Assembly: GCA_009886055.1 (NCBI GenBank)
Contig: VFJM01000015.1
Location: 1-42,797, forward strand
DNA: 42,797 nucleotides
Direction of reading: 5' to 3'
Origin: Geobacter sp.
Lineage (GTDB): Bacteria; Desulfobacterota; Desulfuromonadia; Geobacterales; Pseudopelobacteraceae
Part shown: positions 1-42,797 of the stretch, piece after piece
How positions within the stretch are numbered: position 1 is the stretch's first letter
Layout of the letters: each line of letters opens with the position of its first letter
Position numbers and translations under genes: made by a program
The notes under the pieces: generated by a model
The model's database searches: none
What the model was told of the DNA's origin: nothing
What the model saw: the letters and a program-made list of their open reading frames with translations, nothing else

Positions 1-499
1 CACCAAGAGCCTGCGTCGGGTTGAGCCCGGCATCGTAAATACGGGGGTAGAAACCATTCAGGAGCAGGCTGTCGATGCCGGGTTGAATACCGGCGCCGGT
101 AAGTTCTTCGATACTGAGCGGCAGCAGTTTCAGCAATGCGGTGCGACCGGCGAGGGATTGGCTGATGGACGTCATCACTTCGAACTGCTGGCTGCCGGTA
201 AGAATGAACTGCCCCGGCACACTGCGCTCATCAACTATCGGCTGCAGGTAGGAGAGTAGCTGGGGAACGCGCTGTATTTCGTCGAGGATCGCTCCGTTAG
301 GATACGATGACAGGAATCCGCGCGGGTCAGAGTGAGCAAACTCGCGGGTGTCCGGACTTTCCAGGTTGACATAGGGCTTGTCGGGGAAGGTGCCCCGGCA
401 GAGGGTCGTTTTGCCGCTCTGGCGCGGGCCCGTGAGGGTGACAACCGGGTATTGACCGGCCAGTTGTTCCAGTACCGGTGTGAGTGTGCGCGTGATCAT
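1..499 (-). CDS. AAA+ ATPase, DUF4143-type (N-terminal part only; rest of the gene lies beyond the left window edge)
   Basis: My own reverse-strand translation from the ATG (complement of 497-499) reads MITRTLTPVLEQLAGQYPVVTLTGPRQSGKTTLCRGTFPDKPYVNLESPDTREFAHSDPRGFL... It has a Walker A motif GPRQSGKTT and stays open to position 1. It is absent from the ORF track because no stop lies inside the window. Confidence 0.7.
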   Translation of the reverse strand, partial: MITRTLTPVLEQLAGQYPVVTLTGPRQSGKTTLCRGTFPDKPYVNLESPDTREFAHSDPRGFLSSYPNGAILDEIQRVPQLLSYLQPIVDERSVPGQFILTGSQQFEVMTSISQSLAGRTALLKLLPLSIEELTGAGIQPGIDSLLLNGFYPRIYDAGLNPTQALG

Positions 500-763
500 T
501 GGACGAGTGTACGGTTTACGGGTGAAAATTGCAAGTTCAACTTTCAAATTCCCCCTATTCCACTCAAGACTTGGAACCAACCTCAACAAACAAGGCGAGT
601 ATTTATGGCGATGAATTACATTCGGGTACCTCATGAGGAGGTTTTTATGCCACTCCGCTATTTTTTTCGTGAAAGCAGGCGGTGACGTTCCTCAGGCACA
701 ACTCCCTGACTGATCACACAGCCCGCATAAACAGAAATATTATCAGATGTAGTACCAAAATCG

Positions 764-792
764 TTTCTATGATGTTTTTTATAGGATATAAT
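764..792 (+). promoter_or_regulatory. Candidate sigma70 promoter of the receiver/exonuclease/kinase operon
   Basis: Perfect TATAAT at 787-792. Weak -35 TTTCTA at 764-769 with a 17-nt spacer. It lies 33 nt upstream of the ATG at 825, and GGAGGG (811-816) serves as the SD. Confidence 0.35.
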
Positions 793-824
793 CCCACGAT
801 TGTTAAGACTGGAGGGTCCGGAAG

Positions 825-1196
825 ATGAGTAAAAAAATAATTCTTGCCGTTGATGACGAGCCGAATATTTTGATGTCCATCGAGTTTATTTTGGACATGG
901 AGGGGTATGAAGTCCACACGGCGCGGGATGGGGATGAGGCACTGGAAGTTGCCGAACGCGTTCGGCCGGATGTGATCCTGCTGGACATCAACATGCCCCG
1001 CAAAGACGGCTACGAGGTCTGCCGGATCCTTCGGGAACGGGAAAGCATGGCCGGGACAAAGGTGATCATGTTGACGGCCAAGGGGCAGGCCCTCGAAAAG
1101 AAGAAAGGGCTGGAGATGGGGGCGGACGAATATGTAACCAAGCCGTTCAGCGCCGATGAACTGCTCAATACGATTCGAACCTGTATCGAGTCATGA
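825..1196 (+). CDS. Stand-alone response regulator receiver (CheY-like, no output domain)
   Basis: 123 aa. Acidic pocket in ILAVDDEPN, phospho-acceptor context VILLDINMP, and LTAKG / KPF motifs. The stop overlaps the next start as ATGA (1193-1196). Confidence 0.9.
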   Translation: MSKKIILAVDDEPNILMSIEFILDMEGYEVHTARDGDEALEVAERVRPDVILLDINMPRKDGYEVCRILRERESMAGTKVIMLTAKGQALEKKKGLEMGADEYVTKPFSADELLNTIRTCIES

Positions 1197-3364
1197 CCGC
1201 GGTTCAGGAGGAAAAACCCCTCCGTACGGAAAAGAGTCTGCGACGCCGGATGGTAACAGCGCTCTTGTCTCTGGCGCTGCTGCCTCTGTTCGTCGCGATG
1301 GTCGGCCTGTACTTTGTGGTCAGCGACTATGTGGCCGAGATCCAGCGGCTCCAGCCGGCGTCCCAAGTGTACGAGCATTTCAACTCGATGTGCCTCCAGG
1401 TTTCCTTTTTCCTGGTCGTGTTCACCATTCTGATCGCCGCCCTGGCGTGGGAGTTGGCCAACCAGTTCCTCCGTCCTATTCTGAAGATTCGGCGGGGCGC
1501 CGAAATCGTTGCCCGCATCAACCTGAACCACCGGATTGAGCTTGATACCGGGGACGAACTGCAGGAGCTGGCCCTGGAGTTCAACCACATGGCCGAGAAC
1601 CTGGGCAAGGCGTACGACGAGCTCGAAGGGCGTGTGCGTGAAGCGACCCGGACAGTGCAGGAGGAGCGTAATCGCCTGGCTACCGTACTTCGCACCATGG
1701 TCGACGGTGTGGTCGTAGCCAATGAAGCGGCTGAGACGATCCTGATGAATCCGCGGGCACGGATCATTCTGGATCTGGGATATACGTCCGGCATCGGGAG
1801 TCCTCTGTCGCGCATCTTCCCCAGTGATCGTCTCACCTTTCATCTGAAAAGACTGCGCCAGAGATGGGATCAAGGGCGGGAGACGGTAGAGGACGTGCTC
1901 TTTCCGCTCCTGGATGGAAAACTCCTCAAAGGTTCACTTTCGATTGTACCGGGGCCGGGGGGTGAGCGATCCGGATTCCTGCTCGTGTTTCGGGATTTGA
2001 ACAGTAGCGGCGATGAGGGGAAAAATTTTGAAGAGACCCTGCGGGAAATGCCGCTGCTCCTGCGGGGGCCGCTGGCCTCATCCCGCTCGCTGGTCGAGAC
2101 GCTCCAGCGGCACCGGGAGATGCCGGAGGAAAAGCAGATGGCGTTTCTGGATGCCGTTGAGGAGGAGATGAACCGTTTGAGCGAACGGGTTACGGCAATC
2201 GATGATGCCGCCAATGCGGCCCGGAGTTCGCGCTGGCCGGCCATTCCTTCGGACCCCCGCGATCTCATGGAGGAATCACTGCTTTTGGAGCCCGGGACTA
2301 CGGTCGAGATCGAGGAGTACGACACCCCGATTCCTCCTGTGCTGGTCGAACCGTTTTCATGGGTTGCCTCTTTGCGCTGCGTCCTTCAGTGGATCACCCA
2401 GATGAACCTGGAACAGCATTCGATCAGTGCCAACCTGAAGGTTGAGGATGGCACCGTAGTTACAACCTTTCGGGTCGAAGGGCACTTCAATGGCAGCCCG
2501 ACCGGACTGGAATCCCGGGAGGTATGTCCTGCCGGCGAGCCCCCCCTTCCCCTCGGAGAGGCGGTGCGAAGAAACCGGGGTGAGTTGTGGACCAGAACTT
2601 CAGGTGAAGGCCTGGAGGTGCGGCTGGCTCTGCTGCAGGCAAGCACCGCTTCCGAAGGGGATCATCCCGATCGGCTGCTGGATGGCGAACCGGAGTTTTA
2701 CGATTTCGACCTGTTCCTGCCAAGGCCGGTTTTAGAGCGGGCCGACCAGCTCCAGGCGGATTTGAGCGATCTCGAGTACGTCGTGTTCGACACAGAGACC
2801 ACCGGGATGCGGCTCTCCCAGGGGGACAAGGTCATCAGCATCAGCGGGGTCCGCATTCGCCGGGGGCGTATTCAGAACGCCGAGATATTCCACTCCCTGG
2901 TCAACCCCGGCCGTTCAATCCCTCCCGAATCGGTACAGTTTCACCATATCGAGGACCGGATGGTGGCGGATGCACCCTCGATCAGCCAGGTTTACCCGCA
3001 ATTTGTAGAATTTGTCGGCGACTCGATTCTGGTCGCCCATAACGCAGCATTCGACAAGAAATGTCTGGAAATGGCCGCCGCCGAGGCAGGAGTGCCGATG
3101 ATCGAAAACCCGATCCTTGACACCATTTTCCTTTCGCACGGAATCCATGAGAGGACTGAAGGTCACAGCCTCGACGCCACGGCGGAACGGATGGGGATCA
3201 CCATCGAGGGGCGCCATACCTCCATGGGAGACGCCCGTGCCACTGCCCAGATCTTTCTGGGCCTCCTCTCGCTGCTGCCGGGGCGAGGGGTGCGTACCCT
3301 CGCCGAGGCAAAAGCGTTCTGCGACCGCCATCTGCTCATGCGCTGGCAGTCATCGAGATTCTGA
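1193..3364 (+). CDS. Membrane-anchored HAMP-PAS sensor with degenerate histidine-kinase core fused to a DnaQ/RNase T-like DEDDh 3'-5' exonuclease domain
   Basis: 723 aa with two N-terminal hydrophobic helices and a HAMP-like segment (LRPILKIRRGAEIVARINLNHRIELDTGDELQELALEFNHMAENL). A PAS-like segment follows. The DHp-like box PLLLRGPL has Leu where the phospho-His is expected, and the G-boxes are degenerate. The C-terminal exonuclease motifs are intact: VVFDTETTG (ExoI), LVAHNAAFD (ExoII) and HTSMGDA (ExoIII, H-x4-D). Confidence 0.85.
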   Translation: MTAVQEEKPLRTEKSLRRRMVTALLSLALLPLFVAMVGLYFVVSDYVAEIQRLQPASQVYEHFNSMCLQVSFFLVVFTILIAALAWELANQFLRPILKIRRGAEIVARINLNHRIELDTGDELQELALEFNHMAENLGKAYDELEGRVREATRTVQEERNRLATVLRTMVDGVVVANEAAETILMNPRARIILDLGYTSGIGSPLSRIFPSDRLTFHLKRLRQRWDQGRETVEDVLFPLLDGKLLKGSLSIVPGPGGERSGFLLVFRDLNSSGDEGKNFEETLREMPLLLRGPLASSRSLVETLQRHREMPEEKQMAFLDAVEEEMNRLSERVTAIDDAANAARSSRWPAIPSDPRDLMEESLLLEPGTTVEIEEYDTPIPPVLVEPFSWVASLRCVLQWITQMNLEQHSISANLKVEDGTVVTTFRVEGHFNGSPTGLESREVCPAGEPPLPLGEAVRRNRGELWTRTSGEGLEVRLALLQASTASEGDHPDRLLDGEPEFYDFDLFLPRPVLERADQLQADLSDLEYVVFDTETTGMRLSQGDKVISISGVRIRRGRIQNAEIFHSLVNPGRSIPPESVQFHHIEDRMVADAPSISQVYPQFVEFVGDSILVAHNAAFDKKCLEMAAAEAGVPMIENPILDTIFLSHGIHERTEGHSLDATAERMGITIEGRHTSMGDARATAQIFLGLLSLLPGRGVRTLAEAKAFCDRHLLMRWQSSRF

Positions 3365-3432
3365 TCAGTACGTAGAAATTGTTTCGTGAACGTAGTTATC
3401 CTGTTTATAAAGATCCGGGAGGGCATTCAGAT

Positions 3433-3624
3433 ATGAACAAGAGCTCACGCCGACTCGCCGCCCTGTTTGTCCTCGGAATAGCGGCTCTGTACCCCCCCCT
3501 GCTGGGGGCATTTAACCGGCCGGGGAGCTTCCTCGGGATCCCGATTTTGCCTCTCTATCTGTTCACGGCGTGGGTTATGCTGGTAGTGATCAGCTGGATT
3601 CTGGGGAGAGGAGACGAATTGTGA
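3433..3624 (+). CDS. Small two-helix membrane protein, DUF3311-like (symporter-associated mini subunit)
   Basis: The ATG at 3433 is preceded by GGGAGGG. The 63-aa product is MNKSSRRLAALFVLGIAALYPPLLGAFNRPGSFLGIPILPLYLFTAWVMLVVISWILGRGDEL, with two hydrophobic helices. Its stop TGA (3622-3624) overlaps the GTG (3621) of the downstream SSS-kinase. Its position directly upstream of an SSS domain is typical for DUF3311. Confidence 0.6.
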   Translation: MNKSSRRLAALFVLGIAALYPPLLGAFNRPGSFLGIPILPLYLFTAWVMLVVISWILGRGDEL

Positions 3625-6600
3625 ATGAAACCTTCTGGGTTGCCATCTTCAGCATGGGGTATCTCCTGGTATTGTTCGCCATCGCCTATGCCACGGACAA
3701 GGCCAGGGAGAACGGCCGCAGCCTGGTTGACAACCCATGGGTGTACAGCGTTTCTCTCGCCGTCTATTGTACCTCATGGACATTTTACGGCAGCGTGGGG
3801 CAGGCCGCTACCACCGGCCTCGCGTTTCTGCCGATCTACCTCGGCCCCACGCTCATCTTTCTCCTCGGACCGTCCCTGCTCAAACGACTCGTCTCCTTCT
3901 GCCGGGCGGAAGGGGTCACGAGTCTGCCGGACCTGCTTGAGGTCCTGTACGGAAAGGGGTGGGTTCTCGGAGCACTGGCCACCACGGTGATGGTGATCGG
4001 AGTTACCCCGTATATCGGACTCCAGCTTAAAGCGGTAGGGCACACCTTCGACCTGCTTACCGGAAGAAGCGCAGCTTCCGGGATACTCGGCGATGCATCT
4101 TTCTGGGCGGCCCTTGCTCTGTCGATCTTCGCCGGACTTTTCGGGGCACGGAGTCTGGTCGCCTCCGAACGTCACGAAGGGATGGTAGCTGCGGTGGTGT
4201 TCGAGAGCGCTGTCAAGCTGGGGGCATTTCTGGTGATCGGCCTGTATATTACCTTCGGAATAGGCGGCGGCCTGTTACAGGTTTTTGAAAAGGCTCTTGC
4301 TGACCCTGACCTGGCGCGGCTGTTCCTTCTCGGAGAAGGTTCGGGGGTATCGCTGCCGACGTGGGTCACCCTGAGTATCCTCTCCGCTTCAGCCGTAATC
4401 TTTCTCCCCCGCCAATTTCATATGCTGGCCGTCGAGAATGTACAGCAGCGTCACCTCCGTACCGCATCCTGGGCATTTCCGGCCTACCTGCTCCTGATCA
4501 ATGTGCTCGTACTCCCCGTAGCACTGGTCGGGCGGCTGTATGGGGGAGATATGATCCCGGATTTCTACATGATCTCTCTCCCTTTGACGCGGGGACATAC
4601 CGGTTTGGCGTTTCTCGCGTTTCTGGGCGGTTTTTCCGCCGCGACGAGCATGGTTATCGTCGAGGCGGTCGCTCTGTCAACGATGATCCTCCATCATCCC
4701 GGGGTAGCGGTACTGGGTGGTTTTTTCCCCGGATTTCGGAATCTGGTAAACCGTGACGTTTCTGTTCACCTCCTGCACACCAAGCGGGCCGTCATATTTG
4801 GTGTAGTGCTCCTGGGCTACGCCTTCAATCGATCGATCGGCGAGTCGCACACCCTGGTCGCGACAGGATTGTTGTCCTTCTCCGCCATGATCCAGTTTGT
4901 CCCCGCAGTTCTTTTCGGCCTCTTCTGGAAAGGGAGGACCAGAAGCGGAGCCCTCGCCGGGCTTGCCGCCGGGTTCGGCCTCTGGATATACACCCTGCTT
5001 CTGCCCAGCTTCGTCGATTCGGGGTGGATGAGCGAATCGTTTCTGACACAGGGACCCTGGGGAATAGAGCTGCTGCGGCCGCGAGCCCTCTTCGGCCTGC
5101 AGGGTTTTGACACCTGGACGCACGCCATGATCTGGAGCCTGGTATTCAACATGGGGGCCTACTTCACCATCAGCTTCCTTACATCACATCCTGCAGACGG
5201 GATCCAACGGTCCGAACTGCCGGCGGCATGGGCTACCAAGGCCGAACTGGAAGGGCTTCTGACACGGTTTGTGGGTGCCCGGATGGCCCAGGATGTACTG
5301 GGGGCTCTCCCCGATCGTTCATCACCCCAGCTGCTTCTGGAAGCTACCGAGCGCTGTCTGGCCAGTGCCCTGGGAACGCCGTCGGCACACATGATCATCA
5401 ACAGCACACTTGCGTGGCCCCGTGAACATGCGGTGGAGATTCTGGACGTCTTTGGCGGTGTTTCCCAAACGCTGGTGGAGAGTCGGGATGCCCTGGAACG
5501 GCGGCTGCGCGAGTTAATGGTGCTCCATGAGGCTTCACACGCCCTTTCACGGAGCCTGGACATCGACACCCTGCTGCAGGAGGTGCTCATGCTGATCAAG
5601 CGTGAGTTCGGGTTCGAATACCTGGGGGTCCGGCTCCTGGATGAGGATGGTATTTTACGGATCCGCAGCCACGTGGGACTCAGCGAGGAATACGTTATGG
5701 AATCCGCGATGGTCCCCTCACGGGAAACCTACTTCGGCACCTGTTTCCTGGATGCCAGGCCGGTCGTGGTCGGGGACACCCGCGAGATCAACAAGCCGCT
5801 GCTCTTCTCCAAACTGGCCGGAGAAGTTCCGATCAGTGCGTTTATCCATGCACCTATGATCTACGAGGGACGGGTGATCGGGGTACTCACCGCCTATACC
5901 TATCGGGGTCCGATGCACTTCACCGACGAGTTTGTCGAGCTGTTTGCGGCGCTGGCCAACCAACTCGCCATGGCGGCGATCAATGCCCAGCTTTACGGGG
6001 AGGTTCAGGCGTACAGTCTTGCCATGGAGGAAAAAGTGGCCCGGCGTACGGCTGAACTTGAAAAGGCCAATGCCCGCCTCCTGGAACTGGACCGCCTCAA
6101 AAGCGACTTCCTCTCTACGGTCAGCCATGAGTTCCGCACCCCGCTCACCTCAATCCGCTCGTTCTCCGAAATCCTGCTGCGCTACGATGTGGACGATGCG
6201 GAGAAACGCAAGAAATTCGTCGGCATCATCCATAACGAGGCGGAGCGCCTCACCCGCATGATCAACGACCTGCTCGATCTTTCAAAGATCGAAGCCGGGC
6301 GGCTGGAGCTCTTTCCCGAACCGCTGGAACTGAAGCCGGTTTTTGCCAGGGCCATCGGCACCACGCAACCGCTCTTCGCCGAAAAGGGAATCAACGTTGT
6401 CAGCACGGTCGAGCCCTCCCTTCCTCCCGTGTATGCCGACGCGGATCACCTTCACCAGGTGCTGACGAACCTCCTCTCCAACTCCGTTAATTTTTCTCCG
6501 GAGGGGGGGACGGTACGGCTCAGCGGGATGAATAAAGAGGGCTTTGCCCTGATCAGCGTGGCGGACGAAGGGCCTGGCATCCCGCCGGACAAGCTGGAGC

Positions 6601-6797
6601 AGATCTTCGAGCGCTTTCACCAGGTAAGGGACCCACAAAAGTCCCATCCGCTCGGCACCGGACTGGGGTTGACAATCTCGCGGGAGATCGTCGATAACAT
6701 GGGCGGGAATATCTGGGTCGAAAGCGAGTTGGGAGGCGGTGCGGTGTTCTTCTTCACCTTGCCTTTGGCAGCAGAGTCACCGGCCACTGAAGCCTGA
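3621..6797 (+). CDS. Sensor histidine kinase with N-terminal sodium:solute symporter (SSS/SLC5) domain, STAC-like linker, GAF, HisKA and HATPase_c domains (CrbS/CbrA-like architecture)
   Basis: The first ~500 aa hold about 13 hydrophobic segments with SSS-like motifs (e.g. FLGGFSAATSMVIVE). A GAF-like region follows (LDIDTLLQEVLMLIKREFGFEYLGVRLLDEDG...). The H-box is STVSHEFRTPLTSI with His at 6126-6128, and N/G1/G2 boxes are present (NLLSNSVNF, DEGPGI, GTGLGLTIS). I chose the GTG start at 3621 because of the GTGA coupling and the upstream GGGGAGAGGAG. The ORF-track start at 3570 would overlap the small gene by 55 nt. Confidence 0.85.
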   Translation: MNETFWVAIFSMGYLLVLFAIAYATDKARENGRSLVDNPWVYSVSLAVYCTSWTFYGSVGQAATTGLAFLPIYLGPTLIFLLGPSLLKRLVSFCRAEGVTSLPDLLEVLYGKGWVLGALATTVMVIGVTPYIGLQLKAVGHTFDLLTGRSAASGILGDASFWAALALSIFAGLFGARSLVASERHEGMVAAVVFESAVKLGAFLVIGLYITFGIGGGLLQVFEKALADPDLARLFLLGEGSGVSLPTWVTLSILSASAVIFLPRQFHMLAVENVQQRHLRTASWAFPAYLLLINVLVLPVALVGRLYGGDMIPDFYMISLPLTRGHTGLAFLAFLGGFSAATSMVIVEAVALSTMILHHPGVAVLGGFFPGFRNLVNRDVSVHLLHTKRAVIFGVVLLGYAFNRSIGESHTLVATGLLSFSAMIQFVPAVLFGLFWKGRTRSGALAGLAAGFGLWIYTLLLPSFVDSGWMSESFLTQGPWGIELLRPRALFGLQGFDTWTHAMIWSLVFNMGAYFTISFLTSHPADGIQRSELPAAWATKAELEGLLTRFVGARMAQDVLGALPDRSSPQLLLEATERCLASALGTPSAHMIINSTLAWPREHAVEILDVFGGVSQTLVESRDALERRLRELMVLHEASHALSRSLDIDTLLQEVLMLIKREFGFEYLGVRLLDEDGILRIRSHVGLSEEYVMESAMVPSRETYFGTCFLDARPVVVGDTREINKPLLFSKLAGEVPISAFIHAPMIYEGRVIGVLTAYTYRGPMHFTDEFVELFAALANQLAMAAINAQLYGEVQAYSLAMEEKVARRTAELEKANARLLELDRLKSDFLSTVSHEFRTPLTSIRSFSEILLRYDVDDAEKRKKFVGIIHNEAERLTRMINDLLDLSKIEAGRLELFPEPLELKPVFARAIGTTQPLFAEKGINVVSTVEPSLPPVYADADHLHQVLTNLLSNSVNFSPEGGTVRLSGMNKEGFALISVADEGPGIPPDKLEQIFERFHQVRDPQKSHPLGTGLGLTISREIVDNMGGNIWVESELGGGAVFFFTLPLAAESPATEA

Positions 6798-6803
6798 CAT
6801 ACC

Positions 6804-7907
6804 ATGCCTGATCAATCCAGCCCCAGGATGGCCCATGTGAATCCGAATCTCAGGCTTGACATGCTCGGTCATGAAATAGAGTCCGCCCGCACCATCGGCG
6901 CCCTGCGGGAGATCTGCCGGGGAATGCACGATACCGTGCGCGCAACCCTCGGTTCGGGGCTGGACACAAGAGAGATCGTGCAGATGATCTCCCGTTTGAA
7001 CGGTGCCATTACCCAGCGGATGATTGCCGTCATGGAACTCGACGAGGGTATCACCCTTCCCGGAGAAGCCGCCGTCCTCGCCCTTGGCAGTGAGGGACGG
7101 GAGGAACAGACCGTGCGCACCGACCAGGACAATGCGATTGTCTATGCCGACGACATCCCGCAGGAAAAACTCGGCACTGTGGAACGCTTCGCCATCCGTT
7201 TTGTGGAGGCCCTCGAAACAATCGGCGTTCCCCGCTGCCCTGGCAACATCATGGCCAGCAATCCACTCTGGCGCGACAGTATTTCCGGGTGGAAGTGCCG
7301 CCTTAACCACTGGATCACCGCTCCGACCAAGGAGCACGTGCTGAATTTCGGCATATTCCAGGACCTGCGCCCCCTGCACGGCAACCGACAGTTGGGAATC
7401 CAGCTGCGTGATCATATTCGCAACACCGTCCATAACACCATCTTCTTTTTCCCCAACATGGCCTCCCATGCCGTGCGCTTCCCGTCACCGCTTACCCTGT
7501 TCGGGCGTATCCGTGTCGAAAGGAGCGGTCAGCACAAAGGCGAGGTCGATATCAAGAAGGCCGGCATCTTTGCAATTACCGTAGGATCCAGCCTGTTGGC
7601 GCTCGAAATCGGTCATATGGGGGGGAACACCTGGGAAAAGCTGGAACTGCTCGGCAGGACAAGATTGATCAGCCCGAGAGACCTCGAGTCCATCAGTGAG
7701 GCGTTCTCATTCCTGGTGAAACTCAGGATTCGGCAGCAACTCCGTCAGATGCAGGAGCTGCCATCCGGCGTCATACCTTCGAATTACGTCGATCCGCTCG
7801 CTTTAACTGCCAGCGAACGGGACCAATTCCGCCAGGCCCTCAAGGGGGTAAACACGTTCCTGGGGATAGTTCGCAGCCACTACAAACTTGATTTCATCTC
7901 CACGTGA
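6804..7907 (+). CDS. DUF294-family putative nucleotidyltransferase (Pol-beta fold, GlnD/GlnE-like) with DUF294_C domain; lacks the usual cNMP-binding/CBS N-terminus
   Basis: 367 aa. NTase signature LALGSEGREEQTVRTDQDNAIVY (G-S-x9-D-x-D). Downstream motifs are typical of the family (CPGNIMASNPLWR, FGIFQDLRPLHG). It starts 6 nt after the kinase stop. Confidence 0.8.
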   Translation: MPDQSSPRMAHVNPNLRLDMLGHEIESARTIGALREICRGMHDTVRATLGSGLDTREIVQMISRLNGAITQRMIAVMELDEGITLPGEAAVLALGSEGREEQTVRTDQDNAIVYADDIPQEKLGTVERFAIRFVEALETIGVPRCPGNIMASNPLWRDSISGWKCRLNHWITAPTKEHVLNFGIFQDLRPLHGNRQLGIQLRDHIRNTVHNTIFFFPNMASHAVRFPSPLTLFGRIRVERSGQHKGEVDIKKAGIFAITVGSSLLALEIGHMGGNTWEKLELLGRTRLISPRDLESISEAFSFLVKLRIRQQLRQMQELPSGVIPSNYVDPLALTASERDQFRQALKGVNTFLGIVRSHYKLDFIST

Positions 7908-7935
7908 GTTCGCTATCCGGCGTCACAACGAAAAA

Positions 7936-7970
7936 AAACGCTCCTGTCAGTGTCACCTGAAGGAGCGTTT
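7936..7970. terminator. Bidirectional rho-independent terminator between the signalling operon and nfu
   Basis: Stem AAACGCTCCT (7936-7945) pairs with AGGAGCGTTT (7961-7970). It is flanked by an A-run on the left and T-rich sequence on the right, and sits between convergent genes. Confidence 0.6.
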
Positions 7971-7994
7971 CTGCTGTTCTATCCGGTGCGCGGT

Positions 7995-8216
7995 TCAGAC
8001 CTGAACGACTTCCGTAACGCCCGGTATTTGTGCCTTCATGGCGCGTTCGATCCCCATCTTCAGGGTCATGGTGGACATCGGGCAACTGCCGCAGGCGCCT
8101 TTCAGCCGCACCTTGACGACGCCGTCCTCTGTAACTTCCACCAGCTCTACATCGCCGCCATCGGCCTGCAGACCGGGACGTACCTGTTCAAGAACCCTCA
8201 GTACTTCTTCTTTCAT
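7995..8216 (-). CDS. NifU-like (Nfu-type) Fe-S cluster scaffold/carrier domain protein
   Basis: 73 aa with ...[10 protein letters not shown]...[14 protein letters not shown]..., the CxxC motif of the NifU C-terminal domain. AAGGAG sits 8 nt upstream of the ATG. Confidence 0.85.
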
Positions 8217-8298
8217 TGTTCATTCTCCTTTGTGTGTGGTGGTGCTCAGAACTTCAACCCCCTGGGCTCCCCCGAAATGGGGAGGGTCGGGGAGCAAT

Positions 8299-9693
8299 TT
8301 ACTTCGGCAGACCCGGCTCGGTCAGATGCTCCGGCTGCATGATCTTGTCCAGCTCACGAGGTGACATCAACTCCTGCTCCAGCACGATTTCACGGATGCT
8401 CCTGCCGCTGGCGACCGATTCCTTGGCGATGGCAGCCGAGGCGTTATAGCCGATGTATGGAGCCAGCACCGTCACCAGTCCAAGCGAATCCTCCAGATAC
8501 CGGCGACAGCGCACTTCGTTGGCCGTTATTCCATTTATACAGGATTCGGTGAATTTCTGCACGCAATTCTTGAGTATTTCCATTGAAAACGTCAGGTTCC
8601 AGGATATAAGCGGCATCATCACATTCAGCTCCAGCTGCCCCGCCTGGGCCGCCAGCAGCACCGCCTGATCGCACCCCATTACCTGGAAGCAGACCATGTT
8701 GGCCATCTCGGCCATGGAGGGATTGATCTTGCCCGGCATGATCGATGAACCGGGCTGGATGGCGGGGAGGCGGATTTCATCCAGACCGGTGCGGGGGCCC
8801 GAAGCCAGCAGGCGGAGGTCGTTTGCAATCCGGCCAAGGTTGACCGCGGTACGGCGGAGGGACGATGAAAGAGCCAGAAAGGGGTCCATGTTCTGCATCG
8901 CCTCGAACAGGTCGGGGGAGGCGACCAGCGGAAAACCGGTGGCAACGGTCAGCTCTTCGATCATGGCCGTGATATAGGCCGGTTCGGCATTCAGGCCGGT
9001 TCCAACGGCGGTGCCGCCGATCCCCACTTCCAGCAGGGCCGGGATACACCCCTCCAGCCCCTCCCGGTTCTTGCGGATCGCTACGGCGTATGCGCCGAAC
9101 TCCTGTCCCATCCGGATCGGGACGGCGTCCTGCAAGTGGGTGCGCCCCGACTTGAGGATATGATCGAACTCACCCGCCTTGGCGGCCAGGGCCAGCTCCA
9201 GCCCTTCAAGCACCTCAAGCAGCGGATCGAGCATCTCCAGAGACGCCAGACGGATGGCTGTCGGGATGACATCGTTGGTGGATTGGGCCATATTGACGTG
9301 GTCATTCGGGTGGAGGGTGGAGAAATCGCCCCTCTGGCGCCCCAGAAGTTCCAGCGCACGGTTGGCGAGCACCTCGTTGGCGTTCATGTTGTGAGACGTT
9401 CCGGCACCGGCCTGAAAGGGATCTACCACGAACTGGTCGGCGAGTTCCCCGGTCAGCACCTCATCGGCAGCGGCCATAATAGCGGTGCCGATTTCTGAAG
9501 GCAGCCTGCCGGTGGACATGTTGGCCTTTGCGGCGCACTTCTTGATGATCACGGTTCCCCAGACATAGGCCCGGTGCGGCTTCAAGCCCGAGATCGGGAA
9601 ATTATGCACGGCCCGGGCGGTCTGCGCCCCGTAATAGGCCTCAGCCGGAACGTGCATCTCCCCCATGGAATCTTTTTCAATGCGTGTGGTCAT
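8299..9693 (-). CDS. aspA: Aspartate ammonia-lyase (class II fumarase/aspartase superfamily)
   Basis: Motifs include GSSIMPGKINPSMAEM (SS-loop, closer to the aspartase NPVM form than the fumarase NPTQC form), AQSTNDVIPTA and GRTHLQDAVPIRMGQEF. The N-terminus is MTTRIEKDSMGEMHVPAEAYYGAQT. I chose the start at the ATG (complement of 9691-9693), 7 nt after GGAGG. The ORF-track start at 9756 is an upstream extension. Confidence 0.8.
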   Translation of the reverse strand: MTTRIEKDSMGEMHVPAEAYYGAQTARAVHNFPISGLKPHRAYVWGTVIIKKCAAKANMSTGRLPSEIGTAIMAAADEVLTGELADQFVVDPFQAGAGTSHNMNANEVLANRALELLGRQRGDFSTLHPNDHVNMAQSTNDVIPTAIRLASLEMLDPLLEVLEGLELALAAKAGEFDHILKSGRTHLQDAVPIRMGQEFGAYAVAIRKNREGLEGCIPALLEVGIGGTAVGTGLNAEPAYITAMIEELTVATGFPLVASPDLFEAMQNMDPFLALSSSLRRTAVNLGRIANDLRLLASGPRTGLDEIRLPAIQPGSSIMPGKINPSMAEMANMVCFQVMGCDQAVLLAAQAGQLELNVMMPLISWNLTFSMEILKNCVQKFTESCINGITANEVRCRRYLEDSLGLVTVLAPYIGYNASAAIAKESVASGRSIREIVLEQELMSPRELDKIMQPEHLTEPGLPK

Positions 9694-9984
9694 GATCATA
9701 CCTCCACAATGTAATAATATCCTGCTATCACTATGACAGATTAGATGCAAGTGCAATCCTGCACAAATCGCCTCATTTCGGCTCGCTAAATCCTGTGGCA
9801 GACCCCGTTAATTTTGCGACTGACGTCTCCGGAGCAAGGAAATTGGCCGCTTCTTTCGGCCATACCATGCCCACCAACTTATAAGGTCAATGCTAAATAA
9901 GCACTTCCGTGATCCCTATCACATCGTTACTGGCCTTTTTCAGCTATAACTCAGACACAGAATTTGCAGCACATTAGCATGCCT

Positions 9985-10060
9985 AGACGATAATACTAAA
10001 CCATTCGTGAGAATGGGACGGAAAGCCTACTGGGTCTCACCGAGACAGCCGGGTCGCCGA
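9985..10060 (+). promoter_or_regulatory. GEMM-I cyclic-dinucleotide riboswitch aptamer (A20 variant, candidate 3',3'-cGAMP-selective GEMM-Ib)
   Basis: ACUAAACCAUUCGUGAGAAUGGGACGGAAAGCCUACUGGGUCUCACCGAGACAGCCGGG aligns with my remembered Vc2 consensus GGGCAAACCAUUCGAAAGAGUGGGACGCAAAGCCUCCGG... The P2 hairpin CCAUUC-GUGA-GAAUGG has a GNRA loop, the junction reads GACGGAAAGCC, and a second hairpin GUCUC-ACC-GAGAC follows. The position equivalent to G20 is A (9995). The neighbouring pair covaries, G21-C46 becoming C(9996)-G. Confidence 0.7.
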
Positions 10061-10096
10061 AATATCATGAGAGATATTCGGTCCCCGGTTTTTTTG
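10049..10096 (+). terminator. Rho-independent terminator, expression platform of the riboswitch
   Basis: CCGGG-UCG-CCGAAAUAUC-AUGAGA-GAUAUUCGG-UC-CCCGG is followed by U7 (10089-10095). Its 5' arm overlaps the 3' end of the aptamer, so aptamer closure and terminator formation should be mutually exclusive. Confidence 0.6.
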
Positions 10097-10149
10097 TGCC
10101 GCAACGCCCCCGGGTGCTGAAAGTGGCACATGCTAAAAAAGGAGAACAC

Positions 10150-10635
10150 ATGAGAAGATTCGTTAGAAGTACATTCATCACCTTTACCGCACTGACCTTT
10201 ATGGTTGCTGGACTGATGCTGGCCGGTTGCGGCTCCGGAGGAGGGTCGTCTCAGGACGCCTCTGTTGGAACCCCGCTGGCCGGACAGGCGAGCCTTGCCG
10301 GGCAGGCGTCTCCCGATCCGAACAGTGCCGGTGTAAGCCCGGCTCCGGCCACAGCTACAACCACAACCACAGCTACAGCTACAACCAGTGCGCCCGTCTC
10401 CAAGCAGCTGACCCTGGCCTGGGACCAGGCTGCCGGCGCCACCTCCTATAATCTGTACTGGTCAACCGTTCCGGGGGTCACCCCCACCAACGGGACAAAG
10501 ATCAGCAGTGTCAGCTCCCCTTATGTTCATACCGGCCTGGCCGCCGGCACCAGCTATTATTACGTCGTCACGGCCGTCGACAGCACCAGCGAAAGTATTG
10601 CCTCTGCCCCGGCCTCGGGGGCCACGCCATTGTGA
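10150..10635 (+). CDS. Secreted lipoprotein with Ala/Thr-rich linker and fibronectin type III-like domain
   Basis: ATG at 10150 after AAAGGAGAA. Signal peptide plus lipobox in MRRFVRSTFITFTALTFMVAGLMLAGC. The C-terminal sequence LTLAWDQAAGATSYNLYWSTVPGVTPTNGTKISSVSSPYVHTGLAAGTSYYYVVTAVD is FnIII-like. Confidence 0.75.
   Translation: MRRFVRSTFITFTALTFMVAGLMLAGCGSGGGSSQDASVGTPLAGQASLAGQASPDPNSAGVSPAPATATTTTTATATTSAPVSKQLTLAWDQAAGATSYNLYWSTVPGVTPTNGTKISSVSSPYVHTGLAAGTSYYYVVTAVDSTSESIASAPASGATPL
10351..10386 (+). repeat. Imperfect hexanucleotide tandem repeat (ACAGCT/ACAACC x6) encoding a TATTTTTATATT linker
   Basis: Read directly as acagct acaacc acaacc acagct acagct acaacc, inside the lipoprotein CDS. 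Confidence 0.8.
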
Positions 10636-10703
10636 CGGCTGTCATGGTGCCGGTGGCTCCATGGCAGCATCGATGACAGTATCAGTTTCACATGCCTGAA
10701 AAA

Positions 10704-10738
10704 CCAGAGGGCTCCGTTCAGCGGAGCCCTCTGGTTTT
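10704..10738 (+). terminator. Rho-independent terminator of the lipoprotein gene
   Basis: A 13-bp perfect stem, CCAGAGGGCTCCG / CGGAGCCCTCTGG, with a 5-nt loop, followed by TTTT. Confidence 0.8.
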
Positions 10739-10774
10739 ATTCAACCTTGATTATTACGGGGCCAGGCTTCCAAG

Positions 10775-10802
10775 TTGACAAGTTGATTATTTGGAGTATC
10801 TT
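10775..10802 (+). promoter_or_regulatory. Candidate sigma70 promoter upstream of the DUF853 ATPase gene
   Basis: Consensus -35 TTGACA (10775-10780), a 16-nt spacer, and -10 TATCTT (10797-10802). It lies about 180 nt upstream of the ATG at 10983. Confidence 0.3.
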
Positions 10803-10982
10803 TTCAACTCGGCACGCAAACCACACCAGGAAGGAACAGTCAGGTTTGCCTACCAAGTTCACGCTCTATTCCTTATGACCAACAACATCCATTCCAACTG
10901 AGCGCCATTCCTAACCGGAATGCGACCCCGGCAGGTCAGCGCCCACTCCGTTGAATAAATAAGCACTAAAGGAGCCTATACC

Positions 10983-12482
10983 ATGGCCTCTCCCCTGCGC
11001 ATCGCCAAGACCGATCAGACCGAGTTGTTCATTCTTCCATCCATGGCCAACCGGCACGGATTGATCACCGGAGCCACCGGCACCGGGAAAACCGTCACCC
11101 TTCAGACACTGGCGGAACAGTTTTCCGCCATCGGGGTACCCTGTTTCATGTCCGACGTCAAGGGAGACCTGACAGGAATTTCCCAGATTGGCGGCGACAA
11201 CGGAAAAGTAACTGAGCGTCTGGAAAAACTCGGGATTTCAGACCATCAGTTCCGTGCATATCCGGTAACACTCTGGGACCCGTTCGGTGAAACCGGACAT
11301 CCGGTGCGTGCTACCGTATCCGACATGGGCCCTCTGCTGCTGGCGCGGATTCTGGAGTTGAACGAGACCCAGAGCGGCGTTCTTAACCTGCTGTTCAAGG
11401 TCGCTGATGACAACGGCCTGCTCCTGCTGGATTTGAAGGATCTGCGGGGTATGCTGCAATTTATCGGCGACAATTCAAAAAGATTCACCACTGAATACGG
11501 CAACATCTCCTCCGCCAGCGTTGGCGCTATCCAGCGCGGGCTGCTGGCATTTGAAAGCCAGGGTGGGGACAGAATCTTCGGTGAGCCGATGCTGAATATT
11601 GATGATTTGATGCAGACCGAACGGGGCTGCGGCGTCATTAACATCTTGTCTGCCGACAAACTCATGAAGGCCCCAAAATTATACGCCACTCTTCTGTTAT
11701 GGCTGCTCTCCGAGCTGTTCGAAAATCTGCCGGAAGCGGGAGATCTGGAAAAGCCGAAACTGGTCTTTTTCTTCGACGAGGCCCATCTCCTTTTCACCGA
11801 CGCTCCTGCGGCGCTGCTGGAAAAGATCGAACAGATGGTACGTTTGATCCGCTCCAAGGGGGTCGGAGTCTTTTTCATAACCCAGAACCCGGCCGATGTA
11901 CCTGACAAAGTGCTTTCGCAGCTGGGCAACCGGCTGCAGCATGCCCTGCGCGCCTTTTCGCCGCGCGATCAGAAGGCGGTCAGGGCCGCAGCCGAGACCA
12001 TGCGCGACAACAGCGCCCTGGACGAAGAAAAGGCCATCACCGAACTGGGCGTAGGAGAAGCGCTGGTCTCCTGTCTGGACGAACATGGACAGCCCGGAAT
12101 CGTCGAGCGCGCCTTTATCATACCGCCACATTCCCATATAGGCCCGATCAACGCCGACCAGCGGCAGCAGCTGATCCAGTCATCTCTGGTAGCCGGGGTG
12201 TATGAAAAGATGGTTGATCGGGAGTCGGCATACGAGATTCTCAAGGCGCGCGCTGAACAGGCCGCCGCACAGGAGCAGCCTGAGTCAGGCGCCCCCTCAT
12301 CAGGAACGACGCTTGGAGGGATGCTGGAAGATATGCTCGGAGGGAGCTCCGGCTCGGCGGGAAGACGGCGGGAAGGGATCGTAGAGGCCATGGCCAAGAG
12401 TGCCGCCCGTTCCGTGGGGAGTCAGGTAGGGCGGGCCATTATGCGTGGTGTGCTTGGCTCGATTCTTGGCGGAAGACGCTGA
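10983..12482 (+). CDS. DUF853 family P-loop NTPase (YjgR-like, HerA/FtsK-like ATPase)
   Basis: 499 aa. The N-terminus resembles E. coli YjgR as I remember it: [27 protein letters not shown] (Walker A) and [13 protein letters not shown] (Walker B). The C-terminal tail is Gly/Ser-rich. Confidence 0.8.
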
Positions 12483-12577
12483 TATCAACAACAGCATAAC
12501 CATGGGGCAGACAGGTCGTACGGACACCGGATCAGGCGGTACTGCGGTACGGATATGGAGAGGTGTGTTTTGATCTT

Positions 12578-14518
12578 TTAAGCCGACAAACCTTCCCACT
12601 CCCCGTACAACTCTTCCAGTCGCCCATTCAGCTCGGCATGTCGCTCGCCACCCTGCAGCCCCCGCTCCGGATCATCGAAGAAACCGGGCGCGTTCATCTC
12701 GTCCTCCAGCCGTGCCAGTTCTTTTTCGGCGGCAGCAATCAGCGACTCTATCTCACTCATCCGCTTCTGGCGCGACTGATCCTCGCGTTTGCGACGCTTC
12801 TCCTCTTCCCGGTCCTTGAGCCGCAGATCCTTGTTCTGAGGGGGTAATGGTGCCGGGGAACTGTCGCTAGCGACTGCAGTTGAACCGGGCGCAGGAGTCA
12901 CACAGGCAGCAGCGGGTGCGCCCGCTTTCTTACCCAGATAGTATTCGTAATCCCCGAAATAATTCTCGACACCACCGCCGTCAACCTCAACCACCCGTGT
13001 TGCCAGGGCGTTGACAAAGTAGCGATCATGTGAAACGAACACCACCGTGCCGTCGAAACCTTTGAGGGCGTCCAGCAGCACCTCCTTGCTGTTCAGGTCC
13101 AGGTGGTTGGTCGGTTCGTCCATCAGCAGCAGGTTGGAAGGGCGCAGCAGCATCTTGGCCAGAGCCAGGCGATTACGCTCTCCGCCGGAAAGGACGCTGA
13201 CCTTTTTGTGGATGTCATCTCCCGAGAAGAGAAAAGCGCCCAGAATGTCACGCAACCGGGGAACCATGTCGTACGGGGCATCCGCATAGAGCTCATCGTA
13301 TGCCGAGCGGCTCTGGTCCAGGACATTGGCCTGATCCTGAGCGAAATAATCCATGCTGACATTATGCCCGATGATCCGCTCACCCCCCTGAAATTCTCCT
13401 CCGGCCAGCACCGCCATCAGGGTCGATTTTCCGGCTCCGTTGTGCCCCACCAGGGCGACCCGCTCACCTTTTTCGATCGTCAGATCGATCCGGTCGAGGA
13501 CGGTGTGGTCGCCGAACGAGCGGGTAAGCCCCTTCAGCTCGACCACGTTCTTGCCGCTCTTGGGCGCATCCGGGAACTGGAAGCGGATGCGTTTGCGCTC
13601 GGGCGGCAGTACGATCCGCTCCACCTTTTCCAGCTGTTTGACCCGTGACTGCACCTGCGAGGCCTTGTTGGCCTGGTAGCGGAAACGGCGGATAAAATCC
13701 TCCGTCTTTTCGATCTCCTCGTCCTGAATGCGCTTGGCATTCCGCAGGGCGGTGACCCGCTCCTCGCGCTGGTGGAGATAGGTCGAGTAGCGGCAGTGAT
13801 AATCCGCCAGCGTGTGGTTCCAGACTTCGGCAATGCGGCTGCAGACGCTGTCCATGAAGAAGCGGTCGTGGGAGACGAGGATAACCGAGCCGGGGTAGGC
13901 GCAGAGATACTCCTCCAGCCAGTTGCGGGCTTCGATATCCAGATGGTTGGTCGGTTCGTCCAGCAGCAGGACATCGGGCATCTGCAGCAGCAGGCAGGCG
14001 AGGGCGATGCGCATCTGCCACCCGCCGGAAAATTCGCCGCAGTCGCGGAGCCAGTCGGACTGCGCAAAGCCGAGCCCCTTCAGCACGGTGCCGATTTCGG
14101 CTTCCATCGTATAACCGCCGCCATGACGGAACTGCTCCTGCAGTTCGCCGTATCGGGTCAGGATCTGCTCGTGTTCGGGTGACTCGCGGGGGAGGCGCTC
14201 CAGATCGAGCCCGATCCGGTGCAGCTCCTCCTCCATCGCGAGCAGCTCTCCCAGTGCGGCACGAGCTTCATGGAACAGCGACTGACCGGTCGTGACGATG
14301 CCGTCCTGCGGCAGATAGGACGCCTTGGCCCCCCGGGCGAATTGTATCTCGCCCGATGACGGCTCGGTCAGGCCGGCGATGATCTTCATCAGCGTCGATT
14401 TGCCGGCGCCGTTCTCACCGACCAGCGCGACCCGCTCACCCTTTTTCAGGTGCCAGGAGATGTTCGTAAAGAGCGGATTACCGGCGAAGTCTTTGGATAG
14501 ATTGAGTAGTTGGAGCAT
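12578..14518 (-). CDS. ABC-F family ATPase (two ABC domains plus C-terminal coiled-coil; Uup/YheS-like)
   Basis: Two Walker A motifs (GENGAGKST, GHNGAGKST), two LSGG signatures (FSGGWQMR, LSGGERNR) and no TM segments. The C-terminus is charged (KDREEEKRRKREDQSRQKR). The start is set at MLQLLNLSKDF (complement of 14516-14518) by family N-terminus pattern, and no strong SD is visible. Confidence 0.85.
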   Translation of the reverse strand: MLQLLNLSKDFAGNPLFTNISWHLKKGERVALVGENGAGKSTLMKIIAGLTEPSSGEIQFARGAKASYLPQDGIVTTGQSLFHEARAALGELLAMEEELHRIGLDLERLPRESPEHEQILTRYGELQEQFRHGGGYTMEAEIGTVLKGLGFAQSDWLRDCGEFSGGWQMRIALACLLLQMPDVLLLDEPTNHLDIEARNWLEEYLCAYPGSVILVSHDRFFMDSVCSRIAEVWNHTLADYHCRYSTYLHQREERVTALRNAKRIQDEEIEKTEDFIRRFRYQANKASQVQSRVKQLEKVERIVLPPERKRIRFQFPDAPKSGKNVVELKGLTRSFGDHTVLDRIDLTIEKGERVALVGHNGAGKSTLMAVLAGGEFQGGERIIGHNVSMDYFAQDQANVLDQSRSAYDELYADAPYDMVPRLRDILGAFLFSGDDIHKKVSVLSGGERNRLALAKMLLRPSNLLLMDEPTNHLDLNSKEVLLDALKGFDGTVVFVSHDRYFVNALATRVVEVDGGGVENYFGDYEYYLGKKAGAPAAACVTPAPGSTAVASDSSPAPLPPQNKDLRLKDREEEKRRKREDQSRQKRMSEIESLIAAAEKELARLEDEMNAPGFFDDPERGLQGGERHAELNGRLEELYGEWEGLSA

Positions 14519-14697
14519 GAGGGGTGTTGTAGCACACAATATGGGGCGGCGGCAAGCGGAGGGGAGAGCACGCGGCACGAACGGGAGGGAACCCCCTGTT
14601 CTTGCTCTATTGCGCAAAGCTGTTAGAATATTCAGACCATGAAACGAGTCGCGCAGCCGACTGCGGAGAGGCTCATCGAGAAGAAAAGGTCATAACC

Positions 14698-15693
14698 ATG
14701 ATCGGGATAGTTTCCATAACACGCCGGATATCCGTACATCTCGGCGGTGCCGCAACATTACTCTGCCTTGTGGCCGGGTGCAATCGGACACCATCGACAC
14801 CGGGCACCGTCCAGGGGTATGTCGAGGGGGAGTTCGTTTATATTGCCGCGCCGCTGTCCGGCAGGCTGGAGACGCTCTTCGTGCAGCGGGGGGTGGAGGT
14901 CAAGGCGGGCGAGCCGCTCTTTGATCTGGAGAATGTCTCTGAAGTTGCCGCCCGTGACGAAACAAGACTGCGCCTTGCCCAGCTCCGCGCCCAGGCGGCA
15001 GATGCGAAAAAGGGGAAGCGGCCGACGGAGATCGGAGCGACCACCGCACAACTGAATCTGGCCCGGACCGCGCTGCAGTTCTCGGAAAAAGAGCTGAAGC
15101 GGCAGGAAAAACTGTTGAGCGCCAAAGTCGTGCCTCTGCAGGAGGTAGACAGGGTGCGCTCCGTTCGTGATCAGGACCGGCAGCGTGTCGTTCAGCTTGA
15201 AGCCGAACTCGGCACGGCGCGGCTCGGCGCGCGCAGCGACCTGATAGCGGCGGCCGAGGCGAGTGCCCGCTCACTGGAGGCGACCCTGACCAGAAACGAA
15301 TGGGATCTTGCCCAGAAACGGCAGACGGCGCCGGAGGGCGGGCTTGTCTTCGACACACTGTACCGCAGGGGTGAGTGGGTCGCCGCAGGGCGGCCGGCCG
15401 TCGTCCTGTTGCCGCCGCAGAACATCAAGGTCCGTGCATTCGTTCCTCAAGCTCTGGTCGCCTCGATCCGCCGGGGTGACAGGGTGCAGGTAACCGTTGA
15501 CGGGATAAAGGGAGCGCTCTCCGGAACGGTACAGTTTATTTCCCCCCAGGCGGAGTACACCCCGCCGGTCATCTATAGCCGGGAAAGCCGCCAGAAGCTG
15601 GTCTATATGGTCGAGCTCGGCTTCGATCAGGACACGGCGGTCCGGCTGCACCCGGGGCAGCCGGTGGATGTCCGGTTCGGTTCCGGATCATGA
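14698..15693 (+). CDS. HlyD-family membrane fusion (periplasmic adaptor) lipoprotein
   Basis: Start at ATG 14698 (MIGIVSITRR...LLCLVAGC lipobox). The product has a lipoyl-like hairpin, a long coiled-coil (RLRLAQLRAQAADAKK...QLEAELGTARLGA) and a beta-barrel tail. Its stop overlaps the next start as ATGA. Confidence 0.85.
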   Translation: MIGIVSITRRISVHLGGAATLLCLVAGCNRTPSTPGTVQGYVEGEFVYIAAPLSGRLETLFVQRGVEVKAGEPLFDLENVSEVAARDETRLRLAQLRAQAADAKKGKRPTEIGATTAQLNLARTALQFSEKELKRQEKLLSAKVVPLQEVDRVRSVRDQDRQRVVQLEAELGTARLGARSDLIAAAEASARSLEATLTRNEWDLAQKRQTAPEGGLVFDTLYRRGEWVAAGRPAVVLLPPQNIKVRAFVPQALVASIRRGDRVQVTVDGIKGALSGTVQFISPQAEYTPPVIYSRESRQKLVYMVELGFDQDTAVRLHPGQPVDVRFGSGS

Positions 15694-16616
15694 CGGAGAG
15701 TTTTGTCATCGATGTGCGGGGCATGACCAAGCGCTTCGGGGATCACACCGCCGTCAACGGCATCGATCTGCAGGTTCGCCGGGGTGAGGTATACGGGTTT
15801 CTGGGGCCGAACGGCAGCGGCAAGACCACCTTTATCCGGATGCTCTGCGGGCTGCTCGCTGCCGACGCAGGCGAGGGCACCTGCCTCGGTTTCGATGTCA
15901 TCAGGGAGAGCGAGTCCATCAAGCGCCAGGTCGGCTACATGACCCAGCGCTTCAGCTTCTATGAGGACTTGAGTATTGCTGAAAATCTTGATTTCGTGGC
16001 ACGCATGTATGCCGTCAGTAATCGGCGGGAGGCTGTTCGGGAAAGCGTCGAACGGCTCGGACTTGCCGGGCGGCAGAAGCAGCTTGCCGGCGAGCTTTCG
16101 GGTGGATGGAAACAGCGCCTCGCCCTGGCTGCGTGTCTGATTCATAATCCGAGGCTGCTGCTGCTCGACGAACCGACTGCGGGGGTCGACCCGAAAGCGC
16201 GCCGTGACTTCTGGGAGCAGATTCACGAACTTGCCGGTCAGGGGCTGACCTTTCTGATCACCACGCACTACATGGACGAAGCCGAACGGTGCGACCGGCT
16301 CGCCTATCTCTCTTTTGGAAATCTGATGACCCGTGGAACGGCGGCCGAGGTGATTGAAGGCGCGCAGCTGACTACATGGTCGGTCTTCGGCCCGGATCTG
16401 CAGGAGATCACCCGGCAGCTGCGGAGCACCCCCGGCGTAGGGGAGGCGGTCGCGTTCGGCAGCAGGCTGCACGTAAGCGGCACGAATGCGAATGTTCTCG
16501 AGCGGGCAATCGCCCCCTTCCGCACGGAGCGGTATATCTGGCAGCAGATCAAACCGGGTCTTGAGGATGTCTTCATCCATCTGATGGGAAACTCGAAGGA
16601 CAATTTCTCGGCATGA
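15690..16616 (+). CDS. ABC transporter ATP-binding protein (ABC-2/DrrA-like)
   Basis: Walker A GPNGSGKTT, signature LSGGWKQR, Walker B LLLLDEPT. ATGA overlaps at both ends (15690-15693 and 16613-16616). Confidence 0.9.
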   Translation: MTESFVIDVRGMTKRFGDHTAVNGIDLQVRRGEVYGFLGPNGSGKTTFIRMLCGLLAADAGEGTCLGFDVIRESESIKRQVGYMTQRFSFYEDLSIAENLDFVARMYAVSNRREAVRESVERLGLAGRQKQLAGELSGGWKQRLALAACLIHNPRLLLLDEPTAGVDPKARRDFWEQIHELAGQGLTFLITTHYMDEAERCDRLAYLSFGNLMTRGTAAEVIEGAQLTTWSVFGPDLQEITRQLRSTPGVGEAVAFGSRLHVSGTNANVLERAIAPFRTERYIWQQIKPGLEDVFIHLMGNSKDNFSA

Positions 16617-17755
16617 AAACGCACACACCCCTCTCTTTCGCGCGTTTCTGGGCAATCGTCATCAAGGAATTTGTCCAGATGCGGAGGGATCGCCTCACCT
16701 TCGGCATGATCATCGGCATCCCGGTGGTTCAGCTCATGCTCTTCGGTTATGCGATAAACGGAGATCCGAAACACCTCCCGACCGCGGTGCTGCTGGCCGA
16801 CAGCAGCCAGCAGGGGCGGGCCCTGCTCTCTGCTCTCAAAAACAGCGATTATTTCAACTTTGTCCGCGAGGTTCATACCGAAGCGGAGGGAGAGGCGGCC
16901 CTCGCGCGCGGTGAAGTCCAGTTTATCGTCACCATTCCGGTGAATTTCGGCCGCAACCTGCTGCGCGGCGAGAAGCCGACCGTCCTGGTAGAGGCGGATG
17001 CGACCGATCCGTCAGCCACCGGCAACGCCATCGCCTCGCTGCGCACCCTTCTTAACAGTGCGCTGCAGCACGACCTCAAAGGAGCGCTGGCATTTCTGGC
17101 GGGGAGCGACCCCCCGATAAATCTGCGCGTCCACGCCCGCTACAACCCGGAGGGAATTTCGCAGTACAATATTGTGCCGGGGCTGATGGGGGTGGTGTTA
17201 ACCATGACCATGGTCATGATCACCGGCCTTGCCATTACCCGGGAACGAGAACGGGGCACGATGGAAAACCTCCTCTCCATGCCGACAAGGCCGCTCGAGG
17301 TTCTGCTCGGCAAAATCATCCCCTATATTTTTGTCGGGTACATCCAGGTCGGGCTGATCCTGGTCGCGGCACGATTTTTGTTCCACGTGCCGATGACCGG
17401 GAGCATCCCGCTGCTGCTGCTGACCTCTCTGGTATTTATCGCCGCAAACCTGGCGATGGGAATCACCTTCTCCACCTTGGCAAAAAACCAGCTCCAGGCC
17501 GTGCAGATGACCTTTTTCTTCTTCCTCCCGTCACTGCTGCTCTCCGGGTTCATGTTCCCGTTCCGCGGCATGCCGGAATGGGCTCAGGTCATCGGCGAGG
17601 TTTTGCCGCTCACCCATTTCTTAAGGATCATCCGGGGGATTCTCCTCAAAGGGAACGGCTTTGAAGAGGTGATGCTGCAGCTCTGGCAGATCATGCTCTT
17701 CGCCGTTATCGTCCTGGCGGTCGGGGTCAAGCGCTACCGGAAAACCTTGGATTAA
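16613..17755 (+). CDS. ABC-2 type transporter permease
   Basis: 380 aa with an N-terminal TM, a large extracytoplasmic loop and then five clustered TM segments. This is a YhhJ/YbhR-like layout. Confidence 0.85.
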   Translation: MKTHTPLSFARFWAIVIKEFVQMRRDRLTFGMIIGIPVVQLMLFGYAINGDPKHLPTAVLLADSSQQGRALLSALKNSDYFNFVREVHTEAEGEAALARGEVQFIVTIPVNFGRNLLRGEKPTVLVEADATDPSATGNAIASLRTLLNSALQHDLKGALAFLAGSDPPINLRVHARYNPEGISQYNIVPGLMGVVLTMTMVMITGLAITRERERGTMENLLSMPTRPLEVLLGKIIPYIFVGYIQVGLILVAARFLFHVPMTGSIPLLLLTSLVFIAANLAMGITFSTLAKNQLQAVQMTFFFFLPSLLLSGFMFPFRGMPEWAQVIGEVLPLTHFLRIIRGILLKGNGFEEVMLQLWQIMLFAVIVLAVGVKRYRKTLD

Positions 17756-17758
17756 AAG

Positions 17759-18289
17759 TCAGGCCGTACACACAACCCCCAACCGTGAGGCGGCTTCCCG
17801 GTAGACCTGCTGAGCTCCGGCACTGAACTGGACGAAGATGATCCGCTCCAGTTCCGGATACTGCCTGGCAGCGCTCTTAGCCGCCGAAAGGGCGATAACC
17901 GCCGCCTCGTGCATCGGATAGCCGTAGACCCCGGCGCTGATGGCGGGAAAGGCGATGCTTCTCAATCCGTGCTGATGCGCCACCTCGAAACAGCGACGAT
18001 AGGCTGATTCCAGCAGCGCAGGCTCCCCCTTTCCTCCGCCGTTCCAGACCGGTCCGACGGTGTGGATGACATGCTTTGCCGGAAGCCGGTAGCCGCCGCT
18101 GATTTTGGCGTCTCCGGTCTCGCACGCTCCCAGCCCGGCGCACTCCTGCAGCAACTCCGGTCCGGCGCCCCGGTGGATGGCGCCATCAACGCCCCCTCCC
18201 CCCAGCAGGGTCTTGTTGGCGGCATTAACGATGGCATCCACCGCCAGTGTGGTGATATCTCCCTGAATGATTTCGATGGTTGCCGACAT
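17759..18289 (-). CDS. Macro domain protein (O-acetyl-ADP-ribose deacetylase, YmdB-like)
   Basis: [42 protein letters not shown] and [13 protein letters not shown] are canonical macro-domain motifs. Confidence 0.9.
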
Positions 18290-18350
18290 GGCTCCTCCGC
18301 TAAAACAGATTTGTACAGATTCATCTGTTAGCAGGTATCGGCTGTTTTCT

Positions 18351-18401
18351 GCAACAAAAACAAAACGGCCCGTTGCCGCACATTCGTGACAAGGGCCGTT
18401 T
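18351..18401 (-). terminator. Probable terminator of the ygbA-like / ferredoxin-like operon
   Basis: On the minus strand an imperfect hairpin (AAACGGCCC ... GGGCCGTTT with an interrupted inner stem) is followed by TTTTGTTTTTGTTG. Confidence 0.45.
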
Positions 18402-18423
18402 GAATATTCCGAGAGGGTAGTGG

Positions 18424-19170
18424 TTACCCCTTGATCTGCCCCTGAATTCCGATAGTCACTTCCCTGTACGGAATCTGCTTGCCGCTTGCGGCAAGTGCCT
18501 GGCGGGCTGCTACGGCGATGCCGCCGCAGCAGGGAACCTCCATCTTCAGCACGGTTATGCTCTTGATATCCGATTTGCTGAACAGCTCGGTCAGTTTCTG
18601 GATGTAAAAATTGTTGTCATCAAGCTTCGGACATCCCATCACAACCGCTTTTCCCCTGAGAAAGTCCTCGTGATATCCGGCGTAGGCTACCGGCACACAG
18701 TCGGCGGTGATCAGCAGATCGGCACCCTGAAAATACGGTGCTGTTGCAGGGACCAGGTGAAGCTGCACCGGCCACTGGGCCAGCCGGCTCTGGCGACTGC
18801 CGACCTGAGCAGAGTCAGAAACTGCCTCCGGCGGGGCAAAGCTCATGGCGCGCGAGCCGGGGCAGCCGCCTCCGGAGTGGTGGTGAGCTGCTGCCGGCAG
18901 CGCATGCGGGTGAACCGGTGCCGGCTTCCCTTGGTCTGCGAGATGTTTTTCCACCGCAACTTCGTCAAACTCGTCCGCCTCGCGCTCCTCGATCTGAATG
19001 GCATCCCGCGGGCACTCACCAAGACAGGCACCCAGCCCGTCACACAGGTTCTCCGCCGACAGTACCGCCTTGCCGTCAACCAGCTTGATGGCGCCTTCAG
19101 CGCAGGATGGAACGCAGAGTCCGCAGCCGTCACATTTATCCGGATCGATTGTTACAATTTTTCTCAGCAC
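18424..19170 (-). CDS. Ferredoxin-like protein: N-terminal 2x[4Fe-4S] domain, His-rich linker, Cys-containing C-terminal domain
   Basis: [16 protein letters not shown] and [16 protein letters not shown] are the cluster motifs. The linker reads [19 protein letters not shown]. The C-terminal part carries GCPKLDD and VPCCGGI. Confidence 0.75.
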
Positions 19171-19202
19171 GTGCTATCTCCTTTTATTTGGAATCGGTAG
19201 AG

Positions 19203-19589
19203 TTAAAAAAAGTAATGCCAGATGTAATCCAGCCTGCCGCGCAACATGAGCGTGCGCCCGGCGTACGCCATGATCTCCTTGACCTTCGCCAATTGTGGCT
19301 TGGCATAGCAGTGGGTGCGGCAATGTTTGCAGGACGGCTTCTCGGCTTCCAGCGGGCATTTCAGCCGTCTGGTAATTGCATATTCCAAAAAAGATGCGCA
19401 TTCCGGGCAGAGGGTTCGCTCTCCCGAGCCTGCGGGGAGGGCAAAAGCGGCACGTTCCGCGCCGCAGTGTTTGCCGGTGCAGTAGACCTCGACAAACTTT
19501 CCGATCAGCCTGATATCTTTTCTCTGCTGCTTGGTAATCGCTTCCATGAGTGCGATCATCCCCCCTATCCTCTTCATCATACATGACAC
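19203..19589 (-). CDS. YgbA-like 'nitrous oxide-stimulated promoter' family Cys-rich protein
   Basis: The Cys pattern YCTGKHC...CPECASFLEYAITRRLKCPLEAEKPSCKHCRTHCY matches my memory of the YgbA family. The start is ambiguous. An internal ATG at the complement of 19557-19559 has the better SD (GAGGA). Confidence 0.65.
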   Translation of the reverse strand: MSCMMKRIGGMIALMEAITKQQRKDIRLIGKFVEVYCTGKHCGAERAAFALPAGSGERTLCPECASFLEYAITRRLKCPLEAEKPSCKHCRTHCYAKPQLAKVKEIMAYAGRTLMLRGRLDYIWHYFF

Positions 19590-19677
19590 AGGTCAATTTT
19601 TTCGGCTTTTCCTTTGCGCGGGAAAGCGGATTGTTATATATTCTGATCCGCATATATCCGTTTTTCATGAGGTGCCC

Positions 19678-20187
19678 ATGATCACCAGAACTGTCTGTTT
19701 CGTAGCCAAATCAGGAACCGGAAAAACTACACTGCTGGAAAAGGTCATCGCCGAACTTAAAGATCGCGGCTACCGGGTCGGTGTCATCAAACACGATGCC
19801 CACCGCTTCGACATCGACCACCCCGGCAAGGACAGCCACCGGCTGACCGCCGCCGGGGCCGACACCATGCTGATCTCTTCGCCCGAAAAACTGGCTCTGA
19901 TCAGGCAGCATGCTGAGCCGCCCCCGATCGAGGAGTTGATCGCCACCTATTTCAGTGATGTGGATCTGGTTCTGACCGAGGGGTTCAAGAAGAGCAGTTT
20001 CCCCAAGATCGAAGTGCATCGCCGGGAGCGGAGCAGTACCCTGATCTGCCGGGGTGAGGAACATGATCCAGCCCTTATTGCAGTGGCATCCGACGAACCG
20101 CTTGAACTGGATGTGCCGGTGCTGGATATCAATAATCCTGCCCAGGTGGCTGATTTTCTGTTACAGGCGCTGGCTATCTCGGATTGA
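19678..20187 (+). CDS. mobB: Molybdopterin-guanine dinucleotide biosynthesis adapter protein MobB
   Basis: MITRTVCFVAKSGTGKTTLLEKVIAELKDRGYRVGVIKHDAHRFDIDHPGKDSHR is a typical MobB N-terminus. ATG at 19678 after GAGGTG. The ORF-track start at 19531 is an extension. Confidence 0.9.
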   Translation: MITRTVCFVAKSGTGKTTLLEKVIAELKDRGYRVGVIKHDAHRFDIDHPGKDSHRLTAAGADTMLISSPEKLALIRQHAEPPPIEELIATYFSDVDLVLTEGFKKSSFPKIEVHRRERSSTLICRGEEHDPALIAVASDEPLELDVPVLDINNPAQVADFLLQALAISD

Positions 20188-20196
20188 GCGAACAGG

Positions 20197-20237
20197 AAAA
20201 AAACGGCTGGTCCTCTTTCTGGTAGAGGCGCTGGCCG
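20197..20237 (-). terminator. Rho-independent terminator of selA-selB
   Basis: A hairpin at 20204-20237 has about 13 bp with one bulge and three G-U pairs, and a 7-nt loop. On the minus strand it is followed by T7 (complement of the A-run 20197-20203). Confidence 0.5.
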
Positions 20238-20258
20238 GTACAAGCAGATTTATCTTAC

Positions 20259-22172
20259 TCACCGTCTGCGCAGGAAGCGTTTATCCCCTGCTCTCACCGT
20301 TATTTTAAGTGAATCAAAATATTCAAGAACCGGAATCATGAATTTTCGGGAGAGTCCCGTTATTTCCCTGAATTCTGCCGGGGTTATCTCCCCCCTGGCT
20401 CGGAGATATTCGACCATGGTCTCCGATATCACCTGCAACGGGGCGGGTGCGTAGAACAGGTCATTCTTTACCTTGACGGCACGCCCCTGCCGGACAAGAA
20501 GGCTCAGGTGTTCAATAACGGTTTTCTCCGGAAGCACGAGCATATCGCACAATTCCTTCACCGTCGGAGGTTCGGCCCCGCTGCCCATCAGCATCTCCTC
20601 CAGTTGCTGCTGAATATCGACATTGCTCTGAGCAACGCCACCTGTTCTTCCCGGCAGCCTGACCTGGTCCCGGTCCGCCACAACTCTCTTTTCGTTTTCA
20701 AGGTACTGCAGGCATTGGCCGAAGAATCGCGCGTCACTCCGGGCCGGAATCCTGGTTTTCAACTCCTCCCTGCTGATGCCGTCCTTTATGGGGTTATTGA
20801 CCAGATATGTTTCAATTCTGCCCAGCAGAATGTCACAGAGATTGTGGAAGCTGTCACGCCCCAGGAAAATACGCGGATCGCGAACCATCTGGATCACCCT
20901 TCCCGACGAGAGGGGGAGGGAAAGTGCCGCATCCAGGCGTTTTGCCGATAATCCGCTGCGCAGGAGAAGATCCTGGAAGGAAATCCCCGAGAGCAGCGAC
21001 GCAGCGACAAGACGCTCTGTCATTTCCGGTTCATCGCCAAGGGACATAGACTCCAGGATGGCGAGCGCCTCAGCCGACCGCCGACGTCTCCGTGGCGGAG
21101 ACGGGTCCAGAATAGTTCCCCCGCCGACCGTTTGTGAGGGGGAATAGCTGCGCAGCACGAATGGGTCACCGTTTAACAGCAGAACCGGGGTTGCAAGACG
21201 CAGCTGGGCGAAGGCGCTCTCCCCCGGCTCAAGGCTCATCTTGTCCAGCAGGATAACCTGCGCCGAAACTTCGTATGTCGCCGAATGCAGACGGAGGGTT
21301 GAACGGTGCTTGAGCGGCCGCTCAGCCGACTTCAGGCAGGTAATCTCGACATCGACGGTTCTGGTCGCCCTGTAGAGCCCACGGGGGGCCACGACATCGC
21401 CGCGCTCTGCCTGATTGTTGTCAACGCCCTGAAGGTTGAGGGCGAGACGTTGTCCGGCGTAACCGACATCAGCCTTGCTGCCGTGGGCCTGGATGCCCCG
21501 TATTTTCGTGCATATTCCTGACGGCAACAGCTCGACTTCATCGCCAACCCTGATCTGGCCGGACAAGAGGGTGCCGGTGACAACCGTGCCGAATCCGGCA
21601 ACCGTGAACGCCCGGTCAACCGGAAGACGGAAGGGTCCGTCACTCCTCTTCTGATCGACCCGACCAGCCATCTTCCGCAGCTCTTCCTTCAGCTGTTCGA
21701 CTCCCGTACCCCGGCGTGCCGAGACCGGAACTACCGGCGCCCCCTCCAGAAAACTCCCGGCGACAAAGTCCCGGACCTCCTCAGTCACCAGTCCAAGCCA
21801 CTCCGGATCAACCAGATCACACTTTGTCAGGGCGATGAGCCCCTGCTTCACCCCGAGCAGACGGCAGATATCGAGGTGTTCGCGCGTCTGCGGCATTACC
21901 CCCTCATCGGCCGCGATCACCAGCATGACCATGTCCATACCGCCAACACCGGCCACCATGGCGCGGACAAACCTCTCGTGCCCCGGGACATCAACAATGC
22001 CGAGCTGAATGTCCCCGGGCAGCAGCAGATTGGCGAATCCGAGTTCAATGGTTATGCCACGGGCCTTCTCTTCAGGAAGCCGATCCGTATCGACTCCGGT
22101 CAGCGCCTTGACCAGTGATGTTTTGCCATGGTCGATATGTCCGGCGGTACCGAGGATGAGGTTCTTTGTCAT
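20259..22172 (-). CDS. selB: Selenocysteine-specific translation elongation factor SelB
   Basis: The GTPase N-terminus reads [42 protein letters not shown] and DVPGHERF. The long C-terminal extension has winged-helix (SECIS-binding) character. The start overlaps the selA stop as ATGA. Confidence 0.95.
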
Positions 22173-23554
22173 GGAAATATGCTCATGGCATCAACGAGAG
22201 CGGGAATGTCGGCATCCTGAAGTGTGCGGAGATCAAGCAGGTACTGTCCCTTCTGAATCCTCCCCAGCACCGGTATTTTGCGCTCCCTGAAAGCCGCATC
22301 TATCCCCTGGGGGGACCACCCTTCAACGCTGATTGCCATGAGGAACGTCGGCAGATCCAGCAGCGGCAGGGAACCGCCACCAACCTGGGAGTCACCGGCA
22401 ACCACCGTGAGGCTGACCGATGCAGGTATTTTGGCCCGAAGCCGGCGAATCCAGGCCGCAGCTTTTGCTTTCAGCGCCGCCGGTTGCAGCGTCAACATGC
22501 GCAACGTGGGTATCTCAGCCACCGCCTCTCTTTCATCCCGGTACAATCTCAAGGTCGCTTCAAGCGCTGCAAGTGTCAGCTTGTCAATCCTGACGGCTCT
22601 TAAGAGCTGCTCTTTTCTCAGTTTGGCAACAAAACTCCGCTTTCCGAGGATGATGCCGGCCTGCGGCCCGCCGAGCATCTTGTCACCACTGCAGGTTACG
22701 ATATCAACGCCCGCCTTCAGATACTCCTGCACCGGAGTCTCGCCGGTTATGCCGTACCGGGAGAGGTCAAGCAGGGAGCCGCTGCCGATATCGGCCATGA
22801 CCGGAATATCCGCCTCCCTGCCGCACCGGACGAGTTGATCAATGGAGACCTCTGCCGTAAACCCGACTACCGAAAAATTGCTGGTATGAACCTTGAGAAG
22901 CAGGGCCGTTTCCGGAGAAATGGCGGTTTGATAATCCTTCAGATGGGTGCGGTTTGTGGTTCCGACCTCCTTCAATATGCCGCCACTCAACCTCATGACG
23001 TCTGGAATTCTGAACGACCCGCCAATCTCGACAAGTTCACCCCGTGAAACCACAACCTCTTTGCCCGCCGCTATCCCTGAAAGGGCCAGCAGGACCGCCG
23101 CGGCATTATTGTTGACGACAAGCGCCGCTTCAGCCCCTGTCAGTTCGCAGAGGAGCGACTCAACGTGAACATAGCGCTCTCCGCGTTCACCTGTCGCCAT
23201 GTCCATCTCCAGGTTCGAGTACCTCTCCGCAACCTCCAGCATCTGCCGGCATGCGGATTTTGCAAGGAGTGAACGCCCAAGGTTGGTATGAACCACGACG
23301 CCGGTACCGTTTACAACAGGGTGAAGAGCGGGAGCAACGATCTGTTCCAGCTCTGTCACGATCAACCCGCAGAGTTGGCTCTCGTCAAGCGCTGCCGCCA
23401 GCTTGCCGTCTACCGAATCAACCCTGAGTGCTGCCAGAACATTCCGTACCGCCGCAAGCACCGTCGGCCGGGGATGCGTTTCAAGGAGTGAAATCAGGGG
23501 TGGAAGAGACAACACTTTATCAACCCCGGGAATTGAACAGATGACTTTCTTCAT
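22169..23554 (-). CDS. selA: L-seryl-tRNA(Sec) selenium transferase SelA
   Basis: The N-terminus is [16 protein letters not shown]. The PLP-lysine context is [14 protein letters not shown]. Start at the ATG (complement of 23552-23554), 7 nt after GGAG. The track start at 23572 is an upstream GTG. Confidence 0.95.
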
Positions 23555-23731
23555 AATGAACTCCAGAAACACCGCTATTTAAAAAGACTGTTTATCAATT
23601 GCATTCACACATCTTGAGTGTGCTAACTTCACGGATATATCAGTTCAATGAAGACATGGCAAGAAACTGCATCAGATTACATGCATGAGCAGCAGCGAAA
23701 CCGATATAAAAAATGCTGGTATGAATAAGAC

Positions 23732-23760
23732 TTGTGCGGACCGGAACCAACAGGTATAAA
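23732..23760 (+). promoter_or_regulatory. Candidate sigma70 promoter for tRNA-Sec
   Basis: TTGTGC (23732-23737), a 17-nt spacer, and TATAAA (23755-23760). It lies about 70 nt upstream of the tRNA 5' end. Confidence 0.3.
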
Positions 23761-23831
23761 TAGTGAAGAGCGCACGTATGGTTGCTTTACGCTGAATGGC
23801 TCGTTTTTAAACTTTTGCCATCGTTGCCAAT

Positions 23832-23929
23832 GGAAGTACGTCAGTCGCTGGCGGGCTGCCCGGTCTTCAAAACCGGTGGGGTGGATGAGAAATTCGCTCG
23901 GTGGGTTCGATTCCCATGTACTTCCGCCA
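23832..23929 (+). tRNA. selC: tRNA-Sec (anticodon UCA)
   Basis: An 8-bp acceptor stem GGAAGUAC/GUACUUCC, discriminator G and encoded CCA. The anticodon loop CUUCAAA has UCA at 23867-23869. A long variable arm and a 5-bp T stem GUGGG/CCCAU with loop UUCGAUU give the 8/5 architecture typical of bacterial tRNA-Sec. Confidence 0.9.
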
Positions 23930-23939
23930 TAATAAAATC

Positions 23940-23973
23940 AAGCAGTCAGCTCAAGAGGGCTGACTGCTTTTTT
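23940..23973. terminator. Terminator after tRNA-Sec (also positioned to terminate the convergent kinase gene)
   Basis: An 11-bp perfect stem, AAGCAGTCAGC / GCTGACTGCTT, followed by TTTTTT. Confidence 0.7.
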
Positions 23974-23995
23974 GTGTGGGACACTGGTAGCCACG

Positions 23996-25981
23996 TCAAC
24001 GATTGAGCGGAAATGATACCGTGAAGGTAGCCCCTTTCTCTTCTTCGCTCCAGACCGTGATGCTCCCTCCATGGTCCTTGACGATGCCGTACGACACCGA
24101 GAGGCCCAACCCGGTGCCGGTTGCCTTGGTTGTGAAAAACGGGTTGAATATCTGTTGCAGGTTGTCCGGTGCAATGCCGATCCCGGTATCACCCACCGTA
24201 ACAACACACACTTCCGCCGGGATATCCTCTTCGGTAGTCACCGTCAGTGTCCCTCCATCGGGCATGGCCTGCACGGCGTTCAGGATCAGGTTGGTGAACA
24301 CCTGGCGCAACTGGCCGTCATCCCCGTTAACCTGTGCAAGTTCCGGCGCGAACTCCTTGCGGACCATGATGCCGGTAAGCGGCACCTGATGTCCAACCTG
24401 GCCGAGTATCTCATCAAGCAGCCGGTTGATGTTCGTTTTCTCCAGATATCTGCGCTCCCGGCGGGCGAACTGGAGAAGGCTGGCAACGATCCGCTCCACC
24501 CTCCCTACCTGTTGAGCAATAATGTCCGCTTCCTCGCGACAGGGATTCGCCGCTGGAATTGCCATCTGCAACAGCTCGGCGTTGCCACGGATGATTGCCA
24601 TGGGATTGTTGATCTCGTGGGCCACGCCGGCGGCCAGTTCGCCGACCGCCGCAAGCTTTTCGGCACGTACCAGATCTTCCTTGGCCTTGATCAGGAGCTG
24701 ATTCTTCTCCTCCAGTTCCGCAGTCCGCTCACTGACCTTCCGCTCCAGTTCGCTGTTAAGCTCCCTGATTTCTGCTTCCCGCTGGTTCAGCTTACCGGTC
24801 ATAATGTTGAATTCACCGGCAAGATCGCCGATTTCATCGCTGGTCGTGACTGCGATCTGAACGTCTTTCTCACCGGCTGAGAACCGCTTGACGAGGTTCT
24901 GCAGCTCGCGAATCGGTCGTGAAAGACGTGAGCCGATGAACCCTGAAACGGCCAATCCGACCAGCGAGCCTAACAGGAGCACGCCGCAGAAAATAAGGGT
25001 TACTTTCTGTTTGATAGCGGTATACGGCTTTCCCAGCATCCCCACGTAGAGTGAACCGACCACTTTTCCGTCCAGGTCAAGGATCGGTTCATAGGCCGAG
25101 AAATACCAGTCCTTGACGACAAAGGCAGGATCGATCCATTTCTTTTGGTTGACAATGACATGATTGTAAACCTCTTCGGAAAGTCTGGTGCCTATTGCTC
25201 TCCCCCCGCCCTTGGTCTGGACGTTGGTGTTTATCCGGAGGTCGTCAAGAAACATGGTGGCCGTGCCGGCATCCTCTCCCTGGAACTGCACCCCCTCGTA
25301 GACGATCGTTTTGATCTTGTCCACCAGGTTGTTGTTGCCGTTAAGCAGGACTCCGCCGTACAGGGCGCCGACTATCCGTCCCGCCTCATCCCTGACCGGA
25401 GCGGAGGAAACCAGCAGCATGCCGGAGCGTCCGACCTGCTTGTTGCTCGGCCTTGCCCGCGGGGTCTCTAATATCTCTATGGTTGCCTGGCGAGCCAGAT
25501 CAGGCCCTTCCATAAGAAGGTCTTCAGGGGAAAAGATTGCGGTCCCCGCAACCGCCTCGCCTCTGAGGGCACGTGACACAAGCCGGTCCCCGGCGCGGCT
25601 GTCGCCGAAAACCTCCGGGTTTCTTGCCCGGAAGAGGACACGCCCGTCACTGCTGACGGCTGTAAGCATGTCCAGGCGTTCGCTGCTGCGAAGCGGTGAG
25701 AGAAGGGATGAGAGCCTGGCGTGTCTGCCGTTTGCAAACACCGTGGCGGTAAAGGGAGCGTTGGCCGTGAGACTAACCACATCACGGATATGGGCAACTT
25801 CGGAAAGATAAATCTCCCGGGCCGAATTGAGGTCGGTCCTGACCTTTTCCTGCGCCTGGCGGACAACAGAGGAATTGATGGTGTAAATACCGGCCAGCGA
25901 GCAGATCATGATGGCGACAAATAGCGGCAACAACGCGCCGATTGTCAGTTTGACCCGTATGGAGAAACGCTTTAGAGGCAT
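23996..25981 (-). CDS. Sensor histidine kinase: large periplasmic (Cache-like?) domain, HAMP, HisKA, HATPase_c
   Basis: Two TM helices flank a ~290-aa extracytoplasmic region. The HAMP segment is RPIRELQNLVKRFSAGEKD...IGDLAGEFNIM. The H-box is AGVAHEINNPMAII, and the N/G boxes are NLILNAVQAM, DTGIGI and GTGLGLSVS. Confidence 0.85.
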   Translation of the reverse strand: MPLKRFSIRVKLTIGALLPLFVAIMICSLAGIYTINSSVVRQAQEKVRTDLNSAREIYLSEVAHIRDVVSLTANAPFTATVFANGRHARLSSLLSPLRSSERLDMLTAVSSDGRVLFRARNPEVFGDSRAGDRLVSRALRGEAVAGTAIFSPEDLLMEGPDLARQATIEILETPRARPSNKQVGRSGMLLVSSAPVRDEAGRIVGALYGGVLLNGNNNLVDKIKTIVYEGVQFQGEDAGTATMFLDDLRINTNVQTKGGGRAIGTRLSEEVYNHVIVNQKKWIDPAFVVKDWYFSAYEPILDLDGKVVGSLYVGMLGKPYTAIKQKVTLIFCGVLLLGSLVGLAVSGFIGSRLSRPIRELQNLVKRFSAGEKDVQIAVTTSDEIGDLAGEFNIMTGKLNQREAEIRELNSELERKVSERTAELEEKNQLLIKAKEDLVRAEKLAAVGELAAGVAHEINNPMAIIRGNAELLQMAIPAANPCREEADIIAQQVGRVERIVASLLQFARRERRYLEKTNINRLLDEILGQVGHQVPLTGIMVRKEFAPELAQVNGDDGQLRQVFTNLILNAVQAMPDGGTLTVTTEEDIPAEVCVVTVGDTGIGIAPDNLQQIFNPFFTTKATGTGLGLSVSYGIVKDHGGSITVWSEEEKGATFTVSFPLNR

Positions 25982-26004
25982 GATCCTTCTCTTTTGACTT
26001 GGTA

Positions 26005-27402
26005 TCAGTCGGTTTCGGATACCCCTTCGGGAACATTCAGCGCGTATTCGGCAATCTTCCTGCCCAGGGTCTTTCGGGTAATGCCGAGCAGTTCGGCAGT
26101 GCGAGTCTTGTGGTAACCGGTTTTTTCCAATAGTTTGATAATGTGCGCCCGCTCGACTCTTTCGAGTGAAGTCGGCGCTTCTTCCGCCGGTGAAGAGGAA
26201 AGGTCGTCACCCCCCCGGATGGGTAGAAGGTCCTCGCTGACCTCATTCCCCCTGGCCAGTATCACGGCACGCTCCATGACGTTTTTCAGCTCCCGGATGT
26301 TTCCCGGCCAGTTGTATTCGCCAAGGAGCCGCAGGGCGCCACTGGTAATGCCTGTGACCTTTTTTTTGGTACGCTGGGAATATTTATTGAGCAGAAACCG
26401 GGCAAGGGGTTCAATATCCTCTTTTCTTTCTCTCAGCGGCGGAAGCGTGATTTTTATGACGTTCAGCCGGTAGTAGAGGTCTTCACGGAAGCGCCCCTCT
26501 TTTATCTCTTTTTCCAGGTTTTTATTGGTCGCGGCCACAAAGCGGATATCGACGGATTTTGACTTTGTGGAGCCGACCGGGAGGAAGTCCCGTTCCTGGA
26601 TGACACGCAGAAGCTTGACCTGGAGGGCCGGGCTTATATCACCGATTTCGTCCAGCAGGAGGGTGCCGCCGTTGGCCTCCTCCAGTAGTCCTTTTTGGGC
26701 AGTAACAGCGCCGGTGAACGCACCACGGATATGACCGAACAGCTGGCTTTCCAGCAGCGAGTCGGTCAGGGCTGCGCAATTGATGGAGAGAAAACGCTGC
26801 CCTTTGCGCGGGCTGTTGTAGTGGATGGCCCTGGCGATCAGCTCCTTGCCGGTCCCGGATTCTCCTTGAACGATAATATTGGCTTCACTTTCCGCTACCT
26901 GGAGGGTGAGCTCGTATACATCGCGAAACTTTTTACTGGCAAAGACTATTTCGCCGGGTGCCGACTGCCTGCTTAACTTCTCTTTGAGATCGCGATTTTC
27001 ATTAATCAGGAATTCTCTTTCCAATGCCTTTTGCAATACTCCCAGGATTTTTTCCTTGGGAAAGGGCTTGGTTATATAGTCGTATGCTCCAAGCTTGATC
27101 GCTTCAACCGCCGAATCTATGGTGCCGTAGGCGGTCATCACCACAATTGGCAGAGCGGGGCGCAGTCTGGCGACCCTTTTCAGTATTTCAATCCCGTCCA
27201 TTCCCGGCATTCTTATGTCCTGCAAGAGCAGGTCGGGGCCGCCGCTTTCATCATTCTCCAGGCGACGCAAAAGCGCCGCGCCGTCGCCGAAGGTTTCAAC
27301 AGTGAGGCCGTGCGATTGCAGCATTTTCTTCAGATAGCGCCGCATCCCTTCTTCATCGTCGCAGATGAGTATCTTTCCTTCGAGCAACTCGCTTCCATTC
27401 AT
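26005..27402 (-). CDS. Sigma54-dependent response regulator (NtrC/AtoC/ZraR family: REC, AAA+, Fis-type HTH)
   Basis: The receiver reads ILICDDEEG...LLLQDIRMPGMDG. The AAA+ domain has GESGTGKELIARAIH and the GAFTGA motif (RGAFTGA). The C-terminal HTH is RTAELLGITRKTLGRKI. Confidence 0.9.
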   Translation of the reverse strand: MNGSELLEGKILICDDEEGMRRYLKKMLQSHGLTVETFGDGAALLRRLENDESGGPDLLLQDIRMPGMDGIEILKRVARLRPALPIVVMTAYGTIDSAVEAIKLGAYDYITKPFPKEKILGVLQKALEREFLINENRDLKEKLSRQSAPGEIVFASKKFRDVYELTLQVAESEANIIVQGESGTGKELIARAIHYNSPRKGQRFLSINCAALTDSLLESQLFGHIRGAFTGAVTAQKGLLEEANGGTLLLDEIGDISPALQVKLLRVIQERDFLPVGSTKSKSVDIRFVAATNKNLEKEIKEGRFREDLYYRLNVIKITLPPLRERKEDIEPLARFLLNKYSQRTKKKVTGITSGALRLLGEYNWPGNIRELKNVMERAVILARGNEVSEDLLPIRGGDDLSSSPAEEAPTSLERVERAHIIKLLEKTGYHKTRTAELLGITRKTLGRKIAEYALNVPEGVSETD

Positions 27403-27565
27403 ATACTTAAATTTCCCTGTTCATGTGGCCGGTGGGACAAAATGATCCGAACAAAGGCCAAAAATACCCGCTAACGCTTCTTCAGTATTCCCGTTCATCA
27501 ACCGGGCGTTTTTTATACAAAAGCATAATCAATATGTTGCGGTATTAAACCGACGTTTTGATAAT

Positions 27566-27581
27566 TGGAATGCATATTGCT
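27566..27581 (+). promoter_or_regulatory. Candidate sigma54 (-24/-12) promoter for the formate dehydrogenase operon
   Basis: TGGAATGCATATTGCT carries the invariant GG and GC dinucleotides at the canonical GG-N10-GC spacing and a good -12 TTGCT. It lies upstream of the structured leader RNA and is divergent from the sigma54 activator gene. Confidence 0.3.
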
Positions 27582-27690
27582 TATGAAGTGAACCTGCAAC
27601 CGATCATATCGGAATCTTTGGAATAATTAAACACAAATATGAATACACCGTTTGCAGAAATTCTGTTGTTAGCAAGTTATTAAACGTATC

Positions 27691-27775
27691 CATCTCCGAG
27701 CCGCACCAGCCTAAGGAAACGGATTCTATGGCATGCGGCCTGCGGGTAACGCCGGAAACGGCGCTGCCCTCCTTT
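27691..27775 (+). promoter_or_regulatory. Structured 5' leader RNA with GAAA tetraloop and 11-nt tetraloop receptor; candidate Moco/Tuco (molybdenum/tungsten cofactor) riboswitch
   Basis: CUCCGAGCC lies at 27694-27702. Hairpin 27701-27738 holds the canonical receptor halves CCUAAG (27710-27715) and UAUGG (27727-27731) on opposite strands. Hairpin 27744-27769 (GGGUAAC-GCCG-GAAA-CGGC-GCUGCCC) has its GAAA loop at 27755-27758. The 3' tail CCUCCUUU is complementary to the fdnG SD. Confidence 0.45.
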
Positions 27776-27983
27776 AGTGAGTTAGATGTTATTTTCTGCT
27801 TTGTTTAGTACGGTAGAAATTATTTATGCGGTTTTTTGCAGAAATGATTTTGTTAGCGTACTTATCCAATTTATTGGGACCGGCAGAAATCACTTCGTGA
27901 ACGAACTATCCTGTCTATGCGGGATGAAAAGGAGATGGTTGGCATCGGTAACGATTACAACCATTTTAAAAGGAGGTACAGCA

Positions 27984-30900
27984 ATGGCGGTATCACGTAG
28001 AGATTTTTTCAAACTCTCCGGTTCCGGGCTTGCGGTTGCCACCCTCGGTTTCAACCTCGCTCCAGTCGAGGCCAAAGCAGAGGATCTGGCTATCCGCTAT
28101 GCCAAAGAGACCACCAGCATCTGTCCGTACTGCGCAGTCGGTTGCGGCATGATTGTGCATACGCTTGGTGGCAACATTATCAACATTGAGGGTGACCCTG
28201 ATCATCCGATCAATGAGGGGGCACTCTGCCCGAAAGGCTCTTCGGCGTATCAATTGCGTGATAACAAGGCGCGCTTGACCAAACCGCTCTATCGAGCGGC
28301 TGGAGCAACCGAGTGGCAAGAGGTTTCCTGGGATTGGGCCGTTGACGAGATAGCCAAGAAGGTTAAAAAAACCCGCGACACCAGTTTCGTGGCGACTTCA
28401 AAGATCAAGATCAAGGAAAAGATCGGTAATGCCGAGGTTGAAAAAGAGATTGAAGCGGTCGTCAACCGTACCATGGGTATCGCATCTGTCGGCAGTGCCG
28501 CCATGGATAATGAAGAGTGTTATCTGTACCAAAAATTCTTACGGGGGTTAGGCCTGGTGTATATAGAACATCAGGCCCGCATTTGACACAGCGCAACAGT
28601 TGCGGCTCTGGCAGAGTCGTTCGGACGCGGTGCAATGACGAACCACTGGATTGATGTAAAGAACTCTGATGTAATCCTTATCATGGGGGCAAACCCCGCT
28701 GAAAATCACCCGATCTCCTTCCGCTGGATCATGAAAGCAAAGGATGCCGGCGCAAAGGTAATTGTCGTTGATCCCCGCTTTACGCGCAGCGCCTCAAAGG
28801 CGGATCTGTATGCTCCGCTCCGCTCAGGAACCGATATTGCGTTTCTGGGAGGGATGATCAATTACATTCTGCAGAACAAACTTCATTTCGAAGAATATGT
28901 CAAAAATTATACCAACGCCGCATATCTGGTAAATGCCGACTTCAAAATGCCGGGTGAACTGAACGGCCTCTTTTCCGGCTATGACCCGAAAAAACGGAGC
29001 TACGATCCCAAGGCGTGGTCATTTCAGAAAAATGCTGATGAATCGATCAAGAAAGATCCGGGTTTGCAGGATCCCCATTGCGTTTTCCAGTTGATGAAGA
29101 AGCATTACTCCCGCTATACGCCAGAACTGGTCAGCAGAATTACCGGCACACCAAAGGATAAACTTCTGGAAGTATATACGCTCTATTCGTCTACCGGAAA
29201 GCCGGACAAGGCGGGTACGGAGCTGTATGCCATGGGGTGGACCCAGCACACGGTTGGCACCCAAAACATCCGTGCCATGTCCATTATCCAGCTTCTTCTG
29301 GGCAACATCGGAATCGCCGGCGGTGGAATAAACGCGTTGCGCGGAGAGGGAAATGTTCAGGGGTCTACCGACCAGGGGCTGCTGTTCCACATCCTCCCCG
29401 GCTACATGCCGGTGCCGTCGGCTGATCTGCCGTCCACGACTGCCTACATCGAGAAAAACACCCCCACATCCAAGGACCCGCAAAGTGCCAACTGGTGGGG
29501 GAACCGCAACAAATACCTGATCAGCTACCTAAAGGCGATTTATGGCGCCAAGGCGACCAAGGAGAACGATTTCGGCTACAACTGGCTTCCCAAGCTGGAT
29601 CCGGGGATGAACGGGTCGTGGCTGATGATCTTTGACAATATGATCAAAGGCAAGTTCAAGGGTTTCTTTGCCTGGGGGCAGAACCCCGCCTGTTCCGGGT
29701 CTAATACAACCAAAGTGAGAAATGCTCTTGCGAAGCTGGATTGGATGGTAGCGGTTAATCTGTTTGATAATGAAACCGCCTCATTCTGGAAAGGGCCGGG
29801 CGTTGATTCTGCATCGGTCAAGACGGAAGTTTTTTTACTCCCTGCTGCCGCTTCTTTTGAAAAAGAGGGGAGTATTTCCAATTCCGGGCGCTGGGCGCAG
29901 TGGCGTTATAAAGCGGTAAGCCCGCTTGGCCAGAGTAAACCGGATGCCGAAATCATCCATGAGCTGTACCAGAAGCTGAAGGGTATGTATGCCAAAGAGG
30001 GGGGGGCGTTGCCGGAACAGTTAACAAATCTTACCTGGAACTATGGCTTTAAGCGGGCCGATGGCACGGTCAAAAACGTTGATGTTCATGCCGTTGCCAA
30101 GGAAATCAACGGCTATTTCCTTGAGGATGTGGAGGATAAGCCGAAACTGAAACCTGGTGAAAAGGCTCCGCCACCACCTCCACCAGGAACACCTAAAAAA
30201 ATGCTCGGTAAAAAGGGTGAGTTGACAGCCGGTTTTGCCCAGCTGCAGGCCGATGGCAGCACCTCCTGCGGCAACTGGATCTACAGCCAGAGTTACAACG
30301 AAAAAGGGAATATGATGGCTCGTCGTGGCAAGAAGGATCCGACCGGGCTTGGCATGTTTCCGGAGTGGAGTTGGTGTTGGCCGGTCAACCGGCGCATTAT
30401 CTATAACCGCGCTTCCTGCGATGTTAACGGTAAACCGTTTAACCTGAAAAAAGCTGTTGTGTACTGGAATCCGGATGCACCACTTCCGAACGGCAAAACA
30501 GGCGCCTGGGTCGGGGACGTGCCGGATGGACCATGGCCGCCGATGGCACATGAAAAAGAGGGTAAAAAGCCTTTTATCATGCGTGCTGACGGAGTTGCTG
30601 CGATTTTTGGCCCCGGCCTGAAGGATGGGCCTTTCCCGGAACATTATGAGCCGATGGAATGTCCGATTCCCGAAAATCTCATGTCCAAACAGATGAACAA
30701 TCCTGCGGTAAAAATTTTCAAGGACACACATGTAAAAGAAGATGTGCTGGCGTCCAACGATGCGCGCTTCCCGCTGGTTGCTACTACCTATCGGGTAACA
30801 GAACATTGGCAGACCGGAGTTATGACTCGCAACACCCCGTGGCTTCTGGAGTTGCAGCCGCGTCAATTCTGTGAGATCAGCGTTGAACTTGCCAAGGAAA

Positions 30901-31160
30901 CAGGGATCAACAACGGCGATATGGTAGAGATATCGTCAGCCCGTGGCAAGATAGACGCTGTTGCCATGGTCACTCCTCGCTTTAAGCCATTTAAAATTGG
31001 TGACAAGATTGTTCATCAAATAGGTATGCCCTGGTGCTTCGGATGGCACACCCCCGGCGTGGGAGACGCCGCTAATCTGCTGACCCCCACTGCGGGTGAC
31101 GCCAACACGATGATTCCCGAGACCAAAGCCTTTATGGTCGGAATCGCGAGAAAGGGGTAA
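27984..31160 (+). CDS. fdnG: Formate dehydrogenase catalytic (alpha) subunit, Mo/W-bis-PGD, selenocysteine-containing, Tat-exported
   Basis: AGGAGG precedes the ATG at 27984. The Tat signal is MAVSRRDFFKLSG. The 4Fe-4S motif is CPYCAVGCGM. An in-frame TGA at 28584-28586 sits in the context EHQARI-U-HSATVAALAESFGRGAMTNHW, the conserved Sec site of FdnG/FdhF-type enzymes. The two ORF-track pieces (27786-28586 and 28635-31160) are in the same frame. Confidence 0.9.
28603..28619 (+). promoter_or_regulatory. Candidate bacterial SECIS upper stem-loop
   Basis: CGGCUCU-GGC-AGAGUCG (7 bp including one G-U) starts 17 nt after the UGA, with a G-rich apical loop. The exact SelB-binding geometry is not verifiable by eye. 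Confidence 0.45.
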
Positions 31161-31163
31161 GTC

Positions 31164-31955
31164 ATGGCCGATACCATTAACCAAACTGCCCGCAAAGGGT
31201 TTCTCGTCGATACCTCCCGCTGCATCGGCTGCCGCTCCTGTCAGGTTGCCTGCAAACAGTGGAACAAGCTGGATGCCGACAAAACCTCCAACAAGGGGAC
31301 GTTTGAAAACCCGCGCGACCTGACCCCGGCTCTCTACAACCGGATCAAATTTATTGAAAAGGAAACCTCGGGCGAGATCTCCTGGCTGTTTTTCAATGAG
31401 CGCTGCATGCATTGCGGCGATGCCGGCTGCATGAAGGTCTGCCCGTCACCGGGAGCGCTCTATCGTACGAAAGAAGGGATCGTGGCCTACAACAAGGAGA
31501 AGTGCATCTCCTGCAAATATTGCGTTTCAGCCTGTCCCTTCAATATTCCCCGCTACGGTTCTGACGACAAGGTCAGCAAATGCCACCTCTGCCAGAGCCG
31601 CGTTGAAGGCGGCATAGCCCCCGCCTGCGCCAAGGCGTGCCCAACGGAAGCACTGAAGTTCGGTAAACGGAGTGACCTTATTGCCAAGGCCACGGCAGCT
31701 AAAAAAACACTGTACGGAGTGGACAGCCTAAATGGACTGGGGGTTGTCTATGCGCTGGAAGGGCCTCCGGAACAGTATGGCCTGCCGACAAATCCGAGTA
31801 TTCCGCTTTCGATCTTCCTCTGGAAAGATGTTATCAAACCGCTCGGTATCCTCGGGTTCTGGGGGAGCATCGGCGCCATGCTGCTGCATTATGTGACTAT
31901 TGGGCCGAAAAAAATTGATAGTGATCATGACGTCAGGGAGGACAGCAATGAGTGA
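31164..31955 (+). CDS. fdnH: Formate dehydrogenase iron-sulfur (beta) subunit with C-terminal TM anchor
   Basis: Four ferredoxin-type Cys clusters: CIGCRSCQVAC, CMHCGDAGCMKVC, CISCKYCVSAC and CHLCQSR...CAKAC. A hydrophobic C-terminal helix is present. Confidence 0.9.
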   Translation: MADTINQTARKGFLVDTSRCIGCRSCQVACKQWNKLDADKTSNKGTFENPRDLTPALYNRIKFIEKETSGEISWLFFNERCMHCGDAGCMKVCPSPGALYRTKEGIVAYNKEKCISCKYCVSACPFNIPRYGSDDKVSKCHLCQSRVEGGIAPACAKACPTEALKFGKRSDLIAKATAAKKTLYGVDSLNGLGVVYALEGPPEQYGLPTNPSIPLSIFLWKDVIKPLGILGFWGSIGAMLLHYVTIGPKKIDSDHDVREDSNE

Positions 31956-32565
31956 TTATATTGAGCGTTTCAGAACCAGCGAACGAATCCTGCACTGGGT
32001 TGTTACGTGCAGCTTCTTTACTCTGCTTCTCACCGGACTTGGGCTCTATTCCAGGCTTTTTAACGGTTTTTTCGGTCTGTTCGGAGGTGGACAGGGCGCT
32101 ATCCTGACCCACAAAATTTCGGGCATTATATTTTTCTTCAGCTCCCTTTACATGTTTTTTAATCATAAAAAGGATGTCTCCAGCTTTGATGATTCCGACT
32201 GGCAGTGGATAAAGAAGTACGGAGGCTATCTCACCAAATACGGAGTCCACTTTGACATCGGCAAGTACAACCCCGGACAGAAGTTGTTTGCCGTATTCAT
32301 TGCCGCCGCTACCGTAGCTCTGGGGTTAACCGGCATCTTCATCTGGTTTCCGGGGTCCTTCCCCCGCTGGATCGTACAGATGTCTCTGCTGCTGCACAGC
32401 ACGATGTTTGTGGGTTCAATAATGTTCGTCGTTGTACATGTATACCTTGCCACCATCGGCAACCCCGGCACCATTGAGGCCATGCTGTACGGCGATGTCC
32501 GAACATTATGGGCAAAAAAACATCACCCGAAATGGTACAAGGACGTTACCGAAGAAAATCAGTAG
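31948..32565 (+). CDS. fdnI: Formate dehydrogenase cytochrome b (gamma) subunit
   Basis: ATG at 31948 after AGGGAGGA, overlapping the fdnH end by 8 nt. The product has four TM helices with conserved His residues (ILHWV, LTHK, LLLHS, VHVY). Confidence 0.85.
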   Translation: MSDYIERFRTSERILHWVVTCSFFTLLLTGLGLYSRLFNGFFGLFGGGQGAILTHKISGIIFFFSSLYMFFNHKKDVSSFDDSDWQWIKKYGGYLTKYGVHFDIGKYNPGQKLFAVFIAAATVALGLTGIFIWFPGSFPRWIVQMSLLLHSTMFVGSIMFVVVHVYLATIGNPGTIEAMLYGDVRTLWAKKHHPKWYKDVTEENQ

Positions 32566-32589
32566 CGAAAAAAAATCAACATAATCTGC

Positions 32590-32612
32590 GTGGGCAGCGT
32601 ATCGCTGCCCAC
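32590..32612 (+). other. Intercistronic perfect 10-bp hairpin between fdnI and fdhE
   Basis: GTGGGCAGCG-TAT-CGCTGCCCAC with no following U-run. Confidence 0.5.
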
Positions 32613-32633
32613 GACGCAGACCAGGGAGCATTG

Positions 32634-33464
32634 ATGTCGTCATACAGCAGTAAAATAAAATCACTGCAGGATGCTGCGGTACGATCACCGGAATATGGAG
32701 CGATCATACCGCTCTTTGTGGAACTCTTCCGCTATCTTGAGGTAGCAGCCGGCCAGACCGGGATTGCAGTCAACGCCCCGCAGAAAAGCCTGAAACATGG
32801 ATTCCCGCTGATCTCGCCTGACAACCTGACCATTGACACCGCCGCCTGCTCTGCATTTCTGAAAGGCGCAATTTCCGTTCTCAGCCGGGTTGGCAACGAG
32901 GGGGCAGACGACCTGTCGAAGATCCGGGAAGCGATCAATGCCGGGGGGCTTGATCTTAAGGCGATGTTCCGCGCTATCCTGGAGCGTAGAAGGAGTGACA
33001 TCGACGAAGCAGCCCTGGCCATAAACGTGCCTGCAACGCTTCTGGAGTACATCTGCGAGATCCCTCTGAAAGCGGCCCTTGAACTCTTTGCCGAAGGTGT
33101 TTCCACTGACGGGCTTGAGAACTGGACAGAAGGGTGCTGCCCGGTTTGCGGTTCGCGGGCCGGCATGGCAGAACTGGCCGGGGAGGAGGGAAAACGGCAC
33201 CTCTTCTGCTCGGCCTGCACGTTCCGCTGGCCCTTCAAGCGTTTGCAGTGCCCCTACTGCGGAAACGAGGAAGTTGACAAGCTCTCCTACTTTGTCGCCG
33301 GTGACGGCGCAACCCGCGTGGACACCTGCAAGGCTTGCAGCCGTTACATCAAAACCCGCGATTCCCGGAAAGGAAATTCAGATGTGCCGATGGAAGTAGA
33401 GGACCTGATGACGATTCACCTTGACCTGCTGGCCGCTAAAGAGGGCTTCGAACGGGGAAAATAA
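32634..33464 (+). CDS. fdhE: Formate dehydrogenase accessory protein FdhE
   Basis: Rubredoxin-like Cys pairs CPVCGS, CSAC, CPYCGN and CKACSRYIK. ATG at 32634 after GGGAG. Confidence 0.85.
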   Translation: MSSYSSKIKSLQDAAVRSPEYGAIIPLFVELFRYLEVAAGQTGIAVNAPQKSLKHGFPLISPDNLTIDTAACSAFLKGAISVLSRVGNEGADDLSKIREAINAGGLDLKAMFRAILERRRSDIDEAALAINVPATLLEYICEIPLKAALELFAEGVSTDGLENWTEGCCPVCGSRAGMAELAGEEGKRHLFCSACTFRWPFKRLQCPYCGNEEVDKLSYFVAGDGATRVDTCKACSRYIKTRDSRKGNSDVPMEVEDLMTIHLDLLAAKEGFERGK

Positions 33465-33492
33465 TTACTATCCCGAAATTGTGTGGTGAACT

Positions 33493-34167
33493 ATGACAAC
33501 TGTCTCTTCAAATCTTATCCACGACGTTACCGGTGTAATACTGGCAGGAGGGCGTTCTTCCCGTATGCACAGCAACAAGGCTCTGCTGCCGTACCGGGGG
33601 GGACGGTTTATCGAAGCCATCCACCGACTGCTGCATGCGATCTTCCCCGAGGTAATCCTCGTAACCAATAATCCGGAACAGTACGAGTTTCTCCCGTGCA
33701 GAAAGGTACCCGACCTTTACGAGGGAATGGGGGTATTGGCGGGAATCCATTCCGGCCTGTATCACAGCAGCAATCCGGCCATATTTGCCGTAGCATGCGA
33801 CATGCCCTATCTGATGGAAAGCCTGATCAGGCATATGGCTTCCCGGGCACATTCCGGCGGTGTCCTGATCCCGGACAGCCCTAACGGGCTGGAACCGCTC
33901 CACGCGGTCTACGGCAAGGAATGCCTTGCTGCCATCGAGGCAACGCTGCTGAGTGGGCAAAGAAGGATCGTCTCCTTTTTTGACCGCACCAATGTCAGCA
34001 AGATGAATGTGGAGCAGGTCGCCTACTTCGACCCCTCATTTGCCTCCTTCATAAATATCAACACACCTCGCGATTATTACGACCTTCGCGACAGAGAGCG
34101 CACCGCCGAACTGCATATCGATGAAAACGTGTTCGATAAGGGCTCTGCCAAACACTCCGCATTCTGA
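33493..34167 (+). CDS. mobA: Molybdenum cofactor guanylyltransferase MobA
   Basis: GVILAGGRSSRM, ALLPYRG and ACDMPYL motifs. Confidence 0.85.
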   Translation: MTTVSSNLIHDVTGVILAGGRSSRMHSNKALLPYRGGRFIEAIHRLLHAIFPEVILVTNNPEQYEFLPCRKVPDLYEGMGVLAGIHSGLYHSSNPAIFAVACDMPYLMESLIRHMASRAHSGGVLIPDSPNGLEPLHAVYGKECLAAIEATLLSGQRRIVSFFDRTNVSKMNVEQVAYFDPSFASFININTPRDYYDLRDRERTAELHIDENVFDKGSAKHSAF

Positions 34168-34375
34168 TTATTGCCAACCATCTGCCGGAAAAGCGCAGAA
34201 AACAACGAGCATGAAGGAAGCGTGCTCACCTTCCTGACGCAGGCCTCGACAAAGATTATCTCACGTGATACGGTTGTTCGTATTGATCCGGGGGTTACCT
34301 CATGTTGCAGCATCAATACCCCGGAAGAACACCGGCAGATGGCAGGTAGCATCTTACGGCCAGAGAAGGATGCTG

Positions 34376-35356
34376 ATGGAACTGACTGACTCCCACGGGA
34401 GGAACATAAACTATCTCCGCCTGTCGGTCACCGACCGCTGCAACATGCGCTGTTTCTACTGCATGCCGGAAGAAGGCATCACCAAGAGGGAGCATGGCAC
34501 AATCCTTTCGTATGAGGAGCTGCTGCTGATCTCCGAAACAGCCATCGGGCTCGGTATCGAGAAAATCCGCATCACCGGAGGCGAGCCGCTGGTGCGGACC
34601 GGGATCGTCGGCTTTCTGGAACGATTGGCACGGATCCCCGGTCTGCGGCACCTGGCTCTGACCACCAACGGCCTGCTGCTGGAACAGCTGGCCGATGCTC
34701 TCCACCAGGCCGGCGTTCAACGTCTGAATGTCAGCCTCGACTCCCTTAAACCTCAGACTTTCAGTGATATCACCCGTGGCGGCGACCTGAAGAGGGTGCT
34801 GGGCGGGCTGGACGCCGCGGAAAGAGCCGGATTTCCGCCGCCGAAAATCAACTGCGTGATAATGCGCGGAGTCAACGACAACGAAATACTCGACTTTGCC
34901 GACATGACCCTGTCCCACGGCAATTCAATCCGCTTCATAGAGTACATGCCGGCAATCAAGGAAGATGGGTGGCAGCGCTACTGCATCCCCGGGAGTGAAA
35001 TTCTGGAGCGGATCGCCGGCAGATACACTCTGGAACAGGTGGACAAGGGTCCGTTTTCCGGACCGTCACGGGATTTCCGCATCCCCGGCGCACGTGGCAG
35101 CATCGGCATTATCACCGCGGTCTCCGGCCATTTCTGCAGCGAATGCAACCGCATCCGGGTCACCTCCACCGGGCAGGCCAAAGGGTGTCTTTTTTCGGAT
35201 GAAAAAACCGATCTGGTGCCGTATCTGCGCCCCCCTGACAGGGAGCGGCTGGCAGAGGCGCTGCGCGGAATTGTTTCGTCAAAGCCGGAGCGCCACTCCA
35301 TCACCGGTGAAGGGTACGCGCACAAGAATTTTACCATGTCTCAGATCGGAGGATAA
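34376..35356 (+). CDS. moaA: GTP 3',8-cyclase MoaA (radical SAM)
   Basis: YLRLSVTDRCNMRCFYCMPEE carries the CxxxCxxC motif. The C-terminal cluster is CSECNRIRVTSTGQAKGCLF. The start is either ATG 34376 (5 nt after AGAAGGA) or ATG 34370. Confidence 0.9.
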   Translation: MELTDSHGRNINYLRLSVTDRCNMRCFYCMPEEGITKREHGTILSYEELLLISETAIGLGIEKIRITGGEPLVRTGIVGFLERLARIPGLRHLALTTNGLLLEQLADALHQAGVQRLNVSLDSLKPQTFSDITRGGDLKRVLGGLDAAERAGFPPPKINCVIMRGVNDNEILDFADMTLSHGNSIRFIEYMPAIKEDGWQRYCIPGSEILERIAGRYTLEQVDKGPFSGPSRDFRIPGARGSIGIITAVSGHFCSECNRIRVTSTGQAKGCLFSDEKTDLVPYLRPPDRERLAEALRGIVSSKPERHSITGEGYAHKNFTMSQIGG

Positions 35357-35362
35357 CATACC

Positions 35363-35797
35363 ATGGCTCGTGTCGAAGCGGTCTGTATCAGCGAAAACAA
35401 GGGAGAGCGGAAGAAACCGGTCGAATCGGTAACCTTGCGTGAGAACCACGGCATCGTCGGCGACGGCCATGCCGGTGACTGGCATCGCCAAATTAGCCTG
35501 TTGGCCACGGAGAGCATAGACAAGATGCGGGCTCTGGGGCTCGATGTGACGGCGGGCGACTTTGCCGAGAATATCACCACCAGCGGCATCGATCTCGTCT
35601 CACTCCCGATCGGCAGTCGGCTGCAGGTGGGGGAAACCCTGCTGGAGGTAACCCAGATCGGCAAGGAGTGCCACACCCGCTGCGCCATCTTTTACCAGGC
35701 CGGCGACTGCGTCATGCCCAAGGAGGGAATCTTTGCCAAGGTCATCACCGGCGGAGTGATCAGGTCGGGGGATGGGGTGGAGACAATCCTGCAGTGA
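35363..35797 (+). CDS. MOSC domain-containing protein
   Basis: 144 aa with GIVGDGHAG...QISLL...GDFAENITTSGIDL...LEVTQIGKECH, typical of small MOSC proteins encoded next to moaA. Confidence 0.75.
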   Translation: MARVEAVCISENKGERKKPVESVTLRENHGIVGDGHAGDWHRQISLLATESIDKMRALGLDVTAGDFAENITTSGIDLVSLPIGSRLQVGETLLEVTQIGKECHTRCAIFYQAGDCVMPKEGIFAKVITGGVIRSGDGVETILQ

Positions 35798-35833
35798 TGC
35801 CCTGACAAAGGCGGCAAACGTGTGTAAGGTACC

Positions 35834-35870
35834 AACGGCCCCGGATAATTAATTGTCCGGGGCCGTTTTG
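35834..35870 (+). terminator. Rho-independent terminator ending the fdn / Moco gene string
   Basis: A 12-bp perfect stem, AACGGCCCCGGA / TCCGGGGCCGTT, followed by TTTGCTTT. Confidence 0.8.
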
Positions 35871-36043
35871 CTTTAGTAAGTCACAAAATATTTTCTGCGG
35901 TTTTTTTCAGAAAATAGTCTGGTTTCCGCTCTATCCCGTTTATCGGGCATAAGCCCGGGTTTAACGTGCTCGAATTCGAATTAGAAACCGGACAAGGCTG
36001 AAGAGCTGCCGCATGGCTTCCCAACCGGCCGCATGATCTTCTC

Positions 36044-36095
36044 CATTTTTCCTTTGCCTCTCCGCGCCCATTCCTAGTATCATACGCGGGTTTTA
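36044..36095 (+). promoter_or_regulatory. Promoter-like module A (shared with 36697-36750)
   Basis: CATTTTTCCTTTGCCTC contains the -35 TTGCCT (36054-36059). An 18-nt spacer leads to TATCAT (36078-36083), then ACGCGGGTTTT. It lies about 150 nt upstream of the lipoprotein gene. Confidence 0.35.
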
Positions 36096-36242
36096 GGGTC
36101 AGCAGTTGACACTGAAAAAGAAGATATTGCAAACATGCCGGTTACAGTTCAGGAGGGCAGGTGCCACGATGAAATCCCTCTGGAATAGACCCGCATGAAT
36201 AACGCAGCAGGTGATTTCAATGCTTGTCTTTGGAGGTAAAAA

Positions 36243-36551
36243 ATGAGGCGACTCATGATTACTTGTGTGGTCGTAGGTATTGCCATGATCAGCAGCGGCT
36301 GTTCAACGGCATCAAAAAGTGTTGTAAAGGGCGGGGCCGGGACGCTTGTCATCCGGTGCGATGCCGCAAAATCGTTATCCGTCTGTCGTGAACAGGCAAA
36401 AGATGCATGTCCCAACGGGTATACGACCATCTCGGAAACCACTGGCGTCAACCGAAAAGAGATCAGGGTCTCCTGTAAAAACCAGGCCGATACGGTTACA
36501 AAGGGCAAAGGGAGCATCAACGGGGTCGTGTCTCAACCACATACAAAATAA
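36243..36551 (+). CDS. Small Cys-containing lipoprotein of unknown function
   Basis: GGAGGTAAAAAATG gives a strong SD. The signal peptide and lipobox are MRRLMITCVVVGIAMISSGC. The mature part has four further Cys residues. Confidence 0.6.
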   Translation: MRRLMITCVVVGIAMISSGCSTASKSVVKGGAGTLVIRCDAAKSLSVCREQAKDACPNGYTTISETTGVNRKEIRVSCKNQADTVTKGKGSINGVVSQPHTK

Positions 36552-36696
36552 AAAAGGAACGGGCTGATATATGAACGGCCGCAACAACACGTACCCCTGA
36601 TAGCTGCTGCGAGGACGGCTGGAATGAAGTGCAGAAGCCGCCTGATCCCCACAAACCTCCTTGAACCACTCACAAATGAAGCTGACTTCGTCGGGG

Positions 36697-36750
36697 CATA
36701 TTTTTCCTTTGCCTCCCCCCTCCGATTGCGGGTAATATGTCCGCGTTTAT
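36697..36750 (+). promoter_or_regulatory. Promoter-like module B upstream of ftsK
   Basis: CATATTTTTCCTTTGCCTC contains the -35 TTGCCT (36709-36714). An 18-nt spacer leads to TAATAT (36733-36738), then GTCCGCGTTTA. It ends about 30 nt upstream of the ftsK ATG. Confidence 0.4.
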
Positions 36751-36774
36751 CCAATAACAAGGAATCCCGAGTCA

Positions 36775-39123
36775 ATGAGCGCAGAAGAATCCAAAAAAGA
36801 AAAACTGACCAAAGAGTTGCAGGGGATGGCGCTGGGAACAGTCGGAGTGTTCTTCCTGCTCTCGTTTCTGACCTATAACACCGCCGACGTGTCCTGGAAC
36901 AGCTACTCAAACGAGGGTGGCATCCAAAACCTCGGGGGGAGGCTGGGGGCGCAGATAGCCGATCTGTTCTTTATCAGTTTCGGTCTGGCCTCGTACCTGA
37001 TCCCGCTGGCGATGCTCTACATGGCCTACACCCTCTTCCGTTTTAAAGAGATCCGCCTCCGCTCATACAAACTGGCTGCGGCTATTGTACTCCTCTTCTC
37101 CCTGGCGACGCTGTTTGCTTTTTTCCGCGACAAGACTTTTTTATTAGGCCAGCAGGTGGCTACCGGCGGAGCGGTCGGCGTGATGGTGTCAAGGGGCCTC
37201 AAAAACACCGTCGGCGTCACCGGAGGCCTGCTCCTGCTCCTGCCGCTGCTGGCAGCATCGATCATGATTCTTTCGAAATTCTCCTTTATTCTTTTTGCCG
37301 GATGGTGGCTGGAGGACTTCAAGCGTAAATGGGGTGCCTGGCAGGGGCGCCGCGCCCAGGAGCGCAATGAGCAGAACCGCGCCAAGGCGAAACAGGATGG
37401 TCTCCCTTCCGCTGCAACGGCAGGCGGCCCGATCATCAAGCCGCTGGCGCCGCCGCCTCCGCGCCCTAACCTTATCAAGAAGGAAAAGGATAAAAAGAAA
37501 GAGGACGCCAAAACAGCCGCAGTGCAGGAAACCTTTGAATTCATCAAGGCTGAAGGGGATTTTCACACCCCCCCCTTCTCGCTGCTGGATGTTCCACCCG
37601 CCACTGAAAAGACTCTCGACCGTGACGCCCTGACGATGAATGCGCGTCTGCTGGAGAAAAAACTAAAGGATTACAACATCGACGGCGAAGTAGTTGAAAT
37701 ATGCCCCGGCCCGGTCATCACCATGTATGAGTTTTCTCCGGCCCCCGGCATCAAGATCAGCCGCATTGCCGGCCTTACCGATGACCTGACCATGGCGCTG
37801 CAGGCGATGTCGATCCGCATTGTGGCTCCGATCCCCGGCAAGGGGGTAGTCGGCATCGAGGTTCCCAACCGTGACCGCGACATGGTTTTTCTGCGCGAGA
37901 TTTTCAACTGCGAGCATTTTTCCCACAGCAAGATGAAACTGCCTCTGGCTCTTGGAAAGGACATCGCCGGACATCCGGTCGTGACCGACCTCGCCAAGGC
38001 GCCGCATCTGCTGGTGGCCGGTTCAACAGGCTCCGGCAAGTCGGTCTCGATCAACACCATGATCCTCTCCCTCCTCTACACCTCCACTCCGAAGGATGTG
38101 CGCATGATCATGGTAGACCCCAAGATGCTGGAGTTCTCCATGTACGAGGGGATTCCGCACCTGCTGCTGCCGGTTGTGACCGAGCCGAAGAAGGCCTCGC
38201 TGGCGCTGAAATGGGCGGTAAACGAGATGGAGCGCCGCTATCAGCTGCTGTCAGACAAAGGTGTCCGCAACATAGATTCATACAACAAAAAGCTGGCCGG
38301 TGAGCTCCTCGAGCAGAAAGAGCACGCCTTGATATCCGATGCCGAGATTATCGAGGAACTTGACGAGCTCGTTGAGGAGGGAGAAGCCGCCCTCGATCCG
38401 ATTCCCTTTGTGGTCGATGACGGGGAGATTCTGGAGCACAGCCACCTCCCCTATATCGTGGTGATTGTGGACGAGCTGGCCGATCTGATGATGGTCGCCG
38501 GCAGAGACGTTGAGGAACATATCGCCCGCCTGGCCCAGAAAGCACGCGCCTCCGGTATCCACCTGATTCTTGCAACCCAGCGCCCTTCTGTGGATGTCAT
38601 TACCGGCCTGATCAAAGCCAATTTGCCGTCGCGCATCTCCTTCCAGGTTACGTCGAAGGTCGATTCGCGCACCATCCTCGACTGCAACGGCGCTGAAAGC
38701 CTGCTCGGTGCCGGCGACATGCTCTATATGCCTCCCGGGACCTCACGCCTGCAGCGTATCCACGGTGCATTTGTCTCCGACTCCGAAGTACAGCGGGTGG
38801 TGGATTTCCTCAAGAAGCAGGGTAAACCGGTCTACGAGAAGTCGATCATGGAGATGAAGGATTCCGATGATAAGGGCGCTTCAGGGAATGAAGAGGAACA
38901 GGACGAGCGCTGGGAAGATGCCTTAAGGCTGGTTTCGGAGACCAAGCAGGCCAGCATTTCGATGGTGCAGCGCCGCCTGCGGATCGGCTATAACCGGGCA
39001 GCGCGAATCGTCGAGATGATGGAGAGCGAGGGGATGATCGCCCAAAGTGACGGCACCAGCAAGCCGCGCGAAATCTATATGGATGTCATCAATGCCTATC
39101 TGAATTCTCAGTTGACGAGGTGA
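36775..39123 (+). CDS. ftsK: DNA translocase FtsK/SpoIIIE
   Basis: N-terminal TM helices and a Pro/Lys-rich linker. The motor domain has AGSTGSGKSV (Walker A) and VVIVDELADLMM (Walker B). The C-terminal gamma (winged-helix) domain reads ASISMVQRRLRIGYNRAARIVEMME. Confidence 0.95.
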   Translation: MSAEESKKEKLTKELQGMALGTVGVFFLLSFLTYNTADVSWNSYSNEGGIQNLGGRLGAQIADLFFISFGLASYLIPLAMLYMAYTLFRFKEIRLRSYKLAAAIVLLFSLATLFAFFRDKTFLLGQQVATGGAVGVMVSRGLKNTVGVTGGLLLLLPLLAASIMILSKFSFILFAGWWLEDFKRKWGAWQGRRAQERNEQNRAKAKQDGLPSAATAGGPIIKPLAPPPPRPNLIKKEKDKKKEDAKTAAVQETFEFIKAEGDFHTPPFSLLDVPPATEKTLDRDALTMNARLLEKKLKDYNIDGEVVEICPGPVITMYEFSPAPGIKISRIAGLTDDLTMALQAMSIRIVAPIPGKGVVGIEVPNRDRDMVFLREIFNCEHFSHSKMKLPLALGKDIAGHPVVTDLAKAPHLLVAGSTGSGKSVSINTMILSLLYTSTPKDVRMIMVDPKMLEFSMYEGIPHLLLPVVTEPKKASLALKWAVNEMERRYQLLSDKGVRNIDSYNKKLAGELLEQKEHALISDAEIIEELDELVEEGEAALDPIPFVVDDGEILEHSHLPYIVVIVDELADLMMVAGRDVEEHIARLAQKARASGIHLILATQRPSVDVITGLIKANLPSRISFQVTSKVDSRTILDCNGAESLLGAGDMLYMPPGTSRLQRIHGAFVSDSEVQRVVDFLKKQGKPVYEKSIMEMKDSDDKGASGNEEEQDERWEDALRLVSETKQASISMVQRRLRIGYNRAARIVEMMESEGMIAQSDGTSKPREIYMDVINAYLNSQLTR

Positions 39124-39131
39124 GAGGGGAT

Positions 39132-39908
39132 ATGAATTCGATACAGGCCGCCGCTATTCAGTTTAACGTCAAACAGGGAGATGTCGATGCCAATCTGGCG
39201 TATGTTCGCGAGGCTCTTCCCCGCGTGGCGGGACAGGGGGCCAATCTGGCAGTACTGCCGGAGATGTGGTCAAGCGGTTTTTCCTACCGGGATCTGAACC
39301 GGCTGGCCCTGCGGACTGCGGGGATTGTGGAGGAGCTGCTGGCACTCTCACGGGAGCTTAAGCTCGTGATCGTCGGCAGCATGCCGGAACCGAACGGCGA
39401 CAAGGTATTCAACACGGTCTATGTTGCCGACAACGGCACACTGGCCGGGGTCTACCGCAAGATCCACCTCTTCTCCCTGCTGGGTGAGGAACGCGCTTTT
39501 TCCGGTGGCGATTCATGGCTGCTGGCAGAGACTTCGATCGGCAAGGTGGGGGTCATCATCTGTTACGACCTGCGTTTTCCCGAACTTTCACGGCGTTTGG
39601 CGGTCGAAGGGGCCCGGGTGATCTGCGTGCCGGCCCAATGGCCCAAGCCTCGCCAGGAGCACTGGCGCACGCTGCTGCGGGCACGAGCGATAGAAAACCA
39701 GCTCTTTGTTGTCGCCTGTAACGCCTGCGGCCCGATCGGCAAACTGGATTTCTTCGGCATGAGCATGATTATCGACCCCAAAGGGGAACTGCTGGCCGAG
39801 ACGGGGGAGAGTGAGGGGGAGATTGTCGCTCCGCTTGACATGCAGGCCATGGACGCCTGGCGTGCGCAAATCCCCTGCTTCAACGACCGCAAGCCGGGGA
39901 GCTATTAA
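39132..39908 (+). CDS. Carbon-nitrogen hydrolase family protein (nitrilase/omega-amidase-like)
   Basis: Catalytic E-K-C contexts LAVLPEMW, YRKIHLF and VIICYDLRFPE. ATG at 39132 after GAGAGGGGA. Confidence 0.85.
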   Translation: MNSIQAAAIQFNVKQGDVDANLAYVREALPRVAGQGANLAVLPEMWSSGFSYRDLNRLALRTAGIVEELLALSRELKLVIVGSMPEPNGDKVFNTVYVADNGTLAGVYRKIHLFSLLGEERAFSGGDSWLLAETSIGKVGVIICYDLRFPELSRRLAVEGARVICVPAQWPKPRQEHWRTLLRARAIENQLFVVACNACGPIGKLDFFGMSMIIDPKGELLAETGESEGEIVAPLDMQAMDAWRAQIPCFNDRKPGSY

Positions 39909-39921
39909 ATCTGAAAAAACA

Positions 39922-40047
39922 TTTAACCGCAGAGGTCGCAGGGGTTCGCAGAGGAACGCCACAATCTTTGAGGGGTGAATCTTAAGGCTTTCAAGTTTTC
40001 CCCATCTTTTCTGTTTTTGCCTTTCCTCTGCGTCCTCTGCGGTTAAA
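39922..40047. repeat. 126-bp imperfect palindromic intergenic element (REP/MITE-like) with CGCAGAGG sub-repeats
   Basis: The terminal inverted repeats are TTTAACCGCAGAGG (39922-39935) and CCTCTGCGGTTAAA (40034-40047). The arms carry CGCAGAGG / CGCAGGGG / CGCAGAGG versus CCTCTGCG x2. A central CTTAAG is present. It lies between convergent genes. Confidence 0.6.
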
Positions 40048-40061
40048 CTGCCGTAGTCTTT

Positions 40062-40961
40062 TCAGACGTGCAGCTTCTTCAAAAGTTCCGGTCGGTGCAG
40101 GGACTTGCGCAAGGTGCTCCGCATCGCTTCAACCTCTTCAAACCCTTCTTCCTTTGACATGAAACCGCTCTTGTAGCGCAGCCGCAGGCTTCTGCGCAGA
40201 GCGTCGGCCGCGGCCAGCGCCTTCTCTCCGGTCGGATCCACCCGCAGAAATTTCGAATCGGCCGGATTCTGCAGAAAATCAAAGATCGCTTCCCTGGCCA
40301 ATTCCATATACTCGTCCCGATCAGCCTCCGTCAGTTGGTATCGCGACTTGCTGGAGAGGGTCTGCAGGATTTTTTGCAGCCTCTCCACCCGGGCCAACAC
40401 CAGAATCGAACTTAAAATCCGTTTGTTGGTGCCGAACGAGAAGATTGTCGTCGTCAGCACATTGCGCAGCAATACATCGTTGGCACGCCTGTCAGCACGG
40501 CAGACAATGCGGGCCAGTTCCCAGACATCCTTCTCCACAAACGCCTCAAAGCGCATCTCCCAATAGGCATGTTTCATGGTTATCGTGGGGAAAGAGCGGA
40601 TGATCTTGTAGGGAACGTAGTAATTATGAGCAACAGTATCCGCCGCCAGATGACAGAGATACCCATATGCGCAGGCTCTCTGATGGTCGGTACCAGCCTC
40701 TTTCAGCAGAGTCCGGCCGATCCCCCAGCGATGACAGTGCAGCAGGTAGTGGGTGTATTTCTTTCCGAACGTAATGTCGGGAGCGAGACAGCCGTACAGA
40801 AAATCTTTTGGATGGGCCGCAAGAAGAGCGGCAACGTCCCCCCCCACCAGATCCAGGTTGGCCAGTGCATGGACCCCCAGCTGAAGATGGATACCTCCAC
40901 CCCAGGCCAGTGCATCGGTCGGGAGGAGTATTGCCGCAACGGTTATTAACAGAAAAAGCAT
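40062..40961 (-). CDS. Zinc-dependent phospholipase C-like family protein (secreted)
   Basis: The signal peptide is followed by AWGGGIHLQLG, then HLAADTVAHNYY and DPTGEK. This pattern of Trp1/His ligands recalls the Zn_dep_PLPC family. The assignment is from memory. Confidence 0.6.
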   Translation of the reverse strand: MLFLLITVAAILLPTDALAWGGGIHLQLGVHALANLDLVGGDVAALLAAHPKDFLYGCLAPDITFGKKYTHYLLHCHRWGIGRTLLKEAGTDHQRACAYGYLCHLAADTVAHNYYVPYKIIRSFPTITMKHAYWEMRFEAFVEKDVWELARIVCRADRRANDVLLRNVLTTTIFSFGTNKRILSSILVLARVERLQKILQTLSSKSRYQLTEADRDEYMELAREAIFDFLQNPADSKFLRVDPTGEKALAAADALRRSLRLRYKSGFMSKEEGFEEVEAMRSTLRKSLHRPELLKKLHV

Positions 40962-41070
40962 ATCGGTTCTTTCTTTTGACAGGCTAGGTGCTTAGTGGTA
41001 GTTTAAGTGCTTAATTATACCCTACTTTATACTACCTTGCACACAAAAATGACAGGCAGGAGCAGCTACC

Positions 41071-41865
41071 GTGAACGCACATTCAACCCGGCATTCCGTC
41101 CAATCCCACCTTACTGCATCGCTCACGGCCTACCTGGAGGATCTCCAGGAAAGCGGCGTGGACGGAATTCCGGCAGAACTTGTGACATCAGCCGAAACGT
41201 ATGCCGCACCACAACGAACCGCTGCTCCGGAACAGGGTAGAGAGAACATGATGAATGAGCAGGCGAGCACACCTGAAAAACATGAGACTCTTGAGCAGAT
41301 CAGAAAAAATCTGGGGCCGTGTCAGCGCTGTAAGCTGGGAGCCACCAGAAAAAACCTGGTGTTCGGGGTCGGAAATCCGAAGGCCCGCCTCGTGTTCGTC
41401 GGCGAAGGGCCGGGAGCCGATGAGGATGCGCAAGGGGAGCCGTTCGTCGGCGATGCCGGCAAGATGCTGAATCGCATCATCGCCGCGATGGAGTTGAAAC
41501 GCGAGGATGTGTACATCTGCAATGTCGTAAAGTGCCGCCCGCCGCAGAACCGGCCGCCGGAAAGCGATGAAGTCGCCACATGTTCACCGTTTCTGCTGCG
41601 GCAACTCCAGTCGGTCAGGCCGGAGGTGATTGTGGCGCTCGGCAGTTCTGCCGCACAGGCTCTGCTGCAGACGAAGGTGCCGATCTCAAAGCTGCGCGGC
41701 AAGTTCCACGACTTCCACGGCATGCCGCTCATGCCGACCTATCACCCGTCGTACCTGCTCCGTACCGGCGGCAACTCCGACTCGTTCTGGAGTGTCTGGG
41801 ACGACATGATCCAGGTGCTGCGGCTCCTCAAGCTGCCGGTCCCTGACAAAAGCAGGAAGAAATAG
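41071..41865 (+). CDS. Uracil-DNA glycosylase, family 4 (Fe-S type) with N-terminal extension
   Basis: [45 protein letters not shown] and [10 protein letters not shown] motifs. GTG start at 41071 after AGGAGC. The alternative is an internal ATG at 41249. Confidence 0.8.
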
Positions 41866-41872
41866 AACCGAC

Positions 41873-42797
41873 GTGACCGCCACCATCCCCTTTCTGAAGG
41901 ACCTCTTTCCCCCCTCCCGCCACGACCGGGTCCTCCTCGTCGGCGGAACGGTACGCGACATGCTGCTCGGGAGGGAGAGCGAGGACATCGACCTGGTAGC
42001 CTCCCTTTCCCCCGGTGAACTCACGGCGCTCGGTTTCCGCCTCGTGGAGGCGACCAGTGGAGCTGTCATCTACTTCAAGCAGCATCCCCAATTCGGCAAG
42101 ATTGAAGTCACCCGCATCGACAGCATGGATGATCTGGAGGGTGACCTGTTCCGTCGCGACTTCACGATAAACGCGATGGCGATGGATCTGAACGGCAGGC
42201 AGTTTGACCCTTTGGGCGGTGAAGATGATCTGAAGGCTGGTGTCCTCAGGGCGTGCAGCAATCACACCTTCAGAGGAGATCCTCTGCGCATCTTTCGCGC
42301 CTTCCGGTTCGAGGCTGATGGGTGGGTAATGGCACCGGAGAGTGCGGCGCTGATCCGGAGTGAGAATTGGTCCGATGCGTTAGGTGCCATGCCGACCGAG
42401 CGTTTCAGCGCCGAGATGCTGAAGGCGCTGGCGCGGAAGGTTCCGGAGCGTTTCTTTCAGCGGATGATCGAGTTCAACGTCGGCGCGGAAATACTCCCTG
42501 AAATCTTCCGGATGCCGCAGGTACCTGCCGGGCCGCCCCGGCACCATCCGGAGGGGGACCTCTTCACCCACTCCGTCCAGGTACTGCAGAGGGTTGCGGC
42601 GCTGACGGATGACCCGCTGCCCCGTTTCTGCGCCCTCTTTCACGATCTCGGCAAACTGGCTACCGATCCGGCGCTCTATCCCAAGCATCATGGTCATGAC
42701 GACGCCGGGTTTGAAATGGCGGCAGGGCTTTGCAACCGTCTCCGTCTGCCGTCCACGTACCGCCGGGCACTGGCCTGGATCAGCCGCCTGCACGGCA
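41873..42797 (+). CDS. cca: CCA-adding enzyme / tRNA nucleotidyltransferase with HD domain (5' part; runs off the right edge)
   Basis: My own translation from GTG 41873 reads VTATIPFLKDLFPPSRHDRVLLVGGTVRDMLLGRESEDIDLVA...RRDFTINAMAMDL...GDPLRIFRAFRF...HHPEGDLFTHS...FHDLGK. This gives a Pol-beta NTase head plus an HD motif. The frame is open to the window end, so it is absent from the ORF track. Confidence 0.8.
   Translation, partial: MTATIPFLKDLFPPSRHDRVLLVGGTVRDMLLGRESEDIDLVASLSPGELTALGFRLVEATSGAVIYFKQHPQFGKIEVTRIDSMDDLEGDLFRRDFTINAMAMDLNGRQFDPLGGEDDLKAGVLRACSNHTFRGDPLRIFRAFRFEADGWVMAPESAALIRSENWSDALGAMPTERFSAEMLKALARKVPERFFQRMIEFNVGAEILPEIFRMPQVPAGPPRHHPEGDLFTHSVQVLQRVAALTDDPLPRFCALFHDLGKLATDPALYPKHHGHDDAGFEMAAGLCNRLRLPSTYRRALAWISRLHG

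Follow-up and report, generated by a model that had tools for sequence, protein, structure and literature searches.

A five-gene operon of a transporter-like sensor kinase, a DUF294 nucleotidyltransferase and a membrane-anchored exonuclease as a candidate post-translational two-component system

We describe a widely conserved bacterial signalling operon whose transporter-like sensor kinase appears to exert direct control over an exonuclease and a protein-AMPylase-like enzyme, rather than to act by gene switching. By ORF analysis, its five genes lie tightly packed on the forward strand at positions 825-7907 of a 42,797-nt window (the whole stretch of DNA analysed here). The five-gene signalling operon proposed in a sequence-only reading is confirmed, with its domains recovered apart from the DUF3311 label and its genes packed as described. 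We give roughly even probability to the view that it is a post-translational variant of the CbrA/CrbS-family SLC5-STAC 'transceptor' two-component systems.

Operon architecture

The near-zero intergenic space claimed earlier was borne out in each junction named: the gene 1 stop and gene 2 start share an ATGA overlap (1193-1196), genes 3 and 4 share a GTGA overlap (3621-3624), and 6 nt separate genes 4 and 5 (6798-6803). To these we add a 68-nt spacing between genes 2 and 3 (3365-3432), absent from the earlier reading. Spacing alone suggests that all five genes would be carried on one transcript.

The proposed boundaries fared differently at the two ends. Upstream, the -10-like hexamer TATAAT is present by direct reading (787-792, forward strand) and remains a promoter candidate, with a poor -35 element and no promoter called by a consensus scan; a GGAGGG ribosome-binding site lies 9 nt 5' of the receiver ATG at 825. 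Downstream, the hairpin terminator at 7936-7970 stands (RNA fold -19.2 kcal/mol, z=-4.25). It is flanked by an A8 run upstream and a weaker T-rich run downstream, and a nifU-like gene on the minus strand (7995-8216) is convergent with the operon. The hairpin and its flanking A/T runs fit a bidirectional terminator common to both.

A receiver without output domain and a sensor-exonuclease fusion

The first gene (825-1196, forward strand) encodes a 123-residue response regulator that is, as claimed, a stand-alone receiver with no output domain. Pfam Response_reg covers residues 6-118 (2.5e-32), and residues DD11-12, D55, T83 and K105 are present on reading the sequence. Like regulators of the CheY/DivK type, this single-domain protein must act by binding.

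The second gene (1193-3364, forward strand) encodes a 723-residue membrane-anchored fusion, assigned from Pfam matches and hydrophobic helices the order 2TM-HAMP-PAS-dead DHp/CA-DEDDh exonuclease. The helices span residues 25-43 and 66-84, and Pfam matches HAMP (3.7e-10), PAS (2e-4) and RNase_T (3.1e-34), with HisKA sub-threshold (3.7e-3). Relatives of the fusion form more than 175 clusters in Desulfuromonadales and 267 clusters in a second, cross-phylum clade, and the long forms carry a periplasmic domain of ~110-190 aa.

The sub-threshold HisKA signal and structure matches delimit a degenerate kinase core (2015-2647, forward strand), DHp-like at about residues 275-345 and CA-like at about residues 350-485. 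Its degeneracy, already proposed from the sequence, is upheld by several observations. The H-box reads PLLLRGPL, with Leu at the expected phospho-His position, and in an alignment of relatives from at least four phyla this position is Leu or Glu and His in 0/14. No Pfam match to HATPase_c is present in the fusion. Segment 350-485 (AF2 pLDDT ~80) nonetheless finds its best Foldseek matches in the PDB among the DHp-CA cores of WalK, HK853, YycG and CpxA; the full-length model is poor (pLDDT 48.5). The module resembles pseudo-histidine kinases in lacking the phospho-acceptor and ATP-binding boxes.

The DEDDh 3'-5' exonuclease domain (residues 530-688; 2780-3256, forward strand) was recovered by the RNase_T search as anticipated, and its D533, E535, D621, H675 and D680 are invariant across phyla in an alignment of relatives. 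Its best NCBIfam matches are PRK07883, PolC exonuclease and PRK07740. Judged from sequence, then, the kinase core of the fusion is catalytically dead and its exonuclease is intact.

Of the 11 loci with a kinase-like exonuclease fusion, 10 have a receiver-only gene just upstream of it; the loci with this arrangement are listed as L001-L008, L032 and L087-L088, and the kinase gene is on the other side in L006, L032, L087 and L088. The exception, L089, has the fusion and neither kinase nor receiver gene. Helix 1 of the fusion DHp, GPLASSRSLVETL, resembles that of the true kinase, TPLTSIRSFSEIL. This adjacency and resemblance suggest that the receiver may dock on the dead DHp. We know of no described case of a pseudo-kinase module coupled to a nuclease domain, and infer the interaction for the operon.

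The same likeness between the two DHp segments would also suit a different role, which we consider improbable, in which the dead module heterodimerises with the SLC5 kinase or titrates the receiver away from it. The fusion would then feed a further HAMP/PAS signal into a conventional phosphorelay, with the gene for the true output regulator at another site. Such an input would be in keeping with the HAMP and PAS sensors that the fusion carries and with the periplasmic domain of its long forms, and receiver-only proteins are often phosphate sinks or shuttles. However, this role leaves unexplained both the constant attachment of an intact exonuclease with invariant DEDDh residues and the finding that, in the loci examined, NtrC-type partners stand beside the kinase only with a free-standing exonuclease; the cluster also contains neither an Hpt nor a further regulator. 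Where the exonuclease is free-standing, in two Nitrospirae loci, an NtrC-type regulator adjoins the SLC5 kinase, whereas the fusion is accompanied by the receiver-only gene in 10 of 11 loci. This cross-locus pattern supports, but does not prove, the earlier proposal that output is enzymatic rather than transcriptional.

A CbrX-like peptide and a CbrA-like kinase

The third gene (3433-3624, forward strand), with an ATG start after a GGGAGGG ribosome-binding site, encodes a 63-aa membrane peptide with helices at residues 8-26 and 38-56. The label of DUF3311-like mini membrane protein is rejected, as the DUF3311 HMM gives no match and a Pfam search returns zero matches; the peptide is better described as CbrX-like. 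It resembles CbrX by position, topology and 4-nt overlap, the cbrX peptide gene overlapping the cbrA start by 4 nt (PMC13488458). The peptide-kinase GTGA overlap is also kept in L001, L002 and L004 and suggests translational coupling of the peptide to the kinase, and a 61-65-aa ORF lies 5' of the SLC5 kinase in distant loci too. Searched against the PDB, entry 10ED included, the peptide finds no chain of similar sequence.

The fourth gene (3621-6797, forward strand, GTG start) encodes a 1058-aa SLC5-STAC-GAF-DHp-CA sensor histidine kinase, as assigned from Pfam and a structure match to CbrA. Of the SSS(SLC5)-GAF-HisKA-HATPase order proposed earlier, the last three domains were found by Pfam (GAF_2 3e-17, HisKA 6.8e-22, HATPase_c 1e-29); the H-box is canonical (SHEFRTPL), and the N, G1, F and G2 boxes are readable. 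The N-terminus gives no match to Pfam SSF even at E<10, but its SLC5 identity holds through PDB 10ED_A, which matches residues 8-464 at E=1.1e-69 and is the solved SLC5-STAC structure of P. putida CbrA (PMC13488458). In the alignment to CbrA, the SLC5 (LeuT-fold) transporter-like domain (3642-5012, forward strand) conserves the Na2-site lysine (CbrA K196) and the pocket residues Y51, W55, F71, Y75 and F406, and replaces S53 with Thr, A56 with Thr and F248 with Ser (residue roles from PMC13488458). With these three differences from CbrA, the pocket does not point to a particular ligand.

A STAC-like helical domain (about residues 537-624; 5229-5492, forward strand) was detected by profile search. 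The region aligns with SLC5 kinases of Vibrio, Neptuniibacter and Nitrospirae loci (alignment A3), and the A3 profile matches 10ED_A residues 471-593 at E=7e-6; a single-sequence search with the region found nothing.

The CbrX-CbrA/CbrB system of Pseudomonas (SLC5-STAC-PAS kinase with a small peptide; PDB 10ED, PMC13488458) thus shares with the operon SLC5 homology (E=1e-69) with the Na2-site lysine, a STAC-like domain at the profile level, a canonical DHp-CA core and a two-helix peptide gene overlapping the kinase start by 4 nt. It differs in that the operon kinase has GAF in place of PAS, its partner is receiver-only and not an NtrC-type CbrB, the altered pocket does not imply a histidine ligand, and the exonuclease fusion and DUF294 gene lie inside the operon.

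A DUF294 nucleotidyltransferase with GlnE and DrrA as structural relatives

The fifth gene (6804-7907, forward strand) encodes a stand-alone DUF294/DUF294_C nucleotidyltransferase of 367 aa, recovered by HMM (Pfam DUF294 2.5e-40, DUF294_C 7.7e-37) in agreement with the Pol-beta-fold enzyme read from the sequence. Relatives bear CBS, cNMP, PAS or Cache sensor domains; the operon's protein is bare, without cNMP or CBS domains. G95, S96, D107, D109, D187 and K251 (GS...DxD...D signature) are invariant in 64 relatives. For the AF2 model (pLDDT 95.6), the only significant Foldseek matches in the PDB are GlnE AT-C, GlnE AT-N and DrrA (E 3e-9 to 4e-8, TM up to 0.69, identity 12-15%), and RNA-tailing polymerases (TUTase, PAP) are at noise level (E ~0.5-1, TM <0.2).

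GlnE (glutamine synthetase adenylyltransferase), GlnD and DrrA/SidM have the GS...DxD catalytic signature in common with DUF294, as well as a C-terminal helical domain of the KNTase_C clan that binds substrate (PMC3710099). The fold evidence leans towards chemistry of the GlnE/DrrA type, that is, putative protein nucleotidylylation. Unlike those systems, the operon has no GS, PII or Rab-like target nearby and lacks a second NTase or an HD domain to reverse the modification; its conserved partner is the DEDDh exonuclease.

These relationships bear on a tentative reading, possible though hardly probable, in which DUF294, like GlnE, GlnD and DrrA, transfers a nucleotidyl group to a protein hydroxyl, the DEDDh domain strips the mark and the two-component system sets the rate of erasing. 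Candidate targets would be an acetate transporter, Acs or a signalling protein, and hydrolysis of the Tyr/Ser-O-P bond would release 5'-NMP, analogous to 3'-O-P cleavage. That every significant structural relative of DUF294 is a protein AMPylase or de-AMPylase, that the catalytic residues are invariant and that sensor domains occur on either partner, depending on lineage, all speak for it, and protein nucleotidylylation has also been proposed by the authors of the Pseudomonas studies (PMC5715377; bioRxiv 10.64898/2026.09.07.749794). However, the neighbourhoods hold no conserved candidate target of PII-like or GS-like signature, and fold likeness at such identity does not fix the acceptor. To our knowledge, no DEDDh enzyme removes a protein-bound nucleotide.

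The exonuclease, which is intact and has its closest relatives among nucleases of the DnaQ, PolC and RNase T type, instead invites a reading that we regard as doubtful: DUF294 would add untemplated 3' nucleotides to a specific RNA (an acetate-metabolism sRNA, tRNA or mRNA), or make a short oligonucleotide signal, and the exonuclease would trim or degrade it, the two-component system thereby setting RNA stability or signal lifetime. The pairing is reminiscent of RNase T and the CCA-adding enzyme, and the output of Pseudomonas CbrAB runs via sRNAs. Degradation of mRNA was speculated on by the P. putida authors (PMC9927547). The noise-level scores of TUTase and PAP against the DUF294 model argue against this reading, as does an Rfam search that found no conserved RNA element in the operon.

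Linkage across genomes

The five-gene cluster recurs in Desulfuromonadales, and the same parts, reordered, occur in Chloroflexota, Burkholderiales and Spirochaetia. The rearranged loci adjoin acs, isocitrate lyase, malate synthase and acetate-type SSF transporters (acs, DUF4212-SSF and malate synthase in L087; ICL, acs and DUF485-SSF in L088). Among 80 DUF294 loci from diverse species, 43 contain a DEDDh exonuclease, 37 an SSF transporter and 17 an SLC5 kinase, and the exonuclease is directly downstream of DUF294 in 38 loci (38/76). The sequence-only reading linked DUF294 and DnaQ-like exonuclease genes to acs/actP loci and SSS kinases; this linkage is on record (PMC9927547, PMC9765439, PMC5715377) and reproduced by these counts; the neighbourhood comparison of DUF294, RNase_T-family and SSS kinase genes finds it conserved across phyla. 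L004 and L005 keep the four-gene core without an adjacent DUF294, so the transferase is not obligatorily co-located. The 42,797-nt window contains no SSF or DUF4212 transporter, acs or glyoxylate-shunt gene, and an acetate link of the operon is suggested by homology of context only.

In the CrbS/CrbR (MxtR/ErdR) regulon of Vibrio and Pseudomonas, acs and actP-yjcH are joined by a cNMP-CBS-DUF294 gene followed by an RNase_T exonuclease (PP_0354/PP_0353; PA3232-PA3235; Pflu5625). The first two of these loci are MxtR/ErdR targets (PMC9927547, PMC9765439, PMC5715377), and Pseudomonas regulon data are also found in bioRxiv 10.64898/2026.09.07.749794. As in the operon, an SLC5 kinase, a DUF294 transferase and a DEDDh exonuclease are functionally linked, and related loci share the acetate/short-chain carboxylate context. 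In contrast, the regulon link is transcriptional via a LuxR-type regulator, whereas the operon's regulator has no output domain; the regulon transferase carries cNMP and CBS sensors, whereas the operon's is bare; and the regulon exonuclease is free, at ~200 aa (NF006601; Vibrio example 306 bits), whereas the operon's is part of one protein with 2TM-HAMP-PAS and a dead kinase core.

The carbon-metabolism setting also weighs on a role in anti-phage defence or DNA repair, with NTase and exonuclease forming a module for repair or CBASS-like defence and with the database name 'DNA polymerase III subunit epsilon' taken at face value. Generic PADLOC DEDDh models do match the exonuclease domain, and several sources label relatives as Pol III epsilon subunit. 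We nevertheless consider this role extremely improbable: DUF294 has no PADLOC match and a GlnE/DrrA fold, not that of cGAS/DncV, the exonuclease protein is membrane-anchored and fused to sensor domains, the genes adjoin acs, ICL, malate synthase and SSF transporters across phyla, and CrbS/R regulon data link the pair to carbon metabolism (PMC9927547).

Proposed mechanism

In the post-translational system that we prefer, the SLC5-STAC-GAF kinase, probably with the CbrX-like peptide bound, would sense a transported or bound solute, which context suggests may be acetate or a related small carboxylate, and autophosphorylate. Phosphate would pass to the receiver-only protein from the head of the operon. 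Without any DNA-binding regulator, the phospho-receiver would then dock on the dead DHp/CA module of the membrane-anchored HAMP-PAS protein and turn its DEDDh exonuclease on or off. The bare DUF294 enzyme would act constitutively as the counterpart to the exonuclease, on a nucleotidyl-bearing substrate common to both. Here we infer the phosphotransfer route, the antagonism of the two enzymes and the ligand. Sensor domains (cNMP, CBS, PAS) sit on the transferase in canonical pairs and on the exonuclease in this operon, and this swap between partners is consistent with two opposing enzymes that are regulated through their ratio.

Against a shared substrate, the two folds point to different ones, GlnE/DrrA to protein hydroxyls and DEDDh to nucleic-acid 3' ends.

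An SLC5-STAC kinase operon with an apparently enzymatic output

Rather than a novel type of system, the five-gene operon at 825-7907 (+) is an undescribed and widespread variant whose output appears to be enzymatic, and it belongs with the CbrA/CrbS transceptor systems and with the known pair of DUF294 and exonuclease genes. We have high confidence in its anatomy and conserved linkage and low confidence in any specific chemistry. The sequence-only reading had found a real feature and interpreted it essentially correctly; the labels that change are those of the kinase, a CbrA-type SLC5-STAC protein, and of the small membrane peptide, which is better called CbrX-like than DUF3311.

All five ORFs lie on the forward strand and encode a receiver (gene 1, 825-1196, 123 aa), a fusion protein (gene 2, 1193-3364, 723 aa), a two-helix peptide (gene 3, 3433-3624, 63 aa, with its ATG nine bases after GGGAGGG), an SLC5 kinase (gene 4, 3621-6797, GTG start) and a DUF294 transferase (gene 5, 6804-7907, 367 aa). 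The ATGA and GTGA overlaps and the gap of 6 nt reported previously are all present in the sequence; the 68 nt that separate genes 2 and 3 had gone unmentioned. From this spacing we infer that the five genes form a single transcript. The TATAAT proposed as a promoter is indeed found at 787-792, but its -35 element is weak and a consensus scan calls no promoter, so that a strong sigma-70 site upstream of gene 1 gains no support from that scan. On the 3′ side of gene 5, a 14-pair hairpin at 7936-7970 (-19.2 kcal/mol, z=-4.25 by RNA folding) is preceded by an A8 run and followed by a T-rich run, and can thus also terminate the convergent nifU-like gene (7995-8216). No known RNA family was found within the operon.

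Relationship of the kinase and its peptide to CbrXA

Pfam recognizes GAF, HisKA and HATPase_c domains in gene 4, all with canonical motifs, and a membrane part of about 640 residues escapes it. The earlier assignment of this protein as an SSS kinase finds no match in the Pfam SSF model, but is upheld by the alignment of residues 8-464 with residues 11-450 of 10ED_A (E=1.1e-69, phmmer against the PDB), the 2026 cryo-EM structure of the CbrX-CbrA SLC5-STAC module of Pseudomonas putida (PMC13488458). Five close relatives of gene 4 carry PF00474, though gene 4 itself lacks the SSF match. Over residues ~537-624, gene 4 can be aligned with the equivalent stretch of SLC5 kinases from Vibrio and other loci, and it shares RFxG and ERxLAGxxGxxSA motifs there with the Vibrio kinases. 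The profile of this STAC-like region matches 10ED_A residues 471-593 (E=7e-6); a profile was needed for this match, a single-sequence PDB search with the post-transporter region returning only noise. The two 10ED matches, together with the GAF, HisKA and HATPase_c domains, give gene 4 an SLC5-STAC-GAF-DHp-CA architecture.

With respect to solute binding or transport by the SLC5 domain, our comparison with CbrA covers only the pocket residues (PMC13488458). The lysine that fills the Na2 site of CbrA (K196) is conserved in gene 4, as are five of the eight residues of the histidine pocket, the changes being S53 to Thr, A56 to Thr and F248 to Ser. Two features set the operon apart from CbrA and CrbS. 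Those kinases carry a PAS domain before the DHp domain, whereas gene 4 has a GAF domain, and their partners are the DNA-binding regulators CbrB (NtrC-type) and CrbR (LuxR-type), whereas the sole regulator of the operon is the 123-aa receiver, which has a full acidic pocket and no output domain.

Gene 3 encodes two hydrophobic helices in 63 residues and shows no family or sequence similarity in Pfam, in NCBIfam or, in a single-sequence search that gave only noise, to any PDB chain. Its former description as a DUF3311-like mini membrane protein is dropped, since the DUF3311 model does not match it at E<=10. In CbrXA, CbrX forms a two-helix hairpin; its translation is coupled to that of the kinase, whose TM3 and TM8 it binds (PMC13488458). 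Gene 3 resembles CbrX in position, topology and overlap with the kinase gene, although sequence similarity is undetectable, and "CbrX-like" is therefore the preferable label. The 4-nt overlap between peptide and kinase genes is conserved in Desulfuromonas sp. TF (L001), in a Geobacter/Desulfuromonadaceae assembly (L002) and in a deltaproteobacterial locus (L004).

A pseudo-kinase joined to a DEDDh exonuclease

Gene 2 begins with hydrophobic helices at residues 25-43 and 66-84, only about 20 residues apart, and matches the Pfam HAMP and PAS models, HisKA below threshold and RNase_T strongly (3.1e-34). Residues D533, E535, D621, H675 and D680 are invariant in 14 relatives and in both clades of fusion proteins, and supply the Exo I (DxE), Exo II (D) and Exo III (H-x4-D) motifs of DEDDh 3′-5′ exonucleases. 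DHp helix 1 of the fusion (GPLASSRSLVETL) resembles its counterpart in the true kinase of the operon (TPLTSIRSFSEIL). At the H-box position the 14 relatives have Leu and never His; in an alignment of fusion proteins from several phyla this residue is again never His, being Leu in the Desulfuromonadales clade and Glu (LTEGxR...) in the cross-phylum one. The alignments show none of the N, G1 and G2 boxes, and Pfam gives no HATPase_c match to gene 2.

The full-length AlphaFold model of gene 2, built from a shallow alignment of 14 sequences, is poor (pLDDT 48.5), and only its CA-like segment and overall kinase-like Foldseek matches are used here. Residues 350-485 reach a pLDDT of ~80, and the Foldseek matches are the kinase cores of WalK, HK853, YycG and CpxA. 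As judged from this model, gene 2 appears to retain the kinase-core fold despite the missing H-box His and ATP-binding boxes. The absence of these elements, the kinase-core matches and the invariant DEDDh residues together identify gene 2 as a pseudo-kinase joined to an apparently active exonuclease. NCBIfam returned only generic kinase, receiver and exonuclease models for the five proteins.

Fold of the DUF294 transferase

Pfam finds only DUF294 (138.0 bits, cut-off 21) and DUF294_C (126.7 bits, cut-off 22.5) in gene 5, and no NCBIfam model matches it. Residues G95, S96, D107, D109, D187 and K251 are invariant among 64 sequences, and the first five of these provide the Pol-beta signature hG[GS]...DxD with a third acidic residue. 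The AlphaFold model, based on 64 relatives, is confident (pLDDT 95.6) and has only four significant Foldseek matches in the PDB, namely two chains of the GlnE adenylylation domain (3k7d, E=3e-9 and 4e-9), DrrA (6yx5, E=1.5e-8, TM 0.65/0.69) and the GlnE deadenylylation domain (1v4a, E=3.6e-8). Next come aminoglycoside nucleotidyltransferases at E>0.02, and matches to RNA uridylyl- and poly(A) polymerases do not rise above noise. The fold of the modeled DUF294 protein groups it with enzymes that add or remove nucleotides on protein hydroxyls. The one match from a single-sequence PDB search, to Mediator, is spurious.

DUF294 proteins usually have cNMP-binding or CBS sensor domains at the N-terminus, and Pfam detects neither in gene 5. 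In relatives of 480-974 aa, CBS, cNMP, PAS or Cache domains precede it. DUF294 thus behaves as a signaling output module, of which the copy in the window is a bare one. Having no regulatory domains, the 367-aa gene 5 product is probably the easiest member of the family to assay. A receiver-DUF294 fusion was considered as a Rosetta stone and discarded, as the 480-aa relatives carry CBS and not a receiver. Closest to such a fusion comes a Nitrospirae locus (L066, 1927-4216), where the beginning of a CBS-DUF294 gene is overlapped by one for a receiver-only protein, which hints at a direct route from receiver to transferase.

Linkage of DUF294 to exonuclease, transporter and kinase genes

We surveyed DUF294 in one genome per species with the 64-sequence alignment and kept the best 80 loci. 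Seeds taken from the window and from loci L001, L002 and L006 were then run against the six-frame ORFs of these loci. A DEDDh exonuclease is present in 43 of these 80 loci, and lies directly downstream of DUF294 on the same strand in 38 of the 76 with enough flank. An SSF transporter is found near DUF294 in 37/80 loci, DUF4212 in 23/80 and an SLC5-type kinase in 17/80. One or more of these links are seen in taxa such as Vibrio, Neptuniibacter, Pontibacterium, Nitrospirae, Campylobacterota, Aquificota, Chloroflexota, Holophagaceae and Spirochaetia, and ties of the DUF294 pair with exonuclease or acetate-type transporter genes span at least eight phyla. This linkage is not universal, since in 24 of the 80 loci (L019-L040 and others) exonuclease, SSF transporter and SLC5 kinase are all absent within 8 kb of DUF294. 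These unlinked loci come mainly from Rhodocyclales, Chromatiales and some Desulfuromonadales (for example Thauera, Azoarcus, Accumulibacter and Thiocapsa), and the DUF294 proteins of this clade are 37-42% identical to gene 5. In the window, the exonuclease lies within the DUF294 operon itself, as part of the fusion protein. The free exonucleases belong to NF006601 (PRK09145) in Gammaproteobacteria and Campylobacterota, and some in Desulfobacterota are PRK07740-like, a family that is among the top three NCBIfam matches of the window domain.

Previous work in Pseudomonas is consistent with this linkage. PP_0354 (cNMP-CBS-DUF294) and PP_0353 (RNase_T) form an operon that is among the strongest targets of MxtR/ErdR (CrbS/CrbR), and its deletion gives only mild phenotypes, on pyruvate and propionate (PMC9927547; bioRxiv 10.64898/2026.09.07.749794). 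Similarly, PA3232-PA3235 are co-induced with actP (PMC9765439), and Pflu5625 is under CrbS/R control (PMC5715377). In Vibrio loci the DUF294-exonuclease pair adjoins CrbS-like SLC5 kinase genes. The association of DUF294, exonuclease and SSS kinase with acetate loci, which had been put forward earlier, is borne out by the 80-locus counts and these regulon studies.

Conservation of the cluster across phyla

Relatives of the fusion protein fall into two clades. The first contains more than 175 clusters, named mainly Desulfuromonadales or Geobacteraceae. All five genes occur in the same order in Desulfuromonas sp. TF (L001) and in several Geobacter/Desulfuromonadaceae assemblies (L002, L003, L007 and L008), with a DUF4212-SSF transporter pair near the cluster in L001, L002 and L007. 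Two deltaproteobacterial loci (L004 and L005) keep the receiver, fusion, peptide and kinase genes and have no adjoining DUF294. The upstream neighbor in the window is an AAA-type ATPase gene (2 to ~500, reverse strand, start MITRTLTPVLEQLAGQYPVVTLTGPRQSGKTT...) that is divergent from the operon and runs off the left edge, so the operon lacks the DUF4212-SSF neighbors of L001, L002 and L007. Searches with DUF4212 and SSF seeds found neither transporter in the window, and Pfam scans of the ORFs neighboring the operon found no acs, isocitrate lyase or malate synthase. We further note a convergent AP_endonuc_2 gene (xylose-isomerase-like TIM barrel) after the cluster in three Desulfuromonadales genomes (four loci: L001, L002/L003 and L007), and a second, divergent DUF294 gene beside DUF4212-SSF in L002 and L007. 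The window has neither an AP_endonuc_2 gene nor a second DUF294 gene of this type.

The second clade, with 267 clusters, extends across Chloroflexota, Myxococcota, Burkholderiales and Spirochaetia, and has the gene order peptide, SLC5 kinase, receiver-only, fusion. A Caldilinea locus (L087) contains acs, DUF4212, SSF, cNMP-CBS-DUF294, this four-gene core and then malate synthase. A Burkholderiales locus (L088) contains isocitrate lyase, acs, the four-gene core, two CBS-DUF294 genes, DUF485 (YjcH-type), SSF and a second peptide-kinase pair, with the tandem CBS-DUF294 genes and the second pair at 11343-15119 and 17605-20145 of that locus. The surroundings of L006 and L032 resemble those of L087 and L088. 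A literature search found no paper on the fusion family or on Geobacter homologs, queries for "DUF294" mostly returning papers on DUF2946 or DUF2947. A CBASS-like defense or repair reading was rejected: PADLOC gives only generic DEDDh matches and none for DUF294, the DUF294 fold is that of GlnE/DrrA and not cGAS/DncV, and the context across phyla is core carbon metabolism.

A candidate route from kinase to exonuclease

Across loci, the state of the exonuclease and the type of regulator follow a consistent pattern. In two Nitrospirae loci (L060 and L067), a free exonuclease of ~220-245 aa follows cNMP/CBS-DUF294, and the gene adjoining the SLC5 kinase encodes an NtrC-type sigma-54 activator, which matches CbrB. 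The exonuclease is fused to a dead kinase core in 11 loci, and in 10 of these the gene immediately upstream of the fusion encodes a receiver-only protein. This adjacency holds whether the kinase follows the pair, as in the window, or precedes it (L006, L032, L087 and L088). The eleventh locus (L089) contains DUF485, SSF, a split DUF294 and the fusion, but both the kinase and the receiver genes are missing from it. The simplest reading, which we hold with moderate confidence, is that the SLC5 kinase would phosphorylate the receiver-only protein, which would dock on the dead DHp domain of the fusion and thereby control its exonuclease. Alternatively, the pseudo-kinase might merely modulate the true kinase, a reading that leaves the invariant exonuclease active site unexplained.

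The sensory domains that are usual on the transferase sit on the exonuclease in the window operon, as is expected of enzymes with opposite actions on a common substrate. The transferase fold favors a protein-bound nucleotide as that substrate, and the exonuclease fold a nucleic-acid 3′ end or an oligonucleotide. A tentative proposal, which we regard as improbable, is that DUF294 and the DEDDh exonuclease are writer and eraser of a nucleotidyl mark (a protein-bound NMP or a very short tail) that gates uptake or activation of acetate or short-chain carboxylates, with the eraser under direct control of a two-component system through docking of the phospho-receiver on the dead histidine-kinase scaffold. 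Were this true, nuclease control through a pseudo-kinase would be a new two-component output, and the exonuclease could be the first DEDD enzyme to act as a de-nucleotidylylase.

The operon and its relatives place the two enzymes, the SLC5 sensor kinase and the receiver in one co-inherited unit and put the sensory input on the exonuclease instead of the transferase. This arrangement yields three testable claims: that the two enzymes act in opposite directions on one substrate, that the kinase controls both post-translationally through the receiver and the dead kinase scaffold, and that the transferase has the protein-AMPylase fold. Confirmation would establish a new output class for two-component signaling and explain the DUF294-exonuclease gene pair, a question that this variant opens to experiment.

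Other features of the window

Downstream of the operon, a c-di-GMP-I riboswitch (Rfam, 45.9 bits, gathering score 35) at 9985-10061 (+) lies just upstream of a 179-aa ORF (10096-10635) with a weak fibronectin type III match. A HerA-like C-terminal helicase/ATPase (PF05872, 754 bits) is encoded at 10983-12482 (+) and a stand-alone macro-domain protein at 17759-18289 (-); an ABC-F gene and an HlyD/ABC-2 export set lie between them, with no link to the operon seen.

A second two-component pair, of ordinary type, at 23996-27402 (-) consists of a dCache/sCache-HAMP histidine kinase and an NtrC-type sigma-54 regulator (26005-27402), which pairs with the Cache kinase and is not adjacent to the five-gene operon. 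This pair is divergent from a Moco (molybdenum/tungsten cofactor) riboswitch at 27683-27804 (+) and the formate dehydrogenase operon that it precedes. The catalytic subunit appears as two same-frame ORFs (27786-28586 and 28635-31160), and the in-frame TGA at 28584-28586 (...ARI-TGA-HSAT...) suggests that they are probably one selenocysteine-containing gene. It is followed by FdnH-like (31164-31955) and FdhE-like (32508-33464) genes, and the selenocysteine machinery adjoins the locus, with selB at 20259-22172 (-), selA at 22169-23572 (-) and tRNA-Sec at 23832-23925 (+).

Follow-up and report, generated by a model that had tools for sequence, protein, structure and literature searches.

A predicted dead histidine-kinase core fused to an apparently intact DEDDh exonuclease in a conserved SLC5-type sensor kinase cluster

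Introduction

The usual outputs of two-component systems are transcription, second-messenger enzymes and motors. In the DivL mechanism, information is proposed to pass from a receiver to a kinase-like protein, which is a reverse use of the kinase fold. DivL, from Caulobacter crescentus, is a pseudo-histidine kinase that reads the phosphorylated receiver DivK~P (PMC4211667).

Sensor kinases with an SLC5-type membrane domain provide a second point of comparison. CbrX is a small peptide that co-purifies with the SLC5 domain of one of these kinases, CbrA (PMC13022988). In Pseudomonas putida, PP_0354 and PP_0353 form one operon, which shows the strongest dependence on the SLC5 kinase system MxtR/ErdR and is linked to growth defects on propionate and pyruvate; the two genes are an unfused pair targeted by CrbS/CrbR (MxtR/ErdR), an acetate-responsive system (PMC9927547; bioRxiv 10.64898/2026.09.07.749794). 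Operons of this PP_0354/PP_0353 (PA3233/PA3232) type encode a CBS-DUF294 nucleotidyltransferase and an RNase_T exonuclease.

Here we analyse a locus in a 42,797-nucleotide stretch of Geobacter sp. DNA (VFJM01000015.1; the whole stretch is referred to as the window) that encodes a kinase-like protein fused to an exonuclease. The first-pass annotation of this DNA knew of no characterised example of such a pseudo-kinase/exonuclease fusion, and we likewise found none in the literature searched.

Domain organization of the fusion protein

The gene at 1193..3364 encodes a 723-residue fusion of a pseudo-histidine kinase and a DEDDh exonuclease, identified from the ORF, Pfam matches and a family alignment. 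All coordinates and residues originally assigned to it proved correct when the ORF and codons were re-read. It and the other features described here lie on the plus strand. The domain order is TM-TM-HAMP-PAS, kinase-like core, DEDDh exonuclease. Hydrophobic stretches and long AF2 helices predict two TM helices (1250..1456; residues ~20–43 and ~66–88) separated by an outer loop of just ~22 residues, which in Geobacter and Desulfuromonas homologues of 830–911 residues holds an insert of 110–190 residues. The HAMP domain (1454..1603; residues 88–137) is above the Pfam cut-off (E 3.7e-10), and the following PAS-like domain (1673..1996; residues 161–268) falls just below it (PAS 21.7 bits against 22.6; PAS_4 21.1 against 23.1) but exceeds the PAS threshold in several homologues. 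Both domains are kept across the whole family.

The kinase-like core consists of a degenerate DHp of two long helices (2012..2227; residues ~274–345; AF2 helices 274–305 and 312–345, with hhalign support) and a degenerate CA (Bergerat-fold) domain without ATP-binding motifs (2228..2638; residues ~346–482; AF2/Foldseek and hhalign). Between this core and the DEDDh (DnaQ-like) 3'-5' exonuclease domain (2780..3256; residues 530–688; Pfam RNase_T E 3e-34), the family alignment reveals the motif PEFYDFDL (2690..2713; residues 500–507). It is invariant or almost so in fused and stand-alone relatives, and is the most highly conserved segment of the whole protein (mean 0.81 in the family alignment).

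A survey of domain architectures indicates that the HAMP-PAS-core-exonuclease arrangement belongs to a large and widespread family and is not rare. Among the best 150 cluster representatives, 129 are at least 600 residues long and most align nearly end to end. The full architecture is present in no fewer than five phyla, and family members include Accumulibacter, Competibacter, Dechloromonas and Geobacter relatives, acetate- and propionate-consuming organisms that are abundant in wastewater and sediment. Some naturally occurring variants are shorter: in these the exonuclease follows PAS directly, and there is no kinase core.

The kinase-like core

Pfam HisKA matches residues 290–336 below threshold (E 3.7e-3; 17.7 bits against a cut-off of 26.9), and Pfam HATPase_c has no match anywhere in the 723-residue protein. 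BLASTP against the DHp of the real kinase encoded nearby (see below) gives E 3e-5, and hhalign of a 79-member family profile against 56 real kinase cores gives a probability of 99.7% (E 1.3e-25), with 209 columns aligned collinearly. In the AF2 model, which covers residues 270–522, the alpha/beta part has a pLDDT of 88–94. When this model is searched against the PDB with Foldseek, the top 50 matches are all HisKA-type kinase cores, the best being ZraS (2.9e-9), with 210–250 columns aligned among the top matches. The profile–profile and structural comparisons thus bear out the homology to kinase cores first suggested for this region.

The catalytic positions have been replaced. In the hhalign alignment Leu288 coincides with the phospho-His and PLPLGEAV..RGELW with GLGL..GG.IW. 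The H-box codon (2054–2056, within MPLLLRGPL) is CTG, in agreement with the leucine that the first-pass annotation had placed at the phospho-acceptor position. Across 79 relatives, the acceptor column contains E in 51, Q, T and R in 5 each, D in 4 and His once. The N and G boxes, also described previously as degenerate, are lost in the window protein and across the family: with the residue correspondence set by hand from the alignments, the N-box Asn is replaced by Trp400 (R/K across the family) and the G1 Asp by Val428 (Trp in 73 of 79 relatives), and the G2 sequence GxGLGL has become EPPLPL in the window protein. As judged from its sequence and model, the middle region is a true DHp plus CA homologue, and we call it catalytically dead because it has no acceptor His, no N-box Asn and no G1 or G2.

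Could this core nevertheless be an active kinase or phosphatase with non-canonical residues, in which another His is autophosphorylated or the receiver is dephosphorylated? The available candidates are H307, which is invariant in the Desulfuromonadales clade, and a His at −4, one helical turn ahead of the H-box position, which is present in 21 of 79 relatives. However, neither is family-wide, since position 307 is Y or F in the other relatives, and no alternative His is conserved in the pseudo-core among the 79 relatives, so the pseudo-kinase assignment withstands this check. The ATP-binding N, G1 and G2 elements are all missing, and where the phosphatase motif H-E/D-x-x-T/N would stand, the family has E-G-S-R-A and the window protein L-L-L-R-G. 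We consider an active enzyme highly improbable.

Within the pseudo-core, conservation is highest (0.58) in the part of DHp helix 1 that lies below the dead His. This helix has R+3, L+6, I+9, R+10, A+11, E+14 and L+16 in common with the partner kinases, and the likeness extends to the PDMD loop, R+27, F+30 and E+37. The classical specificity positions +7, +8 and +12 are A/N/A in the pseudo-DHp against T/S/F in the partner kinase. The H-box of the window protein, MPLLLRG, deviates from the family consensus LTEGSRA.

The exonuclease domain

All of the DEDDh motifs can be read, as had been claimed: ExoI DxE is D533-T-E535 (encoded at 2789–2797), ExoII NxxFD is NAAFD (residues 617–621) and ExoIII Hx4D is H675-x4-D680. 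The catalytic residues D533, E535, D621, H675 and D680 are invariant in 79 of 79 relatives. Conservation in the exonuclease segment is 0.72, compared with 0.4–0.55 for the rest of the protein, and the domain scores well above the cut-offs of RNase_T (119.3 bits against 24) and TIGR00573 (90.4 against 71.5). The fused exonuclease is, on the strength of these residues, predicted to be catalytically intact. Among solved structures, its closest relatives are 2p1j, the exonuclease domain of PolC (4e-27), the DinG exonuclease and DnaQ; because these are DNA-proofreading enzymes, they provide little information on the physiological substrate.

Several database sources name the homologues 'DNA polymerase-3 subunit epsilon'. 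These names, together with the PolC and DnaQ structures and the above-cut-off TIGR00573 score, could be taken to mean that the protein is an epsilon-like proofreading or repair exonuclease with incidental sensor domains. Against this, every epsilon and PolC equivalog model falls far short of its cut-off (dnaQ_proteo 95.5 against 222.7; PRK05711 93.7 against 196; PolC 138 against 873), the fusion protein is predicted to be membrane-anchored, and the genes conserved around its own code for a sensor kinase, a receiver, a nucleotidyltransferase and solute symporters instead of replication or repair proteins. In addition, the unfused Pseudomonas relative is under acetate-responsive control and its mutants show carbon-source phenotypes. 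We find this explanation scarcely credible, and the label 'DNA polymerase III subunit epsilon' on these genes is without support and should be corrected.

The operon and its conserved neighbourhood

Directly ahead of the fusion gene is a gene for a 123-residue single-domain response-regulator receiver (825..1196; Pfam Response_reg E 2.5e-32). The ATG of the fusion gene (1193–1195) and the TGA of the receiver gene (1194–1196) overlap as ATGA. The receiver gene is immediately upstream on the same strand in 69 of 83 family loci, spread over several phyla, and the overlap is commonly 4 nt; both observations uphold the translational coupling proposed earlier. The 69 orthologous receivers retain the phospho-acceptor Asp54 (68 of 69), Lys106 (69) and Thr/Ser84 (69), and none has a C-terminal output domain.

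Downstream is a small ORF for a two-helix membrane peptide of 63 residues (3433..3624, ATG 3433), which is CbrX-like by position and has homologous ORFs in the family loci. It is followed by a gene for a CbrA-like sensor kinase (3621..6797), whose probable start, GTG 3621, would overlap the small ORF as GTGA. Pfam and PDB matches identify an SLC5-type membrane domain, a GAF domain and intact HisKA (6.8e-22) and HATPase_c (1e-29) domains; residues 25–481 of the longest ORF match the SLC5-STAC structure of P. putida CbrA (PDB 10ED; E 1e-69). The kinase ends with HATPase_c and has no fused receiver. The next gene (6804..7907) encodes a putative nucleotidyltransferase of 367 residues with DUF294 and DUF294_C domains (Pfam E 2.5e-40 and 7.7e-37), in which Pfam detects no CBS or cNMP domain. 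Neither in the window nor in locus L001 was a DNA-binding regulator called between the genes of the cluster or beside them. The first-pass annotation had left out the SLC5 kinase and DUF294 genes; their presence in the same operon reframes the function of the fusion protein.

This neighbourhood is conserved across Proteobacteria, Desulfobacterota, Nitrospirota, Chloroflexota and Actinomycetota. Of the 83 family loci, 57 have a CbrA-like SLC5 kinase within 10 kb, 51 have the small ORF ahead of that kinase, 57 have a DUF294 gene and 47 have a sodium:solute symporter. Neither receiver nor SLC5 kinase is nearby in 11 of 80 core-containing loci, and one locus, L078, has lost the whole pseudo-core and kept the receiver and kinase. 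We infer that this multi-phylum cluster is tied to short-chain carboxylate uptake.

The exonuclease and the nucleotidyltransferase are also connected outside this operon. Fusions of exonuclease, CBS and DUF294 exist as proteins of ~700 residues, the L083 protein and 120 of 120 of its relatives among the matches listed combine DUF294 with an RNase_T exonuclease in a single chain, and the two genes adjoin each other in unfused forms. These fusions and operons lead us to predict that nucleotidyltransferase, exonuclease, receiver and SLC5 kinase act on one pathway.

A possible signalling pathway

We propose that the fusion protein serves as effector in a two-component pathway that does not act through transcription, in which the receiver gates the exonuclease through the pseudo-kinase, and we give this proposal an even chance of being correct. 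A small carboxylate, through its flux or availability, would be sensed by the SLC5 kinase, which would then phosphorylate the stand-alone receiver. By analogy with DivL and DivK~P, the phosphorylated receiver would bind the pseudo-kinase on the DHp surface that it has retained. Binding would alter the dimeric helical bundle and thereby switch the C-terminal exonuclease, with HAMP and PAS possibly serving as a second input. The exonuclease and the DUF294 nucleotidyltransferase may share a nucleotide-containing substrate, so that additions made by the transferase at a 3' end or on an oligonucleotide are taken off by the exonuclease, and this add/remove activity could tune carboxylate uptake or assimilation post-transcriptionally.

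An effector role is favoured by the combination of a dead core with a live exonuclease, by the conserved operon with its intact single-domain receiver, by helix-1 conservation, by nuclease–transferase fusion and adjacency, and by the Pseudomonas operon and the DivL precedent. It is weakened by L078, where a receiver is present without a pseudo-core, by the 11 of 80 loci without receiver or kinase, by the differing specificity positions and by the off-consensus H-box of the window protein. It is also weakened by the null result of a covariation comparison between pseudo-DHp and cognate kinase DHp (identity 0.261 for cognate and 0.257 for non-cognate pairs; permutation p 0.16), a comparison that is low in power because the kinase DHp hardly varies.

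The covariation result and L078 can also be read as signs that the core is only a dimerisation and signal-transmission scaffold, which passes on to the exonuclease what the TM, HAMP and PAS module senses, in the manner of the DHp helices of real kinases. In that case the receiver would not dock on the pseudo-DHp but would act elsewhere, for example on another target or by serving as a phosphate sink. The conservation of HAMP and PAS throughout the family and the PAS-exonuclease variants without a core, of which L078 is one that retains receiver and kinase, fit such a scaffold. What it leaves unaccounted for is the receiver gene immediately upstream in most loci, whose stop codon often overlaps the start codon of the fusion gene, a helix 1 whose conservation exceeds the need of a pure coiled-coil spacer and which resembles the receiver-facing helix of the partner kinase, and a cluster that encodes no other receiver target. 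A pure scaffold is possible but, in our judgement, doubtful.

The resemblance of the pseudo-core to the core of the partner kinase, of which it is a close paralogue (PDMD loop, R..RF motif), raises another explanation: the pseudo-kinase might regulate the neighbouring SLC5 kinase, by forming a heteromer or competing for the receiver, in the way that DivL modulates CckA. The exonuclease would then be constitutive, or the fusion would do no more than localise it. The DivL precedent and the side-by-side encoding of two membrane proteins are consistent with this. However, the fusion occurs in 11 loci with no SLC5 kinase or receiver nearby, and it has been retained across phyla, which suggests that its domains work together in cis. 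We think regulation of the kinase improbable.

If the effector proposal holds, a nuclease reached by way of a pseudo-kinase would be a new output, and after DivL the fusion protein would be only the second well-supported example of the kinase fold being used backwards. In its fullest form the proposal describes a novel type of output: an SLC5 kinase signals to a bare receiver, a dead core senses the phosphorylated receiver, and an exonuclease opposes DUF294. We offer this chain tentatively and would not count on it. The same tentativeness attaches to the idea that the two enzymes make up an add/remove switch, whose target would be a nucleotidyl mark, an oligonucleotide or a 3' end, with no involvement of transcription, and we are equally hesitant about short-chain carboxylate uptake or assimilation as the process that the switch might control. 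Such a switch, if real, would give both DUF294 and the PP_0353/PP_0354 pair of Pseudomonas a function. The roles of DUF294 and of the MxtR/ErdR-dependent PP_0353/PP_0354 become testable through these fusions and operons. The size of the family, its spread over phyla and its acetate- and propionate-using members give it ecological relevance.

Comparison with known systems

DivL and the window protein both have a HisKA-type fold without the acceptor His and a single-domain receiver partner, a likeness that is functional and architectural only. The His position is Tyr in DivL, whereas it is Leu in the window protein and mostly Glu in the family. The CA domain of DivL is more canonical than that of the window pseudo-core, which has lost the ATP motifs. 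The outputs also differ: DivL controls another kinase, CckA, whereas the window protein carries a fused exonuclease.

The SLC5 kinase of the window has a CbrA-like membrane domain, and the small two-helix ORF ahead of it sits where CbrX does, a likeness of position. It differs from the kinases of the CbrA and CrbS systems in having a GAF domain. The regulators differ too, CbrB being a sigma-54 activator and CrbR LuxR-type, whereas the window cluster has no receiver other than the 123-residue single domain, and its downstream element is the pseudo-kinase–exonuclease.

The window cluster resembles the Pseudomonas operon in combining an exonuclease, DUF294, an SLC5-type kinase system and acetate/pyruvate (SSS) transporters, with PP_0353 likened by its description. 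In Pseudomonas, however, the SLC5 kinase is connected to the pair at the level of transcription, by way of the LuxR-type ErdR/CrbR and a hybrid kinase, whereas in the window cluster no receiver is fused to the kinase, a bare 123-residue receiver takes the place of the regulator and no LuxR-type regulator was called. The window exonuclease, unlike the Pseudomonas pair, has its own HAMP-PAS-pseudo-kinase input module, and the window DUF294 protein lacks the CBS domain of its Pseudomonas counterpart.

From TM2 to the end of CA, the window protein has the domain order and fold of WalK/PhoR/NblS-type kinases. The NCBIfam models WalK (2.9e-22) and NblS (6.5e-18) align to residues 57–343, through HAMP-PAS-DHp, and WalK and VicK are the top Foldseek matches of the fusion-protein model. 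It differs from these kinases in its missing acceptor His and ATP motifs and in its extra C-terminal exonuclease. That exonuclease in turn shares the ExoI DxE, ExoII NxxFD and ExoIII Hx4D motifs with DnaQ and the exonuclease domains of PolC and DinG, but has no polymerase or helicase attached, is predicted to be tethered to the membrane, is preceded by PEFYDFDL and occurs in a different genomic context.

Gene and domain organization

The open reading frame at 1193..3364 (+) encodes a protein of 723 amino acids. Its ATG at 1193 overlaps the stop codon of an upstream 123-residue receiver gene (825..1196) as ATGA, which bears out the translational coupling proposed in the first-pass annotation. 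The residues on which that annotation relied all lie where it had placed them: codon 2054-2056 encodes Leu288, inside MPLLLRGPL, and the exonuclease motifs are D533-T-E535 (2789-2797), NAAFD (residues 617-621) and H675-x4-D680. Pfam gives clear matches to HAMP (residues 88-137) and RNase_T (residues 530-688, E 3e-34), a PAS score slightly below the cut-off, a sub-threshold match only to HisKA (residues 290-336, E 3.7e-3) and no match to HATPase_c anywhere in the protein. Alignments to the NCBIfam WalK and NblS kinase profiles span the HAMP domain to residue ~340. Homologues of 830-911 residues from Geobacter and Desulfuromonas carry a periplasmic insert of 110-190 residues between TM1 and TM2 (columns 53-242 of homologue alignment A1), which is absent from the window protein and its 723-residue relatives, indicating that an external sensing module has been gained or lost inside one clade.

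The middle region is a histidine-kinase core

Three agreeing analyses establish that the middle region is homologous to the histidine-kinase core. By BLASTP, the DHp within residues 269-522 aligns with that of the neighbouring real kinase (E 3e-5). The full-length AlphaFold2 model is poor (pLDDT 52) and confident for residues 350-480 only; the middle region was therefore modelled again on its own. This second model (residues 270-522) contains two long helices followed by an α/β domain, at pLDDT 88-94, and its best 50 matches in the PDB are all HisKA-type kinase cores, including ZraS, WalK/YycG, HK853, CpxA and EnvZ chimeras (E down to 2.9e-9, with 210-250 columns aligned). The full-length model gives the same outcome, with WalK and VicK leading. 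Finally, profile–profile comparison of 79 diverse family members with 56 partner kinase cores returns a probability of 99.7% (E 1.3e-25) over 209 collinear columns.

Early signals were weak, because the alignments behind them were too shallow: when 23 close homologues were used to build a profile of residues 270-522, none of its PDB matches at E ≤ 10 was a kinase, and an hhalign comparison of close homologues with four kinase cores reached a probability of just 25%. The deeper family alignments decided the matter, and the kinship of the middle region with kinase cores that the first-pass annotation had proposed holds both by profile and by modelled structure. In the 79-versus-56 profile alignment Leu288 falls on the phospho-His, and the segment PLPLGEAVRRNRGELW, pointed out in the first-pass annotation, falls on the G2 box and GG.IW segment.

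Kinase motifs are lost and exonuclease motifs retained

The kinase core is predicted to be dead throughout the family. The missing phospho-acceptor and degenerate N and G boxes noted in the window protein recur across 79 relatives, in which the His column is occupied by Glu (51), Gln (5), Thr (5), Arg (5) or Asp (4), and by His once. At the N-box Asn column stands Trp400 in the window protein and Arg or Lys in relatives; at the G1 Asp column stands Val428 in the window protein and Trp in 73/79 relatives; and EPPLPL stands in place of the glycine-rich G2. The phosphatase motif H-E/D-x-x-T/N is absent from the pseudo-core in the family alignment. A search for another conserved His found none across the family. 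H307, invariant in the Desulfuromonadales clade, is Tyr or Phe in the wider family, and a His one turn upstream of the H-box (-4) occurs in only 21/79 relatives, so both were rejected as alternative acceptors.

Of the large portions of the protein, the exonuclease segment is conserved best. Its DEDDh motifs are intact, as first described, and do not degenerate across homologues: 79 of 79 relatives retain D533, E535, D621, H675 and D680, and the domain is predicted to be live. Among solved structures it is closest to the PolC exonuclease domain (4e-27), the DinG exonuclease and DnaQ. The label 'DNA polymerase III epsilon' used by some sources is unsupported, because every score against the NCBIfam epsilon/PolC equivalog models is far under cut-off; these cut-offs and the genomic context led us to reject a proofreading subunit. 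We also rejected anti-phage defence, as PADLOC returns generic DEDDh-domain matches only and none for the kinase or DUF294 protein. Directly before the exonuclease domain lies an (R)PEFYDFDL motif (2690-2713 (+)), which no other short segment of the protein matches in conservation; it is (near-)invariant in relatives of the fused, PAS-only and stand-alone membrane-anchored types (alignments A4 and A5).

A large family with several forms

The pseudo-kinase–exonuclease architecture defines a large family. All 175 homologues returned by a word-based search are ≥64% identical and belong to Geobacter, Desulfuromonas and Pelobacteraceae. When 1.84 billion cluster representatives were searched exhaustively, 800 proteins scored E ≤ 1e-30; among the best 150 of these, 129 are at least 600 residues long, and most share 29-37% identity in alignments over residues ~70 to 715. 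Scanning one genome per species places the family in Beta-, Gamma- and Alphaproteobacteria, Desulfobacterales, Nitrospirota, Chloroflexota and Actinomycetota, with proteobacterial carriers including Dechloromonas, Accumulibacter, Competibacter, Thiothrix, Sulfuritalea, a Pseudomonas and Xanthobacter. The gene is present at full length in Pseudomonas sp. MMS21-type strains.

The exonuclease module, comprising the PEFYDFDL motif, the DEDDh domain and a C-terminal tail, occurs in several forms. Besides the pseudo-kinase fusion (~700 residues), there is a stand-alone alphaproteobacterial form of ~294 residues with two N-terminal TM helices, which adjoins CBS-DUF294 and SSF genes, and a PAS-only form of about 470-500 residues in which TM-HAMP-PAS is joined straight to the exonuclease without the kinase-like core. 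The genomic context of this short form comes from three loci, too few to show whether the receiver tracks the pseudo-core: locus L078 (9824-11311) keeps the receiver and SLC5 kinase, in P0332 the gene directly upstream is CBS-DUF294 instead, and in L089 the upstream ORF resembles the HD domain of CCA-adding enzyme.

Two further loci are unusual. On a metagenome-assembled contig (L008, 6983-9002, GCA_044221575.1) two overlapping ORFs, of 343 residues (HAMP/PAS) and 386 residues (CA-like and exonuclease), take the place of a single family gene, probably owing to a frameshift or assembly error; the upstream receiver and downstream small ORF are retained. One Burkholderiales contig (L023) holds two receiver and pseudo-kinase–exonuclease pairs in the same cluster (9345-11968 and 16959-19526), together with two DUF294 genes and a symporter.

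A conserved neighbourhood

The window's proteins served as queries against ORFs called in 89 sequences (fetched homologous loci and the window's first 20 kb); counts cover the 83 loci that passed a full-length filter, among which L004 and L005 encode the 294-residue stand-alone exonuclease, and are also given for the 47 loci that are flanked by 6 kb or more on each side. A single-domain receiver lies directly upstream on the same strand in 69/83 loci (39/47), and a CbrA-like SLC5 kinase within 10 kb in 57/83 (37/47). A DUF294 gene is present in 57/83 (35/47), an SSF symporter in 47/83 (26/47) and a small two-helix ORF before the kinase in 51/83 (33/47). The receivers retain Asp54 (68/69), Thr/Ser84 (69/69) and Lys106 (69/69), and none of the 69 has an output domain.

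By Pfam, HisKA and HATPase_c are both intact in the window's SLC5 kinase, which carries no fused receiver and whose membrane domain matches the P. putida CbrXA SLC5-STAC structure (PDB 10ED, E 1e-69; PMC13022988). The 63-residue, two-helix ORF directly before it (3433-3624 (+)) stands in a position equivalent to that of CbrX, a peptide that co-purifies with CbrA (PMC13022988). GTG 3621, which overlaps the small-ORF stop as GTGA, is the most likely start of the kinase; the start of the longest ORF, at 3570, probably lies too far upstream. In neither the window nor the Desulfuromonas sp. TF locus (L001) was a DNA-binding regulator called among or beside the cluster genes; unlike that locus, the window has no symporter upstream of the receiver. 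A P-loop ATPase gene (…VVTLTGPRQSGKTTL…) at 1-~560 (-) runs off the left end of the window.

Elsewhere in the window, an ordinary Cache-HAMP-HisKA-HATPase_c kinase (23996-25981 (-)) and a sigma-54-dependent response regulator (26005-27402 (-)) form a second two-component pair (23996-27402 (-)), divergent from a formate dehydrogenase operon. An in-frame TGA at 28584-28586, most likely a selenocysteine codon, divides the alpha subunit of this enzyme (27786-31160 (+)) into the ORFs 27786..28586 and 28635..31160, which share one frame. Just upstream of the formate dehydrogenase genes lie selB (20259-22172 (-)), selA (22169-23572 (-)) and tRNA-Sec (23832-23929 (+)), and downstream of the alpha subunit are FdhB, FdhE, MobA and MoaA.

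A possible receiver-gated exonuclease

Both the anatomy of the fusion protein and its conserved partnership are established here. In the mechanism that we propose, the SLC5 kinase would phosphorylate the bare receiver, which would dock on the retained DHp of the pseudo-kinase after the precedent of DivK~P on DivL (PMC4211667). Docking would gate the exonuclease, which in turn may oppose the DUF294 transferase on a common nucleotide-containing substrate.

Within the pseudo-core, conservation is highest in DHp helix 1 below the dead His, which has many positions, and a distinctive PDMD loop, in common with the partner kinases; this favours docking. The main rival is that the dead core is a plain scaffold or transmission element. 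In a covariation test the pseudo-DHp is no closer to the DHp of its cognate kinase (identity 0.261) than to non-cognate ones (0.257, p 0.16), a result that can be counted against docking or as no support either way. The classical specificity positions +7, +8 and +12 differ between pseudo-DHp and partner kinase, L078 keeps both partners beside the coreless variant, and 11 core-containing loci are without both receiver and kinase nearby; with the missing cognate preference, these points argue against docking. Because docking has points on both sides, we judge the full mechanism, from kinase through receiver and pseudo-kinase docking to exonuclease gating in opposition to DUF294, about equally likely to be right or wrong.

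Links to DUF294 and carboxylate metabolism

In locus L083 a 715-residue protein (4775-6919 (+)) combines RNase_T, two CBS domains, DUF294 and DUF294_C, and its gene adjoins a pseudo-kinase–exonuclease gene. Its RNase_T domain is more distant (E 2e-24 to the window exonuclease). At least 120 relatives are listed, all with both domains, mostly of about 700 residues and often from Hyphomicrobiaceae. This Rosetta-stone fusion argues that the nuclease and nucleotidyltransferase act together. Literature searches on DUF294 yielded nothing informative about the family itself, and none of the papers found by its name joined it to an exonuclease. P. putida PP_0354/PP_0353 are an unfused pair in one ErdR-bound operon, which ranks with the genes that depend most on MxtR/ErdR (CrbS/CrbR), an SLC5 kinase system; the P. 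aeruginosa homologues adjoin actP/yjcH. Deletion mutants grow more poorly on propionate and pyruvate, and the authors call the function unknown (PMC9927547; bioRxiv 10.64898/2026.09.07.749794).

The first-pass annotation knew of no characterised example of this architecture, and the literature searched likewise describes neither this operon nor any fusion of a histidine-kinase-like protein with an exonuclease. The finding is relevant to the signalling field and to acetate and propionate physiology. Its components and logic, namely two-component signalling and pseudo-kinases, are already known; what is new is their combination and the nuclease output.

Follow-up and report, generated by a model that had tools for sequence, protein, structure and literature searches.

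The analyzed stretch of DNA, in the following called the window, comprises 42,797 nucleotides and contains a gene for a 161-amino-acid lipoprotein at 10150-10635, as an earlier sequence-only reading had proposed for the region downstream of a predicted riboswitch. The protein consists of a signal peptide, an LAGC lipobox, a Thr/Ala-rich linker and a single fibronectin type III (FnIII) domain, for which the Pfam fn3 match (E 3e-4) stays under the gathering score. Upstream of the lipoprotein gene and divergent from it lies a gene for an aspartase/fumarase-class lyase. Since the lipoprotein gene is followed by a strong terminator of its own, the riboswitch and the lipoprotein gene form a monocistronic unit.

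An exact-protein look-up with the 161-aa lipoprotein returned no match, and the only exact match to the neighboring HerA-like protein was a 2.7-kb Logan contig. Orthologues of the lipoprotein with 60-75% identity are present in MAGs labelled Desulfuromonadaceae or delta proteobacterium, and several of them are annotated as fn3. The lipoprotein shares the post-lipobox motif SSQ..ASVG.PLAGQ.SL with multi-FnIII paralogues of 530-800 amino acids (L003:1387, L083:3294, L086:3460), and it looks like a shortened version of this long form that has kept the leader and one FnIII repeat. Such FnIII lipoproteins plausibly act at the cell surface or in attachment when the cells grow on particles.

The wider neighborhood includes genes of selenium and formate metabolism. 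A Moco/tungsten riboswitch (RF01055, 41.5 bits) precedes the gene for a formate dehydrogenase alpha subunit within 27683-31160. This gene was listed as two open reading frames, which are in fact a single frame interrupted by the selenocysteine codon TGA at 28584-28586 (ARI*HSATV), and it is followed by genes for an Fe-S subunit, a cytochrome b, and FdhE-like, MobA-like and MoaA-type radical-SAM proteins. The selenocysteine machinery is clustered at 20259-23925, with selB (20259-22172, minus strand), selA (22169-23572, minus strand) and tRNA-Sec (23832-23925, plus strand, 70.9 bits). The region 1193-7907 encodes an unusual 723-aa protein with HAMP and PAS domains and a C-terminal RNase T/DEDD exonuclease domain, next to a 1075-aa GAF histidine kinase and then a DUF294 nucleotidyltransferase. 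The window SelA is 80-93% identical to proteins from Desulfuromonadaceae/Geobacteraceae MAGs, 68% to that of Geobacter pelophilus and 62% to that of G. metallireducens, and the DNA runs containing the window sequence are freshwater-sediment and groundwater metagenomes.

A search of the whole window with cmscan and Rfam 15 gave three matches above the gathering scores, one of which is the c-di-GMP-I (GEMM-I) family RF01051. It covers the complete model (1-87 of 87) on the plus strand with an E value of 5.9e-6, and its score exceeds the gathering score of 35 bits, which confirms the GEMM-I core that had been proposed from the sequence and for which a covariance-model search had been suggested. 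The features of the locus are as follows:

9908-9923, no strand assigned: CRP-type palindrome CGTGATCCCTATCACA, a putative activator site centered at about -41.5, with conserved position and presumed function
9944-9950, plus strand: near-invariant CTATAAC with the putative -10 box TATAAC at 9945-9950, 96% conserved versus 48-58% for its neighbors
9978-10069, plus strand: full aptamer including the proposed P1, 96% identity among orthologues, P1 register by analogy with pilM
9985-10061, plus strand: RF01051 c-di-GMP-I (GEMM-I) match, 45.9 bits, full model
9995, plus strand: A at the position of Vc2 G20 (corresponding to A13 of pilM and A14 of Gs1761), from the RF01051 alignment
9996-9997, plus strand: C21 and U22, the 5' side of the junction-closing pairs, C-G and U·G in 17/17 sequences
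10001-10016, plus strand: P2 hairpin CCAUUC-GUGA-GAAUGG with a GNRA loop, from the RF01051 alignment and RNAfold
10020-10024, plus strand: G45 and G46 (pairing with U22 and C21), then AAA, from the RF01051 alignment and invariant in the family alignment
10025-10055, plus strand: P3 with GCC/GGU, UGG/CCG, GUCUC-ACC-GAGAC and an AG bulge, 81-93% of cells paired in the family, distal stem conserved
10057, plus strand: C at the position of Vc2 C92 and pilM C75, the Watson-Crick partner of the ligand G, from the alignment to pilM
10049-10095, plus strand: intrinsic terminator with stem 10049-10066/10073-10088 (15 bp with bulges), loop AUGAGA and U7 at 10089-10095, from RNAfold
10114-10129, plus strand: small hairpin GUGCU-GAAAGU-GGCAC in the interval between terminator and ribosome-binding site, counterparts in orthologues as judged by eye
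10140-10144, plus strand: Shine-Dalgarno sequence AGGAG, 5 nt ahead of the ATG, conserved in orthologous leaders
10150-10635, plus strand: FnIII lipoprotein gene, 161 codons of open reading frame
10704-10741, plus strand: terminator of the lipoprotein gene, a 13-bp GC-rich stem followed by UUUUAUU, read from the sequence

The covariance-model alignment places A9995 at the unpaired model position 11, which corresponds to Vc2 G20; this equivalence was established by counting G20-G21-C22-AAA along the RF01051 model. Both the assignment of A9995 and the P2 hairpin with the adjoining junction GGGACGGAAAGCC agree with what had been read from the sequence, and the 3' GCCGAA is likewise found in the window aptamer. 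The element thus carries several GEMM-I hallmarks: P2 with a GNRA loop, P3, a junction of the ACGCAAAGCC type, and equivalents of A47 and C92. The A47 equivalent is A10022 according to the same alignment, and A47 of Vc2 is the intercalating adenine.

The two pairs closing the junction deviate from the RF01051 consensus, which has G-C and C-G at these positions: in the window, model pair 12:37 (Vc2 G21-C46) is C9996-G10021 and model pair 13:36 is U9997·G10020. The flipped first pair had been taken as compensatory covariation supporting the alignment. The pair itself is real, but it is a fixed trait of the family (17/17) and does not provide independent covariation evidence for the alignment. 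P1 can only be drawn as a discontinuous helix (CAUG 9978-81/10066-69, UA 9984-85/10063-64 and CG 9988-89/10058-59), and its register is presumptive. The CG/CG segment pairs in 17/17 and UA/UA in 16/17 family members, with no covariation. C9983 forms a C·U mismatch in the window where the closest relatives have G·U, so that the P1 drawn here is somewhat weaker than theirs.

Loci of relatives were collected from species-representative genomes and by exact-protein look-up, and 17 sequences were aligned, i.e., the window and 16 relatives of the Geobacter group including pilM of G. metallireducens. The riboswitch is located ~150-185 nt upstream of every orthologous gene that was fetched (L002, L081/82, L083, L084/85, L086). 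L083 and L086 have another copy in front of the following gene, which encodes a multi-FnIII lipoprotein of 529-534 amino acids, and L008, L009 and L030 show tandem riboswitches before FnIII lipoproteins of 770-800 amino acids. The genetic surroundings change from locus to locus: the window has aspA and herA, whereas other loci have an HSP70-like gene or cobS together with a histidine phosphatase. The unit of promoter, riboswitch and gene therefore behaves as a cassette.

Segment identities were calculated as means relative to the window across nine aligned leaders. The aptamer (9978-10069) reaches ~96%, compared with 32% for the upstream sequence, 48% for the leader 5' of the aptamer and 55% for the leader after the terminator; the flanks as a whole range from 32 to 58%, and the lipoprotein itself is 60-75% identical. 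Because this level of identity is found upstream of all fetched orthologues while the adjacent leader has diverged, the element stands beyond chance, and the pattern appears as the clear footprint of strong purifying selection on the aptamer. Within the 17 sequences, A20 is present in 16, pilM included, and C21-G46 and U22·G45 are found in all. P2 is paired in 100% of the family and shows compensatory changes from UA to CG at 30:37 (7 sequences) and at 29:38. Double changes in the aptamer are confined to these two pairs, and the terminator shows none. Such sparse covariation results from the near invariance of the sequences, and it is therefore the Rfam model and the conservation that support the structure.

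An aptamer 95% identical to that of the window occurs in a cultured isolate, Geomobilimonas luticola JCM 17780 (L005:4593-4669), which makes this strain a practical organism for experiments on this aptamer. The gene behind it encodes a 429-aa secreted protein with two CXXCH heme motifs and repeated FG-GAP-like units. Many distinct contigs from wetland and soil metatranscriptomes align with the aptamer (9984-10066) before continuing into terminators of their own, and one 183-nt contig spans 9973-10140 and thereby crosses the terminator. These matches show that the aptamer family is expressed in nature, and nothing beyond that: as what the contigs match is limited to the conserved aptamer of numerous relatives, depth across the terminator is uninformative about termination here.

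The 3' end of the aptamer overlaps an intrinsic terminator. RNAfold predicts for 9985-10100 a minimum free energy of -39.3 kcal/mol (z = -2.9) with 10049-10088 as one long bulged hairpin, which is formed by the arms CCGGGUCGCCGAAAUAUC and GAUAUUCGGUCCCCGG and on its own has a predicted energy of -19.0 kcal/mol. The overlap and the U7 tail had both been recognized from the sequence; the U-run ends at 10095, one base before the end given there (10096). A consensus terminator scan of 9300-10500 did not pick up this terminator because its stem contains bulges. The 5' arm of the hairpin is composed of CCGGGUC, the 3' strand of P3, followed by GCCGAA, which includes C10057, and AUAUC, the 3' strand of P1. 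In the terminator fold, C10057 pairs with G10081. For 9977-10096, the terminator fold has a predicted energy of -33.3 kcal/mol versus -15.9 kcal/mol for the ligand-free aptamer fold, and in folding of truncated transcripts the growing RNA flips to the terminator once 10082-10088 are present. According to these calculations, the two folds are mutually exclusive and termination is the default, as expected for an ON switch. A hairpin followed by a U-tract is found at the equivalent place in 17/17 family members despite differing loops and 3' arms.

Translational control was also considered and dropped: the Shine-Dalgarno sequence is located 45 nt past the terminator and shows no evident pairing to the aptamer. 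In the orthologous leaders, hairpins comparable to the one at 10114-10129 have GNRA-like loops and altered stem sequences.

Based on these observations, the element is in our view probably a transcriptional ON switch of the GEMM-Ib (3',3'-cGAMP) class that controls a monocistronic FnIII surface lipoprotein gene in an uncultured member of the Desulfuromonadaceae/Geobacteraceae. Transcription would begin near 9957, and the aptamer with P1, P2 and P3 would be complete by about 10066-10069. If cGAMP is bound, A9995 would read its adenine, C10057 would pair with its guanine and A10022 would intercalate. P1 and P3, held by the ligand, would leave the terminator unable to nucleate, and polymerase would continue past it into the lipoprotein gene, which begins at 10150. 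In the ligand-free state, hairpin 10049-10088, being the more stable fold, would capture C10057 together with the 3' strands of P3 and P1, and polymerase would terminate at the U7 run.

The sequence upstream of the aptamer contains a second candidate for regulation. The palindrome at 9908-9923 has the family consensus TGTGAT-N4-ATCACA and fits the CRP consensus of E. coli, TGTGA-N6-TCACA. Across nine orthologous leaders, GTGAT does not vary, nor does most of the ATCACA half-site, and the palindrome is located at -87 to -93 from position 20 in every FnIII leader (window, L002, L003 and L081-L086), four of which have a second copy ~50 bp further upstream. It is absent from other GEMM-Ib leaders, whose promoters show TTGAC-type -35 boxes. 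In the window by itself, the motif is not significant (1 site found with one mismatch allowed, 1.01 expected); since this count is at chance level, only the conserved position argues for a function. The CTATAAC element follows 20 nt downstream, and the palindrome is centered 29.5 nt upstream of the start of the -10 hexamer, which corresponds to class-II (-41.5) geometry and would put the transcriptional start site at about 9957. A σ70 consensus scan of 9300-10500 detected no -35/-10 pair. The sequence TTGCAG..TAGCAT, also upstream of the aptamer, was considered as a σ54 promoter and discarded because it lacks the GG at -24 and is unconserved.

The class-II distance between the palindrome and the putative -10 box suggests a second regulatory input. 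In a literature search, no report of a CRP-type site of this kind in Geobacter came up, and we know of no promoter-level partner described for any GEMM-Ib regulon. We tentatively propose, as a possibility that is doubtful at present, that the FnIII-lipoprotein cassette is a two-input gate in which a CRP/FNR-family activator would act on initiation and the cGAMP riboswitch on elongation. If so, production of the lipoprotein would require cGAMP and, at the same time, a signal of the cyclic-mononucleotide or redox type.

The same promoter elements could be taken to mean that control is exerted at the promoter only, by way of the CRP-type site, with the aptamer being a conserved relic or structural leader and the terminator a constitutive attenuator. 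The conservation of the palindrome and the -10 box would fit this explanation, as would the much higher predicted stability of the terminator fold compared with the ligand-free aptamer. Nevertheless, we regard it as very improbable: conservation of the aptamer extends to all ligand-contacting positions, whereas identity in the adjacent leader falls to 48-55%, the overlap between terminator and aptamer is kept in all 17 sequences though loop and 3' arm vary, and homologous leaders are proven switches (PMC6456294, PMC9262584).

The GEMM-Ib ON switch, which we continue to favor, raises the question of its ligand. In this class, the A equivalent to G20 reads the adenine of cGAMP (PMC6140456, PMC6456294), and an A20G exchange switches the GEMM-Ib riboswitch of Gmet_0970 to c-di-GMP selectivity (Hallberg, Chan et al. 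2019, PMC6456294). Deletion of gacA, encoding the cGAMP synthase, lowers all GEMM-Ib-controlled transcripts in G. sulfurreducens and increases termination near the riboswitch (PMC6456294). The A20 had been interpreted as a signature of cGAMP-selective GEMM-Ib variants. By itself, however, A20 does not guarantee selectivity, since the G20A variant of Vc2 binds both ligands about equally (c-di-GMP 53 nM, cGAMP 120 nM; PMC6140456), and Cbe 1-2 and some natural Geobacter members, such as the omcST leader, respond to both (PMC6140456, PMC6456294). Binding of c-di-GMP by GEMM-Ib RNAs is possible through protonated A20 (Keller et al. 2018, PMC6140456). What backs the interpretation for the window is the similarity to the cGAMP-binding pilM riboswitch, with which its aptamer core is identical at 69/79 positions (87%), including exactly the same P2 base and junction sequence. 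We therefore consider a preference for 3',3'-cGAMP over c-di-GMP likely from the sequence.

These data also define a competing explanation, in which fold and ON mechanism are the same but the riboswitch is bispecific or mainly c-di-GMP-responsive in vivo: protonated A20 would pair with a G of c-di-GMP, and the lipoprotein gene would track this second messenger. The dual binding of Vc2 G20A, Cbe 1-2 and the natural members is compatible with it. The selectivity of Gs1761 ranges from ~3-fold to ~1200-fold depending on construct, P1 and buffer, indicating that P1 stability matters, and with a stabilized P1 it is only ~3-fold (PMC6140456). Moreover, selectivity can be shifted by mutations outside the pocket, according to Ren 2015 as cited in PMC9262584. 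On the other hand, the close relationship to pilM and the effect of the gacA deletion on every GEMM-Ib-controlled transcript of G. sulfurreducens speak for cGAMP. The same contig region of the L003 MAG that carries a copy of the window-type riboswitch (L003:1227-1303, A20) also contains a canonical GEMM-I on the minus strand (L003:6213-6287; G20, G21-C46, C22-G45; 53.3 bits). Both types therefore coexist in one genome, which suggests that they are kept for two signals. Altogether, a c-di-GMP-dominated or bispecific switch appears rather unlikely to us.

With respect to the source of the proposed ligand, no GGDEF domain was detected in the 30 window ORFs that were scanned. A cGAMP synthase is nonetheless likely in the host, which we assume from its affiliation with the Desulfuromonadaceae/Geobacteraceae, the group in which cGAMP made by GacA controls GEMM-Ib regulons (PMC6456294).

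A different arrangement is found in L008 (MAG Geobacteraceae bacterium SMAG_U430), where tandem riboswitches, each with its own terminator, precede a gene for a multi-FnIII lipoprotein of 771-799 amino acids. The first (L008:966-1041) has G20 in a GEMM-Ib-type scaffold (C21-G46, U22·G45), and the second (L008:1159-1235) has A20. Judged from these signature positions, the tandem may represent a natural two-input leader for c-di-GMP and cGAMP.

The element adds a further member to a riboswitch class that is already published, and the kind of gene it precedes is published as a target as well; as such it contains no new biology. It extends the cGAMP-riboswitch regulon of Geobacter to an uncultured Desulfuromonadaceae lineage from freshwater sediment and presents a tightly conserved aptamer variant that travels together with a family of FnIII lipoproteins as a cassette of promoter, riboswitch, gene and terminator. 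Its use is in annotation and in the choice of new cGAMP sensors, and knowledge of the class is unchanged. The only leads past published knowledge are the CRP-type site, with its hint of combined control by a transcription factor and a riboswitch, and the G20 variant in the L008 tandem.

Among characterized riboswitches, the closest to the window element is that of pilM, the sequence of which was taken from the supplement of Landgraf et al. 2022 (PMC9262584). The two share the blocks AAUACUAAACC, GGGACGGAAAGCCUAC, GAGACAGCCGGG and GCCGAAAUAUCA, and they agree in the A that replaces G20, in the GNRA loop of P2 and in the C-G and U·G pairs that close the junction. Given this homology, the window element is a sequence-level homologue of known cGAMP switches and not merely an A20 variant. 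The similarity extends to the expression platform. The pilM RNA binds cGAMP and is a terminator-type ON switch, the terminator of which sequesters the ligand-pairing C75 (PMC9262584). Its terminator 5' arm also starts at GCCGGG and pairs the ligand-contacting C, and the arrangement of GCCGGG, GCCGAA and AUAUC within this arm is identical in pilM and the window. In pilM, the last nucleotide of the full aptamer is number 84, the C of AUAUC. Transcripts that have reached a length of 102 no longer bind, as G102 then pairs with C75, and P1 requires ligand to form (PMC9262584). The two elements differ in the downstream gene (the pilM operon versus the FnIII lipoprotein), in the 5' strand of P1 (GAUAU versus CAUG..UA..CG with a mismatch in the window), in loop and 3' arm of the terminator, and in the promoter, where the window carries the CRP-type site. 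The host lineages differ as well, as reflected by the ~62% SelA identity.

The GEMM-Ib regulon of G. sulfurreducens, including Gs1761/pgcA (structure 4YAZ) and the GSU1945 leader, belongs to the same class and follows the same logic as proposed for the window: cGAMP made by GacA relieves termination, and the regulated genes encode extracellular or surface proteins. GSU1945 carries the annotation fibronectin type III domain protein and is listed among the GEMM-Ib/GEMM-I-controlled transcripts (PMC8835794, PMC10599522), so that an FnIII-domain target of GEMM-Ib is already precedented with regard to the kind of target, orthology aside. The window protein is the short, single-FnIII form, and its relatives also have multi-FnIII forms of 530-800 amino acids behind the same riboswitch.

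The more distant Vc2 riboswitch of Vibrio cholerae matches the same RF01051 model and shares with the window the three-helix architecture, the GNRA-capped P2 and the equivalents of A47 and C92. It differs in having G20 and G21-C46, where the window has A and the flipped pair. Vc2 binds c-di-GMP and discriminates against cGAMP (Kd ~10 µM), and it is described as a translational OFF switch, whereas the platform in the window is that of a terminator-type ON switch.

Follow-up and report, generated by a model that had tools for sequence, protein, structure and literature searches.

A predicted P3-lacking riboswitch of the Moco RNA motif family, with an expanded P5 loop, in the leader of a Geobacter formate dehydrogenase operon

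Organization of the fdn locus

The stretch of DNA analyzed here (the window; 42,797 nt of contig VFJM01000015.1 from Geobacter sp., an uncultured member of the Geobacteraceae) carries an operon headed by fdnG, whose upstream region and leader are the subject of this work; coordinates of all features are collected in Table 1. The fdnG gene contains an in-frame UGA (selenocysteine) codon at 28584-28586, and the TIGR01553 model scored 221.6 bits before this codon and 1167.3 bits after it, while the best species-representative FdnG N-terminus was 89% identical. The rest of the operon spans 31164 to 35797 on the forward strand, so that mobA, moaA and moaC lie in the same gene string downstream of the leader element; the order fdnH-fdnI-fdhE-mobA is kept in two related loci (L007 and L087). 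A histidine kinase gene and a sigma-54-dependent response regulator gene are divergently oriented, and this pair is also found upstream of the riboswitch in L007, L083, L086, L087 and L088.

A candidate sigma-54 promoter lies between the divergent response-regulator gene and the leader element, with a leader of ~390 nt between this promoter and the fdnG start codon. The TTGG-N8-TTGCT pattern has its sole match in the window at this site; the chance expectation is 0.39, thus the match alone is not significant. The same candidate element (TTGGCATGYCTATTGCT) is present upstream of the aptamer in L088, L007, L083 and L086/87 and, as judged by eye, in the riboswitch-less orthologues L001, L002, L004, L006 and L008; no sigma-70-like site was found in the region 27350-28050. 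On one metatranscriptome contig the 3' part of the aptamer was joined to the fdnG coding sequence. The sequencing runs that hold the sequence were sediment, groundwater, soil and peat metagenomes.

Table 1. Features of the fdn locus and of the fdnG leader.
Feature	Coordinates	Strand	Basis
Divergent histidine kinase gene	23996-25981	-	NCBIfam
Divergent sigma-54-dependent (NtrC/AtoC-type) response regulator gene	26005-27402	-	NCBIfam
Candidate sigma-54 promoter TTGGAATGCATATTGCT (GG 27567-8, GC 27579-80)	27565-27581	+	TTGG-N8-TTGCT pattern
P1 5' strand CCAUCUCC	27690-27697	+	Pairs with 27931-27938; 16-sequence alignment
P2 with 11-nt tetraloop receptor (CCUAAG 27710-15 / UAUGG 27727-31)	27700-27739	+	Rfam alignment, MFE
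Junction CUGC, site of the optional stem P3; P3 absent	27740-27743	+	Rfam alignment
P4 capped by GAAA tetraloop (27755-27758)	27744-27769	+	Rfam alignment, MFE
Conserved core CCUCCUUUAG (the 'anti-SD' of the earlier note)	27768-27777	+	RF01055 consensus gCCUCCC; first two C's close P4
149-nt structured insert, an expanded P5 loop	27778-27926	+	Comparison of related loci, folds
P1 3' strand GGAGAUGG (AAAA 27927-30 just before)	27931-27938	+	Homologous AAAAGGRGA in relatives
Platform hairpin H	27931-27967	+	Consensus fold, 8 fdnG-type leaders
fdnG Shine-Dalgarno (SD) region AAAGGAGG	27969-27976	+	7 nt before ATG 27984
fdnG, formate dehydrogenase-N-type alpha subunit, Tat signal	27984-31160	+	TIGR01553
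fdnH	31164-31955	+	NCBIfam
fdnI	31900-32565	+	NCBIfam
fdhE-like	32508-33464	+	NCBIfam
mobA	33493-34167	+	NCBIfam
moaA	34265-35356	+	NCBIfam
moaC-like	35363-35797	+	NCBIfam

The leader element is a member of the RF01055 family

The Rfam model RF01055 (Moco/Tuco riboswitch) matched positions 27683-27804 of the forward strand over its full length (model positions 1-135) with 41.5 bits, the curated gathering score that serves as threshold for family membership being 36 bits; the E-value was 1.2e-6 for the whole window and 2e-8 for a 701-nt region. In the Rfam alignment the leader displayed the consensus positions CUCCGAGCc, CCUAAG...UAUGG, GGAAAC and CCUCC, and matched the family junction letters CUCCGAG, CCUCC and AAGGAG around the junction that P1 closes. 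The element is located in cis, in the 5' leader and on the same strand, directly before the gene of a bis-MGD enzyme. It is almost certainly a cis-acting riboswitch of the Moco RNA motif family, a new instance of an already known family and an ordinary one except for the large insert that hides its closing stem. The class itself is textbook matter, having been described in 2008 and being detected by annotation pipelines.

An earlier note on this DNA had tentatively proposed a Moco- or Tuco-sensing riboswitch here, taking CTCCGAGCC (27694-27702) as a hallmark of the Moco motif. The match above the gathering score, covering the full model, and the cofactor genes downstream bear out this class assignment, and CUCCGAGCc is indeed RF01055 consensus. 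RNAfold predicted both hairpins that the note had described, 27701-27738 and 27744-27769, with the receptor and the GAAA loop in the places it had given; all its coordinates, those of CCTAAG, TATGG, both hairpins, GAAA, CTCCGAGCC, CCTCCTTT and AAAGGAGG included, proved exact. Its view that the tetraloop/receptor pair is strand-specific and unlikely to arise by chance agrees with the search for CCTAAG-N6-20-TATGG-N10-40-GGAAAC, which occurred once in the 42.8-kb window with both strands searched and in 0 of 100 dinucleotide-preserving shuffles, thus more than chance would give.

The combination is at the same time a built-in feature of RF01055 and therefore no independent finding. The GAAA tetraloop / 11-nt receptor module goes back to Costa and Michel 1995 (cited in Regulski 2008, PMC2408646), and the window has it in canonical form, CCUAAG...UAUGG with the GAAA loop on the neighbouring helix; GAAA is found in all but five of 176 family members, and the receptor co-occurs with it (Regulski 2008, PMC2408646). 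Folding energy of the 122-nt aptamer alone was unremarkable (z = -1.31); the significance of the element rests on the motif and the covariance model, not on folding stability.

Related leaders were compared in an alignment of 16 sequences made with the insert excised, in which 89.8% of the cells were paired, as against 36-49% when the partners were slid. Thirteen pairs changed on both sides, and the covariation score was reached by none of 500 shuffles. Both-sided changes affected 5 of 6 outer and all 4 apical pairs of P2. P4 (alignment helix 5) was 88.1% paired with two pairs changed on both sides, its GGG/CCC and GAAA having been fixed in the pattern used to search for relatives. The core CCUCCUUUAG was likewise fixed in the metagenome search pattern, thus its invariance in the metagenome matches is uninformative. 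For P1 (alignment helix 1) the paired share was 89.1%, with both-sided changes in two of the eight pairs.

A probable long-range P1 encloses an expanded P5 loop

The closing stem P1 had been left unfolded in the earlier note; comparison with 18 related loci supplied it as a long-range helix, 27690-97 with 27931-38, that encloses the 149-nt insert and is very probably the true P1. A homologue of its 3' strand (AAAAGGRGA) directly follows either the core or the insert in 19 of 19 loci. Insert-less relatives scored 52.7-57.9 bits against RF01055 with exactly the 27931-38-type strand as P1, and the window element scores lower because its real P1 is out of the model's reach. The local P1 that Rfam draws in the window (CAUCU with AGAUG, ~27784-88) was rejected: the latter strand reads AGAAG, AGAAU or AAAAU in other insert-bearing relatives, and Rfam itself picks strands homologous to the distal one in its alignments of L003 and L091, in the latter by bridging a 49-nt insertion in the P5 loop.

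In order, the insert comprises the conserved segment UGAGUUAGAUG, a long hairpin, a second conserved segment, CUUCGUGAACGAACUA, and a small hairpin (AUCCUG...CGGGAU). It is missing altogether (0 nt) from L003, L082/95 and L093, and it measures 48-89 nt in 13 further loci drawn from both gene groups. About 73 nt of the window's version (~27806-27879) are a strain-specific expansion of the hairpin apex; this long form was also present in independent assemblies (X2 record 12, X1 record 4), and short apices were seen in other strains, L088 among them. Aligned inserts folded into an 11-bp hairpin, with both-sided changes in 5 of 14 predicted pairs, and the fold of the window's insert had z = -2.92.

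A dispersed mobile repeat was considered and rejected, as the conserved motif occurred only inside these riboswitches in 850 kb searched; a helix of AGUU with AACU that would close the insert was dropped for inconsistent compensation, L084 and L086 having AGUC (by eye). RF01055 loses 15-25 bits on members with an expanded P5, and 9 of the 15 insert-bearing loci of this set score lower than the gathering threshold; regulons reconstructed with RF01055 will therefore undercount this lineage. Neither the expanded P5 insert nor hairpin H (see below) was found described in the literature open to search.

Hairpin H, a predicted competitor of P1 in front of the fdnG Shine-Dalgarno region

Consensus folding of eight fdnG-type leaders yielded a hairpin, H, whose outer stem (GGAGAUGGUUG / CAACCAUUUU) is separated by a 2x2 internal loop from an inner stem that a GNRA loop caps (AUCG-GUAA-CGAU). 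H was retained in all eight, its 14 pairs being kept in nearly all with one-sided changes only (for instance G-C to G-U), and variation was seen in the spacer beside it, in its internal loop and at the apex of the insert. The stems are constant while the GNRA loop varies between GUAA and GCAA; thus H is backed by conservation, not covariation. Since the 5' arm of H takes up the entire P1 3' strand, P1 and H are mutually exclusive. In unconstrained models H formed in 9 of 9 leaders and P1 had a probability of at most 0.02, H being favoured over P1 by 6-8 kcal/mol. The earlier note missed this conserved competitor of P1 at 27931-67.

The modelled unpaired probability of the SD in the window was 0.04 when unconstrained and 0.44 with P1 forced, and it was only 0.03-0.24 across the unconstrained leader models. 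Forcing P1 freed the SD in just 4 of 9 modelled leaders; elsewhere it paired with the coding sequence in both states. No intrinsic terminator was found downstream of the aptamer in the fdnG leader. We also considered a leader peptide or N-terminal extension, as a frame is open from 27786 and an AUG lies inside GGAGAUGG, yet the frame agrees with that of fdnG in L007, L081 and L086 and disagrees with it in the window, in L003 and in L083; moreover, the SD-like AAAAGGAG abuts the AUG without a spacer, and the idea was rejected.

The earlier note had proposed CCUCCUUU (27768-75) as a distal anti-SD for AAAGGAGG (27969-76). What stands of this claim is the complementarity: the eight perfect pairs are real as sequence, unconstrained folding of the leader includes them in its MFE structure, and in six of nine models of homologous leaders the SD pairs mainly with the core. 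What does not stand is its value as a sign of regulation, as the core-SD duplex is worth -11 to -14.3 kcal/mol in leaders with the riboswitch and -9.2 to -16.2 kcal/mol in riboswitch-less fdnG orthologues, no selection for extra SD/anti-SD complementarity being seen relative to the latter; the match is what any strong SD would show and is therefore no evidence of a designed switch. The complementarity arises because CCUCCUUU, the invariant aptamer core of the family, also matches the textbook 16S anti-SD sequence. Core and SD are both invariant, thus covariation between them is impossible.

It is very unlikely that this core-SD pairing is the sole platform, with H and the distal P1 uninvolved. 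The eight pairs, their presence in the leader MFE and the six models would fit such a scheme, but it does not explain why H is so strictly conserved or why H overlaps so exactly with the real P1 strand, the complementarity only equals that of riboswitch-less orthologues, and the pairing goes unused in the L085 and L086 models. H is a more specific expression-platform element than the core-SD pairing.

Distribution among fdnG orthologues and relation to sister copies

Most close fdnG orthologues (L001, L002, L004-L006, L008-L011) have no riboswitch, which is therefore dispensable for this operon type; in a pattern scan of 80 FdnG loci the motif was present in only L003 and L007, thus its occurrence in fdnG orthologues is sporadic. 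Compared with L088, the module of riboswitch and fdnG shows 96-97% identity and the regulator gene next to it 66%, which argues that the module has been maintained and exchanged as a unit. The same figures weigh against the aptamer being a relic, or acting through Rho-dependent termination or mRNA stability, with the operon governed by the sigma-54 two-component system. Most close orthologues do keep the sigma-54 promoter and regulator without a riboswitch, the long (~390 nt) untranslated leader would allow Rho entry, and the 73-nt apex expansion shows that the region tolerates change; however, the core, P1, P2, P4 and H are kept with compensatory changes though the regulators are only ~65% identical, and we regard this explanation as extremely improbable.

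Sister copies of the element on related metagenome contigs (L082/95, L084, L089/94, L090, L092, L093, L096) belong to the same aptamer sub-lineage, with an identical core, the same CUGC junction and the same optional insert, whose conserved segments are nearly identical to those of the fdnG version. Unlike the fdnG version, they lie in front of tupA, tupB or a moaE-like gene, their promoters resemble sigma-70 and not sigma-54 sites, and their receptor half-sites deviate (CCUACC...CACGG); their platform is an antiterminator/terminator, AAAAGGGG versus CCCCUUUU, followed by a 10-13-bp stem and a U-run.

The E. coli moaA RNA (PMC2408646) and the window element share the P1-P2-P4-P5 layout around the conserved junction, the GAAA loop on P4, the receptor in P2 and a location in cis ahead of cofactor-related genes. 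P3 is present in the E. coli RNA but not in the window element, and only in the latter does a 149-nt insert interrupt P1. The SD of the E. coli RNA is part of the P1 3' strand and is directly sequestered, giving an OFF switch by which Moco represses moaA (Regulski 2008, PMC2408646), whereas in the window the P1 3' strand is merely SD-like (AAAAGGAG) and the real SD is found 38 nt further on, behind H. The first controlled gene encodes an enzyme in the window and a biosynthesis protein in the E. coli moaA type.

Tungsten or molybdenum cofactor as presumed ligand

P3 is absent from the window element, model positions 61-75 being deleted in the Rfam alignment with only CUGC between P2 and P4, and the same holds for all relatives. 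P3-lacking RNAs ('Tuco') make up 58 of 176 family members (Regulski 2008, PMC2408646), and the loss of P3 is treated as a Tuco signature, by comparative inference, in that work and in a study of Eubacterium limosum (PMC11725836). According to Regulski 2008 (PMC2408646), Tuco is thus the better of the two options, Moco or Tuco, that the earlier note had left side by side. We consider Tuco the somewhat more probable ligand, with gene association alone pointing to tungsten. The occurrence of the same aptamer sub-lineage before tupA, tupB and a moaE-like gene in relatives supports the tungsten link. On the contig of L083 and L084 and in L092, the formate dehydrogenase operon is directly followed by a sister copy, and in relatives the copy after this operon drives tupA...moaA-moaC. 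The window itself contains no tup, wtp or aor genes.

Eubacterium limosum has five P3-lacking riboswitches (PMC11725836). Those of worABCSL and tupABC have translational platforms made from structures overlapping an aptamer helix, as is predicted for the window element, and both groups have ties to tungsten transport (tupABC there, the sister copies here) and to pyranopterin-cofactor enzymes. For the formate dehydrogenase genes of E. limosum no upstream riboswitch was found, whatever its type (PMC11725836), and the term 'formate dehydrogenase' is absent from Regulski 2008 (PMC2408646). Deltaproteobacterial and Geobacteraceae hosts are already on record for the family; in Pelobacter carbinolicus, Moco-motif RNAs precede aorA1-3 (PMC3543383). 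No demonstration of direct ligand binding was found for the whole RF01055 family in the literature open to search. The ligand of this riboswitch class is hard to study because it is oxygen-labile.

Proposed switch and its direction

The alternation between P1 and H is probably the switch. Without ligand, the local 14-pair H would win and the aptamer would stay open, its CUCC-containing strands CCAUCUCC and CCUCCUUU being free to mask AAAGGAGG, with low translation of fdnG; with ligand, P1 and the core would be locked and H, predicted to end 2 nt before the SD, would lose its outer stem, leaving the SD free and translation on. Cofactor availability would in this way gate the synthesis of an enzyme that needs the cofactor, atop the transcriptional control by the sigma-54 two-component system. 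The direction leans, by a little, towards ON, because the SD is mostly paired in unconstrained models, six of nine of which pair it chiefly with the core, and neither a conserved sequestor using the released 3' arm of H nor a terminator was found in the leader. Against ON, one would expect the cofactor to repress, not induce, the moaA and moaC genes of this operon, and the E. coli moaA RNA and the terminator-bearing sister copies are OFF switches.

With the same P1/H competition, an OFF switch would have ligand-stabilised P1 strip H of its 5' arm, so that the released CAACCAU(U) would mask the start region by pairing CCAUU with AAUGG and UAC with GUA, or would lower initiation in some other way, and the operon would be repressed by the cofactor. 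The sister copies use the P1 3' strand as antiterminator, thus ligand means OFF there, and the repression of E. coli moaA by Moco and the membership of moaA and moaC in the operon argue in the same direction, as does the suggestion of Regulski 2008 (PMC2408646) that Tuco could repress Mo-enzyme genes. In the model of L003, moreover, forcing P1 makes UUGUCAU pair with AUGACGG, and AUG accessibility falls from 0.67 to 0.07. The window's own P1-forced model, in contrast, leaves the AUG 0.98 unpaired and raises SD accessibility, and no conserved SD/AUG sequestor emerged from the released 3' arm of H when the P1-closed segments of eight leaders were folded together. The CCAUU:AAUGG candidate, with a seeming compensation (UCAUU:AAUGA) in L003, was rejected as too weak, just 5 bp across a ~18-nt loop, and it fails in L091. 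Shutting off a cofactor-dependent enzyme while its cofactor is present would also be the less natural logic, and we judge the OFF switch unlikely.

The best overall explanation, and one we hold with moderate confidence, is thus a P3-less riboswitch with a long-range P1, a switch between P1 and H, and ligand acting as ON signal.

More doubtful, though conceivable, is a broader reading in which the P5 expansion (UGAGUUAGAAG, long hairpin, CUUCGUGAACGAACUA, small hairpin) is a functional accessory domain of an undescribed subclass whose fdnG version is an ON switch. The domain might then be a tertiary brace, or a site for a protein or a second ligand; the subclass would be one of Geobacteraceae tungsten-cofactor riboswitches largely missed by the Rfam model, and the aptamer's 16S-like CCUCCUUU and CUCC strands would act as anti-SD while H holds P1 open. 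Were both the accessory domain and the ON direction true, formate dehydrogenase synthesis would be licensed by the supply of tungsten cofactor.

Significance for Geobacteraceae

Through the riboswitch, an operon of Geobacteraceae that encodes a periplasmic selenocysteine formate dehydrogenase comes under a presumed tungsten-cofactor sensor in addition to a sigma-54 two-component system, a stacked control that bears on the choice between molybdenum and tungsten enzymes in these bacteria. One aptamer appears in two wirings, with a terminator before tupA/moaE and with a P1-competing hairpin before the SD of fdnG; the tupA/moaE and fdnG copies thus lend themselves, as a natural pair, to tests of how a single sensor may be coupled to opposite or different outputs.

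Identity of the aptamer

An Rfam scan of the whole window at curated thresholds returned three matches, one of them to RF01055, the molybdenum/tungsten cofactor riboswitch aptamer (Moco RNA motif), which aligned with the fdnG leader over model positions 1-135 with 41.5 bits (gathering score 36). The Moco/Tuco class proposed in the earlier note was thus borne out, and every sequence feature named there was found in its place (see table). Both of its hairpins were recovered by RNAfold, and the combination of receptor and GGAAAC, which it had considered strand-specific and unlikely by chance, occurred a single time in the window, both strands counted, and in 0 of 100 dinucleotide-preserving shuffles. 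The consensus letters of RF01055 coincide with the same features (CuCCGAGCc, CCUAag...AuGg, gGAAAc and gCCUCCC), and a GAAA tetraloop on P4 with a receptor in P2 is built into the family (Regulski 2008, PMC2408646); the "textbook tertiary pair" is therefore a family trait, not an independent discovery. Taken by itself, the 122-nt aptamer has an unremarkable folding energy (z = -1.31); it is the motif rather than the energy that constitutes the evidence for the element, which almost certainly belongs to the RF01055 family.

Features of the fdnG region and of the rest of the window
Feature	Position	Strand	Remarks
c-di-GMP-I riboswitch	9985-10061	+	RF01051, 45.9 bits (gathering score 35)
179-aa ORF, just downstream of it	10096-10635		weak fibronectin-III-like match only
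HerA-like ATPase gene, next	10983-12482		PF05872, 754 bits
selB	20259-22172	-	
selA	22169-23572	-	
tRNA-Sec	23832-23925	+	RF01852, 70.9 bits
Histidine kinase, sigma-54-dependent NtrC/AtoC-type response regulator	between tRNA-Sec and leader	-	
Terminator-like hairpin, T-run	27492-27508	+	weak
Sigma-54-type element TTGGAATGCATATTGCT	27565-81		sole such match in window
RF01055 match	27683-27804	+	
P1	27690-97 with 27931-38		
CTCCGAGCC	27694-27702	+	exact sequence check
Receptor halves CCTAAG, TATGG	27710-15, 27727-31	+	exact sequence check
GAAA tetraloop	27755-58	+	exact sequence check
CCTCCTTT, proposed anti-SD	27768-75	+	exact sequence check
UGAGUUAGAAG, CUUCGUGAACGAACUAUCC	27778-27790, 27892-27910		apparently single-stranded
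Extra insert apex, ~73 nt	about 27806-27879		
AAAAGGAGAUGG	27927-38		
Hairpin H	27931-67		
AAAGGAGG, fdnG SD region	27969-76	+	exact sequence check
fdnG	27984-31160	+	Tat signal; in-frame UGA 28584-86
fdnH, fdnI, fdhE-like, mobA, moaA, moaC-like	3' of fdnG, in that order	+	
Phospholipase C domain ORF (zinc-dependent)	40062-40961	-	PF00882, 83 bits; no NCBIfam match

Leader and gene context

The sigma-54-type element is conserved upstream of orthologous leaders, and neither a sigma-70-like promoter nor an intrinsic terminator was found between it and the fdnG start codon, placing the aptamer in a leader of ~390 nt. The terminator-like hairpin lies between the regulator gene start and this promoter, where no obvious + strand gene ends. 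Complete selenocysteine machinery (20259-23925) adjoins the Sec-containing fdnG operon; in the related locus L003, tRNA-Sec stands directly upstream of the riboswitch, in place of the two-component system. Reading back from the true start, a further 66 codons stay open in the fdnG frame (27786-28586), through the AT-rich insert described below; this extension was taken as non-coding because its frame relation to fdnG varies among relatives. The region after the UGA (28578-28640) is identical to a stretch weakly matching SECIS_3 in L003, L007 and L091 (31.3 bits, gathering score 63). It folds as a hairpin whose apical stem is GC-rich and 8 bp long, with ordinary energy (z = +0.59).

Distribution among related loci

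Searching with the FdnG N-terminus, one genome per species, gave 80 loci, the closest (78-89% identity) in Geobacteraceae, Pelobacter and Deferrimicrobium MAGs. The riboswitch motif was present in two of the 80 (L003 and L007); close orthologues are mostly riboswitch-free yet keep the sigma-54 promoter and divergent regulator, and L001, L002, L004, L005, L006 and L008-L011 (N-termini 78-89% identical) lack the riboswitch entirely. The leader end ACAACC-N-AGGAGG is common to riboswitch-less L001 and L002. Judging by these comparisons, operons of this type carry the riboswitch as a sporadic add-on.

A metagenome scan with a degenerate core pattern, leaving P1, P2, the P4 interior and all downstream sequence unconstrained, added 16 loci. 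They fall into two groups sharing the same P3-less aptamer: group A, before fdnG (window, L088, L003, L007, L081, L083, L085, L086/87 and L091), and group B, before tupA (L084, L092), tupB (L082/95) or a moaE-like gene (L089/94, L090, L093, L096). Compared with L088, the window has a mosaic boundary at ~27672, the riboswitch and fdnG side being 96-97% identical and the adjacent regulator gene 66%; the sigma-54 promoter distance also differs (-120 in the window vs -212). Riboswitch and fdnG thus seem to have moved together, exchanged as one module.

A probable long-range P1 and an expanded P5 loop

In L003 the core CCCUCCUUUAG runs straight into AAAAGGGGAUGG with no insert between, and Rfam pairs GUCUCC with GGGGAU using standard pairs throughout (57.9 bits). 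The equivalent AAAAGGAGAUGG of the window lies 149 nt farther downstream, and the same strand is 48-89 nt farther on in other loci; in L091, with its insert of 48 nt, the Rfam model spans the gap by placing 49 inserted nt within the P5 loop, and so reaches the distal strand for pairing. Covariation among related leaders, a check proposed in the earlier note, was computed on 16 distinct sequences with the insert excised and supported the structure: 89.8% of cells were paired vs 36-49% with partners slid 1-3 columns, 13 pairs changed on both sides, and 0 of 500 shuffles matched the covariation score. For P1 itself the paired share was 89.1%, and two of its pairs changed on both sides; it is very probably long-range. 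Relatives do not conserve the surrogate P1 that Rfam draws in the window, CAUCU with AGAUG near 27784.

The insert (27778-27926) is optional in both groups and was found nowhere outside these riboswitches in 850 kb of sequence. It holds an 11-bp hairpin (5 of 14 predicted insert pairs change on both sides) and ends 3' in a small covarying hairpin. Its flank/linker sequences UGAGUUAGAAG and CUUCGUGAACGAACUAUCC are conserved between groups more than the P2 stems, and are nearly invariant across fdnG-type and tupA/moaE-type riboswitches despite diverged P2 stems; no partner or function was found for them in the loci compared (window, L007, L081, L083-L086, L088-L090, L092, L094, L096). The apex of the long hairpin is hypervariable, with 9-20-nt loops in other strains from the same and other metagenomes; the long form of the window is present in independent assemblies, and its extra apex shares UUAGUACGGUAGAAAU with the L081 apex and a loose end in metagenome run X1.

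Expression platforms and direction of switching

Group B has a classical platform: pairing is possible between AAAAGGGG, part of the P1 3' strand, and CCCCUUUU, which makes up one arm (the 5' one) of a terminator (10-13-bp stem, then a U-run), so that ligand-closed P1 would lead to termination, an OFF switch. Group A leaders have no terminator. They carry hairpin H, with outer stem GGRGAUGGUUG...CAACCAUUUU and inner stem AUCG-GYAA-CGAU, all 14 pairs of which are retained in nearly all of 8 leaders, the internal loop, GNRA loop, SD spacer and insert apex being variable. As H takes up the entire P1 3' strand, the two are mutually exclusive.

Unconstrained ensembles of 9 leaders formed H, with P1 probability <=0.02 and SD unpaired probability 0.03-0.24; the core CCUCCUUU was the main SD partner in 6 of the 9. 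Forcing P1 and freeing the core cost 6-8 kcal/mol in the models, and P1 forcing raised SD accessibility to 0.44-0.50 in 4 leaders including the window, not in the other 5. The earlier note had read the 8-nt match between CCTCCTTT and AAAGGAGG as a distal anti-SD. The match exists and is used in the models, but the invariant core CCUCCUUU is also the textbook 16S rRNA anti-SD tail sequence, making any strong SD complementary to it, and riboswitch-less fdnG orthologues give similar duplex energies with the core (-9.2 to -16.2 kcal/mol, against -11 to -14.3 in riboswitch-bearing leaders). It therefore carries no independent weight, while core-SD pairing itself may well occur, as modelled.

We propose that the P3-less riboswitch would control fdnG translation initiation through competition between long-range P1 and H, an alternation that is likely to be the switch. 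Without ligand, H would keep P1 open and CUCC-containing aptamer strands would mask the SD; with ligand, those strands would be locked within the aptamer and the SD freed. We lean towards this ON direction because no conserved sequestor using the released H 3' arm was found, and because making a cofactor-dependent enzyme solely when the cofactor exists is sensible logic. Both points count against the main rival, the identical architecture working as an OFF switch, which we consider unlikely even though E. coli moaA and, as read above, the group B copies would work in this way; moaA and moaC lying inside the operon speak for this rival.

Loss of P3 and a plausible tungsten link

Stem P3 (model positions 61-75) is deleted in the window, CUGC alone separating P2 from P4. 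Of the 176 members first described, roughly one in three has no P3, a loss correlated with tungsten-cofactor (Tuco) metabolism (Regulski 2008, PMC2408646) and taken as a Tuco signature in Eubacterium limosum (PMC11725836). Direct ligand binding is undemonstrated for the family, the cofactor being oxygen-labile. The ligand here is plausibly Tuco rather than Moco.

No tungsten genes occur within the window, where mobA is followed by a 97-nt spacer (34168-34264) and moaA, the tup cassette being absent; moaA-moaC thus appear fused to the FDH operon. The gene string of relatives reads regulator <- sigma-54 promoter - riboswitch A - fdnGHI - fdhE - mobA - riboswitch B - tupA... - moaA - moaC, as seen in L083 plus L084 on a single contig, with fdhE - riboswitch B - tupA in L092. 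In L084 and L092 a second P3-less riboswitch and tupA(BC) stand between mobA (or fdhE) and moaA. By gene order, this arrangement supports a tungsten-centred locus, short of proof.

Relation to the known family

Published accounts already describe the Moco RNA motif family, its P3-less subclass and its presence in Deltaproteobacteria (PMC2408646, PMC11725836, PMC3543383), as well as family riboswitches before tungsten enzymes of Pelobacter (PMC3543383). In a literature search of incomplete coverage, neither the expanded-P5 insert nor hairpin H nor an fdnG association turned up. The element is a variant architecture of a known riboswitch family, worth a note. Insert-less members score 52.7-57.9 bits with RF01055 and insert-bearing ones 30-43 bits, 9 of 15 insert-bearing loci falling below the gathering score; the expanded insert lowers the detection of family members by this model.
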